Shown here: piece after piece, positions 1 to 64,000 of the stretch | Position numbering within the stretch: the first letter of the stretch is position 1 | Layout of the letters: each line of letters begins with the position of its first letter | Source of the DNA: an uncultured Solirubrobacteraceae bacterium | GTDB taxonomy: Bacteria; Actinomycetota; Thermoleophilia; Solirubrobacterales; Solirubrobacteraceae | Reading direction: 5' to 3' | Length of the DNA: 64,000 nt | Assembly (NCBI GenBank): GCA_964483345.1 | Contig: CAZABN010000002.1 | Location: 8,351-72,350 of the forward strand | Made by a program: the position numbers and the translations under genes | The notes under the pieces: generated by a model | Told to the model about the DNA's origin: nothing | The model's database searches: none | Seen by the model: the letters and a program-made list of their open reading frames with translations, nothing else

Positions 1-110
1 ATAGACTGCGCGCTGTTGTTACATGCCGGGCGGGCGTGTGATCCCGTCCGGCTTTCCTGTTGTGTCTGGCGGTGCGAACGCTCGTGCAGACGTCATGGTG
101 AGGAGCTGCC

Positions 111-2174
111 TTGAGTAATTTTCTGACGAATCACGGGGTCGTCGTCGCCCTCGTGTGTGCGGCGTGCGCAGTCCTTTACGGAGCGCTCACAGCGCGCGCG
201 TTGCTGGCACTCTCGCCGGGCAACGAGCGGATGCAGAGCATCTCCGCCGCTGTCCAGGCCGGCGCCCGCGCATATCTGAACCGTCAGTACACGACGATCG
301 CCGGCGTCGGCGTCGTGCTGTTCATCGCGCTGATCTTCGTGCAGAACATCGCGGTCGCGGCCGGCTTCGCGGTCGGTGGCCTGCTCTCGGGTTCGACCGG
401 CTACATCGGCATGAACGTGTCGGTCCGCGCGAACGCGCGCGTCGCCGAGGCCGCCCGCGGTGGCGTGCCGCCGGCGCTGAGCGCGGCCTTCCGCGGCGGC
501 GCGGTCACCGGTCTGCTCGTCGTCGGCCTCGCGCTGACCGGCGTTTCGGGCTACTACGGCGTTCTCACCGCGATCTTCCACGACAGCCCCAAGACGGCGA
601 TCGACGCGCTGATCGGCCTCGGCTTCGGCGGTTCGCTGATCTCCGTCTTCGCGCGGCTCGGCGGCGGCATCTTCACCAAGGCGGCCGACGTCGGCGCCGA
701 CCTGGTCGGCAAGGTCGAGGCGGGCATCCCGGAGGACGATCCGCGCAACCCGGCGGTGATCGCCGACAACGTCGGCGACAACGTCGGCGACTGCGCCGGC
801 ATGGCTGCGGACCTGTTCGAGACCTATGCGGTCACCGCCGTCGCGGTGATGCTGCTCGGCGTGCTCACGTTCAACCAGAGCACGCGCGTAGCGCTGTTCC
901 CGCTGCTGCTCGGCGGCGTCGCGATCGTCGCCTCGATCATCGGCACCTTCTTCGTGCGCTCGAGCGTCGGCAACGTCGAGCGCGCGCTCTACAAGGGTCT
1001 GATCGCCTCGGCCGCGATCGCCGCCGCGGCGTTCGCGCCGATCACCTACTGGCTGATGCACAACGTCGCGCTCAAGAGCGGCGGCGGCGCTCCGACCTGG
1101 GTCAAGCTCTACCTCTGCGCGCTCGTCGGCATCGTCGTCACAGCCTGCCTGTTCGTGCTGACCGACTACTACACCTCGACGCGCTTCTCACCCGTCAAGA
1201 AGACCTCGAAGGCCTCGCTGACCGGTCACGCCACGAACATCATCCAGGGCTTCGCCTCCGGCCTGCAGGCGACCGCGCTGCCGGCGATCGTGCTGGTGCT
1301 CGGCATCCTCGTGTCGTGGAAGCTCGCCGGCGGCGGGACGACCGGCATCTACGGCATCGGCGTCGCGGTGATGGGTCAGCTGTCGCTGACCGGCCTGATC
1401 GTGGCGCTCGATGCGTTCGGTCCGATCACGGACAACGCCGGTGGGATCGCCGAGATGGCCGACCTTCCGGAGGAGGTCCGCAACGTCACCGACCCGCTGG
1501 ACGCGGTCGGCAACACCACGAAGGCCGTCACGAAGGGCTATGCGATCGGCTCGGCGGTGCTTGCCGCGGTCGTGCTGTTCGCCGGCTTCAAGGACGAGCT
1601 GGCGGCAAAGGGGCACGTGTACGCCTTCTCGATCTCCCAGCCGCCCGTGCTGATCGGCCTGATCATCGGCGGGATGATGGTGTGCCTGTTCGCGTCGCTG
1701 TCGATCGAGGCCGTCGGACGCGCCGGCGGAGCCGTCGTCGAGGAGGTCCGCCGGCAGTTCCGCGAGAAGCCGGGGATCATGGACGGAACCGAGCAGCCCG
1801 ACTACGCGACCTGCGTCGACATCGTCACGCGCACCGCGCAGCGCGAGATGATCCTGCCGTCGCTGCTGCCGATCGTGCTGACGCTGGTCGTCGGCCTGAT
1901 CGACGTCCAGGCGCTCGGAGGGATGCTGATCGGCGTGATCGTCGTCGGCTTCTTCTTCGCCGTGCTGATGACGGCCGGCGGCGGCGCGTGGGACAACGCC
2001 AAGAAGCTGATCGAGGACGGCGCCTACGGCGGCAAGGGCTCTGACGCCCACGCCGCGTCCGTCACCGGCGACACCGTGGGCGACCCGTTCAAGGACACGG
2101 CCGGACCCGCGATCAACCCGATGATCAAAGTTGCGAACATCGTTGCGATCCTGATCATCCCCCTGATCACATAG
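111..2174 (+). CDS. hppA: Membrane-bound proton-translocating inorganic pyrophosphatase (H+-PPase)
   Basis: 687-aa polytopic ORF with a TTG start a few nt after a GGTGAGGAG Shine-Dalgarno. Carries V-PPase signatures: [25 protein letters not shown] and C-terminal [22 protein letters not shown]. Confidence 0.95.
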
Positions 2175-2179
2175 CGCCG

Positions 2180-2383
2180 ATGAGGGGCCGACGACCGTCG
2201 CCGCAAGGACGAGGGCGCGCCGTGCATGATGGCGCAACGCGGGTCCTGTCGGCGGCGATGATCGTGCTCGGTGTGCTGCTGATCGCGCGCGGCGCGCTGC
2301 TCGCCGTCGTGATCGGTGCGGCGATGATCGCCGCCGGAGCGGGTCGCCTGTGGGTCGTCGCGCAGCAGCGCCCGCGACGATGA
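2180..2383 (+). CDS. Small hydrophobic (about 2-TM) hypothetical protein; start uncertain
   Basis: 67-aa ORF with high GC3 in its hydrophobic half (VLSAAMIVLGVLLIARGALLAVVIGAAMIAAGAG). Its TGA (2381-2383) overlaps the ATG at 2380 of the next gene (ATGA). Confidence 0.4.
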   Translation: MRGRRPSPQGRGRAVHDGATRVLSAAMIVLGVLLIARGALLAVVIGAAMIAAGAGRLWVVAQQRPRR

Positions 2384-4332
2384 GCGTCTCGTGGCGCCCG
2401 GGGACGGGCTCGATCGGCTGGACACGCCTCGGCGTGATCATCTGGACGTCGCTCGCGAGCTCGATCTACTTCTCGCTGGGCATCGTGTCCGGGCACGCGC
2501 TCGGCCTCACGCCACTCGTCTACCTCGGCGCCGGGCTGTTCTTCGCGCTGACCGCGATGACCTACCTCGAGGGCGCCAAGATGCATCCCGACCACGCCGG
2601 CTCGACGGTGTTCGCCCGCTACGCGTTCAACGAACTCGTCAGCTTCGTCGCCGCCGCCGCGGTGCTGCTCGACTACGTGATCCTGATCGCGGTCTGCGCG
2701 CTCACCGCCGCGGACTACCTCGCCACGTTCATCCCGGCGTTCGGCCACGGCGCCCCGCGCGTCGCCCTCGCGCTGGCCGTCGTCGCCTACGTCGCGATCG
2801 TGAACATCCTCGGGTTCTCCTCGTTGCGCCATGCGCGCCGGATCCTCGCGATCGTCGCGCTGGACGTCGTCATCCAACTCGTGGTGATCGTGATCGGGCT
2901 GGTGCTGTTCTTCCATCTGCCGACGATCACCGCTCACATCCATCTGGGCAGTGCGCCGAGCTGGTCGGGTGTGATCTACGCGCTCGCGATCACGACGGTC
3001 GCCTTCATGAGCCTCGAATCGGCGTCTGGACTCTCCGGCGAGCTCGCGGTGAGCCGCACCGGCATTCGCCGCATCACCTGGGGCGCCAGCCTCACGATCC
3101 TCGTCGTCTACGTGGGCATGGCGGTCGTGGCGGTCACGGCCGTGCCGATCCTGGGCGGCCACTCGGCGCTCGCGACGAGCCACCTCGGCGCGCCGGTGAT
3201 CGGAATCGTCGAGCGCTTCCACCCGCGGGCGCTGGCCGACACGCTGAAGTACACGGTGGCAGCGGCAGCCGCCCTGACCCTGATCGCCGCCGCGCGGTCG
3301 GCGATGCTCGGCCTTTCGCGCCTCGCCTTCTCGCTCGCGACCAATCGCCAGATCCCGAGCGCGTTGGGGCGCCTGCATCCGCAGCGCGCGACGCCGTTCG
3401 TGCTGATCGGCCTGGCCGCGATCATCGCGGGCGCGCTCGTGGCCACGGGCGACCTCGACTTCCTCTTCGGGATCTTCGCGTTCGGCGCGATGCTCGCCTT
3501 CACGATCGCGCACCTATCGATCTGCGTGCTCCGCTACCGGGAGCCCGAGCGGCCGCGGCCGTACCGGATGCCGGGGGGGATCCGCGTGCGAGGCGGCGTG
3601 CTGCCGCTGCCGGCGGCGCTCGGCGCGCTGCTCTCGGGCGCCGGCTGGATCACCGTGATCGTGCTGCACTCAGGCGCCCGTTACGTGGGGCTCGCCTGGG
3701 TGCTTGCCGGCATCGTCTTCTTCGTGCTGTACCGCAAGCGTGAGGGCCGAGCGGTTGGCGCGCGCGTCACCGTGCCGGAGGCCGTGCTGCGCGCCCGCGC
3801 GCCCGAGCGTGACTTCGGCTCGATCCTCGTGCCGCTGCTCGGCGGCGAGCTCGACGACGACCTCGTCCAGACCGCGGCGCTGCTCGTCTCCTCGGAGAGC
3901 GCCGACGAGGCGGCGATCGACCGGGCGACGATCGAAGCGATCTGGATCTTCCGTGTCCCGATGTCGCTGCCGCTCGATGCGCCGCTGCCCGAGCCGCAGC
4001 TGAAGGCGGCGCGGGCGGCGCTCGCGCGCGCGAAGCGCGTCGGCGAGGAGTACGGCGGCGTCGAGGTCGCGACCGCCACGGTCCGGGCGCGGCGCTTCGG
4101 CCAGGCGATCATCGACGAGGCGCGCCGGCGTGGCGTCGAGGCGATCGTGCTCGCGGCCGATGAGACGGCCCGCAGCCGCGCCGGATCCCTGCTTGGCGGG
4201 AGAACGCTGGTCGGCGAGAGCACCGTTTCGGAGACGATCCGCTACGTCGTCGACCGTGCTCGCTGCCGCGTGATCCTCACCGCCCCTGCGCGCACGCCCG
4301 CGCCGGTGCGCGCCGGAGCGCCCGACCAGTAG
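2380..4332 (+). CDS. APC-superfamily amino-acid/cation permease with C-terminal universal stress protein (USP) domain
   Basis: About 12-TM N-terminal part typical of APC permeases. The C-terminal 150 aa are USP-like (ILVPLLGGELDDD...EAIVLAAD...VSETIRYVVDRARCRVILT). Start taken at the ATG coupled to the upstream small ORF. Confidence 0.85.
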   Translation: MSVSWRPGTGSIGWTRLGVIIWTSLASSIYFSLGIVSGHALGLTPLVYLGAGLFFALTAMTYLEGAKMHPDHAGSTVFARYAFNELVSFVAAAAVLLDYVILIAVCALTAADYLATFIPAFGHGAPRVALALAVVAYVAIVNILGFSSLRHARRILAIVALDVVIQLVVIVIGLVLFFHLPTITAHIHLGSAPSWSGVIYALAITTVAFMSLESASGLSGELAVSRTGIRRITWGASLTILVVYVGMAVVAVTAVPILGGHSALATSHLGAPVIGIVERFHPRALADTLKYTVAAAAALTLIAAARSAMLGLSRLAFSLATNRQIPSALGRLHPQRATPFVLIGLAAIIAGALVATGDLDFLFGIFAFGAMLAFTIAHLSICVLRYREPERPRPYRMPGGIRVRGGVLPLPAALGALLSGAGWITVIVLHSGARYVGLAWVLAGIVFFVLYRKREGRAVGARVTVPEAVLRARAPERDFGSILVPLLGGELDDDLVQTAALLVSSESADEAAIDRATIEAIWIFRVPMSLPLDAPLPEPQLKAARAALARAKRVGEEYGGVEVATATVRARRFGQAIIDEARRRGVEAIVLAADETARSRAGSLLGGRTLVGESTVSETIRYVVDRARCRVILTAPARTPAPVRAGAPDQ

Positions 4333-4343
4333 CATCAGGCCAG

Positions 4344-4769
4344 ATGTTCGTGTTGATCGTCGGAGCGGGCCGCGTGGGATCCGCCGTCGCCAAGCGTGCC
4401 CTCGCGCAGGGCCACGAGGTGTCCGTCTTGGATGAGGACCCGCTCTCGCACGAGCGGCTCGTCGAGATCGAGGGTCAGACCTGGGAGGACGCCGGCGGCA
4501 TCTTCACGGTCGGCACCGCGCTCGAGGTCGACGCGCTGATCGAGGCGGGCGTCCAGCGGGCCGACGTGTTCATCGCCTCCACCGACGGCGACAACACCAA
4601 CCTGACGGTGGCGCAGATCGTCAAGCGCCGCTTTGGCATCGACAAGGTGCTCTGCCGCGTGATGGACCCGGCGCGCGCAGCCTGGTACGCCGAGCAGGGC
4701 CTGCACACGATCTCGCCCACGCAGCACGCGATCGAGATGTTCGAGCAGGCGCTCGGCGCGGAGCAGTAG
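4344..4769 (+). CDS. TrkA-N (RCK, NAD-binding) domain protein
   Basis: 141 aa with a Rossmann motif at the N-terminus (VLIVGAGRVGSAVA...EVSVLDED). Only the TrkA_N part is present. Confidence 0.85.
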   Translation: MFVLIVGAGRVGSAVAKRALAQGHEVSVLDEDPLSHERLVEIEGQTWEDAGGIFTVGTALEVDALIEAGVQRADVFIASTDGDNTNLTVAQIVKRRFGIDKVLCRVMDPARAAWYAEQGLHTISPTQHAIEMFEQALGAEQ

Positions 4770-4771
4770 CG

Positions 4772-5431
4772 GTGTACGTGATCGTCGTCGGGTCCGGCAA
4801 GGTCGGGCTCAACCTGAGCCGTGAGCTGATCGCGAAGGGACACGAGGTGACGCTGCTGGAGGCGGACCGCCGGCGCTACCTGGTCGTCGAGGAGGAGCTC
4901 GAGCACGCGGTCCAGTACGGCGACGCGACCGAGCTGTGGGTCCTGGAGCGTGCCGGCATCCAGCGCGCCGACCTGGTGGTGGCGGTGACCGGCGACGACG
5001 AGGACAACATGCTGGTCTGCCAGGTGGCGAAGGAGAAGTACCTCTGCGAGCGGGTGATCGCCCGCGTCAACAACCCACGCAACCTGCAGCACTTCAAGCT
5101 GCTCGGGATCCAGCCGGTGGTCTCGGCGACGGACCTGATCCTGCGCCTGATCGAGCACGAGGTGCCCCGCTACGGCCTCGTCCATCTGCTCGCGCTCGAG
5201 GAGGAGAGGCTCGAGATCATCGAACTGGAGGTGCAGGAGGCGGCGCCCGCGGCGTCCAAGCGCGTGGCCGATGTCGCGCTGCCGCAGGGCAGCCTGATCA
5301 TCTCCGTGCTGCGCGACGGGCGCGGCTTCGTGCCGACCGCCGACACGGTCGTCGAAGCCGGTGACCAGGTCCTGCTGGTGCTCGACTCAGGCCTCGAGGA
5401 CCAGATCACGCCGGTGTTCGCACCGGACTGA
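4772..5431 (+). CDS. TrkA-family K+ transport regulatory protein (TrkA_N + TrkA_C)
   Basis: 219 aa with a GTG start 2 nt after the previous stop. VIVVGSGKVGLNLSRELIAKGHEVTLLEAD Rossmann motif plus a C-terminal RCK_C-like segment (EIIELEVQE...LPQGSLIISVLRDGRGFVP...GDQVLLV). Confidence 0.85.
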   Translation: MYVIVVGSGKVGLNLSRELIAKGHEVTLLEADRRRYLVVEEELEHAVQYGDATELWVLERAGIQRADLVVAVTGDDEDNMLVCQVAKEKYLCERVIARVNNPRNLQHFKLLGIQPVVSATDLILRLIEHEVPRYGLVHLLALEEERLEIIELEVQEAAPAASKRVADVALPQGSLIISVLRDGRGFVPTADTVVEAGDQVLLVLDSGLEDQITPVFAPD

Positions 5432-5489
5432 TCGAACAGACGTCGATCTTCGGTATGCGACCACCGGCCTTGCGGTTACGCTCCCGCGG

Positions 5490-5900
5490 ATGAGACGGGC
5501 GTTTGAGGTGCTTGCCTGCGCCGGCGTGCTCGCCTTCGGGCTGTCGGCCAGCGCTTCGGCGGCGGACGTCGTCGGTTCGACGGCGAACCTGCGTGCCGCG
5601 GCGTCGACCGTGATCAGCGCGGAGCTCAACCACGACGGCGCCGCCGCCTGCGGCAAGCTCTACGCGCCGCTCGCGACGACCGTCGACGGCAGGACCTGCG
5701 CGCAGCGCTGGGATGCCCGCAGCGCTCGTCTGCTCGCCAAGCCCGGCGGCGGCGCCGCGCTGCGCGCCGACCTGCGCGCGCTCGCGACCGCGCCCGTCAC
5801 GTTCCACGGCCTCTACGCGACGATCGCACTGCCACACCCGCTGCTCGGCGGCACGACACGCTTCTACTGGACCGCCGCCTGCTGGATGCTGATGAGCTGA
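5490..5900 (+). CDS. Secreted hypothetical protein
   Basis: Internal ATG gives MRRAFEVLACAGVLAFGLSASASA-ADV, a classic signal peptide with an AxA site. High GC3. No recognisable domain. Confidence 0.5.
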   Translation: MRRAFEVLACAGVLAFGLSASASAADVVGSTANLRAAASTVISAELNHDGAAACGKLYAPLATTVDGRTCAQRWDARSARLLAKPGGGAALRADLRALATAPVTFHGLYATIALPHPLLGGTTRFYWTAACWMLMS

Positions 5901-5972
5901 GCCGGTGTGGCGCTCCGTCGAGGCGCCGGCGGTGTGGTTCGCCAGCGGGCAGCGGTGGCGGAGCGGCGTCAA

Positions 5973-6044
5973 CTGCGGGACAGGGACTCGAACCCCAAAT
6001 TTCTGCTCCAGAGGCAGACGTGTTGCCGATTACACCATCCCGCA
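5973..6044 (-). tRNA. tRNA-Gln (anticodon CUG)
   Basis: Reverse complement reads TGCGGGA-TG-GTGT-AATCGGCA-ACAC-G-TCTGC-CTCTGGA-GCAGA-...-TTCGAGT-...-TCCCGCA-G. It has a perfect 7-bp acceptor stem with U1-A72 and G73 (Gln-like), a GTTCGAGTC T-loop and a C-U-CUG-G-A anticodon loop. No encoded CCA. Confidence 0.85.
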
Positions 6045-6125
6045 AAGCGTGGATCTGCGACCATCGCAGCCGTCGACGGTCCGCTTGGCCGCGACCGCTC
6101 GATTATAGATCGCCGGGTTGCCCGC

Positions 6126-6731
6126 TCAGAGCCAGCCCTGGCGCTCGGCGATGCCGATCGCCTCGATCCGGCTCGACGCCCCCAGCTTGCGCATGATCGC
6201 CGAGAGGTGGTTGCGCGTCGTTCCGTGCGAGAGGTGCAGAGCGGCGGCCAGCTCCGCGATCGTTCCCTCCCGCCGCGCGATCGAGAGCACCTCACGCTCA
6301 CGTGCGGTCAGCGGATTCGCTCCCTCCCGCAGCGCCGCGGCGGCCAGCGCTGGATCGACGATGCGCTCGCCGGCGACGGCGCGGCGAATCGCCTCGGCCA
6401 GCTCCGGAGCCGGGGCGTCCTTGAGCAGGAAGCCGGCGGCTCCGCCCTGCATCGCGCGCAGCAGGTAGCCAGGTCGCCCGAACGTGGTCAGGATCATCAC
6501 GCGTACCTCCGGCGCGGCGGCGGAGAGCTGCTCGCAGACCTCGAGGCCGTTCGCGCCCGGCATCTCGATGTCGAGCAGGGCGACATCCGGAGCACAGGCG
6601 TGCACCGCGGCGAGCACCTCGTCGCCGCGGGCGACCTCGGCCACGACGTCGAGATCATCCTCGAGCGCTAGCAGGCTCGCGAGGGCGCCGCGCACCATCG
6701 CCTGGTCCTCGGCGATCAGGACGCGGATCAT
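6126..6731 (-). CDS. NarL/FixJ (LuxR-type HTH) response regulator
   Basis: MIRVLIAEDQAMVRGAL...DVALLDIEMPG receiver domain plus a C-terminal LuxR HTH (LTAREREVL...GTIAELAAALHLSHGTTRNHLSAIMRKLGA). Confidence 0.92.
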   Translation of the reverse strand: MIRVLIAEDQAMVRGALASLLALEDDLDVVAEVARGDEVLAAVHACAPDVALLDIEMPGANGLEVCEQLSAAAPEVRVMILTTFGRPGYLLRAMQGGAAGFLLKDAPAPELAEAIRRAVAGERIVDPALAAAALREGANPLTAREREVLSIARREGTIAELAAALHLSHGTTRNHLSAIMRKLGASSRIEAIGIAERQGWL

Positions 6732-7858
6732 CGGGCGCTGCGCGGCAGCATGACCGCCAACCGGTAGCCGCCCTCGGGGCGCGCGCCGCTCTCCACCGCG
6801 CCGGCAACCGCCGAGGCGCGCTCGCGCAGACCGCGCAGGCCGCTCCCCCCAGCGGCCACGGCGTGGCCGCCGGGGCGGCCGTCGTCGAGTATCTCGAGCG
6901 CGGCAAAGCTCTCGCCGTAGCCGACGCGAATCCAGCAGTTGCGCGAACCGCTGTGGCGGATCACGTTGGTCGTGCCCTCGCGGACCGCCCAGGCGAGGAC
7001 ACCCTCGGTCGCCGGCGCCAGATCCGCGGACGCGGTCTCGATGTGGGCGTCGATGCTCGCCGCCTCGAGCGCGAGCCGCGCCGCCGACAGCGCGGCCTCG
7101 AGCGTCGGCTGGCGGTAGCCGCTGACCGCGTCACGCACCTCGCTCAGCGCCTCACGGGCGACCGTCTCGATGTCCGCGACGTGGGTTTCAGCCTCCTCGG
7201 GCGCGCCGGCCAGCAGGCGCCGTGCGAGCTGGGCCTTCAGCGAGATCACGGAAAGGCTGTGACCGAGCAGATCGTGCAGGTCGCGCGCGAAGCGCTCGCG
7301 CTCCGTCGCCACGGCGAGTTCGGCGAGCTCCGTTCGCGCCCGCGCCAGCTCGATGTTGCGCCCCCGCAGCTGGCCGACGGCGATCACCAGCAAGCCGATC
7401 CCGGCGGAGCCGACCGCGACGCTCAAGACGACGCTCGAGTCCGCTCCCTGGACGGCCGTCACAGCGGCGGCGAGCGCGGCGGTCGCAAGGACGTAGGCGG
7501 TCGCCGCGCGCTCGGGGAGCACGAGCGCTCCCGCGGCGGCGGCGTAGACGAACAGCGAAGCCCAGGCGTCGCTGTCGAGCGTGGTCATCGCGGTGGCCAG
7601 CGAGATCAAGAGGACGCTGACCGCAAGCGCCAGGGGGCGCCGCGCCAAGTGCTCGGGCCGTGCAAGCACCGCGCAGTAGGAGACGACGAAGAGGCCGGCG
7701 CCAACGAAGGCCAGCACGCGGTGTGCGGCGGAGATGTGCGCGTCGGCGAGGTCGAGCGCCGGGAAGGCGAGGAAGGGGAGCCAGATCGAGCCGAGCACCA
7801 GCGGCGAGACGAAGCCCCGGCGCGGTCCATCCGGTGGGTCGCAGCCCGTTTCGCTCAC
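6728..7858 (-). CDS. Sensor histidine kinase, HisKA_3 (DesK/LiaS-like) type
   Basis: Five or so N-terminal TM helices, then ERERFARDLHDLLGHSLSVISLKAQLA (HisKA_3 H-box) and an HATPase_c domain. The GTG start at 7858 overlaps the upstream permease stop (GTGA). The longer 437-aa ORF upstream of that is Arg/Pro junk. Confidence 0.85.
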   Translation of the reverse strand: MSETGCDPPDGPRRGFVSPLVLGSIWLPFLAFPALDLADAHISAAHRVLAFVGAGLFVVSYCAVLARPEHLARRPLALAVSVLLISLATAMTTLDSDAWASLFVYAAAAGALVLPERAATAYVLATAALAAAVTAVQGADSSVVLSVAVGSAGIGLLVIAVGQLRGRNIELARARTELAELAVATERERFARDLHDLLGHSLSVISLKAQLARRLLAGAPEEAETHVADIETVAREALSEVRDAVSGYRQPTLEAALSAARLALEAASIDAHIETASADLAPATEGVLAWAVREGTTNVIRHSGSRNCWIRVGYGESFAALEILDDGRPGGHAVAAGGSGLRGLRERASAVAGAVESGARPEGGYRLAVMLPRSAR

Positions 7859-8655
7859 GCCTCGCCGAGCGGCTGGCGCAGGAAGCGGATCATCAGCACG
7901 ACCCCGACGATCAGCCAGATCCCGAGCACGAGCACGTCGTTGCCCTTGATCCCCGAGCCGGTGGTGGCGGGGTTGAACGCATACTGCAGGGCGTCGGCGA
8001 GGGCGTGGACGGGGAAGACCTCGGCTACGTGGCGCAGCCATGCGGTCTGGGTGTCGGTCACGAACCAGATCCCCGAGATGAACGTCAGAGGGAGGATCGC
8101 GAAGTTGAGCACCGCCGGCGCGGCGTCGGCGTTGCGGATGTAGCGGACGATGCCGATCCCGAGCGTCGTGAAGCAGGCGCTGCCCAGCACGAGCGCGACG
8201 AAGAAGCCCGCGAGCGTCGCGCTGCGAACGTGGACGCTGTAGCCGAGTCTCCCGATCAGCAGCACCAGTGCGGTCATGATCAGCGTCGTGACGCTGGACG
8301 ATGCGATCCGTCCGGCGATGTAGGACCAGCGGGGCAGCGGCGTTCCCTGCATCCGCTTCAGGACCCCCTGGTCGCGCAGGATCGCCGTGCTGACGGCATT
8401 GTTGAAGAACGTCGTCGCGATGATCCCGTAGGCAAGGATGCCGGGCACGAAGAAGTCGTTGTAGGGCAGGCCGGCGCGCGTCGAGATCGTGTTCTTGCCG
8501 AAGATCGACGCGAAGATCACGAGGAACATGATCGGCATCAGGAAGGCGAAGAAGGCGCGGGCGCGATTTCGCCAGAAGGCGCGCTGCTCGTAGAGCGCCT
8601 GCCAGGCGGTCAGCCCGATGTCGCGCCGCAGGCTGGTGGTTTGGACGTCGTTCAT
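7855..8655 (-). CDS. ABC-2 type transporter permease
   Basis: Starts MNDVQTTSLRRDIGLTAWQALYEQRAFWRNR at an ATG overlapping the ATPase stop (ATGA). Six-TM ABC-2 topology. The upstream part of the listed 454-aa ORF is non-coding-like. Confidence 0.85.
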   Translation of the reverse strand: MNDVQTTSLRRDIGLTAWQALYEQRAFWRNRARAFFAFLMPIMFLVIFASIFGKNTISTRAGLPYNDFFVPGILAYGIIATTFFNNAVSTAILRDQGVLKRMQGTPLPRWSYIAGRIASSSVTTLIMTALVLLIGRLGYSVHVRSATLAGFFVALVLGSACFTTLGIGIVRYIRNADAAPAVLNFAILPLTFISGIWFVTDTQTAWLRHVAEVFPVHALADALQYAFNPATTGSGIKGNDVLVLGIWLIVGVVLMIRFLRQPLGEA

Positions 8656-9593
8656 CGCCGTAGCGCCTCGATCTGAGCCCGTTCGTCCGCGACGTGCTCG
8701 CCGGTCAGTTCGAGGTAGACGTCCTCGAGCGTCGGCTGAGTGACGGAGAACTGGGCGAGCTCGAGCTCGTGCTCGAGCGCCCAGGCGGTGATCTCCGCGG
8801 TCGCGCGGACCGGCTGGTGGGTGCGGATCAACACCCGCCGGCCCTCGGCGCGTCGCTCCTGCGCCGGTACCTCGGGAAGCTGATCGAGCGCGCAGCCGTC
8901 GGGCAGCTCGAAGCGGATCTCCGCCGGGCGCGCGTCGCGGCCGCCGAGCTCGTTGGGAGGCCCGATCGCGATAATCTCGCCGGCGCGCATCACGGCGACG
9001 CGGTTGGCCAGCGTCTGCGCCTCGTCCATGAAGTGGGTCGTCAGGAAGATCGTCTTGCCGAGGCCGCAGAGCGCGCGGATCGTGGCCCAGGCCTGGCGGC
9101 GGGCCTGGGGGTCGAAGCCCGTCGTCGGTTCGTCGAGGAAGACCAGGTCGGGGTCGCCGACCAGTGCCAGCGCGAGATCGAGCCGCCGCCGCTGGCCGCC
9201 TGAGAGCTCCGCGGCGCACGTGTCGCGCTTGGCGTCGAGCTCGACGAGCTCGATCAGCTCGTCGGCGCTGCGGGAGTGGCGGTGGTAGCGCCCGTACATC
9301 TCGAGCAGCTCGCCGACCGTCAGGTATTCCTGCACGCCGCAGGACTGCAGCACGATGCCGACCCGCTCACGCAGCTCGCGCGCGCCGGCCGCGGGGTCGA
9401 GGCCCAGCACGCTGGCCTCGCCGGCGCTGCGCGAACGGTAGCCCTCGAGGATCTCGGTGATCGTCGTCTTGCCGGCGCCGTTGGGGCCGAGCAGGCAGAA
9501 GACCTCGCCGACGGCGACCTCGAAGGAGACGCCGCGAACGGCCTCGAGCTGGTCGTAGCGCTTGACAAGCCCGCTGACCTCGATCGCGTTCAT
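8652..9593 (-). CDS. ABC transporter ATP-binding protein (DrrA/ABC-2 associated)
   Basis: Walker A GPNGAGKTT, signature LSGGQRRRLDLA, Walker B LVFLDEPTTGFD. Confidence 0.93.
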   Translation of the reverse strand: MNAIEVSGLVKRYDQLEAVRGVSFEVAVGEVFCLLGPNGAGKTTITEILEGYRSRSAGEASVLGLDPAAGARELRERVGIVLQSCGVQEYLTVGELLEMYGRYHRHSRSADELIELVELDAKRDTCAAELSGGQRRRLDLALALVGDPDLVFLDEPTTGFDPQARRQAWATIRALCGLGKTIFLTTHFMDEAQTLANRVAVMRAGEIIAIGPPNELGGRDARPAEIRFELPDGCALDQLPEVPAQERRAEGRRVLIRTHQPVRATAEITAWALEHELELAQFSVTQPTLEDVYLELTGEHVADERAQIEALRR

Positions 9594-9665
9594 CCTGGCT
9601 CAGACAATAGGGTCGCCGCGGCAGCAGCGGAAGTGGCGAGCGTCCTGATCTCGGCGTGACATCTG

Positions 9666-11480
9666 TCACGCCGCGGCAGCCGCGTGCGACCAGTCGCGGT
9701 AGAGCTCGGCGTAGGCGCCGGCCGCGGCCAGCAGCTCCTCGTGCGTGCCCTGCTCGACGATCCGCCCGCCCGCCAGCACCACGATCCTGCTCGCGCTCTT
9801 GATCGTCGAGAGCCGGTGCGCGATCACGATCGCCGTGCGACCGGCCAGCAGGCGGCGCAGGCCGTGTTCGATCCGGCTCTCGGTGTGCAGGTCGACGTTC
9901 GACGTTGCCTCGTCGAGCACGAGGATGCGCGGGTCGGCGATCATCGCGCGCGCAAAGGCGACGAGCTGGCGCTGGCCGGCCGAGAGCTGGGTGCCGCGCT
10001 CGCCGACCTCGGTCTGGTAGCCGTGCTCGAGTCCCTCGATGAACTCGTGTGCGCCGACCGCGCGAGCGGCGGCTTCGATCTCCGCTTCACTCGCGCCGGG
10101 AGCGCCGAAGGCGATGTTCGACGCGACGCTCCCCGAGAAGAGGAAGGCCTCCTGGGGGACGATGCCGAGCTGCGAGCGCAGCGATTGGTAGGTGACGTCG
10201 CGCACGTCGCGGCCGTCGATCACGACGCGGCCAAGCGTGGGGTCGTAGAAGCGCGCGACCAGCTTCGCGAACGTCGATTTGCCGGCACCGGTGGCGCCGA
10301 CCAGGGCGACCGTCTCCCCGGGCGCGACGCTGAGGTCGATGTCGTCGAGCGCAAGGCGGTCATGCTCGCCGTCGGGCTTGGTGTAGGCGAAGCTCACGTG
10401 CTCGAAGCGCAGCTCGCCGCGAATCGGGCCGAGCGCCTCGGCATCGGTGCGCTCGAGCATGTCCGGCTGCTCGTCCAGCAATTCGAAGATCTTGTCCAAC
10501 GCCGCCATGCCCGACTGGTAGGTCGTGTACAGCTGCGAGAGCTGCGTGATCGGGTCGAAGAAGTTGTTCAGCGCGGCGAGGAAGCCGACCAGCACGCCGA
10601 TCTTGATCGCTCCGTCGATGACCTGGCCGCCGCCGTAGAGCAGTACCGCGACGATCGCGACCGCCGAGATGAACTCGATCACGGGAAAGTAGGCGGCGTT
10701 CATGTTCACCGTCGTCATGTTCGCGCCGCGGTTGAGCTCGTTCAGCGCGGCGAACTCGTCTGCGTGGCGAGCCTCCTGGCCGAACGTGCGCACGACCCGC
10801 ACGCCGGAGATCGACTCCTGCAGGTACCCCGTGATGTGGCCGATCGTCTCGCGCGTGCGCCTGTAGGCGTCCGCGGAGGCGATCCGGAAGACCAGCGAGC
10901 CGAGCAGGATCAGCGGCAGCATGATGAACGTGAGCAACGCCAGGTGAACGTCGAGGTAGACGAGGATGCCGAGCGTTCCGATCAGCGTCAGACCACCCTG
11001 AAAGAGGGTCACCACGCTGTCGGTGACAAGCGTGTCGAGCGCCTCGACGTCGTTGGTCATGCGCGAGATCAGCGCGCCCGTGGGCCGGCGTTCGTAGAAG
11101 CTCACCGGAAGGCGCTGAAGATGCGCGAAGATCGCCAGCCGCAGGTCGGCGAGCGCGCGCTGGCCGACCCATTCGACAAGGAACGTCTGGGCAGCCGTGG
11201 CGACCCAGACGACCAGTGCGGCGACGACGAACCACACCACGATCACCGCGAGGCGGTGCATGTTGTGCGGCAGGATCCCGTCGTCGATCGCCAGCTTGGC
11301 GAGCAGCGCCGGGGCCAGCGACGCGGCCGTGCCGACGACCAGCGACACGAGCATCGCCACGACGCGCAGGCGGTAGGGAGCGAGCAGCGCCGCGAGTCCC
11401 CGCAGACGGCGCCCGCGACCGCTGGTCCCGCGCAGCCGGCGTCGCAGCTCAGCGGCGCGCGAGGTGGGGGCGCTCGTCAC
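9666..11480 (-). CDS. ABC exporter, fused permease/ATPase (type I exporter half-transporter)
   Basis: Six-TM ABC_membrane domain plus an NBD (GATGAGKST, LSAGQRQLVAFARA, ILVLDEATSNVD). The start overlaps the stop of the upstream paralogue by 4 nt. Confidence 0.92.
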   Translation of the reverse strand: MTSAPTSRAAELRRRLRGTSGRGRRLRGLAALLAPYRLRVVAMLVSLVVGTAASLAPALLAKLAIDDGILPHNMHRLAVIVVWFVVAALVVWVATAAQTFLVEWVGQRALADLRLAIFAHLQRLPVSFYERRPTGALISRMTNDVEALDTLVTDSVVTLFQGGLTLIGTLGILVYLDVHLALLTFIMLPLILLGSLVFRIASADAYRRTRETIGHITGYLQESISGVRVVRTFGQEARHADEFAALNELNRGANMTTVNMNAAYFPVIEFISAVAIVAVLLYGGGQVIDGAIKIGVLVGFLAALNNFFDPITQLSQLYTTYQSGMAALDKIFELLDEQPDMLERTDAEALGPIRGELRFEHVSFAYTKPDGEHDRLALDDIDLSVAPGETVALVGATGAGKSTFAKLVARFYDPTLGRVVIDGRDVRDVTYQSLRSQLGIVPQEAFLFSGSVASNIAFGAPGASEAEIEAAARAVGAHEFIEGLEHGYQTEVGERGTQLSAGQRQLVAFARAMIADPRILVLDEATSNVDLHTESRIEHGLRRLLAGRTAIVIAHRLSTIKSASRIVVLAGGRIVEQGTHEELLAAAGAYAELYRDWSHAAAAA

Positions 11481-13246
11481 AGCCCTGCCACCTGCCGCTC
11501 ACGCGGCTTGCGGGTGAGAAAGACGCTGTCGGGAAGGCCCTTCTCCACGATCTCGCGGTACAGCGGTGCGCGCTCCAGCAGCTCGTCATGCGTGCCCTGC
11601 GCCAGCACGGCGCCGTCCTCGAGCACGATGATCTCGTCGGCCAGCGCGATCGTCGAGAGGCGGTGGGCGATTATCAACGTGGTCCGGCCGGCCATCACCT
11701 CGCCGAGCGCCCGCTTGATATCGCGCTCGGTCGTGGCGTCGACCGAGGAGGTCGCGTCGTCGAGGATCAGGATTCGCGGGTCGGCGAGCAGGGCCCGGGC
11801 GATCGCGATTCGCTGGCGCTGGCCGCCCGAGAGCGACAGCCCGCGCTCGCCGACGCGCGTGTCGTAGCCGTCCGGCAGCCGCTGGATGAACCCGTCGGCC
11901 TGTGCCCGTCGTGCTGCCTCCTGAACCTCGGCGCGGCTGGCATCCGGACGCGCATAGGCGATGTTCTCATGCACGCTGGTGCTGAAGAGGAAGGGATCGT
12001 CGCCGGTCACGGCGACCGCCGAGCGCACCGACGCGACGTCGACGAGTGCCAGGTCGGCTCCGTCGACGAGCACGCGCCCTTCGGTCGGGTCATAGAGCCG
12101 CGCCACCAGCGCGGCCAGCGTCGTCTTGCCCGAGCCGGTTGCGCCGACGAGCGCCACCGTTCGTCCCGCCGCGATCTCGAGGTCGACGTCGCGCAGCGCC
12201 GGCCTGCCCGCGCCGGCGTAGCGCATCGTGACGCCCTCGAAGCGCACGCTGCCACTGCCGGGCGGGAGCGGCGGCGCGCCGGCCGGTGAGGTCAGCTCCG
12301 GCGAGCGGTCGAGCAGCTCGAACACGCGCGCGCCGGAGGCGGTGGCCCGCTGGGCCATGCCGAGCGAGACGCCGAGCGTGCGCATCGGGCTCAGCAGCAT
12401 CAGCAGGTAGATGTAGAAGGCCGTGAACTGGCCGATCTTGAGCTGTGCGTGGATCACGGCGTGGCCCCCGATCAGCAGGATCGCCGCCAGCCCGATCTGC
12501 GGCAGAAACCCGATCAGCGGGTTGTAGCGGGCCTGCATTCGCGCCTCCACCATCGACTGCTCGAAGACACGCGCGACGCTGCGCTCGAATCGAGCGCGCT
12601 GGTGGGCCTCGCGGGCGAACGCCTTGACGACGCGGACTCCGGCGATGTTCTCCTGGACGTCGGCGGTCAGCTCGCCGATCCGCTGCTGGACCTCCTGCAG
12701 CGCCGGTCGCGCGACGCGGCTGTAGCGGTTGGTGACGTAGACGACGAAGGGCACCGGGGCGAGCGCGATCGCCGCAAGGCTCGGCTCGATCAGGAACATC
12801 GCGACCGCGGCGAGCACGATCGCGAGCCCGGATTGCACGATGAACACGAGTCCGTAGCCGAGGAAGAAGCGGATCGCCTGCAGGTCGACGGTTACGCGCG
12901 ACATCAGCTGGCCGGTCTGCTGGCGGTCGAAGAAGGCGAGCTCGAGGGACTGAAGCTGGCGGAACATGAGGTTGCGCAGGTCGTACTCGACGCCGAGCGA
13001 AACGCGCCCGGCGACCAGCCGCCGAGCCGCGGAGAGCCCGAGCCGGATCAGTCCGGCGGCCACCACCCACAGCGCGATCGTCAGCAGGGCGCCACGGTGG
13101 TGGGCGTTGATCGCGTCAATCGCCTCGCCCGAGAGCTCCGGGATCGCGACCGTCGCGACCATCGCCAGCGCCGCGAGTGCTCCGGACCAGATGACGCCTC
13201 GGCGGTAGGGGCGCAGGAACCCGAGCAGGCGGCCGAAAGTAGTCAC
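11477..13246 (-). CDS. ABC exporter, fused permease/ATPase (partner half-transporter)
   Basis: Same architecture ([35 protein letters not shown]). Probably the heterodimer partner of the downstream gene. Confidence 0.92.
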
Positions 13247-13270
13247 TTCATAAAGTATAGTGCCCGAGGG

Positions 13271-13465
13271 TTGGCCCCGGCACTACCCCCAGGATTGTGC
13301 GATCGCTGCGTGCACCAGCGGCTGGTGTCCAACTCGCGAGGCTCGGTCTTCTCCCTGTGCGAGCGTTCGCGCACGCAACCGGAGTCCTTCGCGCGCTACC
13401 CGCCGCTGCCCGTGCTCGCGTGTGCCGGGTTCGACCCGGAGCCCAATCCGCGGACGGCCGGTTAG
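13271..13465 (+). CDS. Small Cys-rich (CxxC...C...C) hypothetical protein; start codon uncertain (TTG at 13271 or 13292)
   Basis: The in-frame tail of a long junk ORF has high GC3 and reads LCDRCVHQRLVSNSRGSVFSLCERSRTQPESFARYPPLPVLACAGFDPEP. From memory this pattern resembles a widespread small uncharacterised protein family. No ATG or GTG start is available. Confidence 0.4.
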   Translation: MAPALPPGLCDRCVHQRLVSNSRGSVFSLCERSRTQPESFARYPPLPVLACAGFDPEPNPRTAG

Positions 13466-14055
13466 CGGACGGTGAGCGTCCCCTTCATCCCGGCCATCTC
13501 GTGGCCGGGAACCGAGCAGTAGAAGGTGTAGGTCCCGGGCGGCAGGTTGAGGGTCAGCACCTTCGTGCCTCCCATGAAGGTCGGCGTGTGGCCGAGCACC
13601 TTTCCCTGCGCGTTGGCGATCGTGACGTTGTGGTCGAGCGGGGAGTGGTTGGTGAAGTCGATCGTCACGTGACTCGAGCCGGCACTGAGCGCCGTCGTGT
13701 TGTAGGCGAGCTGCCCCTGGGGGTTGGCGGAGAGCTGGAGCGGGCCGTTGGTCGGCGCGGCATTCACCGGCGTGACCTGCGGCGCCACGCCGTTGGTCAC
13801 CACCGGGGACTTGTATGGCGGCACGCCCGGCGGTGTCTTGGCCGTCGCGACCGCCATCGCCACCGCGAACGCCACCAGCGCGGCGGTGCCGGCGGTCAGC
13901 AGTCGGCCCTGGCGCGCCGATGAGGGGAAGCGCTCGCTGCGGATCCCGATCGCCGAGACGAACACCGCCCAGGCCACGAGAAGGCCGGCGGCGATGAAGA
14001 ACAGCGTCTTGCTTCGATCGTGGAAGACGGTGGCTGCGACCAGGGCGTGGAACAC
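13462..14055 (-). CDS. Membrane-anchored cupredoxin (plastocyanin/azurin-like type-1 copper protein)
   Basis: Two N-terminal TM helices, a Pro-rich linker and a C-terminal T1Cu ligand set: H in SPLDHNV, then YCSVPGHEMAGM (C-x2-H-x4-M). Confidence 0.85.
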   Translation of the reverse strand: MFHALVAATVFHDRSKTLFFIAAGLLVAWAVFVSAIGIRSERFPSSARQGRLLTAGTAALVAFAVAMAVATAKTPPGVPPYKSPVVTNGVAPQVTPVNAAPTNGPLQLSANPQGQLAYNTTALSAGSSHVTIDFTNHSPLDHNVTIANAQGKVLGHTPTFMGGTKVLTLNLPPGTYTFYCSVPGHEMAGMKGTLTVR

Positions 14056-14111
14056 GGCGCGAGCCTAACCGATCAGTCGTACGGAGGGCGCATCGGAGCT
14101 AGATTCCACGC

Positions 14112-14384
14112 ATGGACGAGGCGCGGATCGAGGTGCGCCTGCAGCCGCGGTCCTCGCGCGATGAGCTGCTCGGGTTTCGCGACGGCGTGCTGGCGGCGCG
14201 CGTCTGCGCGCCGCCGGTCGACGGGGAGGCGAACCGCGCGCTGTGCCGCCTGATTGCACAACGGGCGAACGTCGCGCCCTCGCGCGTCGAGGTGATCCGC
14301 GGCGAGCGCGGCCGCCTCAAGCTGATCCGTGTCAGCGGTCTGCGCCCGGAGGAGCTGCTCGCCGCGCTCGACCTCACGCCGTAG
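14112..14384 (+). CDS. DUF167 (YggU) family protein
   Basis: 90 aa with IEVRLQPRSSRDEL...VCAPPVDGEANRALCRLIAQRANVAPSRVEVIRGERGRLKLIRV, which matches the YggU pattern. Confidence 0.8.
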   Translation: MDEARIEVRLQPRSSRDELLGFRDGVLAARVCAPPVDGEANRALCRLIAQRANVAPSRVEVIRGERGRLKLIRVSGLRPEELLAALDLTP

Positions 14385-14395
14385 CACGGCGCCGC

Positions 14396-15691
14396 TCAGA
14401 GCTGCCCGAGCAGCACCTCGGCGGCGGCGTGGCCGCTCAGCGCCGCGCTCTCCAGGGTCGCCGGCCAGCCGGTCGCGGTCCAGGCGCCGGCGAGCACGAG
14501 GCCTTCGAGGGCGGTGGCGGGCCCGGGCCGCAGCGCCGCTGTCCCGGGTGACGCGCGGAACGTGGCGGCGTGCTCCTTGGTCGCGCTGAAGCTCTCGACG
14601 CGAGCATCGCGCGCAGCCGGCAACAGCTCGGTCAGCGCAGGCAGGTAGCGCTCGCGCAGCGCTGCCGTGCTCATCCCCATCTCGGCGCGCGCGCCCGACA
14701 GCGAGACGGCGAGGTACTGGCCCGCGGTCCAATCCAGAGGGGTGCGGTCGAAGACGTACTGCACGGGCGTGTCGACACCCGCCGCGAAGCGGTGCTCGAG
14801 CACGCGGCGGTCGTAGACGACATGGAGGTTCACGATCGGCGAGGATCGCAGCGCTCCGGGCCAGGCGGCCCCTCGCAGCGCCTCCGCCGGCGCCAGCGCC
14901 GCCGCGCGGTCGTGCGGCACCGCGATCACCACGCCGTCCGCGCCCAGCCAGGAGTCCGCGCCGACGACCGCGAAGCGGTCGCCGATCGAGGTCACGCGCG
15001 CAACCGGCCAGCGCAGGTGAACGGTGACGCCGGCGCTCGCCAGGGCGCGCACCGCGGGCTCGCCGATGATCGCCTGCAGCGGTGCGCGATGCAGACCGAC
15101 GTCACCGGCCGCGGCGTCGGCGAGCAGGCCATGCTGGAAGACGAACGCGCCGAGCGCGAGCGAAGCCTCGGCCGCGGGCAGGTTGAGCGTCGGCAGTGCG
15201 ATCAGGTCCCACAGCGCGGCGATCGCGCGCGGGCTCTGCCCGTGGTCGGTCAGCCACTCGCCGAGCGTGCGCGAGTCGTCGAGCGGCGCTCGCCCGAGCG
15301 CGAGCGCGGCACGTCCCGCGGAGATCCGCTCACGCAGCGAGAGATGCGAGTAGCGAAGCAGCGCGCCGGCCAGATGAAGCGGTGGGCGCGCGCCGCTGCG
15401 GCGCAGTCTGACCGTGTCGCGGCCGGGTGCGAGCACGGGAATGTCGAGCCGCGGCTGAAGCTCGACCAGCGGATCGCTGCCGAGCCGCTCGAGCAGGGCG
15501 CGGTAGGCCGCGCAGCAGCGCAGGAAGACATGCTGCCCGTTGTCGAGCCACAGATCGTCACGTGCCACCGAGTAGGCAGCGCCGCCGAGCCGGGGGCGCA
15601 CCTCGACGAGCGTGACGGCGGCGCCGCCCGCGGCGCAGTCCAGCGCCGCGACGATGCCCGCGACGCCGCCGCCGACGACCACGACGTTCAC
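14396..15691 (-). CDS. hpnE: Hydroxysqualene dehydroxylase (FAD amine-oxidase/phytoene-desaturase family)
   Basis: The GTG start at 15691 overlaps the hpnD stop (GTGA). VNVVVVGGGVAGIVAALDCA dinucleotide fold. Position directly after hpnC and hpnD. Confidence 0.8.
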   Translation of the reverse strand: MNVVVVGGGVAGIVAALDCAAGGAAVTLVEVRPRLGGAAYSVARDDLWLDNGQHVFLRCCAAYRALLERLGSDPLVELQPRLDIPVLAPGRDTVRLRRSGARPPLHLAGALLRYSHLSLRERISAGRAALALGRAPLDDSRTLGEWLTDHGQSPRAIAALWDLIALPTLNLPAAEASLALGAFVFQHGLLADAAAGDVGLHRAPLQAIIGEPAVRALASAGVTVHLRWPVARVTSIGDRFAVVGADSWLGADGVVIAVPHDRAAALAPAEALRGAAWPGALRSSPIVNLHVVYDRRVLEHRFAAGVDTPVQYVFDRTPLDWTAGQYLAVSLSGARAEMGMSTAALRERYLPALTELLPAARDARVESFSATKEHAATFRASPGTAALRPGPATALEGLVLAGAWTATGWPATLESAALSGHAAAEVLLGQL

Positions 15692-16500
15692 CGGCCCGCT
15701 CCGAGCAGGCTGCGGGCAGCCACGGCGAGCTTGGTCGAGGTGGGCAGCGCGACTCGCCTTTGCAGGATCGCCTGCGGGTCGTCGGCGATGCGCTCGAGCA
15801 GACGGCGGTAGATGCCGCTCATCGCGAGCACGCAGGCGGCGCTGCGGCGGTCGAGCAGCGCCGTCAGCTCCAGCCCGCGTGAATACCACTCGCGTGCTCG
15901 CCCGGCTTCGAAGGCGACCAGCGGCCCGATCGTCTCAGGACTCGGCGCGCCGAAGCGCTCGAGATCCTCGGCCGGCAGATAGGTTCGTCCGTGCTCGGCG
16001 TCCTCGCGCACGTCGCGCAGGATGTTGGTCAGCTGGAGCGCGACGCCGAGGTCGTCGGCAAGTCGACCCGCGCGGGGATCGTCGCTGCCGTAGACGGAGA
16101 CGCACAGGCGCCCGATCGAGCCGGCGACTCGCCGGCAGTAGACGACCAGTTCGTCGAAGCTCGCGTAGGTCACTCCGTCCACGTCCATCCGCACACCCTC
16201 GATCAGGTCGAGAAACGACTCGCGCGGAAGCGGGAAGCGACGCTCGGCGCGGTGCAGGCCGGCGAGCACGAGATCGTCCGCAGGTGACTCGCCGAGCGAC
16301 GTCGCGGCTTCGTCGAGCAGCGCGCGCTTGCGCTCGGCGGGCAGGGTGCCGTCGCCGATGTCGTCGATGCGCCTGGCGAAGGCGTAGATCGCGAACAGCG
16401 CCTCGCGCTTGGGCGCCGGCAGCAGGCGCATTCCGTAGTAGAAGTTCGCGGCCTGGCGCCGTGTGATCCGCGCGCAGTACCGGACGGCCGCATCGCTCAT
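15688..16500 (-). CDS. hpnD: Presqualene diphosphate synthase (squalene/phytoene synthase family)
   Basis: YCARITRRQAANFYYGMRLLPAPKREALFAIYAFARRIDDIGD plus a second Asp-rich region (NILRDVREDAEHGRTYLP). Confidence 0.85.
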   Translation of the reverse strand: MSDAAVRYCARITRRQAANFYYGMRLLPAPKREALFAIYAFARRIDDIGDGTLPAERKRALLDEAATSLGESPADDLVLAGLHRAERRFPLPRESFLDLIEGVRMDVDGVTYASFDELVVYCRRVAGSIGRLCVSVYGSDDPRAGRLADDLGVALQLTNILRDVREDAEHGRTYLPAEDLERFGAPSPETIGPLVAFEAGRAREWYSRGLELTALLDRRSAACVLAMSGIYRRLLERIADDPQAILQRRVALPTSTKLAVAARSLLGAGR

Positions 16501-17336
16501 CCGCCGGCGGCCCGGACGAGCAGGCGGACGATTGCTCCGAGCGTGCGCCGGCGCGTCGGTCGCGGAGTGAGCGCGAGCACCTCGTAGTCGGCCAGCGCGA
16601 TCGCCTCCAGCGCCGCGCGCCCACCGCCGGCGTAGCCGGCGACCGCGAGTCGCGGCCAGCCGCGCAGGCTCGCCACGAGCGCGTCGCCCTCGCGGAAGAG
16701 CGCCGCCGTACGCGCGGCCTCGAGTGCGAGCACGCGCCGCAGCCGGTCACCGACGCGATCCGCCGACAGATCCTCGATCGTGCAGCCGTGGCGGGCGAGA
16801 TCCTCGAGCGGGAGGTAGACCCTCCCACGAGCGAGGTCCTCGCGAACGTCCTGCCAGTGTTCCGTCAGCTGCAGCGCGGTGCACACGGCGTTCGACAGCG
16901 CGACGCGCTCCGCGGTCGCGGCGCCGAACACGCACAGCACCAGCTCGCCGACCGGATCCGCGGAGAGATGGCAGTAGCCGAGCAGTGCGTCCCAGGTGTC
17001 GTAACTGTGGACGCGCTGGTCGACGCGGTTGGCCTCGATCAGCCGTTCGAACGGCTCGCGCGAAAGCTCGCATGCCGCGATCGTTGGCGAGAGCGCGCGC
17101 AGCAGGGGATGCGTGGCGGTGTCGGCGAACGCCCGGTCGAGCTCCGCCGAAAGCCAGTCGAGGGCCGCCAGCCGGTCGCCCGGGGCCTCGTCGCCGAGCT
17201 CGTCGACAAGTCTCGCGAAGCCGTAGATCGCCAGCAGGTGCGTGCGGAGCGGCGCCGGGAGCAGTCGCGACGCGACGGGGAAGTTCTCCGTAGCGGCGCG
17301 GGCCATGATCGGTTCGGGGCTTGTGGGTATGGACAT
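16497..17336 (-). CDS. hpnC: Hydroxysqualene synthase (squalene/phytoene synthase family)
   Basis: From the ATG at 17336: MSIPTSPEPIMARAATENFPVASRLLPAPLRTHLLAIYGFARLVDELGDE, then HWQDVREDLARGRVYLP. Four-nt overlap with hpnD. Confidence 0.85.
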   Translation of the reverse strand: MSIPTSPEPIMARAATENFPVASRLLPAPLRTHLLAIYGFARLVDELGDEAPGDRLAALDWLSAELDRAFADTATHPLLRALSPTIAACELSREPFERLIEANRVDQRVHSYDTWDALLGYCHLSADPVGELVLCVFGAATAERVALSNAVCTALQLTEHWQDVREDLARGRVYLPLEDLARHGCTIEDLSADRVGDRLRRVLALEAARTAALFREGDALVASLRGWPRLAVAGYAGGGRAALEAIALADYEVLALTPRPTRRRTLGAIVRLLVRAAGG

Positions 17337-17542
17337 CGGCTGAGCCGCGGGCGCGGCGGGTGCGTGCAGCGTTACACACGGCGGCCGGCGGGCGCAGCAC
17401 AGGCGCAGACCGCCGAGAATCGCCGAGCACGGGGCGATCCCGCAGCCGACGCGCGAGCGCCGCGTCGAGGACGCCCCGAACCGGGGGCGGAGGTGGGAAG
17501 CTAGAGTTTCGATCAAACCACCCACGATGGAGGCGAACGAAG

Positions 17543-17830
17543 ATGGGCCTATTCGACAAGGTCAAGGCCGGCGCTGAGCAGGCCGCGAGCACAGCTCAGA
17601 AGCAGGCGCAAACCGTTGCCACAAAGCGTGAGCTGGGTCAGGCGTACGCTGACCTCGGCAAGACGGCGTTCGGGTTGGTCGACCGCGGCGAGATCTCGCA
17701 TGGCGACCTGGCAGCCGGCGTCGATCACATCCGGGAGCTGCAGGCGCGCCTGAGCGGCGAGGCGTCCGCGGGAGCCGACGGCGACGGCGGCGCATCCGAC
17801 GGGTCCTCGGAGGCCGACATCGTCGAGTAG
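17543..17830 (+). CDS. Small hypothetical protein (coiled-coil-like, acidic tail)
   Basis: ATG preceded by a GGAGG SD (gatGGAGGcgaacgaagATG). 95 aa starting MGLFDKVKAGAEQAAS. High GC3. No recognisable family. Confidence 0.5.
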   Translation: MGLFDKVKAGAEQAASTAQKQAQTVATKRELGQAYADLGKTAFGLVDRGEISHGDLAAGVDHIRELQARLSGEASAGADGDGGASDGSSEADIVE

Positions 17831-17946
17831 CCGCCAGGGCTCACACACAGGCGCGGCCATCGCACGGGGGACGACTCGCGGCACGCCGGACGGCGCGCGG
17901 ATGCGCGTCGTCGCGACGGACCGCCGGTCGCGCTGCTGACAGCTCG

Positions 17947-19683
17947 TCAGAACACCGGCGTCTCGGTGAAGCGGCCCCAGACGTCCTGGAGGGCCTGCAC
18001 GAGCTCGCCCTCGCTCGCGCGGGCGCGCGCGGCGTCCAGCAGCGGCTCCATCAGGTTGTGCGGCGTCTGCGCCGCTGCGCGCAGCGCCGCGAGGCCGGCC
18101 TGCACCGCGGCGTCGTCGCGCCCTGCGCGCACGGCCGCGAGGCGATCGAGCTGCCGGCGCTCGAGCGTCGGGTCGATCCTCAGCGTCGCGATCGGGCGGT
18201 CGTCCCCCGCCGTGAAGCTGTTGACGCCGACGACGACCCGTTCGCCGCTGTCGATGCGTCGCTGCAACTCGAAGGCTGCGTCGGCAATCTCGCGCTGCGG
18301 GTAGTTGCGCTTGACGGCTTCGATCATCCCGCCCAGCTCGTCGATGCGCTGGAAGTAGTCGTAGGCCTGCCGTTCGATGCGGTCGGTCAGCGCCTCGACG
18401 AAGTAGCTGCCGCCGAGCGGGTCGACGGTGTTCGTCACACCCGTCTCGTGCGCGATCACCTGCTGGGTGCGAAGCGCGACCTGGACGGCTTCCTCGGTGG
18501 GTAGCGCGAGTGCCTCGTCGTAGCTGTTGGTGTGCAGCGACTGCGTGCCGCCGAGCACTCCCGCGAGCGCCTCGATCGCCGTGCGCGTGATGTTGTTGAG
18601 CGGTTGCTGGGCGGTCAACGAGACGCCGGCGGTCTGGGTGTGGAAGCGCATCAGCCACGAGCGAGGATCGCGCGCGCCGTAGTGCTCACGCAGCTCGCGC
18701 GCCCAGATCCGGCGGGCAGCGCGGTACTTCGCGATCTCCTCGAAGAAGTCGATCTGCGCGTTGAAGAAGAACGACAGGCGCGGCGCGAAGCTGTCGACCT
18801 CCTGCCCGCGCGCGATCTGCTCCTCCACGTAGGTGAAGCCGTTCTTGAGCGTGAAGGCGAGCTCCTGTGCCGCGGTCGCACCGGCTTCGCGGATGTGGTA
18901 GCCGGAGATCGAGACCGGGTGCCAGCGGGGCATGTTGGCCGTGCACCATTCGATCAGGTCGCCCTGCAGGCGAACCGCGGGCTCGATCGGGAAGCACCAT
19001 TCCTTCTGGGCGATGTACTCCTTGAGGATGTCGGCCTGGATCGTCCCGGCGAGCTCCGCCGGCGCGACGCCGCGTGCCTGAGCGGCGGCGACGAAGAAGG
19101 CGAGCATGATCGCCGCCGGGCCGTTGATCGTCATCGACACGCTGACCTCGCGCAGGTCGATGCCCGCAAAGAGATCCGCCATGTCGTCGACCGTGTCGAT
19201 CGCGACGCCCTCGCGTCCGACCTCGCCGCGGCTGAGCGGCGAATCCGAGTCGTGGCCCATCAGCGACGGCATGTCGAATGCCGTCGACAGCGCGTGCTGG
19301 CCGCGCCCCAGCAGGTAGCGAAAGCGCTCGTTGGTCTCGACCGCCGTGCCGAAGCCCGCGAACTGGCGGACCGTCCACAGCCGCCCACGGTACATCGAGG
19401 GATAGACGCCGCGCGTGAACGGGTACTCGCCGGGCAGGCCGATCTGGCCGCGCTCGGGCAGGTCGGTCTCCGTGTAGAGCGCGCGGATCTCCTCGCCGCT
19501 GAGGCTCAGGAAGGGGCCGGGTCTCTCGGTCGCCGCGTCGCCGTTCGTGGCGTGCTCGCGCGCTGCCGCAGAGGCGTCCGCGGCGCGGCTGCGATCCTGC
19601 GCATCACCGGGCGATGGGGGGATCGCTGCAGTTTCGCAGCATCGACGCGGCGCCGGCGGCGGAGTGCGAGCAGCCGGCCTCAC
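17947..19683 (-). CDS. Methylmalonyl-CoA mutase family, catalytic (TIM-barrel) subunit without B12-binding domain; start uncertain
   Basis: [41 protein letters not shown]...[17 protein letters not shown]...SMTINGPA are hallmark MCM motifs. The protein ends before any B12-binding domain. There is no in-frame ATG near the domain start, so the GTG at 19683 is used provisionally. Confidence 0.85.
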
Positions 19684-19765
19684 GGATTCGCGTCCCCGGG
19701 CGTTTGTGCAGTGTGGACCGAGCCGCTCACGCGCCACTATGGTCCGTTGCGATGAGCAGGACCGC

Positions 19766-20692
19766 ATGCGCACGGACACCGCGATGACGACCACCAGCGC
19801 AGCCGCGAGCGGCGCGGGCGTGCGGCGCCTCGAGGATCCCAAGGTGGTGCTTGCGATCATCGTCACGACGCTGCTCTGGGCCTCGGCGTTCGTGGCCATT
19901 CGCACGGCGCGCACGCACTTCGCTCCCGCGCCGCTTGCGCTCGGCCGGCTGCTGGTCGGCGCCGTGGCGCTCAGCGCGCTGATGGTCCGCCGGCGCATCG
20001 CGCTGCCGGCGAAGCGCGAGCTGCCGGCGATCATCGTCTGCGGCGTGCTCTGGTTCGGCGTCTACAACGTGGCGCTCAACCAGGGTGAGCGGCTGGTCGA
20101 CGCCGGCACCGCGGCGATGCTCGTCAACGTCGCTCCGATCATGATCGCCGTGCTCGCCACGTGGGTGTTGCGCGAGCGCCTGTCGCCGTGGCTGCTGGGC
20201 GGGCTGGGCGTCGCGTTCGCCGGAGCCGCTGTGATCGCCGTCAGCTCGGCTCACCATCACGGTGGGCTGGGCGGTGTGCTGCTGTGCGTGCTGGCGGCGG
20301 CCGTTTACACCGTGGCCGTGATCGTCCAGAAGCCCGTGCTCGCGCGCGTCTCGCCGATCGCCGTGACATGGGCCGCGTGCCTCGCCGGGGCGGTCGCCTG
20401 CCTGCCGTTCTTGCCCGGGCTCCTGTCCGATCTGCGTGCGGCGCCGGCATCGAGCACGCTCCTCGTCGTGTATCTCGGTGCCGGACCCACGGCGATCGCC
20501 TTCACGACCTGGGCCTACGCACTCTCGCGCAGCACGATGGCGCGGCAGGGCGCCACGACGTACCTCGTGCCGCCGCTCGTGATCGCGCTCAGCTGGCTCA
20601 CGCTCGGCGAGGTGCCCGGCGTGGTCGCGATGGGGGGCGGCGTGCTCTGCCTGGCCGGAGTGGCGCTCACGCGCCGGCGAGCGTCGCGCTAG
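19766..20692 (+). CDS. EamA/DMT-family transporter
   Basis: Ten-TM protein with two EamA repeats ([11 protein letters not shown]..., ...[17 protein letters not shown]). Start at ATG 19766, or alternatively 19784. Confidence 0.85.
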
Positions 20693-20853
20693 CGGGCCTT
20701 CTCGAAATACGCCACCGGTTTCGGCGGCGTCTGGACGCCGTCTGGCGGCGTCCTCGGTGGCAGCAATGTCCCCGCCATGGCTCGCTCCCTGCGTCCTGGC
20801 CGGCCGACCCCATCCACTCGCCGTTTCCCGTTCAGCGTTCCGGGAAAGACCGA

Positions 20854-21579
20854 CTACGGAAGGTCCGCCACGATGTCTGTCAGCGAGCGGCGGCGCCCGG
20901 TGTGGAACGGCAGCTCCTCGCGCGTGTGGCGGCGGGCCTGCGCGCCTCGCAGGTGGCGCATCAGGTCGACGATCGGCTCCAGCTCGTCGCATTCGAACGC
21001 GAGCAGCCACTCGTAGTCCCCGAGCGCGAAGGCGCTGACCGTGTTCGCGCGCACCTCCGGGCGGCTTCGCCCCATCATCCCGTGCTCTCGCAACATCTCC
21101 GCGCGATCCTCCTCGGGCAGGAGGTACCACTCGAGGGAGCGGACGTAGGGGTACACAGACACGTACTTGCGCGGCTCCTCGCCGCGCATGAACGCCGGCG
21201 TGTGGGACTTCGCGAACTCGGCCTCGCGATGCACGCCGATCGCCGACCAGACGGGGCGCAGCGATTGCCCGAGCATGGTCTGCCGAAACGCGATCAGGGC
21301 GTCCTGCACGGCGTCGGCGCTGTGGCCGACGAGCCACAGCAGCAGGTCGGCGTCGGCGCGGTAGCCGGTGACGGTGTAGGCGCCGCGCAGGGTCGCGTCG
21401 GCCCCATCGAGCGTCTGCTGCGCATGGGTGGCGGCGTTCGCGCGCTGTTGCGACACCAGCGGTCGCGCCGGATCGGAGGCGAAGCTGGCGTAGAGGGCGT
21501 AGGTCGGGCCGGCGGGCTCCCCGGTCACAGCCGGCTCGTCGGCCGCAGCCGGCTGTTCGCCGGTCGTGGGCGCGTCCAT
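20854..21579 (-). CDS. hemQ: Chlorite-dismutase-family coproheme decarboxylase (HemQ/ChdC)
   Basis: YALYASF...YRADADLLLWLVGHS...YVSVYPYVRSLEWYLLPEEDRAEMLREHG...ANTVSAFALGDYEWLLAFECDEL is the typical actinobacterial HemQ pattern. Confidence 0.85.
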   Translation of the reverse strand: MDAPTTGEQPAAADEPAVTGEPAGPTYALYASFASDPARPLVSQQRANAATHAQQTLDGADATLRGAYTVTGYRADADLLLWLVGHSADAVQDALIAFRQTMLGQSLRPVWSAIGVHREAEFAKSHTPAFMRGEEPRKYVSVYPYVRSLEWYLLPEEDRAEMLREHGMMGRSRPEVRANTVSAFALGDYEWLLAFECDELEPIVDLMRHLRGAQARRHTREELPFHTGRRRSLTDIVADLP

Positions 21580-21582
21580 CGC

Positions 21583-22605
21583 TCAGCGCCGCCGCGCGGA
21601 CGCCTGCAGCGACGGGTTCGCGAACCCGTCGTCGGCCGGGTTGATCGTCAGTCCCGGCGGCACGATCTCGTCGATACGGTCGAGCAGCGCGGCGTCGAGC
21701 GAGATCTCCGCCGCCGGAAGCTGGGATTCGAGGTGCTCGATCGTCCGCGGCCCGATGATCGCCGCGGTCACGGCGGGATGGTTGATGACCCACGCGATCG
21801 CCAGCTCGATCAGCGAGATGCCCGCTTCGTCCGCCAGCGCCGCGAGCGCGTCGGCGGCCTCGAGCTTGCGCTGGTTCGCCGCCAGCTGCAGATCGAAGCG
21901 CTGCGGGATGCGGCCCGAGCGGCTCGACACCGGCGCCTCGGCCCCCTTGCGGTAGCGGCCGGACAGCCATCCGCCGGCGAGCGGGCTCCATGGGATGACG
22001 CCGATCCCGTGACGCACGCAGGTCGGGAGCACATCGGTCTCGACTCCGCGGGCGAGAATCGAATACGGCGGCTGCTCGCTGGCGAAGCGCTCGAGGCGTC
22101 GATCGCGCGACACCCACTGCGCCTCGACGATCTCCGAGGCCGGGAAGGTTGACGAGCCGATGTAGCGGACCTTGCCCGCCCGGACGAGGTCGGTCAGCGC
22201 GGAGAGCGTCTCCTCGATGTCCGTGTCCTGCTCCGGACGGTGGATCTGGTAGAGATCGATCCAGTCGGTCCCGAGGCGGCGCAGCGAGTCCTCGACCTCG
22301 CGGACGATCCAGCGGCGCGAGTTGCCCCGCTGGTTGGGTCCCTCGCCCATGTCGCCGTGGACCTTCGTGGCCAGCACGACATCGTCGCGCCTGCCGCCCG
22401 CGAGAGCCTTGCCGACGATCTCCTCCGACTCGCCCCGCGAGTAGACGTCGGCCGTGTCGATGAAGTTGATCCCGGCGTCGAGCGCTCGGTGGATGATCGA
22501 GACCGACTCGTCGTGGTCGGCGTTGCCCCAGTTGCCGAACATCATCGCGCCGAGGCAGAGCGAGCTGACCTTCACCCCTGTGCGACCTAGCGTGCGGTAC
22601 TCCAC
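21583..22605 (-). CDS. Aldo/keto reductase
   Basis: MEYRTLGRTGVKVSSLCLGAMMFG...ALDAGINFIDTADVYSRGESEEIVGKAL...YQIHRPE. Confidence 0.9.
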   Translation of the reverse strand: MEYRTLGRTGVKVSSLCLGAMMFGNWGNADHDESVSIIHRALDAGINFIDTADVYSRGESEEIVGKALAGGRRDDVVLATKVHGDMGEGPNQRGNSRRWIVREVEDSLRRLGTDWIDLYQIHRPEQDTDIEETLSALTDLVRAGKVRYIGSSTFPASEIVEAQWVSRDRRLERFASEQPPYSILARGVETDVLPTCVRHGIGVIPWSPLAGGWLSGRYRKGAEAPVSSRSGRIPQRFDLQLAANQRKLEAADALAALADEAGISLIELAIAWVINHPAVTAAIIGPRTIEHLESQLPAAEISLDAALLDRIDEIVPPGLTINPADDGFANPSLQASARRR

Positions 22606-22735
22606 ACACGAAACCTAGCGGACGACGATCACCGGTCCCGTGACGGTGCTTCGAGCGGCCGGCGCGCGCCGACGGCGACCCATCCGAGGGCCCGCCTCCC
22701 AGAGGCCGACCGAGTTGGTAGCGTGACGGCAACGG

Positions 22736-22951
22736 ATGACCGAGACGCCCACGGCGAAACGCTCGCTGCGCAGCATCGCCCCGCTCGCCGCGGCAGGCTG
22801 CGCGGCGCTGGCCGCGGTGATCGCAACGGGCAGGCGCCGTTCGCGCTCAGGCCGCGGGGCCGAGCAGGACCCGCCGGCCGGTCAACTGGCGCAGGACGAG
22901 ATGGAAGCGCTCGCGACCGGTGAGGGCATGCCGGAAGCACGCGAGGCGTGA
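22736..22951 (+). CDS. Possible small hypothetical protein (one hydrophobic segment)
   Basis: 71-aa ATG ORF with high GC3 in an otherwise 390-bp gap. No homology recognisable. Confidence 0.3.
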   Translation: MTETPTAKRSLRSIAPLAAAGCAALAAVIATGRRRSRSGRGAEQDPPAGQLAQDEMEALATGEGMPEAREA

Positions 22952-22997
22952 CGGGCCGGGCGCCCGCGGCGCGCCGACGCGAGCGAGGTGAGAGGGA

Positions 22998-23642
22998 GTG
23001 TTCGCCGACCGTCACGACGCCGGACGCCAACTCGCGGAGCGGCTGCGCGATCTCGCGGCGCAGCAGCCGGTGGTCGTCGCGCTGCCGCGGGGCGGGGTTC
23101 CGGTCGGCTTCGAGGTGGCGCGCGTGCTCGCCGCGCCGCTCGACGTTCTGGTCGTCCGCAAGCTCGGTGCGCCGCGAAACCCGGAGCTTGGGGTGGGGGC
23201 GATCGCCGAAGGCGGGGCCGCAGTGTTCGACAGCGCGGCCGCCGCTCGCGTCGGCATGTCCCAGGAGGCACTCGACGACACCGTGCGCCGCGAGAGCCTT
23301 GAACTGCAGCGCCGTGTCGAGCGCTACCGCGAGGGACGCGCGCGGATCGACCTGCATGGGCGCACGGCGATCGTCGTCGACGACGGCCTCGCGACCGGTC
23401 TGACCGCGGTGGCCGCGGTCCGCGCGCTGCGCGCGTGCGGCGCCTCGCGGATCGTCGTCGCGGTTCCCGTCGGCGCGGGCGAGTCGGTTGAGCTGGTCGC
23501 GAGCGAGGCCGACCGGGTGCTCTGCCACACGATCCCACCGCGCCTGCACGCCGTCGGTCACTGGTACGCCGACTTCGCGCCCGTGTCCGACGAGGAGGTG
23601 CTCCTGCTGCTGGCGGGCGGGGGAGGGCTTGACACCGAGTGA
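22998..23642 (+). CDS. Phosphoribosyltransferase-domain protein
   Basis: FADRHDAGRQLAERL...VVVALPRGGVPVGFEVA...RTAIVVDDGLATGLT is a PRTase PRPP-binding loop. GTG start after a GAGAGGGAG SD. Confidence 0.85.
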   Translation: MFADRHDAGRQLAERLRDLAAQQPVVVALPRGGVPVGFEVARVLAAPLDVLVVRKLGAPRNPELGVGAIAEGGAAVFDSAAAARVGMSQEALDDTVRRESLELQRRVERYREGRARIDLHGRTAIVVDDGLATGLTAVAAVRALRACGASRIVVAVPVGAGESVELVASEADRVLCHTIPPRLHAVGHWYADFAPVSDEEVLLLLAGGGGLDTE

Positions 23643-23679
23643 GCGTAAGTATACGCTTACGGTAAGTGGCAACTTACGC
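23643..23679. promoter_or_regulatory. Nested inverted repeats (GCGTAAGT / ACTTACGC family), a putative ArsR-type operator overlapping the arsR-like start
   Basis: Locally AT-richer stretch GCGTAAGT-ATACG-CTTACGGTAAGT-GGCA-ACTTACGC. The outer 8-mers are perfect inverted repeats (23643-50 / 23672-79). The inner pairs are CGTAAG/CTTACG and GTAAGT/ACTTAC. Confidence 0.45.
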
Positions 23680-23983
23680 ACAGGCGATTCAGGCGCTCGG
23701 GGACCCGACCAGGCGGGCGATCTTCGAACGCCTCGCGGACGGCCCGAGCGCGGTTGGTGAGCTCGCGCGGGGCCTCCCGGTGAGCCGGCCCGCCGTTTCG
23801 CAGCACCTCAGCGTGCTCAAGCAGGCAGGCCTGGTCAACGACCGCAGGGATGCCAACCGCCGGATCTACAGCCTTGACCCGATGGGGGTGGGGGCACTGC
23901 GCGCCTACTTCGATCGGTTCTGGACGCAGGCGCTCGACGCCTTCAAGACCATTGCCGAACGACAGGATGAGAGGATCGGATGA
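23666..23983 (+). CDS. ArsR/SmtB-family transcriptional regulator
   Basis: ALGDPTRRAIFERLADGPSAVGELARGLPVSRPAVSQHLSVLKQAGLV is a winged-HTH ArsR signature. Confidence 0.9.
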   Translation: MATYAQAIQALGDPTRRAIFERLADGPSAVGELARGLPVSRPAVSQHLSVLKQAGLVNDRRDANRRIYSLDPMGVGALRAYFDRFWTQALDAFKTIAERQDERIG

Positions 23984-24462
23984 CAGCGACGGACACTGCA
24001 GTTGAGACCGCGATCGTGGTGGATGTGGGGATCGACCGCGCGTTCGCGGTGTTCACCGACGGCATCGACTCGTGGTGGCCGCGCGAGCACACGATCGGCG
24101 CGGCGCCGCTGGCTGAGATGGTGCTGGAGCCGCGTGTCGGCGGCCGAGCGTACGGTCGCGACATCGATGGCGGCGAGTGCGACTGGGGCCGCGTGCTCGC
24201 GTACGAGCCGCCGCACCGCGTCGTGATCAGCTGGGACATCAACCTGCTCTGGTCACAGGAGGCCGACCCGGCGAGGGCCAGCGAGTTCGAGGTGCGTTTC
24301 CACGCCGAGAGTCCGACGCGTACTCGCGTCGAGCTGGAGCATCGCCACCTCGAGCGCCATGGCGACGGCTGGGAGCAGATGCGCGACGCCGTCGGCTCGC
24401 CGGACGGCTGGAACCGCGGGCTCGAGGCGTTTGCCGCTGCGACGGCGACGGCGGTGCTCTAA
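23980..24462 (+). CDS. SRPBCC / AHSA1-like (Activator of Hsp90 ATPase homologue) domain protein
   Basis: 160 aa in the classic ArsR-SRPBCC gene pair with a 4-nt overlap. FAVFTDGIDSWWP...WGRVLAYEPPHRVVISW...LEHRHLERHGDGW. Confidence 0.8.
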   Translation: MTATDTAVETAIVVDVGIDRAFAVFTDGIDSWWPREHTIGAAPLAEMVLEPRVGGRAYGRDIDGGECDWGRVLAYEPPHRVVISWDINLLWSQEADPARASEFEVRFHAESPTRTRVELEHRHLERHGDGWEQMRDAVGSPDGWNRGLEAFAAATATAVL

Positions 24463-24472
24463 GGTCAGCGCG

Positions 24473-25213
24473 ATGGCCGGACGACGGGTTGCTCGGGAGA
24501 CTGCGGCCGGGCGTCGGCGGCGCGCGCGCGGCGGCTTGCGCGCGCCGGCGCCGGCGCTCGCACTCGCGCTTACCCTCGCGCTCGTGCTCGGCCTCCCCGG
24601 TGCGCTCGCGAGCGGGGCCCAGCCGGCGCTGCTGCCGCCGCCGCGGATCGTCAAGGACTTCATTCCGTTCGGTCCCGCGCGCGAGCAGCAGATGCGCGCG
24701 TACGCGGTGCAGCACTACGGAATCGACTCCTACAAACTCGTCGACCCGCATCTGATCATCTGGCACTACACGGAGAGCGCGACGTTCCAGAGCGTCTGGA
24801 ACACCTTCGCCGACGACGTGCCGGACGTCACCTACCACGAGCTGCCGCAGGTCTGCGCGCACTTCGTGATCGACACCGACGGCACGATCTACCAGCTCGT
24901 GCCGCTGGACATCATGTGCCGGCAGGTCGTGGGCCTCAACTACACGGCGATCGGGATCGAGAACGTGGGCTTCTCGGACCAGCAGGTGATGGGAGACGCC
25001 GCCCAGTACCGCTCCGCGCTCGAGCTGACGCGCTGGCTGCGCTGCACGCACAACATCCCCGTCGCCAACGTGATCGGGCACAACGAGAGCCTCTCGAGCC
25101 CCTACTACCGCGAGCTGGTGCCCAGCTGGCGCGGCCAGACCCACTCCGACTTCAACCGTGCCGACATGAACGTCGTGCGGGCTGCGGTGGCGACGCTCCC
25201 GTGCCGCCGCTGA
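24473..25213 (+). CDS. Secreted N-acetylmuramoyl-L-alanine amidase (Amidase_2/PGRP fold)
   Basis: Arg-rich signal peptide ([46 protein letters not shown]), then IIWHYTES...AHFVIDTDGTIYQLVP...GLNYTAIGIENVG...VIGHNE. Confidence 0.85.
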   Translation: MAGRRVARETAAGRRRRARGGLRAPAPALALALTLALVLGLPGALASGAQPALLPPPRIVKDFIPFGPAREQQMRAYAVQHYGIDSYKLVDPHLIIWHYTESATFQSVWNTFADDVPDVTYHELPQVCAHFVIDTDGTIYQLVPLDIMCRQVVGLNYTAIGIENVGFSDQQVMGDAAQYRSALELTRWLRCTHNIPVANVIGHNESLSSPYYRELVPSWRGQTHSDFNRADMNVVRAAVATLPCRR

Positions 25214-25238
25214 GCACGAACGCCTGACTGTGGCGCGT

Positions 25239-25693
25239 TCAGGCGGCGTTCACGGCCGCGCTGAGCTCCTCGACGAGCGCGTCCGCAAGGCGCTCCACGG
25301 AGCGCGCGACCGAGGGCGACAGCGGGCTGCCCGGCTCGAACTCGTTCGCCTCGATCCCGTAGACGATCACCTGCGGCGGCAGGCGGCCGAGCGCGCGAGC
25401 CAGCTCGAGCGCGTCGGCGAGTCCGAGGCGGTGCGTCGAGACGCCGAACAGCTCCGCCGGCAGTGGTTGCTGCGCGGCGTCGAGCCGGTGCAGCGTGCCC
25501 GGCTGGGCGCCCGAGCGGACGGCGTCGACGATCCACAGCGCCGGCGCGCCCTCGCAGGCCTCGATCAGCGTGATCGGCTCGCCCTCGTGCTCCACGACCT
25601 CGACGCCCGGCGGGCGGCGCGCGCCAACCGCGGCCGCCACGGCGAGTCCCGCCGCGTCGTCGCCACGCCAGCGGTTGCCGATGCCGATCAGCC

Positions 25694-25697
<4 letters not shown>
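25239..25697 (-). CDS. [NiFe]-hydrogenase maturation endopeptidase; non-canonical start (CTG?)
   Basis: [20 protein letters not shown]...WIVDAV...[11 protein letters not shown] matches the HybD/HoxW-type protease pattern (GIGN..DD, D, H). There is no ATG or GTG in frame for more than 100 codons upstream. CTG codons lie at 25697 (overlapping the hyhL TGA) and 25691. Confidence 0.75.
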
Positions 25698-26984
<1,287 letters not shown>

Positions 26985-26992
<8 letters not shown>

Positions 26993-27767
26993 CGCGGGAT
27001 CCCGCGCCCGCGAACGGCTCGGCGCTCGCGTTGAAGGTGTGGAAGAGGTGGTCGATCACGGTCTCGGTCGTGTCGAGGTCGCGCATCTGGCGCGTCAGCG
27101 CCGAGACGTTCGGCGTCTCCATCGGCCCGAAGCAGCCGTAGCAGCCGCGGTTGTAGGACGGGCAGATCGCGCCGCAGCCGGCGTGCGTGACCGGTCCGAG
27201 ACAGGGCGTGCCGTGGGCGACGGTCACGCACACCGTGCCGCGTCGCTTGCACTCGGTGCAGACGCTGGTCGTGGCGATCTGCGGGCGCCGCCCGGCCAGC
27301 TGGGCGCCGATCACCTCGAGCAGCTGGTGCTTGTCGATCGGGCAGCCGCGCAGCTCGAAGTCGACGGCGACGTGCTCGGAGATCGGCGTGGAGGTGGCGA
27401 GCGTCGAGATGTGCTCGGGCTGGGCGTAGACGAGCGCGACGAACTCGTCCACGTCGGCGACGTTGCGCAGCGCCTGGATCCCGCCCGCGGTGGCGCAGGC
27501 CCCGATCGTGACGAGGCGGCGCGAGGCGCTGCGAACCTTCTGGATGCGCTCGCAATCCTCCTCGGTGGTGATCGAGCCCTCGACCAGCGAGAGGTCGTAG
27601 GGACCACGGACGGTGGCGCTCGTGGCCTCCGGGAAGTAGGCGATCTCGACCTCGCCGGCGAGCGCCAGCAGCTCGTCCTCGCAATCGAGCAGCGAGAGCT
27701 GGCAGCCGTCGCAGGAGGAGAACTTCCAGACCGCGAGCTTTGGCTTGCGGCGCGTCGCCGTACTCAC
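26985..27767 (-). CDS. hyhS: [NiFe]-hydrogenase small subunit (delta; Nuo 20-kDa-like)
   Basis: [18 protein letters not shown]..., [12 protein letters not shown] and a distal Cys cluster ([11 protein letters not shown]...[15 protein letters not shown]...GCYGC). Confidence 0.9.
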
Positions 27768-28612
27768 AGCTCACGCACCCCCATCAGCGTCTCGAGCTTG
27801 TCGTAGCTGTAGACCGCGCCGTCGCGGCAGACGAGCGTCGGCCCGAGCTGGCAGTGCCCGCAGTGACCGACGGCGCAGCGCATGTTGCGCTCCATCGAGA
27901 GGTAGATGCGCTCGGGCGCGACACCGCGTTCGCGCAGCGCCACGACGCTGAAGTGCATCATCACCTCGGGACCGCAGACCAGCGCGATCACCGACTCCGG
28001 GTCGAACGGCGCGCCGTCGATCAGCTTCGGCACGACGCCGACCTTGCCCTCCCAGCCGCTCGCGGCCGCGTCGACGGTCACATCGACGTTGAGCTTGCCG
28101 CGCCGGCGCAGCGAATCGAGCTCATCGCGGAACAGCAGGTCTCCCGGGGTTCGCCCGCCGTAGAGCAGCGTCACCTCGGGGTAGTCCTCGCGGGCGAGCT
28201 CGAGCGCTTGGACCGCGGTGCGCAGCGGTGCGAGACCAACGCCGCCGGCGACCACGACGACGTCGTGGCCGGCCGCCTCGCGCACCGGCCAGGTGTTGCC
28301 GAACGGTCCGCGGACACCCAGCACGGCGCCGGGCTTCGCCTCGCAGATCGCGGCGCTGACCGCGCCGACGGCGCGGACGGTGTGCACGAGCAGGCCGTCG
28401 TCGGCGCCGGAGACCGAGATCGGAATCTCGCCGATGCCGAAGGCGTAGAGCATCGTGAACTGGCCTGGGCCGGGCGAGATGCCCTCGCCGGCGAGCGGCT
28501 CCAGCGACAGCGTCCAGGTGTCGGAGGTCTCGCGGCGCCGCTGCGTGACGCGGAACGGCCGCGGCACCATCGCGGCTGCCATGGGGGCTGCGAGCTCAGC
28601 GCTGGCCGACAT
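27764..28612 (-). CDS. hyhG: Hydrogenase gamma subunit: FAD/NAD(P)-binding oxidoreductase with C-terminal 2Fe-2S (AsrB-like)
   Basis: FNR-like fold ([20 protein letters not shown]) plus [15 protein letters not shown]. An alternative start lies at 28582. Confidence 0.88.
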
Positions 28613-29066
28613 GGCCGTAGACGTCGAGCAGACGCAGGCGCGTCCATTGCAGGCGCTCGATCAGCGTCTGGGCGAAGCGGGAGACGAGCTCGTAGCCGAG
28701 CTGCGGATCGGCGTCGCACTTGCCGCGCAGGCAGACGCCGTCGAACGCCGTCGCGCGTACCGCCGTCAGCGCGTGCGCGTCGAAATGCCAGCGATGGGGT
28801 TCGAACAGCCACGACCAGCCGAGCACGTCACCGGCCTCGAGCGTCTCGATCACCAGCGGCCCGCTGTTGGGGGCGTAGGCCTCGATCGCGATGCTGCCGT
28901 GGCGGAGGAGGTAGAAGGCGTCGGCCCGATCGCCCTCGCGGAAGATCAGCGCGCCGGGCTCGAACTGCACGTTCGAGCCGCATCCGGCGACCAGGTCGAT
29001 CGTCTCCGGGCGCAGGCCGGCGAAGAAGGGCGCGTCGGCCAGGATCTCGGCAAGCGTCGTCGTCAT
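28596..29066 (-). CDS. Stand-alone cyclic-nucleotide-binding (cNMP/CAP effector) domain protein
   Basis: 156 aa with FFAGLRPETIDLVAGCGSNVQFEPGALIFREGDRADAFYLLRHGSIAIE...GDVLGWSWL...RATA. No HTH follows. The ATG at 29066 overlaps the hyhB stop (ATGA). Confidence 0.8.
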   Translation of the reverse strand: MTTTLAEILADAPFFAGLRPETIDLVAGCGSNVQFEPGALIFREGDRADAFYLLRHGSIAIEAYAPNSGPLVIETLEAGDVLGWSWLFEPHRWHFDAHALTAVRATAFDGVCLRGKCDADPQLGYELVSRFAQTLIERLQWTRLRLLDVYGHVGQR

Positions 29067-30193
29067 ACAACCACCCCGTCGGTGTCGCGGATTGCAGCCA
29101 GCTCCTCGGTCACGTCGATGCCGACCGGGCACCACGCGATGCAGCGGCCGCAGCCGACGCAGCCGGAGCTGTCGAATTGGTCGTACCAGGTGCCGAACTT
29201 GTGCGTCAGCCACTGGCGGTAGCGCGAGCGTCCGGAGCGCCGGACGCTGCCGCCGTGCAGGTAGGAGTGCTCGACCGAGAAGCAGGTCTCCCAGACCCGC
29301 ACGCGCTCGGCCTCGGTGCCGGCCAGATCGCTGACGTCCTCCACGCTCGTGCAGAAACAGGTGGGGCAGACCATCGTGCAGTTGCCGCACGTCAGGCAGC
29401 GCTCGGCCACCTCGTCCCAGCGTGGATTCTCGAGGTTGCGCGCCAGCAGGTCGCGCAGGTCGCCGGACTCGACGGTGCGCGTCATCTTCGCGGCCGCTCC
29501 CTGCACCGCGGCGGCCGCCGCGTCGAGATCCACCGGCGCGGCGGCGCGTTGCGGCAGCTCCCGCAACAGCTCGGCGCCGCGATCGGATCCGGCGCGCGCG
29601 AGGAAGCGATGCTCGCCGTCGAGGATCTCGCTCAGCACGAGGTCGCAATCGCCGCGGATCTTTGGGCCGCCGCCCATCGAGACGCAGAAGCAGGTGTCGG
29701 CCGGTTCGAAGCAGTCCACGGCGACGATGAAGGCGCCGTCGCGGCGGACCGCGTAGTCGGCCTCCCGATACTCGCCGCCGATCAGCGCGCGGTCCTGGAT
29801 CGCGATCGCGCTCAGCTCGCAGCCGCGCACACCGAGCAGGGCCAGCGGCTGATGCTCGGTCTGGTCGGTCTCGAGCTCGAAGCCGTCGCCGTCGCGGCGC
29901 GCGCGCCAGATGCGCAGGCGCGCGGGCAGCAGGAACTGCTTCCACGAGTGCGGCCCGACGGCGTAGCCGAAGCGCGCCTCGTCCTCGCGGCGCGTCACGC
30001 GGTAGCGCCCCGGCGCCTGCTCGTCCCCGTAGCCGATCGGGAGCTCGGCGGCCGAGTGGAGGTCGTCGTAGACGATCGCGCCGTCACGCACCCTGGGACC
30101 GAGGACTCGGTAGCCACGCCCGCGCAGAGCCGAAACCAGCGCTTCGAGCGCGTCGGGTTCGAGAACGGCTGTGTCGAGCTCGGCCAATGCCAC
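29063..30193 (-). CDS. hyhB: Hydrogenase beta subunit: 4Fe-4S dicluster protein (AsrA-like)
   Basis: CLTCGNCTMVCPTCFC and CVGCGRCIAWCPVGI ferredoxin motifs. Start at GTG 30193 or TTG 30187, the latter 5 nt after an AGGGGAG SD. The first 32 codons of the listed ORF look spurious. Confidence 0.85.
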   Translation of the reverse strand: MALAELDTAVLEPDALEALVSALRGRGYRVLGPRVRDGAIVYDDLHSAAELPIGYGDEQAPGRYRVTRREDEARFGYAVGPHSWKQFLLPARLRIWRARRDGDGFELETDQTEHQPLALLGVRGCELSAIAIQDRALIGGEYREADYAVRRDGAFIVAVDCFEPADTCFCVSMGGGPKIRGDCDLVLSEILDGEHRFLARAGSDRGAELLRELPQRAAAPVDLDAAAAAVQGAAAKMTRTVESGDLRDLLARNLENPRWDEVAERCLTCGNCTMVCPTCFCTSVEDVSDLAGTEAERVRVWETCFSVEHSYLHGGSVRRSGRSRYRQWLTHKFGTWYDQFDSSGCVGCGRCIAWCPVGIDVTEELAAIRDTDGVVV

Positions 30194-30327
30194 TCCCCTG
30201 AGGTTGCCCGAGACTAGCGCAGGTTTGCATCCGTGCACAGCGCCCCGCGCGCTTCGGAAAGACCGCAGTGTTGAACGGCGGCGACGCAACGCTCATCAGT
30301 GCGGCTCGCCGCGCCGATGCTTGGTGT

Positions 30328-30522
30328 ATGGACCAGCTGAACCACGACCTCGCCCGCGGCTCGGCGCACGCCGAGGCCGAGACCGCCGTCGCCGTCGCCG
30401 AGCGGGGGCTCGACTCCTGGCGTGCCGCGAAGCTCGCGTGGCTTGACTCCTTCGCCGCGTTCGTCGCCCAGGAGGCGGCGGCCGCACCGGCCGCCTCCCG
30501 GCTGAGCGCCCGGACGCGCTGA
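30328..30522 (+). CDS. Possible small hypothetical protein
   Basis: ATG ORF (MDQLNHDLARGSAHAE...) with very high GC3, in the gap between hyhB and the oxidase gene. No homology recognisable. Confidence 0.3.
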   Translation: MDQLNHDLARGSAHAEAETAVAVAERGLDSWRAAKLAWLDSFAAFVAQEAAAAPAASRLSARTR

Positions 30523-30547
30523 ACGCGCCAGGCACCCTCGCGTCGCC

Positions 30548-31810
30548 TCAGGGCGATTCGCTTGCGGTGCCGAGCACCCGCTGCGCCAGCCAGTCGTTGC
30601 AGAACGCGCCGCGCGGGTCGAGTTGCTCGCGCAGCCGTGCGAAGTCGGCGAGGCGCTCGTAGCGGCCGGCGAGCGTGTCGGCGCGGGCCAGGAACAGCTT
30701 GCCCCAGTGCGGTCGCGGGGCGAACGGGGCGAGGGCGGCGTCGATCTCCGCCGCGAGCTCCTCGACTCGCCGCTGGTCGCGAAGCCAGGTGAAGTGGATC
30801 GCGACCGTGTCGCGGCCGTACTGCGGGCTCAGCCACAACCCGTCGGCGGCGACGGTGCGGATCTCGCCGATGTGCAAGAGCGGCCGGATCCTCGGCGCGA
30901 GCCGGCGCAGCGTTGCGATCGCCGCGCTCGCATCGGTGCGCGCGAGCAGGTACTCGGACTGCAGCTCCTCGCCGGCGCTCGGCTCGAACTGCAGGCGGAA
31001 GTGCGGCAGGCGGTCGTACCACGGTCCGGGCAGGCCGAGCTGGCCGGTGCAGGCGGCCGGGTCGCCGCCGCGAATCGGGTGAAGCTGGGCGGTGGCGGCG
31101 CGCGCCCCGAACAGCTCGCTGGGCGCCGGCTCCTGTCCCTCTTCGACGCGCCGCTTGACCCACAGCTGGCCGGCCACGTCCTCCCAGCGGGTGAAGACGC
31201 TGACGCTGTCGCCGGCGGCGGTCAGCTCGTCGAAGCTCGCTTCGAGCACCTCCCAGGAGAGGCCCTCGTAGACCACCTGGCTGACCTCGTAGAAGGGCTC
31301 GACGTCGAGCGTCAGGCGGGTGACCGCGCCGAGCGCGCCGAGCCCGACCACGATGCCGTCGAAGTCGGGGTCGCCACGCCGCGCGGCCAGCAGGCGGCCG
31401 TTCGAGGTGACGAGCTCGAGGCCGGCGACCGAGGTCGCGAGATTGCCGAGGCGATCGCCGGAACCGTGTGTCGCCGTCGCGATCGAACCGCCGATCGAGA
31501 TGTGCGGCAGCGAGCCGAGGTTGGCGAGCGCGAGCCCCTCGGCGGCCAGTGCCGGCGCGAGCTCCCCGTAGGTGACCCCGGCGGCGCACGACGCGGTCCC
31601 CGCACCACGATCGATCGCCAGATCGGTGGGGAGGAATCGCAGCGAGACGAGCGCCTCGCAGTCGGCGATCGTGTTGAACGAGTGCCGCGACCCGAGCACC
31701 CGGATCCGCGGCGCGGCAGCGACGATCTCGGCCAGCTCGTCGACGCTGGCTGGGCAGCGCACCCGCTCGGCGGCGTAGACGACGTTTCCGGCCCAGTTGA
31801 CCTCCGGCAC
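30548..31810 (-). CDS. FAD-linked oxidase, D-arabinono-1,4-lactone/alditol (xylitol) oxidase family
   Basis: NWAGNVVY...VDELAEIV...IRVLGSRHSFNTIAD (FAD_binding_4), HISIGGSIATATHGSG and a C-terminal ALO domain ending RPHWGKLF. Confidence 0.85.
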   Translation of the reverse strand: MPEVNWAGNVVYAAERVRCPASVDELAEIVAAAPRIRVLGSRHSFNTIADCEALVSLRFLPTDLAIDRGAGTASCAAGVTYGELAPALAAEGLALANLGSLPHISIGGSIATATHGSGDRLGNLATSVAGLELVTSNGRLLAARRGDPDFDGIVVGLGALGAVTRLTLDVEPFYEVSQVVYEGLSWEVLEASFDELTAAGDSVSVFTRWEDVAGQLWVKRRVEEGQEPAPSELFGARAATAQLHPIRGGDPAACTGQLGLPGPWYDRLPHFRLQFEPSAGEELQSEYLLARTDASAAIATLRRLAPRIRPLLHIGEIRTVAADGLWLSPQYGRDTVAIHFTWLRDQRRVEELAAEIDAALAPFAPRPHWGKLFLARADTLAGRYERLADFARLREQLDPRGAFCNDWLAQRVLGTASESP

Positions 31811-31855
31811 GGCGCGGACGCTATCGCGCCGCTCGCGGCGGCCGCCGGGACGCTT

Positions 31856-32488
31856 CTATGCGCCGGCGGCCGGGATCGACCGCGCGGCCAACTCGAGCAT
31901 CTCGACGCAGACGTCGATCGCGATCAGCGTCGAGTCGAGCATCACGTGGTAGAGCGACGGATCGCCGATGTCGACGCCGTAGAAGTGCCTGGTGTAGGTG
32001 GCGTGGGCGCGATCCTGGCGGCGCTGGCGCTCGCGGGCCGTCGCCTCGTCGATGCCCTCGAGCGCCATCGCCTGGCGCACGCGGCGCTCGGCCGGGCCGT
32101 CGAGGCGCACCCGCAGCACGCTCGGATGCTCGCGCAGGACGACCGCCGCGGCTCGCCCCAGGATCACCCCGTGCCCGCTCTGCGCCTGGCGCAGCAGGAC
32201 GTCCTCGGTCGCGTCGCGAAAATCGCCCGCCGTCGCCGGCGCCGCCGGCGTGCCGGCGGGAGCCGCGATGTCCTGGCCGATGAAGCCGCGCAGCATCCGC
32301 TCGAGCCAGCTCGCGTTGAGCTGCTCGTCGTGAGCCTCGGCGTCGTCGAAGGGCACCGCCAGCTCCTCCGCCACACCCGCCGGGATTGCCCGGTCGAGGA
32401 AGGGGACATCGAGGCGCTCGGCGAGCGCCGGGCCGATCCGGCTGCCGCCGGCGCCATAGGAGCCGGAGATCGTGACGAGGCGGGTCAC
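31856..32488 (-). CDS. Cytidylate-kinase-like (AAA/P-loop NMP kinase-like) family protein
   Basis: LVTISGSYGAGGSRIGPALAERLDVPFLDRAI P-loop-like N-terminus. The GTG start overlaps the MFS stop (GTGA). Confidence 0.7.
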   Translation of the reverse strand: MTRLVTISGSYGAGGSRIGPALAERLDVPFLDRAIPAGVAEELAVPFDDAEAHDEQLNASWLERMLRGFIGQDIAAPAGTPAAPATAGDFRDATEDVLLRQAQSGHGVILGRAAAVVLREHPSVLRVRLDGPAERRVRQAMALEGIDEATARERQRRQDRAHATYTRHFYGVDIGDPSLYHVMLDSTLIAIDVCVEMLELAARSIPAAGA

Positions 32489-34254
32489 CGCGCCACCCGC
32501 TCGGCCGCCGTCACCGCGACCGGCGGCGGCGGGGGCGCGCTCTCGCGATCATCCTCGCGGTAGTGGTACTTGCCGCCGCGCAGCCACGACGCCCCGGCGG
32601 CGATCAGGCACGCGATCAGCGCGAACGTGAAGGCGACCCCCAGCGCGCTCGAGAACGGGCCGCTGATCAGCCGGGGGAAGAACGACCGGCTGGTCAGCGC
32701 CGCCGCCTGCGACGCGCTCAGCCGGTGCAGCGCGGGGCCGAGCAGCTGCTTGACCGGGTTGTAGCCGAGGAACGCGGCGAACAGCGAGGCCACGGGCGGC
32801 AGATGGGCGATGCGACCGGCCTGGGAGGCCGGCAGCCCGTGCGCCATCAGCCCGGAGCGCAGCGCCGCCGGCAGCCGGGCGGCGAGCCCGACGATCATCA
32901 GCGAGAAGAAGATGCCGATCGAGAGCACCATCGCCGAATTCTGGAAGGTCGCGGCCATCCCGGCACCCACGCCGCGCTGGCTGGGCGGCAGGCTGTTCAT
33001 GATCCCCGCGCGATTCGGGGAGGCGAACAGTCCCATCCCGATCCCGTTCAGCAGAAGAACCCCCGCGAAAGCGGCATAGGAAAAATTGACGGGCAGATGC
33101 TCCAGCAGCAGGAACGAGGCGGCGGCCACCAGCATCCCGGCGGTCGCGAACGGGCGGGCGCCGTAGTGGTCCGAGAGCAGGCCCGACAGCGGACCGGCGA
33201 TCAGGAAGCCCGCGGTCAGCGGCACCATGTAGATGCCCGCCCACAGCGGCGTGGTCGCGAAGCTGTAGCCGTGCTCCGGCAGCCAGACCCCCTGCAGCCA
33301 GATGATCAGCACGAACTGCAGGCCGCCGCGGCCGATCGCCGACAGCAGGCTCGCCAGGTTGCCCGCCGCGAACGCGCGGATGCGAAACAGCTGCAGGTGG
33401 AACATCGGCTGCGCCACCCGCATCTCGATCACGCAGAAGATCGCCAGCACGACGACCCCGCCGATCAGCTCGGTGAGCACCTTCGGGCTCGTCCAGCTCA
33501 TCGTGTGCGTGCCGTACGGCTGGATGCCGTAGGTGATGCCGACCATCACGGCGATCAGGCCGACGGCGAAGGTGATGTTGCCGAGCCAGTCGATCCGGGC
33601 GTGCTGACGCGCGCTCAGGTCGTGCAGCTTCACGTAGGCCCAGAAGGTCCCGAACACCCCGAACGGGACGGACACCAGGAACACCAGCCGCCACTCCACG
33701 GGTGCGAGCAGCCCGCCCAGGATCAGCCCGACGAACGATCCCGCGATCGCCGCCACGCCGTTGATCCCGAGCGCGAGGCCCCGCTGGTTCTCGGGGAACG
33801 CGTCGGTGATGATCGCCCCCGAGTTCGCGAACAGCATCGCGCCGCCGATCCCCTGCCCGATCCGCATGCCGATCAGCCACAGCGCACCGGCGCCGCCCTT
33901 CAGCCAGGTCGCCGCCAAAAGCAGCGAGAACAGCGTGAACACGGCGAAGCCGAGGTTGTACATCCGCACGCGCCCGTACATGTCGCCGAGGCGGCCGAAG
34001 CTGACGACCAGCACCGCGGTCACGACGAGGAAGCCGAGGATCATCCACAGCAGGTAGTTCGTGTTGCCCGGGGTGAGCGGGTTGACGTCGATGCCGCGAA
34101 AGATGTCCGGCAGGGCGATCAGCAGGATCGACGAGTTGATCGTCGCGAGCAGTACGCCGATCGTCGTGTTCGACAGCACGACCCACTTGTAGTTCGGTCC
34201 CGGGGGCGCGGGTGGATGCCGCCGCCTGCCGCCGGGTGCCGAGGTGGCGGTCAC
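32485..34254 (-). CDS. MFS transporter, DHA2 (14-TM, EmrB/QacA-like) family
   Basis: 589 aa and about 14 TM helices. MFS motif A-like GRLGDMYGRVRMY, and GQGIGGAMLFANSGAIITDAFPENQRGLALG. Confidence 0.9.
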   Translation of the reverse strand: MTATSAPGGRRRHPPAPPGPNYKWVVLSNTTIGVLLATINSSILLIALPDIFRGIDVNPLTPGNTNYLLWMILGFLVVTAVLVVSFGRLGDMYGRVRMYNLGFAVFTLFSLLLAATWLKGGAGALWLIGMRIGQGIGGAMLFANSGAIITDAFPENQRGLALGINGVAAIAGSFVGLILGGLLAPVEWRLVFLVSVPFGVFGTFWAYVKLHDLSARQHARIDWLGNITFAVGLIAVMVGITYGIQPYGTHTMSWTSPKVLTELIGGVVVLAIFCVIEMRVAQPMFHLQLFRIRAFAAGNLASLLSAIGRGGLQFVLIIWLQGVWLPEHGYSFATTPLWAGIYMVPLTAGFLIAGPLSGLLSDHYGARPFATAGMLVAAASFLLLEHLPVNFSYAAFAGVLLLNGIGMGLFASPNRAGIMNSLPPSQRGVGAGMAATFQNSAMVLSIGIFFSLMIVGLAARLPAALRSGLMAHGLPASQAGRIAHLPPVASLFAAFLGYNPVKQLLGPALHRLSASQAAALTSRSFFPRLISGPFSSALGVAFTFALIACLIAAGASWLRGGKYHYREDDRESAPPPPPVAVTAAERVAR

Positions 34255-34382
34255 GCCCGCGAGAACTTTTTTGATGGGACCGCTTCGCGGTCTGTCGTCA
34301 GCGCCACCGGGGCGCGCGCTGTTGCGGTCTCGCCCACCGTGTCAATGCTAGTCGCCGGGTGTCCCGGGCCCGGCCCAGCGCG

Positions 34383-34982
34383 TCAGGCGCGCGGCTGCAC
34401 GAGCGGGCCGAGGTAGCAGCGGGCGAGCGTCGCGGCGAGCCGCTCGGCGCCGCCGGGGGCGTGGGCCGGAGCCGAGCTGACGAGGATCGTGATCAGCCGC
34501 ACCCCGTCGGTGGTGATCAGCTGGCCGGTGGAGGCGAACCAGTCCGCCTCGAGGCCGAGATGCGCGACGTAGCGCGGGTAGGCGGCCGCGCCCTCGTTGT
34601 GCCAGAGCACGTTCTGGCCAAATTCGACGGATTCGCGCTCGAGCCGGTAGTAGGCCTGTGGCGCGCTGTCGAGCTCGGCGACGACGTCGAGGGTCCGTGC
34701 TCCGCCGGCCCCGCGAATCGTGAAGCGGCAGCTCGCCTCGCCGCCGTCGGCTGTGAAGGCGGTGGCGACGATCGAGGTTGCGGAGAGCGAGGCGGCTCGC
34801 GCGAGCGTGGCGCCGGCGCGCTGCGCGCACGGCGGCGCGAGGCGGGCCGCGGTGGCGCCGTCGTGATGCGCCGCGGTCGCGCTCGCGCCGCAGGCGGCTG
34901 TGATCAGCGCGAGCCCGAGCGACGGTAGGAGCGATGCGCGCGCCGGAGCGCCGAGATACGGTCGCCTCGACACCCGCCGCAT
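34383..34982 (-). CDS. Hypothetical secreted protein or lipoprotein
   Basis: N-terminal signal with LGLALITAAC-GASA (lipobox-like). No recognisable domain. Confidence 0.5.
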   Translation of the reverse strand: MRRVSRRPYLGAPARASLLPSLGLALITAACGASATAAHHDGATAARLAPPCAQRAGATLARAASLSATSIVATAFTADGGEASCRFTIRGAGGARTLDVVAELDSAPQAYYRLERESVEFGQNVLWHNEGAAAYPRYVAHLGLEADWFASTGQLITTDGVRLITILVSSAPAHAPGGAERLAATLARCYLGPLVQPRA

Positions 34983-35058
34983 CGTAGTGCGGCCGCGAGG
35001 GTCACTGCCGCGGCCGGCGGACCGAGGCCGTCGGCAGAGGCCCTGCGCTGCGGCCCCT

Positions 35059-37074
35059 CTATGCGCGCTGAGCGAGGCGCGCGTCGTCGACGCTGGCGCC
35101 GCCCGCCGGCGGGATCCAGCGTCGCAGCGTCTCGATCAGGTGTTCGCGCCGGATCGGCTTGCTGATGTAGTCGTCCATTCCGGCTTCGAGGCAGCGTGCC
35201 CGATCGCCCGCCATGGCGTGGGCTGTCATCGCGATCACGGGCGTGTGGCGGGTCCCGTGCTCGCGGCGACGCAGCTGCGCGGTCGCGTCGTAGCCGTCCA
35301 TCTCGAGCATCTCGCAGTCCATCAGGACCGCGTCGTAGCCGCGCTGCGCCAGCGCCGCCAGCGCCTGGCGCCCGTCGCTCACCACGTCGACGTTGCAGCC
35401 GCAGCGCTCCAGCGTGCGCGCGGTGACGATCTGGTTCACGGGGCTGTCCTCGGCGACCAGCACCAGGGGCGCGGTCAGCCACAGCGGGCCTGCGACGGCG
35501 CTCGCGTCGGCGGCGCCGGCGCCGGCGCCATCGTTCGTCGCGAGCGAGAGCGTGAGTGGAATCTCGATCCAGAAGGTGCTGCCGGCGCCCGGCTCGCTCT
35601 CCACGCCGATCGTGCCGCTCATCAGCTCGACCAGTTCACGGGCGATCGTGAGGCCGAGGCCGGTGCCGCCGTAGATGCGTGTCGTCGAAACATCGGCCTG
35701 CGTGAACGGCTCGAACACGGTCTCGAGGACCGTCTGTTCGATCCCGATTCCGGTGTCGGTCACCTCGATGCGGATCCGTCCTTCGCCATCCGCCCGGGGC
35801 ACCCGGCTGACGCGCACGACGACCGAGCCCGCGGCCGTGAACTTGACGGCGTTGGCGACGAGGTTCAGGAGAACCTGACGCACGCGACGGCCGTCGCCGC
35901 GGGCGTGCTCGGGGACGTCATCGGCGATCCTGACGTCGAGTTCGACACCCTTCGCGTCGGCGCGAAGCCTGACCGGGGCGCAGGTCTGCTCGATCGTCTC
36001 GCGCAGCGGGAAGTCGGAGATCGCCAGCTCGAGCCGGCCGGCCTCGATCTTCGAGATGTCGAGGATGTCGTCGATCAGCTCGACCATCAGCTCACCCGAG
36101 TGCGACACCTGCGTCGCGAGCGCTCGCTGGTCCTCGTCGAGATCGCTGTCGAGCAGCAGCTCGGTCATGCCGAGCACGCCGTTCATCGGCGTGCGGATCT
36201 CGTGGCTGATCGTGGCGAGAAAAGCCGATTTCGTGTTCGAGGCCTCGACCGCCGCGTCACGCGCCGCGGAAAGCTCGGCGGCCGCCCGGTTGCGCGCGGT
36301 CACATCCTTGCTGGAGGCGATGCGGCAGGCTCGCCCGCCGAGCATCACGTCGGTGCTCGTGAGCTCGACCGCGAGCACCGTGCCGTCCTTGCAGCGGTGG
36401 CGCCACGGCACGACCACCGGCAGCCCGTGTCCGGATTCGTCCTCCGCGCGCCGGAGCGCGGCGAGGAAGGGTTCCGCGTCCTCCGGCGGCACCAGGTCGG
36501 TGACGGTCAGGGCGAGAAACTCGTCGCGCGTATAGCCGTACATCGCCAGCGCCGCCCGGTTGACCGCGACCACGCAGAGCGTGCCCTGGTCGCGCACCCA
36601 CATCGGCTGCGGATTGTGCTCGAAGAGCACCCGCTGCATGTGCTCGCTGGCCGCCAGCTGCTCGCGGCTCACGCGCAGAGCGCGCTCGGCCTCGACGTTC
36701 GCGGTGACGTCGCGGCTGACGCCCCAGGTGCCGACGATCTCGCCCTGTTCGTTGCGCAGCGGCAGTTTCGTCGTCTGCCTCCAGACGTCCGCGCCGTGCT
36801 CCGAGCGCTCGTGCTCCGGCTCGGCCAGCAGCGGCTCGCCGCTCTCCATCACACGCAGGTCCTCGAGGCGCGACAGCCCCGCGTCGGCGACGCCGAAAAC
36901 GTCGGCGTCCGTCCTTCCGATCACCTGCTCCTTCAGCCCCGGTGCGTGCAGGCGGCGCCGCTCCGTGCCCGTCAGCCAGCCGGCGCTGACCGCGAGGTAG
37001 CGACCGTCGCGGTCCTTGAACGAGATCCGCTCGTCGCTGCACGCGAGCAGGTTGTTGACGCAGAGCGGCCCCAT
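35059..37074 (-). CDS. Cytoplasmic hybrid sensor histidine kinase (PAS-PAS-HisKA-HATPase_c-REC)
   Basis: Two PAS modules (ISFKDRDGRYLAVSAGW..., FEHNPQPMWVRD...), an H-box FLATISHEIRTPMNGV, an HATPase (GTGLGLTIAREL) and a C-terminal receiver (VLVAEDSPVNQ...DAVLMDCEMLEMDGY...YISKP). Start taken at ATG 37074. The 114 codons upstream in the same ORF are a TA-gene relic. Confidence 0.85.
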   Translation of the reverse strand: MGPLCVNNLLACSDERISFKDRDGRYLAVSAGWLTGTERRRLHAPGLKEQVIGRTDADVFGVADAGLSRLEDLRVMESGEPLLAEPEHERSEHGADVWRQTTKLPLRNEQGEIVGTWGVSRDVTANVEAERALRVSREQLAASEHMQRVLFEHNPQPMWVRDQGTLCVVAVNRAALAMYGYTRDEFLALTVTDLVPPEDAEPFLAALRRAEDESGHGLPVVVPWRHRCKDGTVLAVELTSTDVMLGGRACRIASSKDVTARNRAAAELSAARDAAVEASNTKSAFLATISHEIRTPMNGVLGMTELLLDSDLDEDQRALATQVSHSGELMVELIDDILDISKIEAGRLELAISDFPLRETIEQTCAPVRLRADAKGVELDVRIADDVPEHARGDGRRVRQVLLNLVANAVKFTAAGSVVVRVSRVPRADGEGRIRIEVTDTGIGIEQTVLETVFEPFTQADVSTTRIYGGTGLGLTIARELVELMSGTIGVESEPGAGSTFWIEIPLTLSLATNDGAGAGAADASAVAGPLWLTAPLVLVAEDSPVNQIVTARTLERCGCNVDVVSDGRQALAALAQRGYDAVLMDCEMLEMDGYDATAQLRRREHGTRHTPVIAMTAHAMAGDRARCLEAGMDDYISKPIRREHLIETLRRWIPPAGGASVDDARLAQRA

Positions 37075-37224
37075 CCCCTCGCCGAAGACGCCGTTCGAAG
37101 CCGGATCGAGTCGCAGTTCGTCCAATGCGTAACACCGCTTGTATCGGCCGCCCGGGGTGGAGCATGAACCGGCGGGGGCGCGGCCGAAGGGCGCCGGCTC
37201 TCGATGACACCGCGCGCGCGGCCG

Positions 37225-37362
37225 CGCGACGAACGTGCGGGCGGCGTCGCGGCGATCGCCTTGGCCGGCGTAACGGGTGAGCCAGCGGTTCAGCAGCTCG
37301 TTGCCACAGTCGAAGGCTGCGGTGTCGTGGCGAACTGGGTGAAACGCTCGGTGCCCGTGAAC
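37225..37362 (-). pseudogene. Truncated GNAT toxin (TacT/DUF1778-partner type), N-terminal fragment only
   Basis: HRAFHPVRHDTAAFDCGNELLNRWLTRYAGQGDRRDAARTFVA matches the N-terminal pattern of TacT-like acetyltransferase toxins (H..s.FdCG...LN.wL...A.q......artfV). The acetyl-CoA-binding core is absent, and the frame runs on into the kinase gene. Confidence 0.55.
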
Positions 37363-37369
37363 CCGGCGC

Positions 37370-37510
37370 TCACGCCCGGTCGCGCAGTTCGCGCAGGCGC
37401 GCGACCGCGTCGCCATCAGGAGCCTCGAGCGCGTCGAGGGTCCGAGTCGCTTCTTCCTCCGTGAGAACGATGTCTCGCTGACGGCCGCGAGTCGCCCGAC
37501 TTACGCGGGA
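37370..37510 (-). pseudogene. Truncated DUF1778 (TacA-type) antitoxin, C-terminal fragment only
   Basis: RDIVLTEEEATRTLDALEAPDGDAVARLRELRDR matches the C-terminal half of DUF1778 antitoxins (f.L.eee...f...LdaP....). The N-terminal ribbon-helix-helix half is missing. Confidence 0.5.
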
Positions 37511-37523
37511 TGACGTCCCAGAT

Positions 37524-37579
37524 TGTCCATGCCGGAGGAGGGGTCTGGGTTCAGCACATATGTCCATGCCGGAGGAGGG
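37524..37579. repeat. 19-nt perfect direct repeat duplicating the tRNA-Met 3' end (att-like scar)
   Basis: tgtccatgccggaggaggg occurs at 37524-37542 and at 37561-37579, separated by 18 nt. The second copy is the last 13 nt of tRNA-Met plus 6 nt of 3' flank. Confidence 0.85.
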
Positions 37580-37640
37580 ACTCGAACCCCCGACACGCGG
37601 ATTATGATTCCGCTGCTCTAACCGACTGAGCTACTCCGGC
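37567..37640 (-). tRNA. tRNA with CAU anticodon (elongator tRNA-Met; tRNA-Ile2 not excluded)
   Basis: Reverse complement reads GCCGGAG-TA-GCTC-AGTCGGTTA-GAGC-A-GCGGA-ATCATAA-TCCGC-GTGTC-GGGGG-TTCGAGT-CCCTC-CTCCGGC-A. All stems are perfect. It is not initiator-like: G1-C72 is paired and the anticodon stem has no GGG/CCC. No encoded CCA. Confidence 0.88.
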
Positions 37641-37677
37641 GGGGATCGGCACTCTACCGAGCCGGCAGCTTCGCGCC

Positions 37678-38601
37678 GTGTCGCCGCGCGATCCGGGCGC
37701 CGGCGGACGGCGTGTGCGTATCGTCTCGCTCGTGGTCGTCCTGCTCGCCGTGCCGAACGTCTCCGAGGGCCGCGATCCCGAGGTGCTCGACGCGATCGCC
37801 GACGCCTTCGCGAGCGGTGCGCGCGTGCTCGACCGCCACGCGGACGCCGACCACCATCGCGCGGTCTACTCGCTCGCGGGAGCGCCCGGAACGCTCTCGC
37901 AGGGGCTGGTGGCCGGGGCGCAGGAGGCGGTGGCGAGGATCGATCTTCGCGCTCCGCGTGGCCAGCATCCGCACATCGGCGCGATCGACGTCGTGCCGCT
38001 CGTTCACGTGAGCGACGCGGAACGCGGGGCGGCGTGCGCGGAGGCGCTGCTGACGGCCGATCGGCTGGGCGGCGAGCTGCGCCTGCCCGTGTTCCTCTAC
38101 GGGGCACTCGCCGGCGGTCGCACGCGCGCCGAGCTGCGTCGCGGCGGGATCGCGAACCTGGCGGCCCGCATCGCCGACGAGGAGCTGACGCCCGACTACG
38201 GCCCGCGCCGCCTGCACCCGAGCGCGGGCGCGGTGCTGGTCTGCGCGCGACCGCCGCTTGTGGCGTTCAACCTCGAGCTCGCGGCGCCCGCCCACCTCGG
38301 CACGGCCCGCGAGATCGCGGAGAGCATCCGCGAGGGCGGGCGCGAGGGCCTGCCGGGGCTGCGCGCGATCGCGATCGAGCTGGTGTCGCGCCAGCGCACC
38401 GCGCAGGTCTCGATGAACGTGGAGGATCCGCTCGCGCTGCCGCTGGCGGCGATCGTGGACGCCGTGTCGCGCCACGCCGACATCGCAGCCGCGGAAATCG
38501 TGGGGCTCACGCCACGCGCCGCGCTGGCGGGATTCCCGGCCGAGCTCGAGCTCCGCGGCTTCGACCCCGCCCGCCAGATCATCGAGAACCATCTAGATTG
38601 A
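37678..38601 (+). CDS. Glutamate formimidoyltransferase (FtcD N-terminal domain family)
   Basis: LLAVPNVSEGRDPEVLDAIA...HHRAVYSLAG is the formiminotransferase signature (cVPNfSEGR). GTG starts are possible at 37678, 37714 and 37732. Confidence 0.85.
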   Translation: MSPRDPGAGGRRVRIVSLVVVLLAVPNVSEGRDPEVLDAIADAFASGARVLDRHADADHHRAVYSLAGAPGTLSQGLVAGAQEAVARIDLRAPRGQHPHIGAIDVVPLVHVSDAERGAACAEALLTADRLGGELRLPVFLYGALAGGRTRAELRRGGIANLAARIADEELTPDYGPRRLHPSAGAVLVCARPPLVAFNLELAAPAHLGTAREIAESIREGGREGLPGLRAIAIELVSRQRTAQVSMNVEDPLALPLAAIVDAVSRHADIAAAEIVGLTPRAALAGFPAELELRGFDPARQIIENHLD

Positions 38602-38611
38602 TAGCCAACAG

Positions 38612-38980
38612 ATGCCCCGCGCCCCCCGCCCCCGAAAGACCAAGCACCGCGGCAACGCAGCCGGGATGATCGAGTCGCGCGGGCGCACCGGGCGCAAGCC
38701 GAGCGCAGCCGAGAAGGGCAGCTCGGGCGGCCGCGCCCGCGGCGCCCGCGAGCCGCGCAAGAACCGCTACGACTCGCCGCCGACCTGGAAGGGTTCGCTG
38801 TGGCGGGCGGCGATCGCGGCCGCCGTCGTCTACGCGGTCTCGACCCTGCTGCTGAAGCACACGACGCCGACCAAGAACCTGCTGATCGTCCCGGTGGTGC
38901 TGGCGCTCTACATGCCGATCATCTACTACACCGACCACTTCATGTACCGCCGCCAGCAGCGCAGGAAGGCCGCGCGCTGA
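38612..38980 (+). CDS. Hypothetical membrane protein with highly basic N-terminus
   Basis: 122 aa with a Lys/Arg-rich first 55 aa, then two TM helices. Its stop overlaps the next start (TGATG). Confidence 0.55.
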   Translation: MPRAPRPRKTKHRGNAAGMIESRGRTGRKPSAAEKGSSGGRARGAREPRKNRYDSPPTWKGSLWRAAIAAAVVYAVSTLLLKHTTPTKNLLIVPVVLALYMPIIYYTDHFMYRRQQRRKAAR

Positions 38981-39630
38981 TGGGCTCGCTGGACGTCGTC
39001 ACGCTCACCGTCGGACCGTTCCGCGAGAACTGCTACCTGGTGCGGCGGGCGGGTGCTGCCGAAGCCGTGATGGTCGACCCGGGAGACGAGGCCGAGCGCC
39101 TGATCGAGCAGCTCGGGCTGCTCGGTGTGTCGGTCGAGGCGATCCTGCTCACGCACACGCATGTCGACCACGTCGGCGCCGTTGCCGCGCTCGCGCGCGC
39201 CACGGGCGCGCCGGTCTACTGCCCGGCGCTCGAGCGCGAGATCCTCGCCGACATCGACGGCTCGGTCGGCTGGCTGGGCCTGAGCGGGTTCGAAAGTTAC
39301 GACGCTGACGAGCTGCTCGGCGGCGGCGAACATCTCGAGCTGGCGGGCCTGGCGATCGACGTCATCTTCACGCCGGGCCACAGCCCCGGCCACCTCACCT
39401 ACGCGCTGCCCGAACACGAGACGCTCGTGGTCGGCGACGTCCTCTTCCGCGGCTCGGTCGGAAGGGTCGATCTGCCGGGTGGCGACTGGGAGGCGCTGCT
39501 TGACTCGATCGCGACCCTGTTCGACGGCTACCCGCAGCAGACGCTCGTGCTACCGGGCCACGGCCCGCAGACCTCGCTCGAGGAGGAGCGCCGCAGCAAC
39601 CCGTTCCTGACCGAGCTCGCCGCGCGGTGA
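38980..39630 (+). CDS. MBL-fold metallo-hydrolase (glyoxalase II-like)
   Basis: ILLTHTHVDHVGAVAAL (HxHxDH), FTPGHSPGH and VLPGHGPQT. Confidence 0.88.
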   Translation: MGSLDVVTLTVGPFRENCYLVRRAGAAEAVMVDPGDEAERLIEQLGLLGVSVEAILLTHTHVDHVGAVAALARATGAPVYCPALEREILADIDGSVGWLGLSGFESYDADELLGGGEHLELAGLAIDVIFTPGHSPGHLTYALPEHETLVVGDVLFRGSVGRVDLPGGDWEALLDSIATLFDGYPQQTLVLPGHGPQTSLEEERRSNPFLTELAAR

Positions 39631-40856
39631 GCAAGCTCACAGCCCCGCGTGGGACGTTCGACATCCTGCCCGAGCAGGCGAGTGTGCGCGCCGGCGTGGA
39701 GCGCACGGCGAGTGAGCTGCTCGAGCGGGCCGGCTACGGCCGTATCGAGACCCCCAGCTTTGAGGCGACCGAGCTGTTCACGCGCGGCGTCGGCGAAGCG
39801 ACCGACATCGTGCGCAAGGAGATGTACAGCTTCGACGACGGCAGCGGGCGCTCGCTCACGCTGCGCCCGGAGGGCACCGCGCCGGTCTGCCGGGCCTATG
39901 TTCAACACGGCATGCACAAGCTCCCGGCGCCCGTCCGCCTCTACTACCTCTCGAGCTTCTTTCGTGCCGAACGCCCGCAGGCCGGTCGCTACCGGCAGTT
40001 CTGGCAGCTCGGACTCGAGGCGCTGGGCTCCGAGGACCCGGCGGTCGACGCCGAGACGATCGTGCTGCTCGCGACGATCCTCGCCACGCTTGGCGTGACC
40101 GGGGTGCGGCTGCGGATCTCCAGCCTGGGCAGCCCCGCGACACGCGCCGCCTACTCCGAGGACCTCGGAACCTACCTGCGCGCCAACGCGCCGCGCCTCG
40201 CCCCGGCGGTGCGCGAACGCATCGACCAGAACCCGCTGCGCGCGTTCGACTCCGACGATCCGGGCACCCGCGAGGTGATGGCGGGAGCGCCGCGGCTGCT
40301 CGACCGCCTGGAGCGCGAGGACGCCGAGCACTTCGCGGCGGTGCGCGAGCTCCTGACGCGCGCCGGCGTGGCGCACGAGATCGACCCGACGCTCGTGCGC
40401 GGCCTCGACTACTACACGCGCACGCTGTTCGAGTTCACCAGCGACGCCCTCGGTGCACAGTCCGGAGTGGCCGGGGGCGGCCGCTACGACGGCCTCGTCG
40501 AGCAGCTCGGCGGGCCGCCGACGCCGGGCATCGGCTGGGCGGCCGGGATCGAGCGGATCATGCTGGCCTCCGGCGAACATCCGGTGACCGTGGCGGCGGT
40601 CGATGTCTACGTCGCCTTCGAGGCCGGCCGCGCCGATGCCTTCGCGGCGCTGACGGCGCTCCGCGAGGCTGGGCTGGCGGTCCAGATGGAGCTCGGCGGC
40701 CGGTCGCTGAAGGGCCAGCTCAAACAGGCTGACCGTCTCGGCGCGCGCTTCTTCGCGCACGTCGAGGGCGGGTCGGTGCGGCTGCGCGACCTGCTGGCAG
40801 GCACTGAGGAGACCGTCGATGGCCGTGACCTCGTCGATCATGTGGTGCGCTCGTGA
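39627..40856 (+). CDS. hisS: Histidine--tRNA ligase
   Basis: PRGTFDILP..., EMYSFDDGSGRSLTLRPEGTAPVCR, YRQFWQLGLEALG, GGGRYDGL. GTGA overlap with the upstream gene. Confidence 0.95.
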   Translation: MSKLTAPRGTFDILPEQASVRAGVERTASELLERAGYGRIETPSFEATELFTRGVGEATDIVRKEMYSFDDGSGRSLTLRPEGTAPVCRAYVQHGMHKLPAPVRLYYLSSFFRAERPQAGRYRQFWQLGLEALGSEDPAVDAETIVLLATILATLGVTGVRLRISSLGSPATRAAYSEDLGTYLRANAPRLAPAVRERIDQNPLRAFDSDDPGTREVMAGAPRLLDRLEREDAEHFAAVRELLTRAGVAHEIDPTLVRGLDYYTRTLFEFTSDALGAQSGVAGGGRYDGLVEQLGGPPTPGIGWAAGIERIMLASGEHPVTVAAVDVYVAFEAGRADAFAALTALREAGLAVQMELGGRSLKGQLKQADRLGARFFAHVEGGSVRLRDLLAGTEETVDGRDLVDHVVRS

Positions 40857-42634
40857 TGCATCAGCCGGCGCCCAACGAGTACCGCGATCACTGGTGCGGC
40901 GAGCTGCGCGCCGGCGACGCCGGCAGCGACGTCCGCGTGGCCGGCTGGGTCCACCGCCGCCGCGACCATGGCGGACTGATCTTCATCGACCTGCGCGACC
41001 GCTCGGGCCTGCTGCAGCTCGTCTTTCATCCAGACAGCGCCCCGGCCGCCCATGCCGCCGCGCACGACCTGCGCAGCGAGGCTGTGCTCAGCGTCGCCGG
41101 CGAGATCGTGCTGCGCGGCGCGGGGACGGTCAACCCGTCGCTCGCGACCGGCGAGATCGAGCTGGCCGTTCGCGAACTGGATGTGCTCGCGACCTCGCCG
41201 ACGCCGCCCTTCCCGCTCGACGAGGACGTCGGCGTGGATGAGACGCTGCGTCTGCGCCACCGCTCGCTGGATCTGCGCCGCGAGCCGATGCGTGACGCGA
41301 TGGTCCTGCGCCACCGGGTGGCGCACACGATGCGCGAGGTGCTGGAGCGCCACGACTTCCTCGAGGTCGAGACGCCGATCCTGACGGCCGCGACGCCGGA
41401 GGGCGCGCGGGACTTCCTCGTGCCCTCGCGGCTCCAGCGCGGCTCCTTCTACGCGCTGCCGCAGTCGCCGCAGATCTTCAAGCAGCTGCTGATGATGGGC
41501 GGCCTCGAGCGCTACTACCAGATCGCCCGCTGCTTCCGCGACGAGGACCAGCGCGCCGATCGCCAGCTCGAGTTCACGCAGCTCGACATCGAGATGTCGT
41601 TCGTCAACGAGGAGGACGTGCTGCGCATCACCGAGGAGGTGATGAGCGCCGTCTTCGAGGCCGGCGGGTTCACGCTCGCCCCGCCGCCGTGGCCGCGGAT
41701 GTGTTACGCCGAGGCGATCGGCCGCTTCGGCTCGGACCGTCCCGACACGCGATTCGGTCTCGAGCTGCACGACGTCTCGGAGCTCGTGCGAGGCTGCGAG
41801 TTCAAGGTCTTCGCCGGCGTGCTCGAGAGCGGGGGGGTGGTGCGCGCCATCAACGCCGGGGCACGCGAGCTCTCGCGCGCCGAGCAGGACGGCCTGAGCG
41901 AGTTCGTACAGCGCTACGGCGCCAGGGCGGTCGCCCCGATCGCCGTCGGCGACGGCGGCTGGCGCGGCAACCTCGCGAAGTTCTTCAGCGCCGATCAGAT
42001 CGGCGCTGTCAACGCAGAGCTGGGAGCGAGTGACGGGGACCTGTTGCTGTTCGTCGCCGACCGCGCCGCGGTCGCCGCGCAGGCGCTCGGCGCGCTGCGG
42101 CTGGATCTGGCGGAACGCTTCGGCCTGATCGACGGCGCTCGCCACGACGTGCTGTGGGTCGTGCAGTTCCCGATGTTCGAGTACGACGAGGAGGCGGGGC
42201 GCTGGAGCGCGATGCATCACCCCTTCACCGCGCCGGCGCCGGCCGAGGGCTCGACCGAGCTCGACTTCGCGCAGCCCGGCCTGCTGCGCTCGCGCGCGTA
42301 CGACCTGGTCGTCGACGGCGCCGAGCTGGGTGGCGGCTCGATTCGAACGCACACGCCCGAGATCCAGCAGCGCGTGTTCGAGGCGATCGGCCTCAGCGAC
42401 GCGGAGGCGCAGGCGCGCTTCGGCTTCCTGCTCGACGCGCTGCGCTACGGCGCGCCGCCACACGGCGGCATCGCCCTGGGGATCGACCGGATCGTTGCGA
42501 TGATCGCGGGTCGCGAGTCGATCCGCGATGTGATCGCGTTCCCCAAGACCGCGAGCGGATCCGATCCGCTGACCGGCGCGCCGGCGCCGGTCGACGCACA
42601 CACGCTGCGCGAGCTGGGTCTGCGGCCGGCGTAG
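40853..42634 (+). CDS. aspS: Aspartate--tRNA ligase
   Basis: GWVHRRRDHGGLIFIDLRDRSGLLQLVF, FYALPQSPQIFKQLLMMGG..RYYQIARCFRDEDQRADRQLEFTQLD, GGGSIR, PPHGGIALGIDR. Confidence 0.95.
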   Translation: MMHQPAPNEYRDHWCGELRAGDAGSDVRVAGWVHRRRDHGGLIFIDLRDRSGLLQLVFHPDSAPAAHAAAHDLRSEAVLSVAGEIVLRGAGTVNPSLATGEIELAVRELDVLATSPTPPFPLDEDVGVDETLRLRHRSLDLRREPMRDAMVLRHRVAHTMREVLERHDFLEVETPILTAATPEGARDFLVPSRLQRGSFYALPQSPQIFKQLLMMGGLERYYQIARCFRDEDQRADRQLEFTQLDIEMSFVNEEDVLRITEEVMSAVFEAGGFTLAPPPWPRMCYAEAIGRFGSDRPDTRFGLELHDVSELVRGCEFKVFAGVLESGGVVRAINAGARELSRAEQDGLSEFVQRYGARAVAPIAVGDGGWRGNLAKFFSADQIGAVNAELGASDGDLLLFVADRAAVAAQALGALRLDLAERFGLIDGARHDVLWVVQFPMFEYDEEAGRWSAMHHPFTAPAPAEGSTELDFAQPGLLRSRAYDLVVDGAELGGGSIRTHTPEIQQRVFEAIGLSDAEAQARFGFLLDALRYGAPPHGGIALGIDRIVAMIAGRESIRDVIAFPKTASGSDPLTGAPAPVDAHTLRELGLRPA

Positions 42635-42701
42635 CGGGCCGCGCGGGCGTGCCGGGAGGCGGCGCGCGGCGCGCGGGCCGGGTGCGCCGGGCGGCCGCTC
42701 C

Positions 42702-44339
42702 TCAGCCGCTGCCGAGCTGCACCGCCTTGACCACCAGCAGCACCACCGAGACGACGAGGTAGCCGCGCAGCCCCAGCATCGCGGCCTTGCGGCCGGATGA
42801 CCAGACGGCGGGTTCGAGGAACGTCAGTTGCGGCATCGTCCACTGCGCCTTCGGGACGGTTGGGCCCTCGTCGATCACCGTCACCTCGCCGCCGCCGCGG
42901 CCGCTGCGGAGTGTCCAGGCGCCGAACGCCAGCAGCGCCGCCGCGAACGCCCCTCCACCGACCAGCGCGAACTGCGTGACATTCACCCTGGGAAAGACGG
43001 TGGTCGCCATCAGGATCAGCGAGAGCAGGACGAGCACCGCGACGATCACGGTCGCCAGGATGTTCAGCCAGGTCGGGTTGCGCCACGGTCCGAGCACCGC
43101 GCGGTCGTTGCACAACAGCAGCAGGAACACCGTCGCGCTCGGGAGCAGCACACCGGCCAGCGCCTGAACCGAGGTCGTGATCACGCCGAGCGGGGCCCCC
43201 GGGATCAGCACGATCGCGGCGGCGCCCGCGATCAGGCCGGCGAAGATCAGGTAGAAGGACTTGGCATCCGAGAAGCTGCGGTGCAGCGAGCTCTTCGTGC
43301 CGAACATGTCGCCGAAGGCGTAGCTCGTCGAGAGCGTCAGCGCGGCGGCGCCGATCAGCGAGGCGTTCAACAGGACGAGCGCAAAGAACGCTCCGCCAAC
43401 CGATCCCAGCTCGAGCTTGAGCCCGTTCGCGGTGCCGAGCGCGTTCGTGAAGTGGCCGTATAGCGGGGTGCCCTTGAACGCGAACGCCGAGACCGCGATC
43501 AGCGCGCCGGCGCCGATCACCACGACGACCGCGCCGATCCACGTGTCGAGGCGCTCGTAGTTGATCCAGCGCGGAGTGATCCGCTTGTCGATCACGTTGG
43601 ATTGCTGAAAGAACAGCTGCCACGGAGCGACGGTCGTGCCGACGATCGCGATGATCAGCAGGACCGAGGTCGAGTTGGCGCCGCCGGCGATCGAGGGGAC
43701 GAAGAAGTCATGCGCGACCGGGCCGATCTTCGGATGCGCCATGAAGAACAGCGGGATCGCCAGGAGGTTGGCGAACACGAACACGAACATCACGCGTTCC
43801 CAGCGGCGGAAGCTGCCGCTGGCGGTGATCGCGACGAGCAGTACGGCGGCGATCGGCACGGACACGAAGGCGGAGATCCCGAAGTAGGAAAGCGCGAGGC
43901 TGACGCCGATGAACTCGGTGACGATCGTCAGGAAGTTCAGCAGGAACAGGTCGCCGACCGAGAACCAGCCCCAGAAGCGCCCGAACCGCTCGTTGATCAG
44001 GCGTGCGTGCCCGACGCCTGTCACGGCGCCGAGGCGGACGACCATCTCCTGGTTGACGATCAGCACCGGGATCAGCAGCAGCAGCACCCACAGCAGGCTC
44101 GTGCCGTAGTTCTGGCCGGCCTGGGAGTAGGTGGCGACGCCGCCCGCGTCGTTGTCGCCGACCATCACGATCAGGCCCGGGCCGACGATCGCCAACAGCG
44201 CCAGCGCCCGCGCGCGCCAGCTGCGCCGCACCCCGGTGTCGTGCTGGCCGATCGTCCCGAAGGCGCCCTGGATATCGCCGACATGGGCGCTGTCGAGCAC
44301 GGCGCGCTCGCGCTCGGGCGTTGCCGTCATCCTGCTCAC
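42702..44339 (-). CDS. NRAMP/SLC11-family transporter with non-canonical (NRMT-like, probably Mg2+) binding-site residues and a C-terminal 2-TM extension
   Basis: NRAMP fold with GPGLIVMVGDNDAGGVATYSQAGQNYG, where canonical NRAMPs have DPGN. TM6 reads GTTVAPWQLFFQQS, where canonical is GA.VMPHNLYLHS. There are about 100 extra C-terminal residues. Confidence 0.88.
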   Translation of the reverse strand: MSRMTATPERERAVLDSAHVGDIQGAFGTIGQHDTGVRRSWRARALALLAIVGPGLIVMVGDNDAGGVATYSQAGQNYGTSLLWVLLLLIPVLIVNQEMVVRLGAVTGVGHARLINERFGRFWGWFSVGDLFLLNFLTIVTEFIGVSLALSYFGISAFVSVPIAAVLLVAITASGSFRRWERVMFVFVFANLLAIPLFFMAHPKIGPVAHDFFVPSIAGGANSTSVLLIIAIVGTTVAPWQLFFQQSNVIDKRITPRWINYERLDTWIGAVVVVIGAGALIAVSAFAFKGTPLYGHFTNALGTANGLKLELGSVGGAFFALVLLNASLIGAAALTLSTSYAFGDMFGTKSSLHRSFSDAKSFYLIFAGLIAGAAAIVLIPGAPLGVITTSVQALAGVLLPSATVFLLLLCNDRAVLGPWRNPTWLNILATVIVAVLVLLSLILMATTVFPRVNVTQFALVGGGAFAAALLAFGAWTLRSGRGGGEVTVIDEGPTVPKAQWTMPQLTFLEPAVWSSGRKAAMLGLRGYLVVSVVLLVVKAVQLGSG

Positions 44340-44542
44340 CTCCTTTCCGGGTCCGCTCCGTGGGTCGCGGGGCGGGCGCCGTGGAGGTCCCTCAGCCGGA
44401 TGTCAGGTGCTGACTCCAGGTGGGGACGCCGCAGCGCAGCGCCACGCGACCGCTACTTCGCGGGGGTTCGCCGTCTTCGTATCTGCTGGGGTCGTCCACG
44501 GTGTGAAGGTCCTGTCAAGTGCCCGATCCGGGCAGCAAGAGT

Positions 44543-45886
44543 CTACTCGCGAGCGAGCCCGTAGCGGCGCCGCCATTGCTCGGGCAGGGTCAGCTCGAGG
44601 ATGTCGTCGACCGAGACGACGCCGATCGGCCGGGCGTCGGCATCGACGACCGGAAGGGTGATCAGGTTGTAGTCGGTCATCAACCTCGCGACCTCCGGGA
44701 TCTCGGCCTCGGCGCCGACCGAGGGGGCGCTCGCGTCGGCGAGCGCGTCGAGCGCCTGGTCCGGTGAGGCGTGGATCAGCTGGCCGGTGGTGACAAGTCC
44801 GCTGAGCACGCCGCCGGCGTCTGTCAGCAGGATCGCGTGCAGGCTGTCCGCGGCGACGTCGTGCGCACGGGCGGCGGCGATCGCCGTCGCGACCGTGGCG
44901 TCGCGAGGCACCGCGACGAAGTCCGGGCTCATCACGCCGCCCGCGGTCGACGGGTTGTAACCGAGCAGACCCTTGATCTTGCGTTGCTTGGCAAGCGGCA
45001 TCAGGTCCAGCACCGGTAGCCGTCGCTCCTGCTTGATTTCGAGCAGCAGATCGGCGGCGTCGTCGCTCGCCATTCGCGCGAGCACCGCCGCGACCTCGCG
45101 GTCCGAGCGCTGATCGAGGAACTCGAGCTGGTGCTCGTCATCGAGCTCCTCGAAGACATCGGCCTCGAGCTCCTTGTCCTGCCCGACAGCCTCCAGGATC
45201 TCCTCCCCCTCCTCGTGGCTCGCGGCCTCGACCAGATCGGCGATCTGCGCCGGATGCAGCGACGCGATCCGCCGGTGGGCCAGCCGCAGGCGCGACGTCG
45301 GCACGTGCCCGACGAACGGTTCGAGCTGCGGCCACGGGACGAACGCCGGATGGGCGTCCTGATCTTCGCGCAGACGATGCGGCAGCAGCCGCCGCACGCG
45401 CGCGCCAAGGCTGGGGTCGATGCCCGCGACCCGCCAGGCGCCTTCCTGGTGTGTCAGCTCGACCTCACCGGCGCGCACGAGCCGCGCGGTGTTGACGTTG
45501 ATCAGGCTGCGTCCGAGCACGTCCGAGCGCAGCAGGATCTCGCCGGGCCGCCGTTCGAACTGGGCCAGGTTCAGTTTCGTCGTCGAGGTGTGGGCGCCGC
45601 CCGGCTCCAGGCGCGCAATGGCGTTCGCGGGGACGAACAGCAGGCGGCCGCCGATCGCGGCGCGAAGCCCGATCACCGGCGGCAGCGGGTCCGCGAGGTC
45701 GAGTCGCGCCACGAGGTCGTCCACGCGGCCAAGCCGCTCACCGGACGAGTCGAGCAGCGGGCTCCCCGCGAGCGAGGAGAGGTGGAGAACGCCGTCAGGC
45801 ATCGCCGTGCGCAACAGAGTAGTGGGTCGCGGGGTCGAACTGGTGTCGATCCCTGTGTCGCCGCCATGCCGCGCGGCGCGGGGCAC
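44543..45886 (-). CDS. Soluble PRC-barrel + MgtE_N + tandem CBS protein (MgtE cytosolic module with no membrane domain)
   Basis: PRC-like N-terminus (GERLGRVDDLVARLD...). MgtE_N (LHPAQIADLVEAASHEEGEEILEAV...ARMASDDAADLLLEI). Two CBS motifs (VMSPDFVAV..., ...LITLPVVDADARPIGVVSVDDIL). Ends with no TM helices. An alternative start lies at 45802. Confidence 0.85.
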   Translation of the reverse strand: MPRAARHGGDTGIDTSSTPRPTTLLRTAMPDGVLHLSSLAGSPLLDSSGERLGRVDDLVARLDLADPLPPVIGLRAAIGGRLLFVPANAIARLEPGGAHTSTTKLNLAQFERRPGEILLRSDVLGRSLINVNTARLVRAGEVELTHQEGAWRVAGIDPSLGARVRRLLPHRLREDQDAHPAFVPWPQLEPFVGHVPTSRLRLAHRRIASLHPAQIADLVEAASHEEGEEILEAVGQDKELEADVFEELDDEHQLEFLDQRSDREVAAVLARMASDDAADLLLEIKQERRLPVLDLMPLAKQRKIKGLLGYNPSTAGGVMSPDFVAVPRDATVATAIAAARAHDVAADSLHAILLTDAGGVLSGLVTTGQLIHASPDQALDALADASAPSVGAEAEIPEVARLMTDYNLITLPVVDADARPIGVVSVDDILELTLPEQWRRRYGLARE

Positions 45887-45913
45887 AACGCCCGGCCGCG
45901 CATGCCGTGTCCG

Positions 45914-48900
45914 TCAGCTACCCGGCGGGACGATCGTGAAGCGAAGTGACACCGGCGCCGACGGATGGCCGGTGAGGCCGGTCGCGCTCAGCTCCACGGC
46001 GTAGGTCCCGGCGGGGAGCCGGCCGAGCGACGTCTTGCCACCGAAGGCCAGCGCGTTGCCGCCGGCCTGCGCCCGGATCGTCAGCGTGCCGGCGGAGAGA
46101 CTGCGCGTGCAGCGCTGCGCCCTGGGTGCGGCCAGCGCCGGCGATACGCAGCGTCCACCGGCCTTGCGCCCGCCGGTCAGGCGGGCGAAGCTGAGTTCGA
46201 CCTGCGCGGCCTGGTCGAGCGAGAAGGAGAAGGTGGTGCCCAGCGGCAGGCGCGAGCGACGGGCCTTGCGCTCGAGCCATCTCGCCGCCGTCTCGTTCAG
46301 GCCGCTGATCGTCGGGCGCACCGCAACGATCGTGTAACTGGCGGTGAGCGCCGAGCTGACGCCGTTGCTGTCGGTGGCGATGACCGTGAAGCTGTGCGGG
46401 CCGGGAGCGGTGGTGGCGATCGAGGTGCCCGCGGCGTCCGGTCCCGTGCAGCTGGCGAGCGTCGCCGGCGCGCTCGCCGCGCAGCTGAAGGCGGCCGTCA
46501 GCGACTGTCCCCGCGCATAGACGCCACCGGCGGCGGGAGCGCCGATCGCAATCGTCGGCGGAGCGATGACGCTGTAGGTGGCGATCGTCGTAGTGGCGAA
46601 GCCGTTCGCGTCGGTGCTGGTGACGGCGAACTGGTGCACACCGACCGTGGAGGTGTTGATCGCCGCACCGTTGGCGACCGGCGCGGTGCAGCCGTTCGCG
46701 CCCGAGACGGAGGCGGCGCAGGCGTATGAGGCGATCACGCGTTCGCCCTCGGTGTAGGTCGCGCCGGATTGCGGGGAGCCGATCGCCTCGGTTGGCGCGT
46801 AGGCGAAGACGTCACCGGGGTTGGGCGGGCTCGCCCCCGCGAGGCCCGTGACCCGCACGTCGACCGATCCGGAACCCGCGGGGACCGTCGCGACCAGTTG
46901 CGTGGAGCTGAGGTCGGTTACCGACGAGGCGACTTCACCGCCGAACCAGACGGCGGTGTAAGGCGTGAAGCCGCTGCCGTCGACCGTGACCGTCGATCCC
47001 GGTCGCGCCTCGCCGCCCTGCAGCCCGGTGACCACCGGCTGCGCACCGATCGGCGTCGCGCTGGCGGCGCACAGTTGCGGCACGAGCCCGGTCGAGGATC
47101 CGTTGTCGGCGATCGGCGTGCCCAGTCCGGTCACCATGTCGTAGCCGGGGGTGGCGGGGTAGGCGCCGTAGGGGACGGTGCCGTTGAAGTAGCCGCTGTT
47201 GTCGCCGACCGTGACGTCGTTGAACGCGTCGGCGTGCTCGTCGCCGGCGGCGATCTCGTAGAGCAGAGGGTTCAGGAAGCCGAGCGGTGGCCCGGCCGTG
47301 CAGCCGCTGACCGCGCTGTCGCCCGCGAGCGGGGAGTCGGCGAGCGCCGCCACCGCCGCCCAGACCGGTGCAGACGAGCTGGTTCCGCCAAAGGCGGTCC
47401 ACGCGCCCTGGAAGTACGTCACGTAGCCGGTCTCGGTCGAGCCGTTCGCGGCCACGTCGGGCACCTCACGGCAGTACCGCGAGGTCTGGCCGCACGGTGC
47501 CCCGCTGGAGTAGCTGTTGAGCACCCCCGGGACCCCCGCGTCGATCTGGTAGGACGGCATCGCCCAGAGCGTCGAGATGCCGCCGCCGCTCGCGCCCCAG
47601 TAGATGCGGTTCCAGGAGGTCTCGCTCGGCGGTGGCCCGATCGCGTTGAGGTTCGTTCCGCCGACGGCTGTGGCGAGCGGCTGGCTTGCCGGATCGTCAA
47701 CGGCCAGCAGGGGCGCGTTGGGGTCACCCTGTTGCGCGATGTTGTTGAGGTTGTTGTTCCACTCGCTGGCGCAGGACTCCGCGCCCCGGTCTCCCGTCGA
47801 TGCGATGAAGCTCTCGCCCTGCGCCGCCGCCTCCTCGAGCAGTGTCTTCTCGCTCTGCGCAGCGGAGATGTCCTCCTGCTCGCACTCGCCCCACGAGTCG
47901 CTGATCACCTGAGCGTTGTCGGCCGCGACGATCCTGGCCAGGGTGTCGTAGCGCCCCATCAGCGTGTCGGGTCCCTGGTAGAGGTCGACGTTGGCCTCCG
48001 GCGCGAGCCCGATCAGGTCCTGCAGGTCGACCGCCGACTCGGCGGTCGAGATCTTGCTGCCGCCGCCGTCGACCAGCGGCTCGATCGTGATCTGGGCATT
48101 TGTGCCGTAGCACTGCTGGAATGTGGCGAGGTCGGTCGCCTCATCGGCCGAGCTCGCGTAGCTGTCGAGCTCGAGCAGTGCGACGGTCACGCCCTGGCCG
48201 AAATCGCCGTCGGCGTAGAGGTCGTCCATGCCGTACGCCTTGCCGATCTGGTCGATCGTGTAGACGTTCGAGTGGAGAGCCTCGAAGCCGCTGGCGCCCT
48301 GGCAGGGTGCCGGGCCGGCGCCGTTCGGGAACGATTGATCCGCCGCGGCGCGCGCGCGCGGCTTCCCCGCCCGTCTCGGTGCCGGCTTCAGCAGTGGGCG
48401 CACGAGGCCCTGCGGCTGTGCTTGCGGCACGTTGTCCAGGCCCAGCACGTTCTGCACGACCTTCCCGAGCACCGCCGGCATGCGCGGCGCCGCGGTGTTG
48501 GCGTAGAGGCGAACGCCTGAGTGCGTCCGGTAGCTGCGCAGATCGACGTCGAACGCGCGTGAGGCCTGTGACACGGTTGCCGAAACGGGGATCGAGAGCC
48601 CATTCGCGGCCAGCGTCCCTGGCTGCAGACCCTCGGCGCGCAGCGTGCTTCGGAGGGTCGCGACGCCGGCGGGGTCGGCGCCGAAGCGCGCGGCGAACTC
48701 GCCGACGGTCAGGTAGTGGTGGTAGCTCGTCGAGCCCGGGGTCGTCACCGCCGACACGAGCGCCGCGAGACCCGCGGGGTCGCGCGACTTCAGCACAACG
48801 GTCAGCGCGAGGCGGGTCCTCGGCGCGACGGCGCCGATCGCCGCAGCATCGGCGAGCGCCGGCGGCCGCGCGCCGACGACGACGCTGGACGGCGCGTCAC

Positions 48901-49012
48901 TGGCGCCGGCGCTGACGGCGAGGCCGATCAGCGCCAGCGACGCCGCGAGCGCGGCACGCCGAAAATCGCGCAGAACGCGGTTGGCCCGTTTGCTCGGTCT
49001 AAGCCACATCAA
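45914..49012 (-). CDS. Secreted S53 (sedolisin/kumamolisin-type) serine-carboxyl peptidase with IPT/TIG and repeated Ig-like C-terminal domains
   Basis: Signal peptide and a pro-kumamolisin activation region. Catalytic motifs ASTGDRGAE and GGTSSSAPVWAAVAAL. Then an IPT/TIG-like VVTGLQGGEARPGSTVTVDGSGF...VDVRV and two roughly 75-aa internal repeats (…YTEGERVIASYACAAS… / …YARGQSLTAAFSCAAS…). Confidence 0.85.
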   Translation of the reverse strand: MMWLRPSKRANRVLRDFRRAALAASLALIGLAVSAGASDAPSSVVVGARPPALADAAAIGAVAPRTRLALTVVLKSRDPAGLAALVSAVTTPGSTSYHHYLTVGEFAARFGADPAGVATLRSTLRAEGLQPGTLAANGLSIPVSATVSQASRAFDVDLRSYRTHSGVRLYANTAAPRMPAVLGKVVQNVLGLDNVPQAQPQGLVRPLLKPAPRRAGKPRARAAADQSFPNGAGPAPCQGASGFEALHSNVYTIDQIGKAYGMDDLYADGDFGQGVTVALLELDSYASSADEATDLATFQQCYGTNAQITIEPLVDGGGSKISTAESAVDLQDLIGLAPEANVDLYQGPDTLMGRYDTLARIVAADNAQVISDSWGECEQEDISAAQSEKTLLEEAAAQGESFIASTGDRGAESCASEWNNNLNNIAQQGDPNAPLLAVDDPASQPLATAVGGTNLNAIGPPPSETSWNRIYWGASGGGISTLWAMPSYQIDAGVPGVLNSYSSGAPCGQTSRYCREVPDVAANGSTETGYVTYFQGAWTAFGGTSSSAPVWAAVAALADSPLAGDSAVSGCTAGPPLGFLNPLLYEIAAGDEHADAFNDVTVGDNSGYFNGTVPYGAYPATPGYDMVTGLGTPIADNGSSTGLVPQLCAASATPIGAQPVVTGLQGGEARPGSTVTVDGSGFTPYTAVWFGGEVASSVTDLSSTQLVATVPAGSGSVDVRVTGLAGASPPNPGDVFAYAPTEAIGSPQSGATYTEGERVIASYACAASVSGANGCTAPVANGAAINTSTVGVHQFAVTSTDANGFATTTIATYSVIAPPTIAIGAPAAGGVYARGQSLTAAFSCAASAPATLASCTGPDAAGTSIATTAPGPHSFTVIATDSNGVSSALTASYTIVAVRPTISGLNETAARWLERKARRSRLPLGTTFSFSLDQAAQVELSFARLTGGRKAGGRCVSPALAAPRAQRCTRSLSAGTLTIRAQAGGNALAFGGKTSLGRLPAGTYAVELSATGLTGHPSAPVSLRFTIVPPGS

Positions 49013-49072
49013 TTCAAGATACGGCTCCGCGACGGCGACGCAAGGGGGAAAACGTCGCCATACTCGTTAGAA

Positions 49073-50527
49073 ATGGCCCTGCGCGAGCACCTGGAGCGCC
49101 CGCACGGACGCGGCTCGCTGCCCGAGGGAGGCTACACCGGAGCGGCCGGCGGCGCGACGTGCGGCGATCTGGTGCGCATCTCGGTGGCGCTCGAGCGCGA
49201 CACCGTCGCGGCCGCCGCGTTCGATGCTCGTGGCTGCGGCAGCGCGATCGGCGCCGCGAGCGCCGCCGTGGCGCTGGTGGAGGGCCGGCCGCTGCTGGAC
49301 GCGGCGCGTGTCGGAGCCGATCAGATCGCGCGCGAGCTGGGCGGTCTGTCGCCGCCGAAACGGCACGCGGCCGAACTGGCGGCGGACGCGCTGCACCGCG
49401 CGCTTGGCGCCGCGGCCCGCGCCCAGGCCGCGCTCGCGCCGGCGCCCGGGCGGCTGCTCGTGGCGATGAGCGGCGGTGTTGACAGCGCCGTGGCGGCGGT
49501 GCTCGCCGGCTCGCGTGCCGTGGCCGTCACGCTCGAGCTGTGGACCGACTCCGAGAACGACGGCGAACGCAGCTGCTGCTCGCCGCAGGCGGTTCGCGGC
49601 GCGCGTGCGCTGGCCCATCGGCTCGGCCTGCCGCACCTCTCGCTCGACCTGCGCGCGGAGTTCCGTGCCGGCGTCGTCGAGCCGTGGCTCGCGCAGCACG
49701 CCGCGGGCGCGACGCCGAACCCGTGCGTTCGCTGCAACGGCGAGGTGCGGCTCGACGCGATGCTCGAGCTCGCCGGGCGGCTCGGCGCCGAGGCGCTGGT
49801 GACCGGCCACTACGCGCGCACCGGCGGCGGACTGCTGCGCGTCGCGGCCGACACGGACAAGGATCAGAGCTACATGCTCGCCGCGCTGGATCCGGCGGCG
49901 CTGCGGCGCATTCGCTTTCCGCTCGGTGAGCTTCGCAAGCCGCAGGTGCGGGCGCTCGCGCGCCGGGTGGGGCTGGCGGTCGCCGAGAAGCCCGACTCAC
50001 AGGATCTGTGCTTCCTCGCCGGAACGCGCCGCGGGGCCTTCCTCGCCCGCCACGGCGCACTCGGTGAGCGCCCCGGGGCGATCGTCGACGCCGATGGCCG
50101 CCGGATCGGCTCCCATCGCGGCGTCCACGGCTTCACCGTGGGGCAGCGTCGCGGTCTCGGCATCGGCGGCGGCACGCCCCTGTACGTGCTGGCGACGGAT
50201 GCAGATGCGGCCAGCGTGACGGTCGGCACCCGAGCGCAACTCGCGACCCACACGGTGACGCTCCGCGACGCCGTTCTGCACCGGACGGACTTCGATCGCG
50301 TGCGGCTACGCTACCGCCAGCTCCCGCTGCCCTGCACACCGCGGCACACCGACGGCGGCGGACTCGAGCTCGCGCTGGCGGCGCCGGCCTACGGCGTCGC
50401 GCCCGGGCAGCTCGCGTGCCTGATGGATGGCGAGCTGATCGTCGGTCACGCGACGATCGCGCGAGCGGCGGTGCGGAGCACCCGAAGCGCCTCCGGCGAC
50501 CGGGGCGAACAGCCGCGGCCTCGGTAA
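49073..50527 (+). CDS. mnmA: Fusion protein: IscU/NifU-N-like domain + tRNA 2-thiouridine(34) synthase MnmA
   Basis: The N-terminal 120 aa align to IscU (HLERPHGRGSL, GGATCGDLVRISV, ARGCGSAIGAAS, PPKRHAAELAADAL). Then come the MnmA PP-loop VAMSGGVDSAVAA, NPCVRCN and DSQDLCFL. It is one uninterrupted frame. The listed ORF start at 48716 is spurious because it overlaps the divergent peptidase gene. Confidence 0.88.
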   Translation: MALREHLERPHGRGSLPEGGYTGAAGGATCGDLVRISVALERDTVAAAAFDARGCGSAIGAASAAVALVEGRPLLDAARVGADQIARELGGLSPPKRHAAELAADALHRALGAAARAQAALAPAPGRLLVAMSGGVDSAVAAVLAGSRAVAVTLELWTDSENDGERSCCSPQAVRGARALAHRLGLPHLSLDLRAEFRAGVVEPWLAQHAAGATPNPCVRCNGEVRLDAMLELAGRLGAEALVTGHYARTGGGLLRVAADTDKDQSYMLAALDPAALRRIRFPLGELRKPQVRALARRVGLAVAEKPDSQDLCFLAGTRRGAFLARHGALGERPGAIVDADGRRIGSHRGVHGFTVGQRRGLGIGGGTPLYVLATDADAASVTVGTRAQLATHTVTLRDAVLHRTDFDRVRLRYRQLPLPCTPRHTDGGGLELALAAPAYGVAPGQLACLMDGELIVGHATIARAAVRSTRSASGDRGEQPRPR

Positions 50528-50537
50528 TCTCGGGTCC

Positions 50538-53177
50538 ATGACGTCGGACGAGATTCGCGAGCGCTTCCTGGCGTTCTTCGCCGAGCGCGGACATCTGCGC
50601 GTGCCGAGCGCATCGCTTGTGCCCGCCTCGAACGACCCCTCGGCGCTCTTTACGGTGGCCGGGATGCACCCGCTCAAACCCTACTTCCTCGGCCAGGAAC
50701 GCCCGCCGGCGACCCGTTTGACGAGTTGCCAGAAGGTCTTCCGGACGGTCGACCTCGATGTCGTCGGCACGACAGCCCGCCATCTGACGTTCTTCGAGAT
50801 GCTCGGCAACTTCTCGCTCGGCGACTACTTCAAGACCGAGGCGGTCGAGTTCGCATGGGAGCTCTCACGCGACGGCTACGGCTTTGCCGCCGAGGACATC
50901 TGGATCACGGTCTTCGAGGGCGACGAGGCGCTCGGGCTGGGCCCGGATGAGGAGGCGATCGAGGCCTGGCTGGCCGTCGGGGTCCCGCGCGAGCGGATCG
51001 TCGCCTGCCCGCGCAGCGAGAACTTCTGGCAGGCCGGGCCGACCGGGCCGTGCGGTCCCTGCTCGGAGCTCTACCTCGATCGCGGGCTTGCGTTCGGCAG
51101 CGCCGATGACCTTCCCGGCGGCGAGAACGCTCGCTTCCTCGAATACTGGAACCTCGTCTTCATGCAGTACGACCAGCAGCCGCCGGACACGCTGACGCCG
51201 CTGCCGGCGCGCAACATCGACACGGGGCTCGGGCTGAACCGGATGGCGGCGATCCTCCAGGACGTCCCGTCGGTGTTCGAGACGGACCAGTTCAGGCCGC
51301 TGATCGAGCTGGGCGAGAGCCTTTCCGGGCGAAGCTATGGCAGCGACGAGACGGCCGATCGCAGCCTGCGGGTGCTCGCGGACCACGCGCGGGGGATGAC
51401 CTTCCTGGTCGCCGACGGCGTCGTGCCCTCGAACAACGAGCGCGGCTATGTCCTGCGCCGTGTGATGCGCCGCGCCGTGCTGCACGGGCGCTCGCTCGGC
51501 TTCGAGCCGGGGTTCCTCGTGCGCTACGGCGAACTGGTGCGTGAGTTGATGGGCGGTGCCTACCCCGAGCTGAACGAGCACCGCGAGCAGATCGACGTCT
51601 GGCTCGCCTCGGAGGAGGAGCACTTCGGGCACACCCTCGAGCAGGGTCTCGTGGTGCTGCGCGAGCTGATCGAGCGTGCGCGCGAGGGCGACGATGTCGT
51701 GAACGGCGAGGACGCCTTCCGCCTGCACGACACCTTCGGCTTCCCGATCGAGCTGACTCGTGAACTCGTCGCGCAGGACGGGCTGAGCGTCGATCTGCCC
51801 GGGTTCGACGCGCTGATGTCAGAGCAGCGCGAGCGCAGCCGGATCGGTGAGGGGGGCGGCGAGCAGACGCTCGCGGGACGCGAGCGGGCGAGCGCCTTCG
51901 CCGGCGCGGCGGGCTTCACGACGCGCTTCGTCGGCTACGAGACGACCGAGCAGGCGACGACGGTCGGAGCGCTCGAGCGCAGCGACGGCCGCGTGCTGGT
52001 GAAGCTCGCGGACTCCCCGTTCTACGCCGCCGGTGGCGGCCAGATCTCCGACGTGGGCGTGATCGAGTGTGCGGAAGGCGACTGCCGCGCGCGCGTGGCC
52101 GAGGTCGTACGCCTCGGCGACGACCAGGCGATCTACGCGGTGCTGGACGAGGGGGATCTGCACGAGGGGGAGCGCGTCCACGCGCGGGTCGACCGTCTGA
52201 CCCGGCACGCAACCGAGTGCAACCACACGGCGACGCATCTGCTGCATGCGGCACTGCGCGCACGGCTCGGCAGCCATGTGCGCCAGGCCGGCTCCTACGT
52301 CGGCCCGGACAAGCTGCGCTTCGACTTCAACCACGGGCAGGCGATGTCGGCGGCGGAGTTGCGTGACGTCGAGGACCAGATCAACGCGTGGATCGTCGAG
52401 AACCACCCGGTGCGCCCGATCACCACGACGCTCCAGGAGGCGCGGGCATTGGGGGCGATGGCGCTCTTCGACGAGAAGTACGGCGAGGTCGTGCGCATGG
52501 TCGAGATCGGCGACGGCGAGTTCTCGCGCGAGCTGTGCGGCGGAACGCACGTGCGCTCGACCGCGGAGATCGGTGTCGTGCGCCTGCTCGGCGAGACCTC
52601 CAGCGCCGCCAATGTGCGCCGGATTGAGGCACTCAGCGGGCCGGCGGCGATCGCGGCGCTGCGCAGCCGCGGCGACGCGCTCGAGCAGATCGCAGGCGTG
52701 TTGCGGACGACGCCGGACGAGGCGCCCGGCGTGGTGGCGGCGCGCGAGGCGGAGCGGCGCGCGCTGGAGAAGGCGGCACGGACCGCCGCACCCGACGACG
52801 CGGTCGACGCCGGCGCGCTGGCCGGGTCCGCCGAGCTGATCGGCGACGTGCCGGCGGTCCTCGCCACGGTTGCGTTGGCCGATGCCAGGACGCTCCCCGA
52901 CGTCGTCGACCGCGTCCGCGGCAGGCTCGGCGCCGACGGTGTGATCGTCCTGGTGAGCGTCGCCGACGAGCGTGCCAACGTCGTCGTCAGCGTCGCGCCG
53001 GCGATCGTGGCGCGCGGCGTGCGCGCCGGCGAGATCGCGAAGATCGCGGCGGCGCCGCTCGGTGGTGGCGGCGGCGGGCGCGACACGCTCGCACAGGCCG
53101 GCGGCGGGCGGGTCGAGAACGTGGAGGCGGCGCTGGACGCGGCCCGCGCGGCGATCGCCGACGCCCTCGGGCGGTGA
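50538..53177 (+). CDS. alaS: Alanine--tRNA ligase
   Basis: FFAERGH..VPSASLVP..DPSALFTVAGM, TTARHLTFFEMLGNFSLGDYFK, editing-domain HTATHLLHAALR and CGGTHV motifs, and a C-terminal DHHA1-like domain. Confidence 0.95.
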   Translation: MTSDEIRERFLAFFAERGHLRVPSASLVPASNDPSALFTVAGMHPLKPYFLGQERPPATRLTSCQKVFRTVDLDVVGTTARHLTFFEMLGNFSLGDYFKTEAVEFAWELSRDGYGFAAEDIWITVFEGDEALGLGPDEEAIEAWLAVGVPRERIVACPRSENFWQAGPTGPCGPCSELYLDRGLAFGSADDLPGGENARFLEYWNLVFMQYDQQPPDTLTPLPARNIDTGLGLNRMAAILQDVPSVFETDQFRPLIELGESLSGRSYGSDETADRSLRVLADHARGMTFLVADGVVPSNNERGYVLRRVMRRAVLHGRSLGFEPGFLVRYGELVRELMGGAYPELNEHREQIDVWLASEEEHFGHTLEQGLVVLRELIERAREGDDVVNGEDAFRLHDTFGFPIELTRELVAQDGLSVDLPGFDALMSEQRERSRIGEGGGEQTLAGRERASAFAGAAGFTTRFVGYETTEQATTVGALERSDGRVLVKLADSPFYAAGGGQISDVGVIECAEGDCRARVAEVVRLGDDQAIYAVLDEGDLHEGERVHARVDRLTRHATECNHTATHLLHAALRARLGSHVRQAGSYVGPDKLRFDFNHGQAMSAAELRDVEDQINAWIVENHPVRPITTTLQEARALGAMALFDEKYGEVVRMVEIGDGEFSRELCGGTHVRSTAEIGVVRLLGETSSAANVRRIEALSGPAAIAALRSRGDALEQIAGVLRTTPDEAPGVVAAREAERRALEKAARTAAPDDAVDAGALAGSAELIGDVPAVLATVALADARTLPDVVDRVRGRLGADGVIVLVSVADERANVVVSVAPAIVARGVRAGEIAKIAAAPLGGGGGGRDTLAQAGGGRVENVEAALDAARAAIADALGR

Positions 53178-53184
53178 CCGCCGC

Positions 53185-53613
53185 TTGCGTGTCCTCGCGC
53201 TCGACTACGGCAGCGCGCGCACCGGCGTCGCGGTCTGCGATCCGACCGAGACGGTCGTGACGCCGGTTGAGCCGGTGCTGCGCGCCGGCACGCGGGCGGG
53301 GATCGGAGCGCTGGCGGCGCTCGTCGCGGAGCGCGGCGTGGCGGCCGTCGTGGTCGGCCTGCCGCTCTCGCTGAGTGGGGGTGAGACATCCCAGACGGCC
53401 GAGGCGCGGGCCTTCGCCGAACGGCTCGCCGGGCGACTCGGCGCGGACGTTCCGGTGGTGCTGCACGACGAGCGCCTAACGACGCGGCTCGCGCAGCGCG
53501 ACCCGCCCGCGCGCGCGAGCGAGGACTCGCGTGCCGCTGCGCACCTGCTCGAGGACTGGCTGGCGCGCCGTCACGGCGACGCTCCCCTTCCATCGCTCCC
53601 GCGCGATGAGTGA
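53185..53613 (+). CDS. ruvX: Holliday-junction resolvase-like RuvX (YqgF)
   Basis: TTG start, then LRVLALDYGSARTGVAVCDP...VVVGLPLSLSGGETSQTAEARAFAERL...VVLHDERLTT. Confidence 0.85.
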   Translation: MRVLALDYGSARTGVAVCDPTETVVTPVEPVLRAGTRAGIGALAALVAERGVAAVVVGLPLSLSGGETSQTAEARAFAERLAGRLGADVPVVLHDERLTTRLAQRDPPARASEDSRAAAHLLEDWLARRHGDAPLPSLPRDE

Positions 53614-54844
53614 CGAACCGGACGACGTCGTCGAGCTGCGCGCCGGCGACCCGAGCGGCCCGGGCGTCCCCGGCGACCCGGGCGGCCCGGGCGGCCCGCG
53701 CGACTCGGGCGGCCCGCGCGGCGGCGGCGCGGGCCACGGCGGCGACTCAGCCAGGGCGCGACGCCCGACGGCGCGCCGCCGGCACCCCCCGGCGCGCTAC
53801 CGGCGCCGTCGCGTGACGCTGCTGCTCGCCCTCGTTGTCGTGGCGTTCGCCGCGTGGTTCGCAATCGAGCTGTTCCAGCCCTTCGCCGGACCGGGGACGG
53901 GCGTCGTCACCGTCGTCATCCCGGCCGGCGCGAATGCGAGCCAGATCGGCGACGAGCTCGCCGCGCGCGGGGTGGTCTCCTCGTCGTTCTTCTTCAGCCT
54001 GCGCGCGAGGCTCGACGGCGACGGCCCGAAGCTTCGGCACGGCGTCGTGACGCTCCGCCACGGCATGAGCTACGCCGCGGCCCTGTCCGTCCTGACCACC
54101 GCCCCTGCCGTCACGCAGCTCGAGGTGCGGATCCCGGAGGGCCTGACACGGCGGCAGATCGCCGCGATCGCCGCCGCCGACCGCCTGGGTGGGAGCTACC
54201 TGATCGCCTCGCGTCCGGCGAACGCGGGACTGGACCCGCGCGATTACGGCGCCCCCGCCAGCGTGCACACGCTCGAGGGCTTCCTCTTTCCCGCGACCTA
54301 CTTCAGCTTCGCGCACGAGAACGTGGCGCACCTGGTCGCGCAGCAGGTCGCGGCGTTCCACCAGAACTTCGACCAGCTCAGCTTCGCCAGGGCCACCGCT
54401 GCCCACCTCACGCGCTACGACGTGCTGATCATCGCGTCGATGATCGAGCGCGAGGCGCAGGTGCCGTCGGACCGCCCGCTCGTCGCCGCGGTGATCTACA
54501 ACCGCCTGGCGGCCGGCATGACGCTCGGTATCGACGCGACGCTGCGTTACGCGCTGAACGACTACGACAAGCCGCTGACCGCCTCCCAGCTGGCGCTTGA
54601 CACGCCGTACAACACGCGGCTGCACCGCGGCCTGCCGCCGACGCCGATCAGCAACCCGGGGCTCGCGTCGATGGTCGCGGCGACGCATCCGGCGGCGGTC
54701 CCCTACCTCTACTACGTGGACAAGCCGAACAGCTGCGGCGAGCTGGCGTTCGCGACCAGCTACGCGCAGTTCGAGGCCGACGTGGCGGCGTACAACGCGG
54801 CGCGCAACGCGGCGGGGGGCCGCGCGCCGACGAAATGTCCGTGA
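53606..54844 (+). CDS. mltG: Endolytic murein transglycosylase MltG (YceG-like)
   Basis: Gly/Pro-rich cytoplasmic N-terminus, one TM helix, then the YceG motifs IPEGLTRRQIA, LEGFLFPATY, ASMIEREAQ and YNTRLHRGLPPTPISNPG. Confidence 0.88.
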   Translation: MSDEPDDVVELRAGDPSGPGVPGDPGGPGGPRDSGGPRGGGAGHGGDSARARRPTARRRHPPARYRRRRVTLLLALVVVAFAAWFAIELFQPFAGPGTGVVTVVIPAGANASQIGDELAARGVVSSSFFFSLRARLDGDGPKLRHGVVTLRHGMSYAAALSVLTTAPAVTQLEVRIPEGLTRRQIAAIAAADRLGGSYLIASRPANAGLDPRDYGAPASVHTLEGFLFPATYFSFAHENVAHLVAQQVAAFHQNFDQLSFARATAAHLTRYDVLIIASMIEREAQVPSDRPLVAAVIYNRLAAGMTLGIDATLRYALNDYDKPLTASQLALDTPYNTRLHRGLPPTPISNPGLASMVAATHPAAVPYLYYVDKPNSCGELAFATSYAQFEADVAAYNAARNAAGGRAPTKCP

Positions 54845-55668
54845 GCGACGCGCCCGCGCGCGCGCCCGGGCGGCTGGGCGTGCTTGGCTGGCCGGTCGCC
54901 CACAGCCGCTCGCCCCAGATGCACCGGGCCGCCTTCGCGCAGCTCGGGTTGCGGGGCTGGAGCTACCAGCGGCTGCCCGCGCCGCCCGAGCTGTTCGCCG
55001 AGATCGTGCGCGCGCTCGGCCCCGCCGGGTTCGTCGGCGCGAACGTGACCCTGCCGCACAAGCCGGCGGCGCTCGCGCTCGCGGACAGCGCCACGCCCAC
55101 GGCGCGCGAGATCGGCGCGGCGAACACGTTGAGCTTCCTGCCCGACGGGACGATCGCCGCGGAGAACACAGACGCGCCGGGGCTGATGGCGGCGATCGGG
55201 CGCGACGTCGACGGCGCCGGCGCCGTCGTGCTCGGCGCCGGCGGCACCGCGCGCGCCGCCGCCTGGGCGCTGCGCGAGGCGGGAGCCTCGGTTTCCGTGT
55301 GGAACCGCCACGCCGCGGGCGCAAGCGCGCTTGCAGCGGAGCTCGGCGTCAGCGCGATCGAGCGTCCACGGCCCGCCGAGCTGCTCGTCAACGCCACGAC
55401 CGTCGGTATGGACGAACGTAGAAGTCTCGAAGAAGTCCTAAGCACCCTGGCGCTGGATTCCGATGTACTCGGCAGGTATGAGCAGGTCGTCGATTTCGCC
55501 TATTCGAGGAGCCCGACCGCGCTGTTGGGTGCGGCGCGGGCGCTCGGCGTCCCGGCGCTCGTCGATGGACTGGACATTCTCGCCGCCCAGGGCGGCCTGT
55601 CGTTCGAGCTCTGGACCGGCCGACCGGCGCCGCTCACGGTGATGCGCCAAGCTGCCGACGTGGGCTGA
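54835..55668 (+). CDS. aroE: Shikimate dehydrogenase
   Basis: LGVLGWPVAHSRSPQMHRAAF..., GANVTLPHK, NTDAPG and VLGAGGTARAAAWAL. Confidence 0.88.
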   Translation: MSVSDAPARAPGRLGVLGWPVAHSRSPQMHRAAFAQLGLRGWSYQRLPAPPELFAEIVRALGPAGFVGANVTLPHKPAALALADSATPTAREIGAANTLSFLPDGTIAAENTDAPGLMAAIGRDVDGAGAVVLGAGGTARAAAWALREAGASVSVWNRHAAGASALAAELGVSAIERPRPAELLVNATTVGMDERRSLEEVLSTLALDSDVLGRYEQVVDFAYSRSPTALLGAARALGVPALVDGLDILAAQGGLSFELWTGRPAPLTVMRQAADVG

Positions 55669-55669
55669 G

Positions 55670-57457
55670 ATGCCTGCCGACACCAACGCGCACCTGCGCG
55701 CCGTGCCCGTCGCCGAACAGGCGCCGAGCCTCGTCGGCGCGAATGGCGTACGGCCTCCGAGCCGTCGCGGCGGCGCGCCGCGTTCGCTGACCGAGGTGAT
55801 CGTCGAGCTCGGGCTGTGCTCGCGCGAGCAGGTGCTGGAGGCGATCGAGATCGCCGCGGCGAGCGGCACGAGCGCCGATCGCGTGCTGCTCGATCGCGGC
55901 GCGCTCAGCCCGGAGGGCGTCGCCGTCGCGCTGGCGGAGCGCCACGGGCTGGACTATGTGGATCTGAGCGTCTTCAACGTCGACATGGCCGCCGCGCATC
56001 TCGTCACCAGCCACGTGGCCAAGCGCCACGACGCGTTGCCGATCGCGATGGTCGGCGACCGCGCGCTGCTCGTGGCGATGTCGGACCCGGCGAACGTCCA
56101 CGCGGTGGACGACATCGCGATCCTCACCGGCTACCAGATCCGCGTGGCGGTCACGACCAGCGAGGACATCTCGAACGTCGTCGCGCGCCTCGTGCGGGTC
56201 GGCGAGGTCGTCCAGGACACCGGCGACGACGGTGCTGCCGGTGGCGGCGAGGAGGCGACGGTCGTCGAGCTGCACGAGACCGCCGACGACGCCCCGGTCG
56301 TCCGGCTCGTCCACCAGCTCGTCGCACAGGCCGTTGAAACGGGCGCCTCCGACCTGCACCTCACGCCCGACGGCGAGGACCTGTGCGTGCGCTTTCGTGT
56401 CGACGGCGTGCTGCGCGACATCACCACGGTGCCGCGGCGGTTCGCCGCCGGCGTGGTGTCGCGGATGAAGATCATGGCCGAGCTGGACATCGCCGAGCGC
56501 CGGGTGCCCCAGGACGGCCGCGTCGGCCTGACCGTCGACGGCCACCGCGTCGATCTGCGCGTCGTGACCGTGCCCACCGTCCGGGGCGAGGGCGTCGTCA
56601 TGCGCATCCTCGACAAGGAAGCCGTTGTCATGGACCTGGGCGAGCTGGGCATGGCCGAGGCTGAGCTGGCCCGCTTTCACCGGGCCTACACGCAGTCGCA
56701 CGGCGCCGTGCTGGTGACCGGCCCGACGGGCTCCGGCAAGTCGACGACGCTCTATGCGGCGCTCGAGGACGTCAACACGCGCGACAAGCACATCGTGACG
56801 ATCGAGGACCCGGTCGAGTACCAGATCGACGGGATCACACAGATTCAGGTCAACGCCCGCGCGGGCCTTCAATTCTCGACCGGGCTCAGGGCGATCGTGC
56901 GGGCCGACCCAGACGTGATCATGGTTGGCGAGATCCGCGACCGCGAGACCGCGCAGATCGCGATCGAGGCTGCGCTGACGGGGCACCTCGTGCTCTCGAC
57001 GCTGCACACCAACGACGCCGCCACCTCGATCACGCGCCTGATCGAGATGGGGATCGAGCCCTTCCTGGTGGCCTCCGCGCTCGACTGCGTGGTCGCCCAG
57101 CGACTGGTGCGCGTGCTGTGTCCCCACTGCAAGCGCCGGGTGATCCTGCCGATGGCGACGCTGCGGGAGTACGGCTACGCGGCCGGCTTCGACGTCGAGG
57201 GTTACGAGCCGGTCGGCTGCAAGCACTGTGGCGGGCTCGGTTACCGCGGGCGCACGGGGATCTACGAGGTGATGACGATCAGTCCCGAGATTCGCGCGCT
57301 CGCGCTCGAGCGCCGCTCTGCCGATGAGATCCTCGAAATGGCGGTTCTGCAGGGAATGCACCGGCTGAAGGACGACGGCCTCGACAGGGTGAAGCAGGGC
57401 CGCACGTCGATGGCCGAGATCGCTCGCGTCGTCAACGCCGGCACCGACGCGGATTGA
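55670..57457 (+). CDS. pilB: Type IV pilus assembly ATPase (GspE/PilB family)
   Basis: T2SSE_N domain (ALAERHGLDYVDL...), Walker A GPTGSGKSTT, Asp/His boxes, and a tetracysteine motif CPHCKRR...CKHCGGLGYRGR. Confidence 0.9.
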   Translation: MPADTNAHLRAVPVAEQAPSLVGANGVRPPSRRGGAPRSLTEVIVELGLCSREQVLEAIEIAAASGTSADRVLLDRGALSPEGVAVALAERHGLDYVDLSVFNVDMAAAHLVTSHVAKRHDALPIAMVGDRALLVAMSDPANVHAVDDIAILTGYQIRVAVTTSEDISNVVARLVRVGEVVQDTGDDGAAGGGEEATVVELHETADDAPVVRLVHQLVAQAVETGASDLHLTPDGEDLCVRFRVDGVLRDITTVPRRFAAGVVSRMKIMAELDIAERRVPQDGRVGLTVDGHRVDLRVVTVPTVRGEGVVMRILDKEAVVMDLGELGMAEAELARFHRAYTQSHGAVLVTGPTGSGKSTTLYAALEDVNTRDKHIVTIEDPVEYQIDGITQIQVNARAGLQFSTGLRAIVRADPDVIMVGEIRDRETAQIAIEAALTGHLVLSTLHTNDAATSITRLIEMGIEPFLVASALDCVVAQRLVRVLCPHCKRRVILPMATLREYGYAAGFDVEGYEPVGCKHCGGLGYRGRTGIYEVMTISPEIRALALERRSADEILEMAVLQGMHRLKDDGLDRVKQGRTSMAEIARVVNAGTDAD

Positions 57458-57556
57458 GGAAAGGCTTCGATCCGCCAACGCGTGCCGGGCTTCGCCACAG
57501 ACGTTGTGTTGGTTCAGTCCTGAAGAGCTACTGCCGATAGGAGCCTGAGAGAGCCC

Positions 57557-58636
57557 GTGTCAATCGAGTACTCAGAAATTCTGCTCGAGGTCGTCGACCG
57601 CAATGCGTCCGACCTCCACCTGACGGCCGGCGCGCCGCCGATGCTGCGCCAGCGCGGACGGCTGCTCGCGCTCGACAACTACCCCAAGCTCACGCCGGAG
57701 GACACGCGCGAGTTCATCTACTCGATCCTCACGACCGAGCAGAGGCGTCGTCTCGAGACCGATCTCCAGCTCGACTTCGCCTACGTCGTCCCGGGCCGCG
57801 CGCGATTCCGCGTCAACGCGTACTTCCAGCGCAGCGCGGTGGCGGCGGCATTCCGCCTGATTCCCTCGCAGATCGTCCCGATCGACGCGCTCGGCCTGCC
57901 GCCGATCGTGCACGAGCTGACGCGCCGGCCGCGCGGCCTCGTGCTCGTGACCGGACCGACCGGCTCCGGCAAGTCGACGTCGCTCGCCGCGATGATCGAC
58001 GAGATCAACCAGACGCGCGAGGAGCACATCATCACGATCGAGGACCCGATCGAGTTCGTCCACGCGCACAAGCGCTGCGTGATCAACCAGCGCGAACTGG
58101 GCAACGACGCGACCAGCTTCGCCGCGGCGCTGAAGGCCGCGCTGCGCCAGGACCCGGACGTGATCCTGGTCGGAGAGATGCGCGACCTCGACACGATCAG
58201 CACCGCGCTGACCGCTGCCGAGACGGGGCATCTGGTGTTCGCCACGCTGCACACCCAGGACGCGCCGCAGACGATCGACCGCGTGATCGACGTCTTCCCG
58301 GCGGAGCAGCAGTCGCAGATCAGGGTGCAGCTGTCGGTGACCCTCCAGGGTGTCATCACGCAGCAGCTCCTGCCGACCGCGGACGGCGCCGGACGCTGCG
58401 CCGCGTGCGAGGTGCTCGTGCCGACGTCCGCTGTACGCAACCTGATCCGCGAAGGCAAGATCCACCAGATCCCGTCCGTGATCCAGACCGGCGCCGCGCA
58501 GGGCATGCAGTCGATGGACTCCGCGCTCGCGACGCTCGTGCGTGCGGGCCGCATCACCCAGGACCTCGCCCAGTCGCGCTCGTCCGCCCCCGATGAGCTG
58601 CGCCGTCTGCTCGGCGGCGTCGCGCTGGTCGCGTGA
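57557..58636 (+). CDS. pilT: Type IV pilus retraction ATPase PilT
   Basis: ASDLHLTAGAPPMLRQRG, GPTGSGKSTSLAAMID, VILVGEMRDLDT, TGHLVFATLHT and AVRNLIREGKIHQI. Confidence 0.92.
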   Translation: MSIEYSEILLEVVDRNASDLHLTAGAPPMLRQRGRLLALDNYPKLTPEDTREFIYSILTTEQRRRLETDLQLDFAYVVPGRARFRVNAYFQRSAVAAAFRLIPSQIVPIDALGLPPIVHELTRRPRGLVLVTGPTGSGKSTSLAAMIDEINQTREEHIITIEDPIEFVHAHKRCVINQRELGNDATSFAAALKAALRQDPDVILVGEMRDLDTISTALTAAETGHLVFATLHTQDAPQTIDRVIDVFPAEQQSQIRVQLSVTLQGVITQQLLPTADGAGRCAACEVLVPTSAVRNLIREGKIHQIPSVIQTGAAQGMQSMDSALATLVRAGRITQDLAQSRSSAPDELRRLLGGVALVA

Positions 58637-59856
58637 GCACCTACGTCTTCAAAGCGATGGACGTCGCCGGCGCGCCGCTGCGCGGCCAGGTCGACGCCGA
58701 GAGCAAGCAGGCCGTCTCGGACCAGCTGCGTGCGCGCGGCCTGGTGATCCTCGAGATCGCCGAGAAGCACTCCTCGCGCGAGATCAACATCACGCTGTTC
58801 GAGCGGATCACGCTCAGCGATCTGGCGATCTTCTCGCGCCAGCTCGCGACGATGGTCTCCTCGGGCATGACGATCCTGCGCGCGCTGTTCGTGCTGGAGG
58901 AGCAGACCGAGGTCAAGAAGCTCAAGGCCGTGATCGTCTCCGTGCGCAAGGACGTCGAGGCGGGCCTGGCCTTCAGCGTGGCGCTCTCGCGTCACCCGAA
59001 GGTGTTCAGCCCGCTGTTCGTCGCGATGGTCCGCGCCGGCGAGATCGGCGGCGTGCTCGAGGACTCGCTCGTGCGGATCGCCGACCAGCTGGAGAAGGAG
59101 GACGCGCTGCGGCGCCAGGTCCGCTCCGCGATGGTCTACCCCTCGGTCGTGCTCACCGTCGCACTGGTCGTGATGATCGTGCTGGTCGTCTACATCGTGC
59201 CCGTGTTCGCCGGTGTGCTCCAGCAGTTCGGAACCTCGGCGTCGGGTGCTCAGCTCCCGGCGATGACCCAGATCACCGTCGACGTCTCCCACGCGATCAC
59301 CGGCTACTGGTACGCCTTCATCGGCGGCGCTGGGCTGCTCGGCTTCAGCTTCCGCCACTGGAAGCGCTCCGAGACGGGGCGCCCGCAGTGGGACGCGGTG
59401 CGCCTGAAGATCCCGTTCAAGATCGGCGACATCGTGCAGAAGATCTCGATCGCCCGCTGGGCGCGCACCTTCTCCGCGCTCACCGCAGCAGGCGTGCCAC
59501 TGCTCGAGGCGCTCGACATCACCGGTCGCAGCGCCGGCAACGCGGTCGTGGCTCGCGTGATGAACGACGTGATCGACTCCGTCAAGCGCGGCGGCACGAT
59601 CTCCGAGCCGCTGAGAGAGAGCCAGGTCTTCCCGACGATGGTCAGCCACATGGTGGCCGTCGGCGAATCGACCGGTGAGCTCGACTGGATGCTGTCGAAG
59701 ATCGCCGACTTCTACGAGGAGCGCGTCGCGGCGTCGGTCAAGGCGCTCACGTCGATCATCGAGCCGGTGATGATCGTCTTCATCGGCGGCATGGTCGGCT
59801 TCATCGTGATCGCGATGTATCTGCCGCTGTTCAAGGTCTACAACCAGGTTCAGTAA
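58633..59856 (+). CDS. pilC: Type IV pilus platform protein (GspF/PilC family)
   Basis: Two T2SSF repeats and three TM helices. 4-nt overlap with pilT. Confidence 0.9.
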   Translation: MSTYVFKAMDVAGAPLRGQVDAESKQAVSDQLRARGLVILEIAEKHSSREINITLFERITLSDLAIFSRQLATMVSSGMTILRALFVLEEQTEVKKLKAVIVSVRKDVEAGLAFSVALSRHPKVFSPLFVAMVRAGEIGGVLEDSLVRIADQLEKEDALRRQVRSAMVYPSVVLTVALVVMIVLVVYIVPVFAGVLQQFGTSASGAQLPAMTQITVDVSHAITGYWYAFIGGAGLLGFSFRHWKRSETGRPQWDAVRLKIPFKIGDIVQKISIARWARTFSALTAAGVPLLEALDITGRSAGNAVVARVMNDVIDSVKRGGTISEPLRESQVFPTMVSHMVAVGESTGELDWMLSKIADFYEERVAASVKALTSIIEPVMIVFIGGMVGFIVIAMYLPLFKVYNQVQ

Positions 59857-59925
59857 GAACGTCGTTCACGATGAGGGTGGGCCCGGGGCGGTCCGGGGGC
59901 AAGTTGGGCGGTGCACGGTGCCGCA

Positions 59926-59946
59926 GCAGGTACCGGCGGTACCTGC
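59926..59946. other. Perfect 21-nt palindrome GCAGGTACCG-G-CGGTACCTGC (hairpin or operator)
   Basis: Ten of ten arm positions are complementary around a single central G. It lies 70 nt downstream of the pilC stop and is flanked by GGTGCCG direct repeats. Confidence 0.6.
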
Positions 59947-60026
59947 AAGGTGCCGGGTGACGATCCAACGCCACCATCCGGGCCGAATCCGGGCGTGCCG
60001 TCATCGTGAAAAGCCGTTCTGAGGAA

Positions 60027-60055
60027 GGAGCTGCCGGCTTTCGCCGGTCTGCTCC
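60027..60055 (-). terminator. Putative hairpin terminator downstream of rnd
   Basis: GGAGC-tg-CCGGC-tttc-GCCGG-tct-GCTCC is a composite stem. On the minus strand it sits about 30 nt after the rnd stop and is followed by a moderately U-rich tract (UUCCUCAGAACGGCUUUUC). Confidence 0.35.
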
Positions 60056-60087
60056 TGGCTGGATCTCGTCCGGTTGGCGCGACGGCC

Positions 60088-61260
60088 TCATTGGTTCGTG
60101 GCGCCCGTGTCCTGCGCGAGGATCGACAGGTGGCCGTCTGGGCTCACGGCGATCGTGCGTTCGCCTCTGAGCAGCGCCAGCAGCTCTTCGCCGACCAGCT
60201 CGCGGCGCCAGCCGGTGAGGGTGCGGACCTCGGGCTCGCGGCTGCCCGCGCGGGCGCAGCAGACGATCGCGGAGAGGTCGGCGCGCGCCGCGATCAGCTC
60301 GTATGCCAGGCCCGCCTCCAGCGCGCGGGCCCGCACGAGCGCCTCGGCCAGGGCGATCTGCGGCCCGTCGAGGACGCTCGAGGGATCGCGCCGCTCCGCC
60401 TCGACCGGGATCGGCTTGCGCGTGCTGCCGCGGGCGATCGCCGCGAGCAGCTCGGAGCCGCGGCGGCGCAGGCTGCCGGGGTTGACGCCGCGCACCTGGT
60501 CGAGCTGCTCGGCGCTGGCCGGCGCGCGCTTGGCCAGCTCGACCAGGGCCGCGTCATTGAGCACCGTCGAAACCGGTCTGTCCTGGTGCTCCGCGAGCTG
60601 CTCGCGCCAGCCGACGAGCTCGTGGGCGATCGCCCGGGCGGCGGGGGTGAGCGAGTTGATTCGCGGCAGCCGGGCGAAGACCGTCTCGACGTCGCGCGCG
60701 TCGCTGACTCCCTCGAGGTAGCGGCACTCCTCCAGCGCCCAGCCGAGTCGCTCGCCGGTTGCGAGCCGCCGGCGCAGCTCCGCGGCGAGGTCCAGCAGGT
60801 GCAGCACGTCCTCGCGCGCGTAGGCGAGCTGCTCGGCGTCGAGCGGACGGCGGTCCCAGCGCGTGTAGCTGGCGGTCTTCTGCACCCGCACGCCGAGCAC
60901 CTCGCGCAGCAGCGTGTCGTAGCCGGCCTGGGCTGAGAGCCCGGCGAATCCGGCCGCGATCTGCGTGTCGAAGATGCGCGTCACCTCTGTGTGGGCGCAG
61001 CGGCGCAGCAGCGCGATGTCCTGGCGGCCGGCGTGCACGACGACCTCGATCGCGGGGTCGGCGAGGAGCTGCGCGAGCGGCCCAAGATCGGTCTTTTCGT
61101 CGAGCGCGTCGAGCACGACGACCTCCAGCCCCTCGTCGTCGGCGACGACGGCCTGGATCACGCACAGCAGCGTGCGGTAGCGACCCTCGCCGACGAACTC
61201 GGTGTCGATCCCGAATCGCTGCGCGGCACGCGCGCGCCCGAGGAAGGCGCTCAGCGGCAT
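60088..61260 (-). CDS. rnd: Ribonuclease D (DEDD 3'-5' exonuclease + HRDC)
   Basis: FGIDTEFVGE..., VVVHAGRQDIALL, LAYAREDVLHLL and a C-terminal HRDC-like region. Its ATG overlaps the upstream kinase stop (TGATG). Confidence 0.88.
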   Translation of the reverse strand: MPLSAFLGRARAAQRFGIDTEFVGEGRYRTLLCVIQAVVADDEGLEVVVLDALDEKTDLGPLAQLLADPAIEVVVHAGRQDIALLRRCAHTEVTRIFDTQIAAGFAGLSAQAGYDTLLREVLGVRVQKTASYTRWDRRPLDAEQLAYAREDVLHLLDLAAELRRRLATGERLGWALEECRYLEGVSDARDVETVFARLPRINSLTPAARAIAHELVGWREQLAEHQDRPVSTVLNDAALVELAKRAPASAEQLDQVRGVNPGSLRRRGSELLAAIARGSTRKPIPVEAERRDPSSVLDGPQIALAEALVRARALEAGLAYELIAARADLSAIVCCARAGSREPEVRTLTGWRRELVGEELLALLRGERTIAVSPDGHLSILAQDTGATNQ

Positions 61261-62747
61261 CAGTCCTGCGCCCGGGGCAGGGTGAGCCGGAAGGTAGCTC
61301 CCGGCTTGCCGTCGTCGGCCAGCACCAGCGCGCCTCTCATCCGCTGCGCGAGCTCCGAGCCGATCGCCAGGCCGAGCCCGAAACCGCCCTCGTCGCTGCG
61401 CCGGCGTCCGCGCTGGAAGCGCTCGAAGATCAGCTCGCGCTCATCGGCGTGCACGCCCGGCCCCTCGTCGGAGACCTCGATCGTCGGCGCGTCGTCGGCG
61501 CCGATGCGCACCAGGATCCTCGAGCCGGGTGGGGCGACGCGCAGCGCGTTGTCGAGCAGGATGCGCACGATCCGGGCGACGCTACCAGGGTCGGCCTGAG
61601 CCCACGCCTGGCCGGCGAGCTCGTCGAGCGCGAGCGCCACCCCGCGCTCGCGCGCGCGTGCGTCGAACTCGGCCGCCACCGCTCGCGCCGTCTCGCCCAG
61701 TTCGACCGGCTCGCTGCGCAGCTCGAGCGCCGCGTCGAGCCGGCTGAGGTCGAGCAGGTCCGAGGCCAGTCCACCGAGCCGTCGCGATTGCTGCTGCGCC
61801 CGGGCGACCCGCTCGCGCGCATCGACGAGGTCGATCGGCTCGCGGGCGAGGTCGTCGGCGAGCAGCTCGAGCATGCCGTCGAGCGAGGTCAGCGGCGTGC
61901 GCAGCTCGTGCGAGGCGGTGGCGACGAACGCGCGCCGCGCGTCCTCCTGCTGGCGCAGTCGCGCATGCATCGTGGCGAACGCCCGCGCCAGCTCCCCGAT
62001 CTCGTCGGTCACCATCTCGTGCGGCACGACGAGCGTCCCGAGGTCGCGCTCGTCGAGGCTCCGGCTCGCATCCTGCAGCAGGCGCAGGCGGCGCAGCAGC
62101 CGCGACGAGAGGCCGATTCCGAGCAGCAGCGCGACGGCGAGCCCGACCAGCGCGGCGTCCAGGAACGCGGAGCGCACGACGCTGTCGGCGGTGTCGACGT
62201 CATTGACGGACTTGAACAGCTCGAGCACGTAGTACTTGCCTTTGACATTCGACCCGGCCGGTCCCTGGGCGCGGTAGCGCCCGGCAACCTCGAGCACGCC
62301 GTTGACCTCGGTGTGCAGCGGCGAGTTCCTCGCGCCGTGCGCAAAGGCGCGGACGGCGAGGCTGTTCGAGATGTGCGCGTCGCGGTGGCGGTCGGTCGCG
62401 ACGAACTGGACGACGCGGCCGCGGCTGTCGTGTACCCAGACGATCAGCGTTGCCAACGCGTTGCGATTGTCGATCCCGTCCGCCGTCGTATCGACGTTCT
62501 GCCGGTAGGGATGGCCGTTGGCTTCGACGAGCGGGATCACGCCGAGCTGCGTCTTCGCGCCGGCGAGCACGGCCTCGGTCAGGTTGAGGCTGTTCTGCCG
62601 GAGCTGCGACTCCAGCGGGGCCAGCAGCGTCAAGGCCGCCGTTGCGAGCGTCACGACGGCGGTCAGCACGAGCGCGCCGAGCAGGCGTGGCCGCAGGCCG
62701 AAGCGGAGGCGCGCGCGAGGGCCGGCCGGGTCTCTAGCCCTCCGCAA
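61260..62747 (-). CDS. Sensor histidine kinase (TM-periplasmic loop-TM-HAMP-HisKA-HATPase_c)
   Basis: H-box FVATASHELRTPLTSL, N/G boxes (LLDNALRV, DEGPGV, GFGLGLAIGSEL). Confidence 0.88.
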   Translation of the reverse strand: MRRARDPAGPRARLRFGLRPRLLGALVLTAVVTLATAALTLLAPLESQLRQNSLNLTEAVLAGAKTQLGVIPLVEANGHPYRQNVDTTADGIDNRNALATLIVWVHDSRGRVVQFVATDRHRDAHISNSLAVRAFAHGARNSPLHTEVNGVLEVAGRYRAQGPAGSNVKGKYYVLELFKSVNDVDTADSVVRSAFLDAALVGLAVALLLGIGLSSRLLRRLRLLQDASRSLDERDLGTLVVPHEMVTDEIGELARAFATMHARLRQQEDARRAFVATASHELRTPLTSLDGMLELLADDLAREPIDLVDARERVARAQQQSRRLGGLASDLLDLSRLDAALELRSEPVELGETARAVAAEFDARARERGVALALDELAGQAWAQADPGSVARIVRILLDNALRVAPPGSRILVRIGADDAPTIEVSDEGPGVHADERELIFERFQRGRRRSDEGGFGLGLAIGSELAQRMRGALVLADDGKPGATFRLTLPRAQD

Positions 62748-63444
62748 AGCGGTATCCGGCTCCGCGGACGGTGACGATCAGGCGCGGCTCCTCGGGTGTG
62801 CTCTCCAGCTTCTCGCGCAGGTGGCGGATGTGCACGTCGATCGCGCGTGGATCGCGGTAGGCGGAGTCGCCCCAGATCGCGCGCAGCAGCTCCTGGCGGT
62901 TGAACAGCCGGCCGGGCTCGGCCATCAGGCAGCCGAGCAGCTCGAACTCGGAGAAGGTGAGCCGCACCGGCTCGCCGGCGAGCGTCACCTCACGCTGCGC
63001 GCGGTCCAGCGTCACCGGGCCGGCGGTGATCCTGTCGCCGCCGAGTGCGCGCGGGGCCGAGCGGCGCAGAACGGCACGGATGCGGCTGCGCAGCTCGGCG
63101 AGTCCGAACGGCTTCGTGACGTAGTCGTCGGCGCCGGCCTCGAGACCCTGCACGGCGTCCGCCTCGCTGTCGAGCGCCGTCAGCATGATGATCGGCACGA
63201 CGTTGCGCCGTGCGCGCAGCGTGCGGCAGACGTCGTAGCCGTTGGGGCCAGGGCCGAGGGCGACGTCCAGCAGCACGACGTCGAAGTGCGACTCGCCGGC
63301 CAGCGCGATCGCCGCGTTGCCGTCGGCGACCGCCGCCACGCGGTGGCCCTCGCGCTCGAAGGAGTGCGTCAGCGTCTCGCGCAACGAGCTCTCGTCGTCG
63401 ACGACCAGGATCGAAAGGCTGGGTGAGGCGCCCTGCGCGTGCAT
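62734..63444 (-). CDS. OmpR/PhoB-family response regulator
   Basis: ILVVDDESSLRE...DVVLLDVAL... receiver domain plus a winged-helix C-terminus (LTFSEFELLGCLM...VHIRHLREKL...IVTVRGAGYRF). Confidence 0.92.
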   Translation of the reverse strand: MHAQGASPSLSILVVDDESSLRETLTHSFEREGHRVAAVADGNAAIALAGESHFDVVLLDVALGPGPNGYDVCRTLRARRNVVPIIMLTALDSEADAVQGLEAGADDYVTKPFGLAELRSRIRAVLRRSAPRALGGDRITAGPVTLDRAQREVTLAGEPVRLTFSEFELLGCLMAEPGRLFNRQELLRAIWGDSAYRDPRAIDVHIRHLREKLESTPEEPRLIVTVRGAGYRFAEG

Positions 63445-63456
63445 CTGCGTGTGAAG

Positions 63457-64000
63457 CTAGCGCGTTCCCAGCTCGTAGAGCACGTGGCTGTGGGGGAGAC
63501 CGGCGCGCCGCGATACGTCCGTGCCGTGCCTGCGCACCCAATCGGCGCCCGGCGAGCAGGCGGAGGTCTGCGCCCCGCTCGCAGGGTTGCAACCGCCGTC
63601 GAGCACGGCGAAGCGCAGCCGGCCGCTCGCGACCAGCGCGCGCAGCCTGACGATCGGCAGCAGCTCGTGGTTGTCGTAGGAGGTCAGCGAGAGAATCGGG
63701 CGGCGGTCGTAGAGGATCAGCGCTGCGACCTCGGTTGGGTCGGCAGCCGCGAACTCGTAGCGGGTGCCGGCGGAGCGGGCGTTGATGTAGCTGCTGATCG
63801 CGCGCACGTCACCCGCCCCCATGGCGCCGGTGCGCCCGCTGTCGAACTCGTGGTTGTGGATCAGGCTCGCGTCTACCTGCAGCGGCAGCGCCAGCGCGGC
63901 GAGCCCGAGACCGGCGGCCAGCAGCGGAACACGCACGCGCTCGCGGCGCACCAGCAGGGCGGCGGCGGCGGCGATCGCCCCGATCGCGGTGAGCTGCCAG
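63457..64000 (-). CDS. Partial CDS (5' end off-window): membrane protein with extracytoplasmic C-terminal domain, possibly a GT39/ArnT-like glycosyltransferase
   Basis: The frame stays open to the window edge (…WQLTAIGAIAAAAALLVRRER…, a TM helix upstream of the listed GTG). The C-terminal soluble part resembles the tail of ArnT/PMT-like proteins. The family call is tentative. Confidence 0.45.
   Translation of the reverse strand, partial: WQLTAIGAIAAAAALLVRRERVRVPLLAAGLGLAALALPLQVDASLIHNHEFDSGRTGAMGAGDVRAISSYINARSAGTRYEFAAADPTEVAALILYDRRPILSLTSYDNHELLPIVRLRALVASGRLRFAVLDGGCNPASGAQTSACSPGADWVRRHGTDVSRRAGLPHSHVLYELGTR

Follow-up and report, generated by a model that had tools for sequence, protein, structure and literature searches.

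Few types of hydrogenase are as common in soil bacteria as the group 3b [NiFe]-hydrogenases, which are believed to be responsible for the fermentative release of H2 in hypoxia. Current models of these enzymes use four subunits, as neither the Pyrococcus sulfhydrogenases nor M. smegmatis Hyh has a gene for a cyclic-nucleotide-binding (CNB) domain protein. The stretch of DNA analysed here (the window, 64,000 nucleotides) contains a hydrogenase operon in which exactly such a gene lies between hyhB and hyhG, the genes of the beta and gamma subunits. The question raised by this locus is what a small CNB protein does inside a hydrogenase operon. It had been predicted from the sequence that the protein may be a fifth, regulatory subunit linking cAMP/cGMP or another ligand to NAD(P)-coupled H2 metabolism. 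In the following, the gene and its neighbours, the distribution of the arrangement, the fold and the ligand pocket are considered, and the candidate functions are weighed against known systems.

The gene and its operon

The operon is read on the minus strand in the order hyhB, CNB gene, hyhG, hyhS, hyhL and maturation protease (Table 1). Pfam and NCBIfam identify both neighbours of the CNB gene as HyhB and HyhG, which confirms the position originally described, with the beta gene before it and the gamma gene after it in a group 3b type operon; besides the large and small subunits, the operon encodes an AsrA-like Fe-S beta and an AsrB-like FAD/NAD(P) gamma subunit, the combination that defines this group. 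The large subunit carries the RxCGxC and DPCxxC motifs, the latter reading DPCISCATH. The best NCBIfam matches of all four Hyh proteins are sulfhydrogenase Shy/Hyd subunits, with scores below the equivalog cut-offs, as would be expected for distant bacterial members of these families. The longest open reading frame of hyhB starts with TTG at 30289; the true start is likely a GTG near 30193, because alignments with homologues begin at residue ~38-43. At the other end of the operon, the maturation endopeptidase domain begins at about 25691, right at the hyhL stop. Neither hyp genes nor a DosR-type regulator were found adjoining the operon. A NarL/LuxR-type response regulator is encoded 22 kb from it.

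Table 1. Features of the hydrogenase operon and of the CNB gene, in window positions
Feature	Position	Strand	Evidence
hyhB (beta, AsrA-like 2x[4Fe-4S] diaphorase subunit)	29063..30289	-	Pfam Fer4_22 1.4e-31; NCBIfam ShyB 5.7e-40, HydB 5.7e-38
CNB gene (cNMP-binding-like, 156 aa; proposed diaphorase-module accessory subunit)	28596..29066	-	Translation, PF00027, AF2, Foldseek
Cys29 codon, just before strand 1	28980..28982	-	81/81 Hyh-linked orthologues
Remodelled phosphate-binding-cassette equivalent, residues 79-99, GDVLGWSWLFEPHRWHFDAHA	28770..28832	-	Profile alignment with both CNB domains of PKG
Cys112-Leu-Arg114-Gly-Lys116-Cys117, start of helix B	28716..28733	-	C112, R114 and K116 81/81; C117 74/81
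Long C-terminal helix, residues 121-151, equivalent of the CRP dimerisation helix	28614..28706	-	DSSP on AF2, Foldseek
hyhG (gamma, FAD/NAD(P)-binding + [2Fe-2S] diaphorase subunit)	27764..28612	-	Pfam NAD_binding_1, DHODB_Fe-S_bind; NCBIfam PRK08345, ShyC, HydG
hyhS (delta / small subunit)	26985..27767	-	Pfam Oxidored_q6; NCBIfam HydD/ShyD 1e-47 to 1e-48
hyhL ([NiFe] large subunit)	25694..26992	-	Pfam NiFeSe_Hases; NCBIfam ShyA 1.6e-75, HydA 6.9e-68
Hydrogenase maturation endopeptidase	25239..25697	-	TIGR00072 match at residues 182-324 (longest ORF, 331 aa)

Minus-strand translation of the CNB gene gives 156 aa followed by a stop, and the product contains the stretch quoted in the original prediction, FREGDRADAFYLLRHGSIAIE ... 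RATA. Its GC content per codon position (0.71/0.47/0.92) is the same coding signature as in hyhB and hyhG. At the upstream junction, ...GTT GTA TGA, the ATG of the CNB gene occupies 29066..29064 and hyhB ends at 29063, so that the reported ATGA overlap of start and stop is present. The CNB gene ends with TGA at 28598..28596. The overlap of its 3' end with hyhG, also claimed earlier, is conditional, since hyhG has two possible start codons: with the first ATG at 28612 the genes overlap by 17 nt, but with the next ATG at 28582 they are separated by a gap of 13 nt. Translational coupling of the CNB gene with hyhB and hyhG is supported, as far as can be judged from these gene boundaries. Stoichiometric synthesis with the enzyme, as had been proposed, is at most suggested by the overlapping genes.

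Conservation and loss of the slot between hyhB and hyhG

A homologous-protein search returned 3164 relatives of about 155 aa, and a close homologue is present in at least 574 species genomes (one genome per species). In the best 80 loci of these genomes, the order hyhB-CNB-hyhG-hyhS-hyhL, usually followed by the protease, was found 80 times out of 80 as far as the contigs reach. By their record titles these loci come from about 12 phyla: Actinomycetota, Chloroflexota, Acidobacteriota, Planctomycetota, Pseudomonadota, Armatimonadota, Zixibacteria, Ignavibacteriota, Bacteroidota, Binatota, KSB1 and Verrucomicrobiota. Plasmids of Burkholderia thailandensis and Rhodococcus qingshengii have the same layout in their annotation. 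Cultivable carriers include Burkholderia thailandensis (plasmid p1, JMY07_RS29260-29285), Paraburkholderia phytofirmans OLGA172 and Frankia casuarinae CcI3 (Francci3_4499). Tight coupling prevails among relatives: of 79 loci, 60 have a predicted CNB start that overlaps the stop of hyhB, and in 13 more the two are at most 30 nt apart. Median identities to the window proteins over 78 loci are 56.6% for the CNB protein, 57.1% for HyhB, 55.9% for HyhG, 69.9% for HyhS and 64.0% for HyhL; the CNB protein thus evolves at the rate of both diaphorase subunits, HyhB and HyhG.

All 80 orthologues are stand-alone proteins of 150-179 aa. The idea that the domain is a piece split off from a normally fused HyhB, which would have undermined the original prediction, can be set aside on these lengths and on the rarity of fusions, although exceptional HyhB fusions do exist. 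Using HMMER, 1.84 billion representatives were scanned and the top 150 examined, among which two natural fusion clusters were identified. P0161 (542 aa) consists of HyhB followed by the CNB domain and has two full-length members on two contigs. In P0252 (468 aa) the CNB domain is followed by HyhG; this cluster has 10 full-length members, and an identical protein, flanked in every case by hyhB and hyhS, occurs on contigs of three samples. Fusions to HyhB on one side and HyhG on the other would fit a CNB protein sandwiched within the HyhB-HyhG module. They are suggestive only, because overlapping neighbours can fuse by a single indel, whether their products touch or not.

A docking site for the CNB protein was also sought in HyhB and HyhG and none was found. 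No indel in the Hyh subunits tracks the presence or absence of the CNB gene, and just five residues do so, one of them in HyhB and two in HyhG, scattered over the four Hyh subunits.

The arrangement is widespread and at the same time dispensable. In a sample of 401 evenly drawn Actinomycetota genomes, a HyhB-type beta subunit (E < 1e-100) was identified in 35. The CNB gene directly adjoins hyhB in 17 of these 35 operons; in 14, the sequences of which were checked, hyhG follows hyhB directly with no room for a gene between them, and the remaining 4, which belong to the same family as the checked gene-less ones, have no adjacent CNB match. In Acidobacteriota, HyhB was found in 13 of 251 genomes, and the CNB gene is present in 12 of 12 evaluable loci. 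In a tree of concatenated HyhL+S+G+B from 70 operons, those without the gene fall into four or more distinct groups, each well supported and nested within operons that carry it, and the simplest history would therefore be repeated loss, on at least four separate occasions. One of these groups (family f40, with genomes of 5-6.5 Mb) has the Rhodococcus plasmid operon as its sister.

The beta, gamma, delta and alpha subunits are homologous to those of P. furiosus sulfhydrogenases I/II and of M. smegmatis Hyh. In the P. furiosus sulfhydrogenases no gene is known to lie between beta and gamma. M. smegmatis Hyh, for which alone among bacterial 3b enzymes physiological data exist, is likewise of the four-gene form (PMC2799521). 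Its order is otherwise the same as in the window, but its locus tags are consecutive, MSMEG_3931 for beta, 3930 for gamma, 3929 for delta, 3928 for alpha and 3927 for the protease, and leave no gene between beta and gamma (PMC2799521). Because about half of the actinobacterial operons and M. smegmatis Hyh do without the gene, the CNB protein is best regarded as an accessory component that, judging from these gene contents, is dispensable for catalysis.

Fold, ligand pocket and conserved cysteines

The scan with the cNMP_binding model that had been proposed as a check returned PF00027 as the sole domain of the protein, on residues 33-114, with an E value of 1.5e-14 and a score of 54.1 bits against a cut-off of 27.5; the description as a 156-aa protein made of a CNB domain and no output domain therefore stands. 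An AF2 model built on 81 orthologues (pLDDT 90.2, pTM 0.83) has the expected topology, with an N-terminal helix A, an 8-stranded roll, helix B at 110-119 and the long helix C as assigned by DSSP. Foldseek matches it with probability 1.0 to many CNB structures. The best PDB matches are the effector domain and dimerisation helix of M. tuberculosis CRP and of C. glutamicum GlxR, together with 3mdp; the alignments to M. tuberculosis CRP and GlxR (145-150 columns) span helix C, with a TM of about 0.73 over 146 columns. Within this helix, R138 and Y150 do not vary among the 81 orthologues.

The protein differs from CRP/FNR effector domains in lacking the C-terminal helix-turn-helix (HTH), the canonical cAMP contacts and the N-terminal three-Cys cluster of FNR type. 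A CRP/FNR transcription factor has a winged HTH after its dimerisation helix; here no HTH was detected by Pfam, and in the AF2 model the chain stops after helix C. The structure 3mdp is Gmet_1532 of Geobacter metallireducens, a stand-alone CNB protein from structural genomics; of the structures matched over the full length it fits best (TMt 0.91). It has the same size, no output domain and a cassette of similar shape, G-V-S-S-L-x-x-P-Y, but both Trp and the Cys set of the CNB protein are absent from it. No hydrogenase complex with such a subunit was present among the listed PDB sequence or fold matches.

The canonical phosphate-binding cassette (PBC) reads G-E-[LIV]-[AG]-[LIV]...R-[ST]-A, in which Glu contacts the ribose 2'-OH and Arg the cyclic phosphate. 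In the profile alignment, the PKG I cassette G-E-L-A-I-L-x-x-x-x-R-T-A aligns, for both of its CNB domains, with G83-W84-S85-W86-L87-F88-E89-P90-H91-R92-W93-H94-F95. The PBC Glu, Arg and Ser/Thr, the residues that mark functional cAMP/cGMP-binding CNB domains, are thereby replaced by W84, W93 and H94. Across the 81 orthologues G83, S85, W86, L87 and P90 are invariant, W84 is found in 80 and W93 in 64, and a family motif G-W-S-W-L-x-x-P-Y is kept. These patterns indicate a conserved, rebuilt, aromatic pocket and not a decayed site. Loss of the ligand-binding residues together with a lack of conservation of the gene in related operons had been named as a result that would speak against the original prediction; the residues are indeed lost, but the gene is strongly conserved.

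Since Trp replaces both the Glu and the Arg that contact a cyclic nucleotide, the input is probably not canonically bound cAMP/cGMP, and the predicted link to these messengers is not borne out. A true cAMP/cGMP receptor, coupling the second-messenger level to hydrogenase activity, would agree with the significant Pfam match and with cAMP-bound CRP and GlxR as the best structural neighbours. Such a receptor is nevertheless highly improbable with Trp at the Glu position in nearly every orthologue, W93 and H94 at the Arg and Ser/Thr positions, and R92, the neighbour of W93, present in just 57 of 81. Where the cassette of a CNB domain is altered, other ligands are known to bind; among the fold matches, the trypanosome PKA R subunits (Foldseek rank 20) were crystallised with inosine.

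Besides the pocket, a set of cysteines is conserved (Table 1). Among 127 family representatives clustered at 50% identity, Cys29 is found in 100; it is present in 79 of the 80 representatives with C112 and in 21 of the 47 without it. A phylogeny-aware test of Cys29/Cys112 co-loss has just 1-3 independent pairs on supported branches, so the raw association is a lead only. A Rhodococcus plasmid copy lacks C29, C112 and C117 altogether. C29 and C112 could be near each other in space, because the topology of the fold brings the beginning of strand 1 next to the end of strand 8. Cys112, at the junction of strand 8 and helix B, would correspond roughly in position to the fourth cluster ligand of FNR, Cys122. 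The protein is not an FNR-type O2 sensor in the usual sense, with four cluster cysteines of which three lie in an N-terminal extension; only C29, C112 and C117 are conserved in it, and it has no N-terminal Cys-rich extension. A tentative and fairly improbable reading is that Cys29/Cys112(/Cys117) hold an Fe-S cluster, a metal or a redox disulfide and form an FNR-like O2/redox gate which has shed DNA binding and switches electron flow through HyhBG. Such a gate would work post-translationally, plugged straight into the enzyme, in aerobic soil bacteria.

Candidate functions and comparison with HoxI

A CNB protein that accompanies a hydrogenase is familiar from HoxI, whose hallmarks are co-purification as a dimer with the diaphorase and the conferring of NADPH-dependent activation. 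In the C. necator soluble hydrogenase (SH), HoxI is a CNB-domain dimer on the HoxFU diaphorase and has been called regulatory; moderate salt (150 mM KCl, pH 8) is enough to detach it, and some SH enzymes lack it (PMC3189943, PMC12809855). HoxI has been known as a CNB-type subunit of an NAD-linked hydrogenase since 2005, according to the citations of Burgdorf et al. 2005 in PMC12319191 and PMC3189943, and the passages of PMC12319191 that cite Burgdorf 2005 credit HoxI with NADP binding.

HoxI of C. necator H16 (group 3d, HoxFUYHI2) resembles the CNB protein as a small stand-alone CNB fold that lacks an output domain, has its gene in an operon for a cytosolic NAD(P)-linked [NiFe]-hydrogenase and belongs to the diaphorase side. 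It is also facultative, being absent from the Hydrogenophaga SH (PMC12809855) as the CNB gene is from many 3b operons, and its cassette is non-canonical too, with Arg changed to His. On the other hand, the two proteins share 23% identity by BLASTP and 17% against the family profile, and the hhalign probability of 94% reflects generic CNB homology. In HoxI the PBC Glu is retained, and neither the GWSWL motif nor the Cys set is present. Its gene lies at the operon end after hoxW (on pHG1) and not between two diaphorase genes, and its partner is the Nuo-type HoxFU instead of an AsrAB-type HyhBG. The operon in the window, hyhB-CNB-hyhGSL-protease, is of group 3b type and not a group 3d hoxFUYHW(I) operon. 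Orthology with HoxI was rejected on the identity of 17-23%. Given the low identity and the differences in cassette, cysteines and operon place, the two proteins are, on comparison of their sequences and loci, analogous recruitments of one fold. The HoxI plasmid pHG1 was absent from the 40 listed of 235 matching plasmid records in the search for CNB homologues.

We consider it probable (about 0.6) that the CNB protein is a non-catalytic accessory (fifth) subunit, or a tightly bound partner, of the HyhB-HyhG diaphorase half. This is the best reading because the gene is conserved in the hyhB-hyhG slot over many phyla, and in this respect the original prediction of a fifth accessory or regulatory subunit, a stand-alone CNB domain embedded in and coupled to the operon, is upheld. 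The protein would amount to a CRP-type effector domain and dimerisation helix from which the DNA-binding domain is absent. As the dimerisation helix is kept without a DNA-binding domain, it would most likely act directly on the enzyme, as a homodimer, in the way that HoxI2 acts on HoxFU, the diaphorase of the Cupriavidus soluble hydrogenase. The most plausible input would be a redox-related ligand (an NAD(P)H-type nucleotide or a nucleoside) or the thiol/metal state of Cys29/Cys112(/Cys117), and the most plausible output a change in how the enzyme is activated or in how electrons pass between NAD(P)(H) and the [NiFe] site, in bacteria facing fluctuating O2. In this scheme we infer physical binding to the enzyme, the dimer state, the identity of the ligand and the effect on activity.

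Two other roles have to be weighed against an accessory subunit. The protein might be a maturation or assembly factor for HyhB-HyhG, which holds the apo-subunits or assists FAD or Fe-S insertion and is absent from the finished enzyme. Its dispensability in many lineages, its co-transcription with the structural genes and a conserved Cys set that could handle a metal or cluster would all suit this role. It is unlikely all the same, as stable fusions to HyhG and HyhB imply that attachment to the mature subunits is possible, and dedicated hydrogenase maturation genes usually lie outside the structural block, as they do in the plasmid loci; we also know of no precedent for a CNB fold as a cofactor-insertion chaperone. 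Quite unlikely is a transcription regulator acting in trans, in which an HTH-less CRP-like module would sit on a DNA-binding partner or on RNA polymerase and control the operon. Homology to CRP/FNR effector domains, stand-alone paralogues that adjoin stress and hypoxia genes without a hydrogenase, and the label 'small transcriptional regulator' given in the Frankia paper (PMC11879354) point in this direction. Against it stand the missing HTH, the fixed place between two diaphorase genes in preference to the operon edge, and start/stop overlaps and fusions to enzyme subunits, all of which are atypical for regulators.

The arrangement had been put forward as uncharacterised, and a literature search indeed found no published characterisation of a 3b-embedded CNB protein. 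It has, however, already been mentioned: in Frankia, under the label given above (PMC11879354), in Rhodococcus equi (PMC13332983) and in 'M. acidophilus' 29, a Methylocapsa-type methanotroph, where the gene is called HoxI (PMC12319191). The CNB gene of the window is one ordinary member of this widespread, dispensable and already noticed family. Should the protein prove to be a true fifth subunit in most Acidobacteriota and Chloroflexota and many Actinomycetota operons, the regulation and re-activation of group 3b hydrogenases would be unstudied in most of their environmental carriers. In that case the CNB fold would also gain a new class of ligand through the rebuilt pocket, and the subunit would be relevant wherever such NAD(P)H-linked, O2-exposed hydrogenases are expressed to recycle cofactors.

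The CNB fold of this family is not specific to hydrogenases, since members also occur away from them. Stand-alone paralogues in Streptomyces and other Actinomycetota adjoin CBS, USP, PNPOx-type and nitrate-reductase genes. In other proteins the CNB domain is repeated two, three or five times in tandem, and the one such protein that was checked lies outside a hydrogenase context.

Degeneration and loss of the CNB gene

Cys29, Cys112, Cys117 and Trp84 (numbered on the window protein) are all missing from the Rhodococcus qingshengii plasmid copy, and the gene is wholly gone from the operons of its sister clade, the actinobacterial family f40 (loci L087-L089). Together, the residue losses and the gene loss look like stepwise decay within one lineage. 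In another actinobacterial genome (G140), the Hyh-linked CNB gene was matched in two pieces, which overlap by 5 nt and cover model positions 2-102 and 113-153, a pattern that suggests a frameshift or pseudogene.

Subfamily members in other genomic settings

In Streptomyces and in a second actinobacterium, this CNB subfamily also has stand-alone paralogues whose neighbours are CBS-domain, PNPOx-type, tandem-USP and narGHJI genes, a hypoxia/stress-type neighbourhood from which hydrogenase is absent at both loci. Some proteins consist of the subfamily's domain repeated in tandem two, three or five times, and the gene of one of them, P0122, adjoins an RND efflux operon of the Cus/Czc type rather than a hydrogenase.

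On Burkholderia thailandensis plasmid p1, CBS-domain, universal-stress and STAS-domain genes lie upstream of the five-gene hydrogenase operon, and hypA and hypF lie downstream of it. Portable and carried by a host that can be cultivated, this hydrogenase island could be used as a model for experiments.

Gene starts and other genes in the window

The sole long protease ORF with a standard start begins ~180 codons further upstream of the junction with hyhL, overlapping hyhL in a different frame, so this may not be the protease's true start. The two synthase genes and the amine-oxidase-type gene are an HpnC/HpnD/HpnE-like squalene synthesis set. Because the longest reading of the mutase-like ORF carries a ~170-aa, low-complexity, Arg/Ala-rich N-terminal extension, its true start probably lies further downstream.

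Features of the window and of homologous loci and proteins
Feature	Location	Strand	Remark
Cupredoxin gene	window 13462-14055		
Two squalene/phytoene-synthase-family genes, then flavin amine-oxidase-type gene	window 14396-17525	-	
Methylmalonyl-CoA-mutase-like ORF	window 17947-20034	-	
Maturation protease/hyhL junction	window 25688-25700	-	TIGR00072 domain onset directly at hyhL stop codon
CNB gene copy	L002:5959-6423		Rhodococcus qingshengii plasmid
Two-piece CNB match	G140:C155:52652-53072		
Stand-alone CNB paralogues	L003:5983-6438; L102:6856-7347		
Tandem-CNB proteins	P0121; P0134; P0122-P0130		840 aa; 532 aa; 300-348 aa
Region by five-gene hydrogenase operon	L001:3302-4772		Burkholderia thailandensis plasmid p1

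Follow-up and report, generated by a model that had tools for sequence, protein, structure and literature searches.

Classical Nramp transporters carry DPGN in TM1 and AxxM in TM6, while the published consensus of the NRMT clade is DxxG-TxxA/T. EleNRMT of Eggerthella lenta is an H+-uncoupled transporter of both Mg2+ and Mn2+ (Ramanadane et al. 2022, eLife). Its Thr224 is an added ligand, and loss of this Thr abolishes Mg2+ but not Mn2+ transport. [quoted passage not shown] 2014, PLoS Genet, PMC4072509). For the same authors, the M-box is the best indicator that a transporter is specific for Mg2+. A functional test has been published for one pair only, Acp2976/2977 of A. capsulatum: NrmT behaved mainly as a Mn2+ importer, with full rescue of the Mn2+ defect and partial rescue of the Mg2+ defect, and the co-expressed partner gave no extra rescue of the latter (PMC4072509).

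How does the locus of a soil actinobacterium of the Solirubrobacteraceae compare? Within the window, the whole stretch of 64,000 nucleotides that was analysed, a magnesium-type NRAMP transporter gene adjoins a gene for a pore-less MgtE sensor. Both open reading frames lie on the minus strand, with the partner gene upstream and co-directional, as an earlier note on this DNA had observed. The note had also implied that the pairing was novel; it is not, having been reported by Shin et al. (PMC4072509). The locus is a Solirubrobacteraceae member of the known pair of nrmT and an 'MgtE cytoplasmic fragment' gene. It resembles the 2014 examples in the two gene families, their order and orientation, and the cytoplasmic feedback that was proposed. 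Unlike the Clostridial examples, which are under M-box riboswitches, it has no M-box, an element found upstream of only a subset of the 2014 nrmT loci. The partner, called a small protein there with its PRC-barrel unmentioned, contains a PRC-barrel here; the transporter has two extra TM helices and the gap holds a leader ORF. Three traits are specific to this clade: a partner without TM segments next to a 13-TM transporter, where Eggerthellaceae combine a partner with a hydrophobic C-terminal tail and a short NRMT; the absence of the M-box riboswitch; and a conserved leader ORF inside the 212-nt gap.

The transporter and its pore-less partner

42702..44330, minus strand: NRMT-clade SLC11 transporter gene, 542 aa from ATG 44330, stop codon 42702-42704 (Pfam Nramp, 6.8e-81)
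44139..44150, minus strand: TM1 metal-site motif D61-A-G-G64 (DxxG), read in translation and aligned with EleNRMT NDAGG
43617..43640, minus strand: TM6 motif G-T232-T-V-A235-P-W237-Q (TxxA), read in translation; GTTIAPWM in EleNRMT
42705..42992, minus strand: C-terminal extension, residues 447-542, with two extra TM helices (hydropathy and conservation, 81 sequences)
44543..45802, minus strand: partner gene, soluble PRC-barrel + MgtE_N + two CBS domains, 419 aa from ATG 45802, stop TAG 44543-44545
45710..45790, minus strand: PRC-barrel match, residues 5-31 of the 419-aa partner (PF05239 in 40/40 homologues, best E 1.2e-8)
44951..45259, minus strand: MgtE_N domain, residues 182-284; D215, D247, D248 and D251 correspond to TtMgtE E59, D91, D92 and D95
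44588..44917, minus strand: CBS pair, residues ~296-405; D400 and E403 correspond to TtMgtE D247 and D250, N379 to D226
44546..44593, minus strand: LTLPEQWRRRYGLARE, a conserved, basic C-terminal tail found where MgtE has its plug helix

Translation of the transporter most likely begins at ATG 44330, because a strong Shine-Dalgarno (SD) sequence, GGAAAGGAGGTGA, stands just before it and homologues are 542 aa long. The motifs D-A-G-G and G-T-T-V-A-P-W-Q, as read in the earlier note, are exact in translation and carry the NRMT signature: DxxG stands for DPGN in TM1, and T232-T-V-A235 has gained Thr and lost the soft Met in TM6. In a PDB sequence alignment the EleNRMT counterparts are GNDAGG and GTTIAPWM. 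The H+-pathway His of TM6 is replaced by Trp (W237), and the TM6b histidines have given way to non-protonatable W and Q (APWQLFFQQSN, compared with APWMMFFNQSN in EleNRMT and MPHNLYLHS in Nramps); E139 and Q389 are retained. Closeness to NRMT or to MntH/DMT was judged by sequence E-values and fold scores. The best PDB match is EleNRMT (7qia, E 1.7e-57), with MntH/DMT at 1e-13 to 4e-19. For the AF2 model (pTM 0.79), the top Foldseek match is again 7qia (TM 0.89, rmsd 2.8 Å, E 2.8e-17), compared with E-values no better than 1.5e-11 for MntH/DMT, and the protein scores far under the cut-offs of the NCBIfam MntH and TIGR nramp models. Sequence comparison and modelling thus support membership of the NRMT clade, and the NRMT-like assignment of the earlier note holds for all published signature residues. 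Most likely, the protein would be an H+-uncoupled importer of hydrated Mg2+, predicted to pass Mn2+ as well.

Like EleNRMT, with which it shares 33% identity, the transporter combines the binding-site signature with loss of the H+-pathway residues. Unlike it, it has a C-terminal extension, whereas EleNRMT, at ~430-440 aa, ends without one and was studied without a partner. The extension, put at roughly 100 aa with two TM helices in the earlier note, measures ~96 aa and brings the protein to 13 TM helices. Its hydrophobic helices lie around residues 460-465 and 524-532 by hydropathy and at residues 451-477 and 512-539 in the AF2 model; the loop between them carries the motif W-x-M-P-Q-L-T-F-L, conserved in 81 sequences. 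EleNRMT-clade proteins of 431-445 aa do not have this extension.

ATG 45802 is the most likely partner start because homologues are 419 aa long. Pfam matches cover MgtE_N (1e-19) and the PRC-barrel (24.5 bits, cut-off 21.2). The PRC region is a low-confidence model, with AF2 pLDDT < 55 over residues 1-170; a second beta-rich segment, poorly modelled, runs to about residue 128. The MgtE sensor arrangement, a helical MgtE_N domain followed by a CBS pair, was recovered by Pfam, PDB and Foldseek searches. MgtE cytosolic domains are the best matches both in the PDB by sequence (2yvy, 5e-23; 8gpv, 8e-23) and by fold (Foldseek, 8gpv at 1.5e-18 and 2yvy, range 1e-18 to 1e-16), in agreement with the earlier note, which had described the upstream gene as the MgtE cytosolic sensor without its pore.

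The partner shares the MgtE_N and CBS-pair fold of the T. thermophilus MgtE gate (Hattori 2007/2009; Maruyama 2018, PMC5882242). It keeps the acidic ligands of sites Mg4 (D91/D247, here D247/D400), Mg6 (D95, here D251) and Mg7 (E59, here D215), and one of the two of Mg5 (D226/D250, here N379/E403), with Asn at the D226 position. Among 40 partner homologues most TtMgtE ligand positions are invariant or nearly so (D248 and D251 invariant, D247 nearly), and the DDAAD motif formed around D247, D248 and D251 is unaltered in 12/12 aligned partners from distant clades. Unlike the MgtE gate, the partner has neither the plug helix with the Mg2/Mg3 ligands (E258, D259) nor the 5-TM pore, and it carries ~170 extra N-terminal residues, including the PRC-barrel, and a basic tail, LPExWRRR. 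No TM segment was found in it. Because it ends 16 residues past CBS2 with LTLPEQWRRRYGLARE, it is related to the sensor module but is no MgtE channel. Tail residues P407, W410, R411, R413, G415 and A417 are invariant in the 40 homologues, and the core P-E-x-W-R-R is largely retained in ten partners from Actinomycetota, Acidobacteriota and Dormibacteraeota. In Eggerthellaceae a hydrophobic helix replaces this core; partners of the EleNRMT clade are 450-453 aa long and end in such a helix, whereas the window partner is soluble. The protein would be a dimer-type Mg2+ sensor, and possibly a nucleotide sensor too, derived from the MgtE gate, to which an N-terminal PRC-barrel region has been added.

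Could the missing pore be an artefact of assembly or frameshift, or the mark of an mgtE pseudogene in decay? We found no point in favour of this, consider it exceedingly improbable, and reject it. Related proteins number 6,734 at E<=1e-5, the best 120 partner homologues are almost all 419 aa long with a common domain set, and close relatives, assembled independently, have partners with the same ends. Overall, the gene changes more slowly than its own third codon positions do. The 212-nt gap cannot encode, and does not contain, MgtE pore or TM coding, and the window holds no second MgtE-like segment.

Gene linkage and the intergenic leader

A co-directional partner gene lies upstream of the transporter gene in 74 of 77 informative genome loci from Solirubrobacterales, Acidimicrobiales, Mycobacteriales, Streptomyces, Chloroflexota, Dormibacteraeota and Acidobacteriota, and in 46/47 metagenome loci. 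The co-occurrence that the earlier note had proposed to examine, between MgtE_N-CBS-only genes and NRMT genes, is strongly conserved. None of the observations that the note had named as refuting its reading was made: a transporter outside the NRMT clade with demonstrated Mn2+/Fe2+ transport, lack of conserved linkage, or a TM domain for the partner encoded elsewhere. The EleNRMT clade itself is linked too, the Eggerthellaceae genes being 4 nt apart or overlapping by one base. No natural fusion of partner and transporter was seen in ~130 loci. Short NRMTs (431-445 aa) go with partners that bear a hydrophobic C-terminal helix, and NRMTs with two extra TMs go with soluble partners; this complementary spread of TM segments hints at contact between the two proteins at the membrane.

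44331..44542, minus strand: intergenic leader of the transporter gene, 212 nt
44392..44499, minus strand: candidate leader ORF MDDPSRYEDGEPPRSSGRVALRCGVPTWSQHLTSG, 35 codons, GTG start
44455..44463, minus strand: invariant leader core CCN-CGA-AGU (Pro-Arg-Ser), rare codons in 33/33 genome leaders
44383..44394, minus strand: leader stop TGA, then anti-SD GGGACCUCC; ACCUCC pairs with the SD in 16/16 type-A leaders
44338..44343, minus strand: transporter SD GGAGGU, predicted to be sequestered (RNAalifold helix)

Long gaps are the rule in this clade (median ~290 nt). Leader identity, at 96.7% and 92.0%, exceeds that of the flanking genes and compares with 75-86% at third codon positions. The 212-nt leader matches no Rfam family. 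In Firmicutes the M-box (ykoK, RF00380) stands at the corresponding regulatory site ahead of nrmT operons, but it gave no match in the window, either at the gathering threshold or with the limit relaxed to E<=5, and none in 11 related loci. The candidate ORF has an acidic and Pro-containing N-terminal half, and a homologous small ORF occurs in 33 genome loci and most metagenome matches. Its core uses CGA, 3.6-3.9% of Arg codons in these genes, and AGT, 3.0% of Ser codons; CCGCGAAGTA has a single exact occurrence in the window. Local SD hairpins reach -22 to -36 kcal/mol, and the SD is predicted to be unpaired with a probability that averages 0.07 and is 0.01 in the window. In thermodynamic modelling, the SD was not consistently released when a ribosome occupied the leader.

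The leader motif reappears elsewhere. Its type C form (M-x-DDEELPRSS) precedes CNNM/CorC genes in Solirubrobacteraceae, though no such gene lies within the window; CNNM/CorB/CorC proteins differ from NRMT in their unrelated fold and presumed export direction, and their leader is coupled by stop-start overlap, not by an SD hairpin as at nrmT. This conserved mini-gene, found between nrmT and the partner and also ahead of genes for presumed magnesium exporters in Solirubrobacteraceae, has not been described before. It recalls mgtL (the mgtA leader) and mgtQ (the uORF between mgtC and mgtB) of Salmonella and E. coli, which are likewise short acidic/Pro ORFs upstream of Mg2+ transporter genes; mgtQ also has an intergenic position and is followed by a stem-loop that sequesters the ribosome-binding site. 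Unlike mgtL and mgtQ, with which they share no sequence similarity, the leaders described here belong to a different phylum, are longer (19-45 codons) and possess an invariant rare-codon Pro-Arg-Ser core without counterpart there. The analogy suggests that the leader may be an mgtL/mgtQ-like, Mg2+-responsive device. Intrinsic ribosome destabilization (IRD) is expected, by a published criterion, from at least 4/6 D/E/P residues near the N-terminus. Before the PRS core, the window leader (EDGEPP) and type C (DDEELP) have 5/6, while typical type A (QDSELP) and type B (DREQP) have only 3/6, below this criterion.

Alternatively, the intergenic element might be an untranslated structured RNA, riboswitch-like or protein-binding, with the small ORF incidental. 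CGAAGU is invariant at the nucleotide level, synonymous positions included, and excess variation at the third codon positions of the ORF is weak. The SD helix is conserved as six pairs in 16/16 sequences with one compensatory change from A-U to G-C (RNAalifold), and type-B leaders have a helix joining codons 8-12 to the SD-AUG spacer, with coordinated changes. Even so, we hold this reading to be unlikely. The CorC-linked leaders overlap the downstream start with their stop as [AG]TGA in 50/52 cases despite lengths of 15 to 45 codons, type B has a strong SD ahead of its ATG, the indels of the type-A alignment are in frame at 3 nt each, and the peptide motif [DE]-x-[LQP]-P-R-S-[ST] is common to three otherwise differing leader types. 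The structured-RNA and leader-ORF readings are compatible, not exclusive.

Regulation and substrate

We infer that the partner regulates the transporter. At high cytosolic Mg2+ the acidic sites lying between MgtE_N and the CBS pair would fill and the partner would close up, as in MgtE. The closed form might then dock, via its basic tail and/or the PRC region, on the cytosolic face of the transporter or on its extra C-terminal helices, and would thereby inhibit uptake as negative feedback. Expression of the transporter would be controlled separately by the 212-nt leader, whose acidic/Pro ORF with its CCN-CGA-AGU core lies upstream of the SD-sequestering helix; by analogy with mgtL/mgtQ, translation of the transporter may depend on passage of a ribosome through the leader, and hence on Mg2+. 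As a whole explanation, an NRMT carrier under negative feedback by a soluble MgtE-derived sensor and under leader control seems to us the likelier account, if by no means a secure one. We count against it the missing M-box, the lack of fusions, the absence of Mg2/Mg3, Asn at the D226 position and the low-confidence PRC model and, for the leader part, the ribosome modelling without consistent SD release and the many type-A and type-B leaders under the IRD criterion.

Does the partner gate the transporter at all? It could instead be a cytosolic Mg2+ buffer or chaperone, or a sensor acting on another target, such as the ribosome or gene expression via the PRC-barrel, a fold found also in RimM, and be linked to nrmT through co-regulation only. 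Shin et al. also considered that the fragment might be a metal chaperone, and partner co-expression had no effect in their assay (PMC4072509); the latter is weak evidence against gating, because an inhibitory gate is not expected to improve rescue. NRMT is also active alone, five genome loci have other genes between the pair (gaps of 1.6-2.1 kb), and nrmT in this clade appears to have its own promoter-like element in addition to its leader. Against these points stand a linkage of 96% over several phyla, the adjacency or overlap of the genes in Eggerthellaceae, the complementary distribution of TM segments, and the parent domain, which is a transport gate in MgtE; a non-gating partner thus appears quite unlikely. 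It is also improbable, in our judgement, that the transporter of the long-form sub-clade is mainly a Mn2+ (or broader divalent-cation) importer whose partner answers Mn2+ or another signal. The A. capsulatum NrmT, with an MgtE-like neighbour and without an M-box, favoured Mn2+, EleNRMT passes this ion too, the M-box is missing here as well, and an Acidobacteriota locus falls within the same long-form set at 66% identity. The preferred reading, Mg2+ uptake, is nevertheless in keeping with the full DxxG/TxxA signature, including the Thr that EleNRMT needs for Mg2+ but not for Mn2+, and with the MgtE Mg2+ ligands kept in the partner. Mn2+ elements such as yybP-ykoY gave no match, and the genes that share the leader motif belong to a Mg2+ transporter family, CNNM/CorC, with no known Mn2+ gene among them.

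The NRMT-type carrier and its pore-less MgtE partner

The earlier note paired an SLC11-fold transporter with an MgtE sensor that has lost its pore. Is the partner a genuine protein, or does a frameshift, an assembly artefact or a pseudogene account for its shape? The window has a G+C content of ~71%, and both ORFs lie on its minus strand:

42702-44330, minus strand: nrmT, long-form SLC11 carrier (ORF listed as 42702-44339)
44139-44150, minus strand: D-A-G-G motif of the transporter
43617-43640, minus strand: G-T-T-V-A-P-W-Q motif of the transporter
44543-45802, minus strand: partner, with PRC-barrel, MgtE_N and two CBS domains (ORF listed as 44543-45886)

The transporter most likely starts at ATG 44330, because this codon is preceded by a strong Shine-Dalgarno (SD) sequence, GGAAAGGAGGTGA, and homologues measure 542 aa; one 542-aa homologue is 100% identical, and close relatives carry the name Solirubrobacteraceae. 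ATG 45802 is most likely the start of the partner, since it yields a protein of 419 aa, and nearly all of the top 120 homologues measure the same. Homologue lengths and comparison with close relatives rule out the frameshift, artefact and pseudogene readings of the pore-less protein. No sigma-70 consensus promoter was found in 42400-46200, and the two terminator-like matches, a number not above chance expectation, both fall within the transporter gene.

The transporter matches Pfam Nramp at 6.8e-81 and scores far under the cut-offs of the NCBI MntH model (103.6 versus 430) and the TIGR nramp model (67.6 versus 272.5). In a PDB sequence search, the characterised Eggerthella lenta relative EleNRMT (7qia) leads clearly (E 1.7e-57, ~33% identity), and classical Nramp/MntH/DMT and plant NRAT proteins reach only 4e-19 to 1e-8. 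NRMTs are defined by DxxG-TxxA/T, as opposed to DxxN-AxxM of Nramps, and carry W and N in place of two TM6b histidines; EleNRMT transports Mg2+ and Mn2+ without H+ coupling, and its Thr224 is required for Mg2+ and much less for Mn2+ (Ramanadane et al.). The metal-site motifs read in the earlier note agree exactly with the translation. The window transporter has TTVA as well as W and Q at the TM6b histidine positions, and it keeps E139 and Q389 as the equivalents of EleNRMT E133 and Q379. Superposition of its AF2 model (pTM 0.79) and 7qia gives a TM-score of 0.89 and an rmsd of 2.8 A. EleNRMT lacks an equivalent of residues 447-542, which form two hydrophobic helices (451-477 and 512-539 in the AF2 model), with a conserved W-x-M-P-Q-L-T-F-L ahead of the last one. 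Long-form transporters occur well beyond the window: in all of the best 80 genome loci the match reaches residue 516 of the query or further, mostly ~540, at 62-80% identity. These loci belong to Solirubrobacterales, Acidimicrobiales, Mycolicibacterium, Nocardia, Streptomyces, Chloroflexota, Dormibacteraeota and Acidobacteriota.

In the partner, Pfam recognises PRC (24.5 bits, cut-off 21.2), MgtE_N (1e-19) and two CBS domains; the PRC match is present in 40/40 homologues. By sequence, the partner's top PDB matches are cytosolic domains of MgtE (2yvy, 5e-23; 8gpv, 8e-23), and these entries also rank first among the fold matches of its AF2 model. This model is confident only at ~180-410. The N-terminal 170 residues are beta-rich with pLDDT below 55, so we make no claim about their fold beyond the Pfam PRC match. 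Does the partner retain the Mg2+ sites of MgtE? Ligand positions were read off a HMMER alignment to the MgtE crystal construct with the published site list for T. thermophilus MgtE: Mg2 E258, Mg3 D259, Mg4 D91/D247, Mg5 D226/D250, Mg6 D95 and Mg7 E59. As a check of the numbering offset, all six alignable site positions are acidic residues of the crystal construct. The corresponding partner residues (419-aa numbering) are D247/D400 for Mg4, N379/E403 for Mg5, D251 for Mg6 and D215 for Mg7, and most ligand positions are invariant or nearly so among 40 homologues. In 12 partners aligned from distant clades, DDAAD of MgtE_N is unchanged in 12/12, and D400 and E403 of the CBS domains remain acidic. 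The protein has neither plug helix nor pore and ends in a conserved basic tail, LTLPEQWRRRYGLARE. Sub-threshold Rfam matches to Guanidine-II (22.2 bits, E 0.23) and Guanidine-III (19.2 bits, E 0.84) within its coding region, at 45685-45767, were regarded as chance.

A full-length partner homologue lies upstream of the transporter, in the same direction, in 74/80 of the best genome loci. Three of the six partner-less loci have less than 400 nt of upstream DNA, so the rate is 74/77 informative loci. No more than 600 nt separate the two genes in 69 loci; in five, other DNA of 1.6-2.1 kb intervenes. Metagenome loci found independently by a leader motif gave the same picture, with the partner upstream of nrmT in 46 of the 47 listed. 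Natural fusions of the two proteins were not seen in ~130 loci and the best 120 homologues listed. The pairing is therefore real, and nothing that the earlier note had named as speaking against it turned up; linkage, for instance, is conserved in 74/77 informative loci.

The pair also occurs next to close relatives of EleNRMT. Paraeggerthella and Xiamenia have NRMTs that share 87-91% identity with the EleNRMT construct; their gene for PRC, MgtE_N and CBS domains encodes 450-453 aa and either stops 4 nt short of the NRMT gene or has one base in common with it. These Eggerthellaceae partner genes (L081 2644-3996 and L083 2640-4001) encode a hydrophobic C-terminal helix: in the alignment of 12 partners, the two Eggerthellaceae proteins run past CBS2 into the hydrophobic stretch AKIVGGIIGAVLFLVLYTMALFQII, whereas the ten from long-form transporter loci end soon after a P-E-x-W-R-R-type tail. 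The EleNRMT clade thus combines a partner that has a hydrophobic helix with a short NRMT, in contrast to the window clade, in which a soluble partner accompanies an NRMT with two extra TM helices. We read this complementary TM distribution, judged from sequence hydrophobicity alone, as a hint that partner and NRMT may make contact at the membrane.

A leader ORF upstream of nrmT and CorC-type genes

The gap between partner and transporter is long, 212 nt in the window and ~290 nt in the median. It is more conserved than the protein-coding genes on either side: compared with the relatives L204 and L205, the gap is 96.7% and 92.0% identical, and the flanking genes are 89-94% identical overall and 75-86% at third codon positions. 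Alignment of the intergenic gaps revealed an invariant CCGCGAAGTA, which lies within a small ORF. The features are:

44392-44499, minus strand: small leader ORF containing the invariant core; product begins MDDPSRYEDGEPPRSS
44383-44388, minus strand: anti-SD GACCUCC, directly after the leader
44338-44343, minus strand: transporter SD, predicted to pair with the anti-SD
44500-44520, minus strand: TTTACA/TTCACA repeats, just upstream of the leader ATG
44530-44538, minus strand: degenerate copy of TGnTAnnnT, TGCTGCCCG / TTGCTGCCC

The leader has an acidic, proline-containing N-terminal half and a core of rare codons, CCN-CGA-AGU (Pro-Arg-Ser). The Arg-Ser pair is CGA plus AGU in all leaders; in neighbouring genes, CGA makes up 3.6-3.9% of Arg codons and AGU 3.0% of Ser codons. 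The ORF is found 60-360 nt upstream of nrmT in 33 genome loci, exclusively in Solirubrobacterales, and is kept even where the partner gene is absent or 1.6 kb distant. No equivalent was detected in Acidimicrobiales, Mycobacteriales or Streptomyces loci; the leader has no Rfam match and no description in the literature searched. Two types precede nrmT (window; L003-L048, L062, L071). Type A has ~30-35 codons (...[YH][QH]D[SG]E[LP]PRSS...) and aligns with indels in frame, and type B has ~22 codons (MDREQPRSTQP.AR...) and a strong SD.

Is the leader tied to Mg2+ genes in general? As an unbiased test of this association, JGI metagenomes were scanned with a 24-nt degenerate leader motif and the downstream gene was then identified. 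Among the 120 matches listed, 47 are followed by long-form nrmT, 52 by a CNNM + CBS + CorC_HlyC gene, 9 lie at a contig end and 12 resemble chance. The best PDB matches of the CNNM + CBS + CorC_HlyC protein are the CorC/CorB Mg2+ transporters, and one such leader-linked protein is deposited as Solirubrobacteraceae; the window itself contains no CorC gene. The CorC-linked leader is a third type, C, of 15-45 codons (M-[NSTI]-DDEELPRSS...; examples among L084-L203 are L087 3615-3638, L098, L105 and L113). In 50/52 of the matches listed its stop overlaps the transporter start as GTGA/ATGA, with no SD. Such an overlap requires a maintained reading frame and is the strongest evidence that these leader ORFs are translated.

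TGnTAnnnT (e.g. CTTGCTACCGTT), which resembles an extended -10 element, stands in front of leaders of all three types: it lies 40-90 nt upstream of the core in 127/149 loci, compared with 1.8% of random 140-nt stretches. Since the window's copy is degenerate, transcription may reach the leader here by read-through from the partner gene. Tandem direct repeats TTTACA/TTCACA, ~11 nt apart, abut the type-A leader start (e.g. GGTTTACACCTGGTTTACACG-ATG; also in L005, L007, L008, L027 and L028) and look like a binding site of an OmpR/PhoP-type response regulator.

The pairing of anti-SD and SD is predicted in 16/16 type-A sequences, where it encloses a variable inner hairpin and includes one compensatory position; the SD has an average predicted unpaired probability of 0.07. 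Given a MAFFT alignment of type-A leaders, RNAalifold found this helix and no other structure, and the window's entire leader folds with z = -2.0. When a ribosome footprint was modelled at three leader positions, the SD was not consistently unmasked, and we therefore claim no direction of regulation for nrmT. RNAalifold gave nothing informative on type-B leaders. In these (L011-L048, metagenome), the leader's own SD-AUG spacer GGCUGGG/GGCCGGC is complementary to codons 8-12, CCCAGCC/GCCGGCC. Spacer and codons co-vary, which suggests a type-B helix around the leader start that places CGAAGUA in a loop. At the locus, 11 related loci and 5 CorC-type loci, neither M-box nor any other Rfam family was found above chance.

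Possible Mg2+ control and its relation to published work

The earlier note implied that the pairing was new, yet it was published in 2014. Shin et al. (PMC4072509) named the NrmT clade, described a neighbouring gene for the MgtE N-terminal cytoplasmic domain at most nrmT genes, and speculated that the partner serves cytoplasmic feedback regulation or as a metal chaperone. In their experiments, the A. capsulatum transporter rescued an Mn2+ defect fully and an Mg2+ defect partly, and co-expression of its partner brought no further rescue. Later NRMT papers in the literature searched mention neither CBS nor the partner. The pair, correctly read in the earlier note, is thus known, and the novelty of the pairing is low. 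A leader ORF common to nrmT and CorC, and the clade-specific architecture, were not found in the literature searched, which did not extend to subscription journals.

How do partner and leader most likely work? The analysis shows to which families the two proteins belong, that ligands and linkage are conserved, and that a conserved leader and a predicted SD helix are present; the steps that follow are inferred. The partner would bind Mg2+ between MgtE_N and CBS domains, like MgtE, and at high Mg2+ would dock on the cytosolic face of the transporter and inhibit it. This step is compatible with the negative co-expression experiment of Shin et al., because rescue of an Mg2+ auxotroph would not be improved by an inhibitor. 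In the CorC type, only ribosomes that complete the leader would reinitiate, and the exporter would be made at sufficient Mg2+. Precedents are mgtL and mgtQ, acidic, ribosome-destabilising short ORFs that tie Mg2+ transporter expression to Mg2+-sensitive translation. The closest likeness is to mgtQ, an ORF situated between two genes, where it governs a stem-loop that masks a ribosome-binding site. Unlike the leader, neither mgtL nor mgtQ has a counterpart of the invariant Pro-Arg-Ser codons, and the published D/E/P density is attained only by the window's own leader and type C.

Taken jointly, the leader family may be a ribosome-based Mg2+ sensor with two opposite outputs and the partner a detachable gate of NRMT, a tentative reading that we consider rather improbable as a whole. 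Sensor leaders would be used across Solirubrobacteraceae and, more widely, Solirubrobacterales. One output would be stop-start coupling to the CNNM/CorC exporter, made at high Mg2+ only, the other an SD-sequestering switch ahead of the NRMT importer; the soluble PRC-MgtE_N-CBS protein would dock on the 13-TM NRMT at its two additional TM helices. If true, an SLC11 carrier would here, for the first time, have a regulatory subunit that derives from a channel.

The structures and transport data for EleNRMT were obtained in the absence of the partner, even though the partner gene sits immediately upstream of the transporter gene in 87-91% identical relatives. Because the window clade has a naturally soluble partner and an extra-helix transporter, binding, Mg2+ titration and complex structures should be easier to attempt there. 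Within one bacterial family, the leader ORF is common to two genes for the same ion, one encoding an importer and the other an exporter-type protein. Should this leader sense Mg2+ by way of its translation, the mgtL/mgtQ principle of Enterobacteria would also apply in Actinomycetota, and nrmT regulation where the M-box is absent would be accounted for.

The Mg2+ genes are flanked by an S53/kumamolisin-like peptidase gene and aspS/hisS, with no apparent functional tie to them:

45914-49012, minus strand: 1032-aa secreted S53/pro-kumamolisin-type peptidase with TIG domains
39627-42634, plus strand: hisS and aspS

The same peptidase, hisS and aspS gene order occurs in L204 and L205.

Follow-up and report, generated by a model that had tools for sequence, protein, structure and literature searches.

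C-type MnmA, the usual MnmA of Actinobacteria, requires a [4Fe-4S] cluster, and in vitro the T. thermophilus enzyme accepts sulfur straight from IscS or SufS (PMC7025502). The route by which sulfur reaches MnmA is still debated, as is the choice between a [4Fe-4S] cluster and a protein persulfide (PMC11784392, PMC8053098, PMC13066941). In C. perfringens the genes form a co-regulated, unfused iscS-iscU-trmU cluster (cpe1785-1783; PMC2940859), and in M. tuberculosis, which belongs to the later-branching Actinobacteria, iscS and trmU have been proposed to form one operon (PMC8300815). In the scaffold ISCU, the Cys that follows the ligand His is the persulfide receptor, and the catalytic Cys of NFS1 reaches the metal by ligand exchange (PMC8924461).

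Here we describe a gene in which an IscU-like domain and a C-type MnmA are read as one frame. It lies on contig CAZABN010000002.1 (GCA_964483345.1) of an uncultured Solirubrobacteraceae bacterium, of which a stretch of 64,000 nt, hereafter the window, was analysed. The host is a soil actinobacterium.

49073..50527, + strand: whole gene, IscU-like domain plus C-type MnmA; 484 aa plus stop, a single frame in relatives
49085..49408, + strand: IscU/NifU_N-like domain, aa 5-112 by Pfam; the folded domain covers about aa 1-118
49427..49453, + strand: linker from the last IscU helix to the first MnmA strand, aa 119-127; AF2 pLDDT at least 96
49451..50458, + strand: MnmA proper, with HUP aa 127-316, PRC-barrel aa 323-385 and C-terminal barrel aa 409-462

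The ORF opens with ATG and has zero internal stops. Its start was placed at 49073 because the homologues in an alignment of relatives begin at the same position, with Met or Val; a longer, GTG-started frame from 48716 is unsupported. No Shine-Dalgarno sequence or promoter was obvious upstream of 49073, and scanning the surroundings of the gene for promoters and terminators detected nothing. A sequence-only reading of this DNA had placed both domains in one polypeptide, and Pfam agrees: NifU_N (PF01592) covers aa 5-112 with 77.6 bits against a cut-off of 22, which removes the objection that the N-domain might not match NifU_N, and tRNA_Me_trans (PF03054) covers aa 127-316, accompanied by the M and C domains PF20259 and PF20258. 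Of the 120 protein clusters nearest to it (68-100% identity), 119 contain both Pfam domains.

The nearest solved relatives of the N-domain, by sequence as well as by fold, are the IscU chains of IscS-IscU complexes, 4EB5_C and 3LVL_A. PDB IscU sequences match it at E 5e-17, and its AF2 model superposes on 4EB5_C with an rmsd of 1.2 A (Foldseek). Compared with scaffolds of the IscU and clostridial-archaeal NifU type, namely those of A. fulgidus (4EB5), Methanothrix (7C8M) and E. coli (3LVL) and human ISCU, the fold is the same (rmsd 1.2-2.0 A, 30-35% identity), and the domain keeps the Cys of the first and second ligand positions, the Asp, the His, the N-terminal H..P..G motif and an 'LSPPK' that resembles LPPVK. 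It differs in having Ala for the third Cys, which in these scaffolds is both cluster ligand and persulfide receptor, and in being covalently attached to its client enzyme, whereas they are free proteins.

49160..49168, + strand: C30-G31-D32, first Cys ligand and Asp ligand positions (E. coli IscU C37/D39; ISCU C35/D37)
49235..49237, + strand: C55 (GCGS), second Cys ligand position (IscU C63; ISCU C61), invariant
49364..49369, + strand: H98-A99 (KRHAAEL), His ligand kept (IscU H105) and Ala for the third Cys (IscU C106; ISCU C104)

The equivalents of C30, D32, C55 and H98 bind Fe2+/Zn2+ in ISCU (PMC8924461), and these four residues are invariant throughout Thermoleophilia and Rubrobacteraceae; of 120 relatives, the 112 whose sequences extend over the position all keep C30 and D32, and the others are incomplete there. 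That the CGD and GCGS cysteines and the His persist, and that the third Cys has become Ala, had been noticed before, and both points stand, as A99 falls exactly on the third-ligand Cys when the window sequence KRHAAELAADAL is aligned with KMHCSNLAADAL of A. fulgidus 4EB5. Among the 120 clusters of relatives residue 99 is Ala in 100, Gly in 18, Thr in one and Cys in none, and no other conserved Cys was found in the N-domain of these relatives; in Thermoleophilia, the window protein included, no compensating Cys was found anywhere in the N-domain. The Rubrobacteraceae proteins likewise read H-A at the position of the His and third Cys. The third Cys moves about in relatives, appearing as H-S-C, as H-A-A-x-L-C or, in Rubrobacteraceae, as C-x-x-C, the last in 116 of 120 clusters of that family. 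The former description of a partly degenerate scaffold is correct as to the loss of the third Cys and needs one correction: the lost residue is specifically the persulfide receptor of ISCU, and all four Fe/Zn ligands are invariant.

As for the family, the best-scoring model for the N-domain is a clostridial NifU model, and both equivalog scores lie far under their cut-offs (IscU TIGR01999, 57 bits against 192.4; NifU TIGR03419, 71.2 against 187.9). SufU, a zinc-dependent IscU-fold sulfurtransferase, offers a precedent for persulfide relay via the metal site in place of scaffolding; it keeps three Cys and is without the His. The N-domain matches IscU sequences of the PDB far better than SufU sequences (E 5e-17 against 3e-6), and an identity as SufU was rejected, TIGR01994 reaching 31.4 bits against a cut-off of 92.5 over aa 4-79 only.

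The remainder of the protein is a full MnmA.

49469..49486, + strand: PP-loop SGGVDS for ATP binding and U34 adenylation, aa 133-138; invariant, aligns with the E. coli MnmA PP-loop
49574..49579, + strand: C168-C169 (SCCS), CC motif of C-type MnmA; invariant, loop pLDDT 67 (PMC7025502)
49724..49735, + strand: C218-x-x-C221 (NPCVRCN), two of three putative [4Fe-4S] ligands; invariant (PMC7025502)
50009..50011, + strand: C313 (DSQDLCF), putative third cluster ligand or catalytic Cys; invariant, aligns with DSTGICF of E. coli

The MnmA equivalogs NF001138 (320.5 bits, cut-off 284) and TIGR00420 (261.4 bits, cut-off 236.95; both NCBIfam) span aa 127-462, and Foldseek aligns this part with 2HMA and 2DET at TM 0.83. 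NPCVRCN aligns with NPDILCN of E. coli MnmA, and the pattern CC-CxxC-C, in place of C-DxxC-C, is invariant in 64 fusions. Judged by these motifs the MnmA part is C-type, and [4Fe-4S] binding and s2U34 activity are predicted for it. The CxxC assignment of the sequence-only reading is thus upheld, C168/C169, C218/C221 and C313 all being present, and the weight it gave to the type is not, as the C-type is ordinary for Actinobacteria (PMC7025502). The T. thermophilus enzyme (Shigi et al. 2020, PMC7025502) resembles the window protein in PP-loop, CC, CxxC, distal Cys and three-domain architecture; the window protein differs by the added N-terminal IscU-fold domain of 120 aa, and IscU or NifU is not mentioned in that account. 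In solved MnmA structures no N-terminal IscU domain was found (Foldseek, best TMq 0.64). The spacing from the His to the PP-loop is constant in Thermoleophilia proteins (34-36 aa), and AF2 gives a pTM of 0.88 both for the window protein and for one Rubrobacteraceae orthologue, a value which suggests that the two modules are packed in a defined way.

The fusion is not a rare one. In genomes that represent species, relatives of the N-domain are encoded at 341 or more loci, and the fusion was seen in about 240 protein clusters that span two actinobacterial classes, Thermoleophilia and Rubrobacteria. For the genome scan an alignment of 13 diverse N-domain sequences proved too variable, and a narrower one returned Thermoleophilia only; the distant fusion clade was assigned to Rubrobacteraceae via protein search. 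Eighty Thermoleophilia species genomes were fetched from the 341 or more loci, and 71 of them carry the uninterrupted fusion frame with all motifs. The N-domain (dN/dS 0.14-0.45) is as constrained as the MnmA part (0.17-0.54) and is under purifying selection, and GC3 is 0.89 and 0.88 in the two parts, respectively.

The surroundings of the gene are also conserved, in the order hisS-aspS-[fusion]-alaS-ruvX-mltG.

50538..53177, + strand: alaS, 10 nt downstream of the fusion gene

The arrangement hisS-aspS...mnmA...alaS-ruvX-mltG is an ancient one, common to Bacillus too. A thioredoxin-fold gene conserved upstream in relatives is without a Cys motif and absent from the window, and was left out as a member of the system. 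An Rfam scan of the window returned two tRNAs only. In Rubrobacteraceae a gene for a NifS/IscS-like cysteine desulfurase ends 1 nt inside the start codon of the fusion gene, and the two are translationally coupled; a stand-alone relative with Ala after the His also directly follows a NifS-like gene. A search of the 64-kb window, and of the 6 kb to either side of the fusion at each of the 80 Thermoleophilia loci, found no cysteine desulfurase gene.

The Rubrobacteraceae pair matches the C. perfringens cluster in its three functions and in their order, and differs from it in that iscU and mnmA are one gene, in Thermoleophilia as well, and that the IscU part is without the third Cys; in the lineage of the window, moreover, the desulfurase gene no longer lies next to the fusion. 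The dedicated desulfurase-MnmA pairs B. subtilis YrvO-MnmA (PMC13066941) and M. tuberculosis iscS-trmU (PMC8300815) would share with the window protein a shortened sulfur supply without a Tus relay, and they have no IscU-like module between desulfurase and MnmA; the B. subtilis MnmA is furthermore D-type, whereas that of the window is C-type. From gene order, as in the Rubrobacteraceae overlap and the C. perfringens cluster, and from domain similarity we infer that the fusion derived from a known operon of the clostridial iscS-iscU-mnmA type. In this scheme iscU would have joined mnmA in an ancestor of Rubrobacteria and Thermoleophilia, on a path from iscS-iscU-mnmA (Clostridia) to iscS-[iscU'::mnmA] (Rubrobacteria), then to [iscU'::mnmA] alone (Thermoleophilia) and to iscS-mnmA without IscU (mycobacteria), along which a general scaffold would have become a client-specific adaptor and then been lost.

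Based on residues and gene order we propose, with a probability of about 0.5, that the N-domain is a desulfurase-docking and sulfur-relay module and not an autonomous scaffold. That the receptor Cys is absent while the four Fe/Zn ligands are invariant speaks against an ordinary scaffold and in favour of docking or relay, and the wandering third Cys of the relatives is easier to understand as a relay thiol than as a cluster ligand at a fixed position. As the Cys that would receive persulfide and complete the site is lost, the N-domain is most likely unable to build [2Fe-2S] clusters alone. The protein is a genuine two-module enzyme, an IscU-fold N-terminus of ~120 residues ahead of a C-type MnmA of ~360 residues, with an IscU-type mononuclear Fe/Zn site probably kept by C30, D32, C55 and H98. 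The N-domain would offer a group-I (NifS/IscS-type) cysteine desulfurase a docking site built into the MnmA protein itself, and the mobile persulfide Cys loop of the desulfurase may bind the metal site in the manner of NFS1 on ISCU. Sulfur would then pass to the attached MnmA instead of to the absent receptor Cys, either the free iron of the MnmA cluster or the flexible CC loop being the candidate acceptor, and U34 of tRNA-Glu, -Gln and -Lys would be thiolated following adenylation at the PP-loop. The idea that the domain delivers persulfide or a cluster, already voiced in the sequence-only reading, gains real support from the translational coupling of the Rubrobacteraceae fusion to a desulfurase gene. 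Against a relay, the N-domain has two Cys only, so that an internal persulfide acceptor is not obvious, and it also counts that no desulfurase gene was found near the Thermoleophilia fusions or elsewhere in the window. The M. tuberculosis iscS-trmU pair is not known to include an IscU domain, and the module would therefore be dispensable for the chemistry.

It is conceivable, though we consider it doubtful, that the N-domain has remained a scaffold or carrier of Fe-S clusters, one dedicated to MnmA that loads or repairs its labile [4Fe-4S] cluster. The cluster would be held by C30, C55 and H98, with D32 optional, and one more ligand would be supplied in trans, whether by a loop Cys of the desulfurase, by a second subunit or by the CC loop of MnmA. 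Such sharing is reportedly seen in the A. fulgidus IscS-IscU structure, where IscU and a Cys of IscS hold a [2Fe-2S] cluster jointly. Every ligand other than the third Cys is invariant, D32 and H98 included, the Rubrobacteraceae have their replacement Cys, and the confident packing of the domains would suit transfer in cis; the reliance on SUF for general Fe-S assembly in Actinobacteria, however, counts against a scaffold, as do the Thermoleophilia N-domains without any compensating Cys. The cluster that C-type MnmA needs is a further point in its favour, and so is the CC loop, which is invariant, predicted with low confidence and of no known role in vitro; yet the CC motif is not an adaptation specific to the fusion, because it is common to unfused C-type MnmAs (PMC7025502), and the Cys that was lost is the very persulfide receptor of ISCU-type scaffolds (PMC8924461). 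A self-maturing Fe-S enzyme, in which an MnmA thiol, for instance of the CC loop, would complete the IscU-type site in cis, a desulfurase would build or re-sulfurate the [4Fe-4S] cluster and this cluster would donate the sulfur of s2U34, either sacrificially or with regeneration, strikes us as improbable.

We likewise think it unlikely that the N-domain is a degenerate remnant with a non-sulfur role, be it folding or stability, oligomerisation, tRNA binding, or Fe/Zn sensing that tunes MnmA activity. The key Cys is gone, the desulfurase gene is missing nearby in Thermoleophilia, the IscU and NifU equivalog scores are low, and other Actinobacteria are not known to have the IscU domain; a mere structural remnant, however, would not need four metal ligands that are strictly invariant over deep divergence, nor does it sit well with a dN/dS as low as that of the catalytic part or with the translational coupling to the desulfurase gene in Rubrobacteraceae. 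The fusion might, finally, be an artefact, of assembly or sequencing or of an internal start at M132 that leaves the N-domain untranslated, and the in-frame Met ahead of the PP-loop, the missing Shine-Dalgarno sequence and promoter, and the relative P0093, called as 352 aa without the N-domain, could be read in this way. It is effectively refuted: the same frame, free of any missed stop or frameshift, recurs in independent species genomes (71/80) and in two classes, the N-domain is under purifying selection with a high in-frame GC3, the linker length is constant and the homologues share the start position.

Literature searches found no published description of an MnmA-IscU or MnmA-NifU fusion, in agreement with the sequence-only reading, which knew of none. 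The natural fusion and the dedicated Rubrobacteraceae desulfurase make up a compact two-protein system for testing the sulfur route, in which the role of an IscU metal site without the receptor Cys is directly testable. The fusion is annotated everywhere as plain MnmA, a label by which hundreds of genomes overlook the extra domain.

The gene at window positions 49073-50527 on the plus strand is a single open frame of 484 codons with an ATG start. Pfam places NifU_N (PF01592) on aa 5-112, hereafter the N-domain (77.6 bits; cut-off 22), and the three MnmA domains PF03054, PF20259 and PF20258 on aa 127-462, over which the NCBIfam MnmA equivalog NF001138 scores 320.5 bits (cut-off 284), so that both domains reside in one polypeptide as the sequence-only reading had it. 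The residues named in that reading are all found in the fusion:

C30: CGD motif, N-domain, confirmed
C55: GCGS motif, N-domain, confirmed
H98-A99: KRHAAEL motif, N-domain, confirmed
C168/C169: SCCS motif, MnmA part, present
C218/C221: NPCVRCN motif, MnmA part, confirmed
C313: DSQDLCF motif, MnmA part, confirmed

Aligned with E. coli MnmA, NPCVRCN pairs with NPDILCN and DSQDLCF with DSTGICF. The C-type MnmA motif to which attention had been drawn is thus present (C168/C169, C218/C221, C313) but not noteworthy. This type, defined by CC-CxxC-C and holding a [4Fe-4S] cluster via the CxxC...C cysteines, is typical of Actinobacteria, thermophiles and Cyanobacteria (PMC7025502), and is therefore expected here and no finding in itself. 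Genes for tRNA-Gln(CTG) and tRNA-Met(CAT) lie at window 5972-6045 and 37567-37640 (minus strand). The anticodon of this tRNA-Gln is CUG, and it is not the U34 isoacceptor modified by MnmA.

That the fusion is an artefact is excluded by its recurrence in relatives, uniform codon bias, dN/dS and a shared start. Of the 120 protein clusters nearest to the window protein (68-100% identity), 119 have both Pfam domains, and most are ~460-490 aa long. With one genome scanned for each species, at least 341 loci encode an N-domain relative, and among the best 80 of these the same unbroken frame is found in 71, which share C-D-C-H-(A/T), SCCS, PCxxCN and [DE]SQDLCF, with the PP-loop ~133-141 residues in; the remaining nine run off short contigs, carry an apparent frameshift or miss one motif match. 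A sequencing error hiding a stop, offered earlier as a refutation, is thereby dismissed. An untranslated N-domain, also offered, fails as well, as dN/dS against ten relatives is 0.14-0.45 in this domain (0.17-0.54 in the MnmA part), indicating that it is translated and constrained, and the homologues begin at the same position with Met or Val. GC3 is 0.89 in the N-domain half and 0.88 in the MnmA half. In two metagenome gene calls, P0165 (1060 aa) and P0211 (582 aa), the fusion gene runs on into alaS as one product; these merged products are likely frameshift or read-through artefacts of those assemblies.

In a PDB sequence search the N-domain aligns with IscU proteins, among them A. fulgidus IscU (4EB5, E 5e-17), Methanothrix IscU, human ISCU and E. 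coli IscU. The proposed replacement of the third IscU cysteine by alanine is borne out by the 4EB5 alignment, which pairs A99 precisely with the Cys that is the third ligand ('KMHCSNLAADAL' vs 'KRHAAELAADAL'). C30, D32, C55 and H98 are kept in all of the 120 close relatives covering the column, whereas position 99 is Ala in 100, Gly in 18, Thr in one and never Cys, and no further conserved Cys was found in the N-domain of these relatives. An alignment of 64 sequences from Thermoleophilia and Rubrobacteraceae (~41% identity) shows no variation at H6, C30, D32, C55, H98, D105 and H108 of the N-domain, nor in the PP-loop, C168, C169, C218, C221 and C313 of the MnmA part. In ISCU the Fe2+/Zn2+ ligands are Cys35, Asp37, Cys61 and His103, Cys104 is the free persulfide receptor, and the NFS1 catalytic Cys joins the metal through exchange with Cys35 (PMC8924461). 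The window N-domain has exactly the four metal-ligand residues, and what it lacks is exactly the receptor Cys.

We propose, with a probability of about one half, that the N-domain serves to dock a desulfurase and relay its sulfur, as its metal ligands are invariant, it resembles IscU chains from IscS-IscU complexes and the fusion gene is coupled in an operon to a desulfurase in Rubrobacteraceae. A NifS/IscS-type enzyme would bring its mobile Cys loop to the IscU-type metal site of the domain; the domain, having no internal receptor Cys, would route the sulfur to the attached MnmA, at the free iron of the cluster or at the CC loop. T. thermophilus MnmA can take up sulfur directly from IscS or SufS in vitro (PMC7025502). 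The main rival, that the N-domain remains able to bind or build a cluster, one ligand of which would come in trans, and so serves in cis to mature MnmA, we regard as rather unlikely. The placement of the third thiol varies among relatives, being H-S-C or H-A-A-x-L-C in stand-alone proteins, C-x-x-C in Rubrobacteraceae fusions and absent in Thermoleophilia, and such variation is more in keeping with a thiol that relays sulfur than with a cluster ligand held at one site. A remnant of purely structural or regulatory function is more doubtful still, given the invariant metal ligands. A weak point of the docking proposal is that M. tuberculosis MnmA is not known to carry an IscU-like domain, while its trmU has been proposed in the literature to form an operon with iscS; an IscU-like module would therefore help the chemistry without being required for it.

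The C-x-x-C is found in 116 of the 120 Rubrobacteraceae fusion clusters listed. In these fusions (P0229, P0301-P0419; locus L084 2012-3475) the extra Cys lies three residues past the second ligand Cys (G-C-A-A-C-I-A-A), at the start of a helix predicted by AlphaFold2, and the position is Ala, Thr or Met in Thermoleophilia. Among small stand-alone IscU-like proteins near the fusion family (P0420-P0458; L002 6805-8399) the third Cys appears as canonical H-C, H-S-C or H-A-A-x-L-C, or is missing altogether (P0252). At the level of 50% identity cluster representatives, the nearest N-domain relatives almost all lack a Cys after the His, and canonical H-C IscU proteins turn up only at ~35-40% identity. 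The representative search also returned two other IscU fusions, P0247 (443 aa) and P0194 (472 aa), one a three-Cys NifU_N with a thioredoxin-reductase-like pyridine-nucleotide disulphide oxidoreductase and the other three tandem NifU_N.

AlphaFold2 with the family alignment models the window protein at mean pLDDT 89.3 and pTM 0.88, with the nine-residue linker (aa 119-127) at pLDDT of at least 96 and low confidence in the CC loop, the C313 loop and the C-terminal tail. A Rubrobacteraceae orthologue, whose linker is longer and modelled with low confidence, likewise reaches pTM 0.88, and the models suggest that the two modules are packed in a defined way. By Foldseek the MnmA part matches 2HMA and 2DET (TM 0.83) and the N-domain matches IscU chains from IscS-IscU complexes (4EB5_C, rmsd 1.2 A; also 3LVL_A and human ISCU). 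None of the solved chains matched spans both.

The window fusion belongs to a clade of Solirubrobacterales and Thermoleophilaceae (class Thermoleophilia). A distant clade of fusions is Rubrobacteraceae (N-domain identity ~43%), in which each of the 120 clusters listed combines the two domains, at a length of 480-495 aa in nearly every case; in the additional fusions P0203 and P0241 Asn replaces Asp. A typical Thermoleophilia-type fragment on a 2.3 kb contig (L075, DATNKQ010000267.1) belongs to a MAG whose label is Thermoanaerobaculia, which probably reflects misbinning rather than a true occurrence beyond Actinomycetota.

The window order is hisS, aspS, three inserted genes on the minus strand, fusion, alaS, ruvX, mltG and pilus genes, and hisS-(aspS)-fusion-alaS-mltG is kept in nearly all Thermoleophilia loci examined. 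The insertion between aspS and the fusion gene is:

42702-49012, minus strand: Nramp transporter, MgtE_N/CBS protein and 1032-aa sedolisin-like peptidase

The 64 kb window has no cysteine desulfurase gene, and none was found up to 6 kb from the fusion in any of the Thermoleophilia loci examined. In Rubrobacteraceae a group-I desulfurase gene (best model clostridial-type NifS, 434-447 bits, under cut-off) lies immediately upstream, its TGA stop sharing one base with the fusion ATG, and a few genes further on come alaS, ruvX and mltG. The stand-alone two-Cys relative P0252 likewise immediately follows a NifS-like gene. In Clostridium perfringens an Rrf2 regulator, iscS, iscU and trmU are adjacent and co-regulated (PMC2940859), and the best-scoring model for the N-domain is clostridial NifU. 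The simplest history is that iscU fused to mnmA inside an iscS-iscU-trmU-type operon, the third Cys was lost afterwards, and the desulfurase gene then parted from the fusion in Thermoleophilia; the protein is a Rosetta-stone fusion out of a known operon.

Full-text literature searches found no published description of an MnmA-IscU/NifU fusion, in keeping with the earlier statement that none was known, and it is unmentioned in Shigi et al. (PMC7025502) and in a 2026 review. Public databases that give these proteins a name use MnmA or tRNA-specific 2-thiouridylase, and one truncated fragment is labelled Fe-S scaffold protein. The fusion is widespread and unstudied, with an instructive degenerate site.

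Several minor features were observed. The aspS-fusion gap holds one small gene in most relatives, and the three-gene insertion is common to the window and its nearest relative (L012); the sedolisin-like peptidase has a pro-kumamolisin activation domain and a TIG domain. Directly 5' of the fusion gene, 65 of 80 Thermoleophilia loci conserve a membrane-anchored protein (L004 ~5200-5946; L044 5027-5917) with a low-complexity linker and a weak thioredoxin-fold C-terminus without CxxC, for which tblastn (E up to 1) gave no match in the window. Downstream of P0252 lies a predicted membrane protein without a recorded Pfam match in the precomputed table. Elsewhere, window 25694-30292 (minus strand) holds a gene cluster resembling soluble [NiFe]-hydrogenase, with a large subunit, an Oxidored_q6 small subunit, an FAD/NAD-binding Fe-S subunit and a 4Fe-4S dicluster protein.
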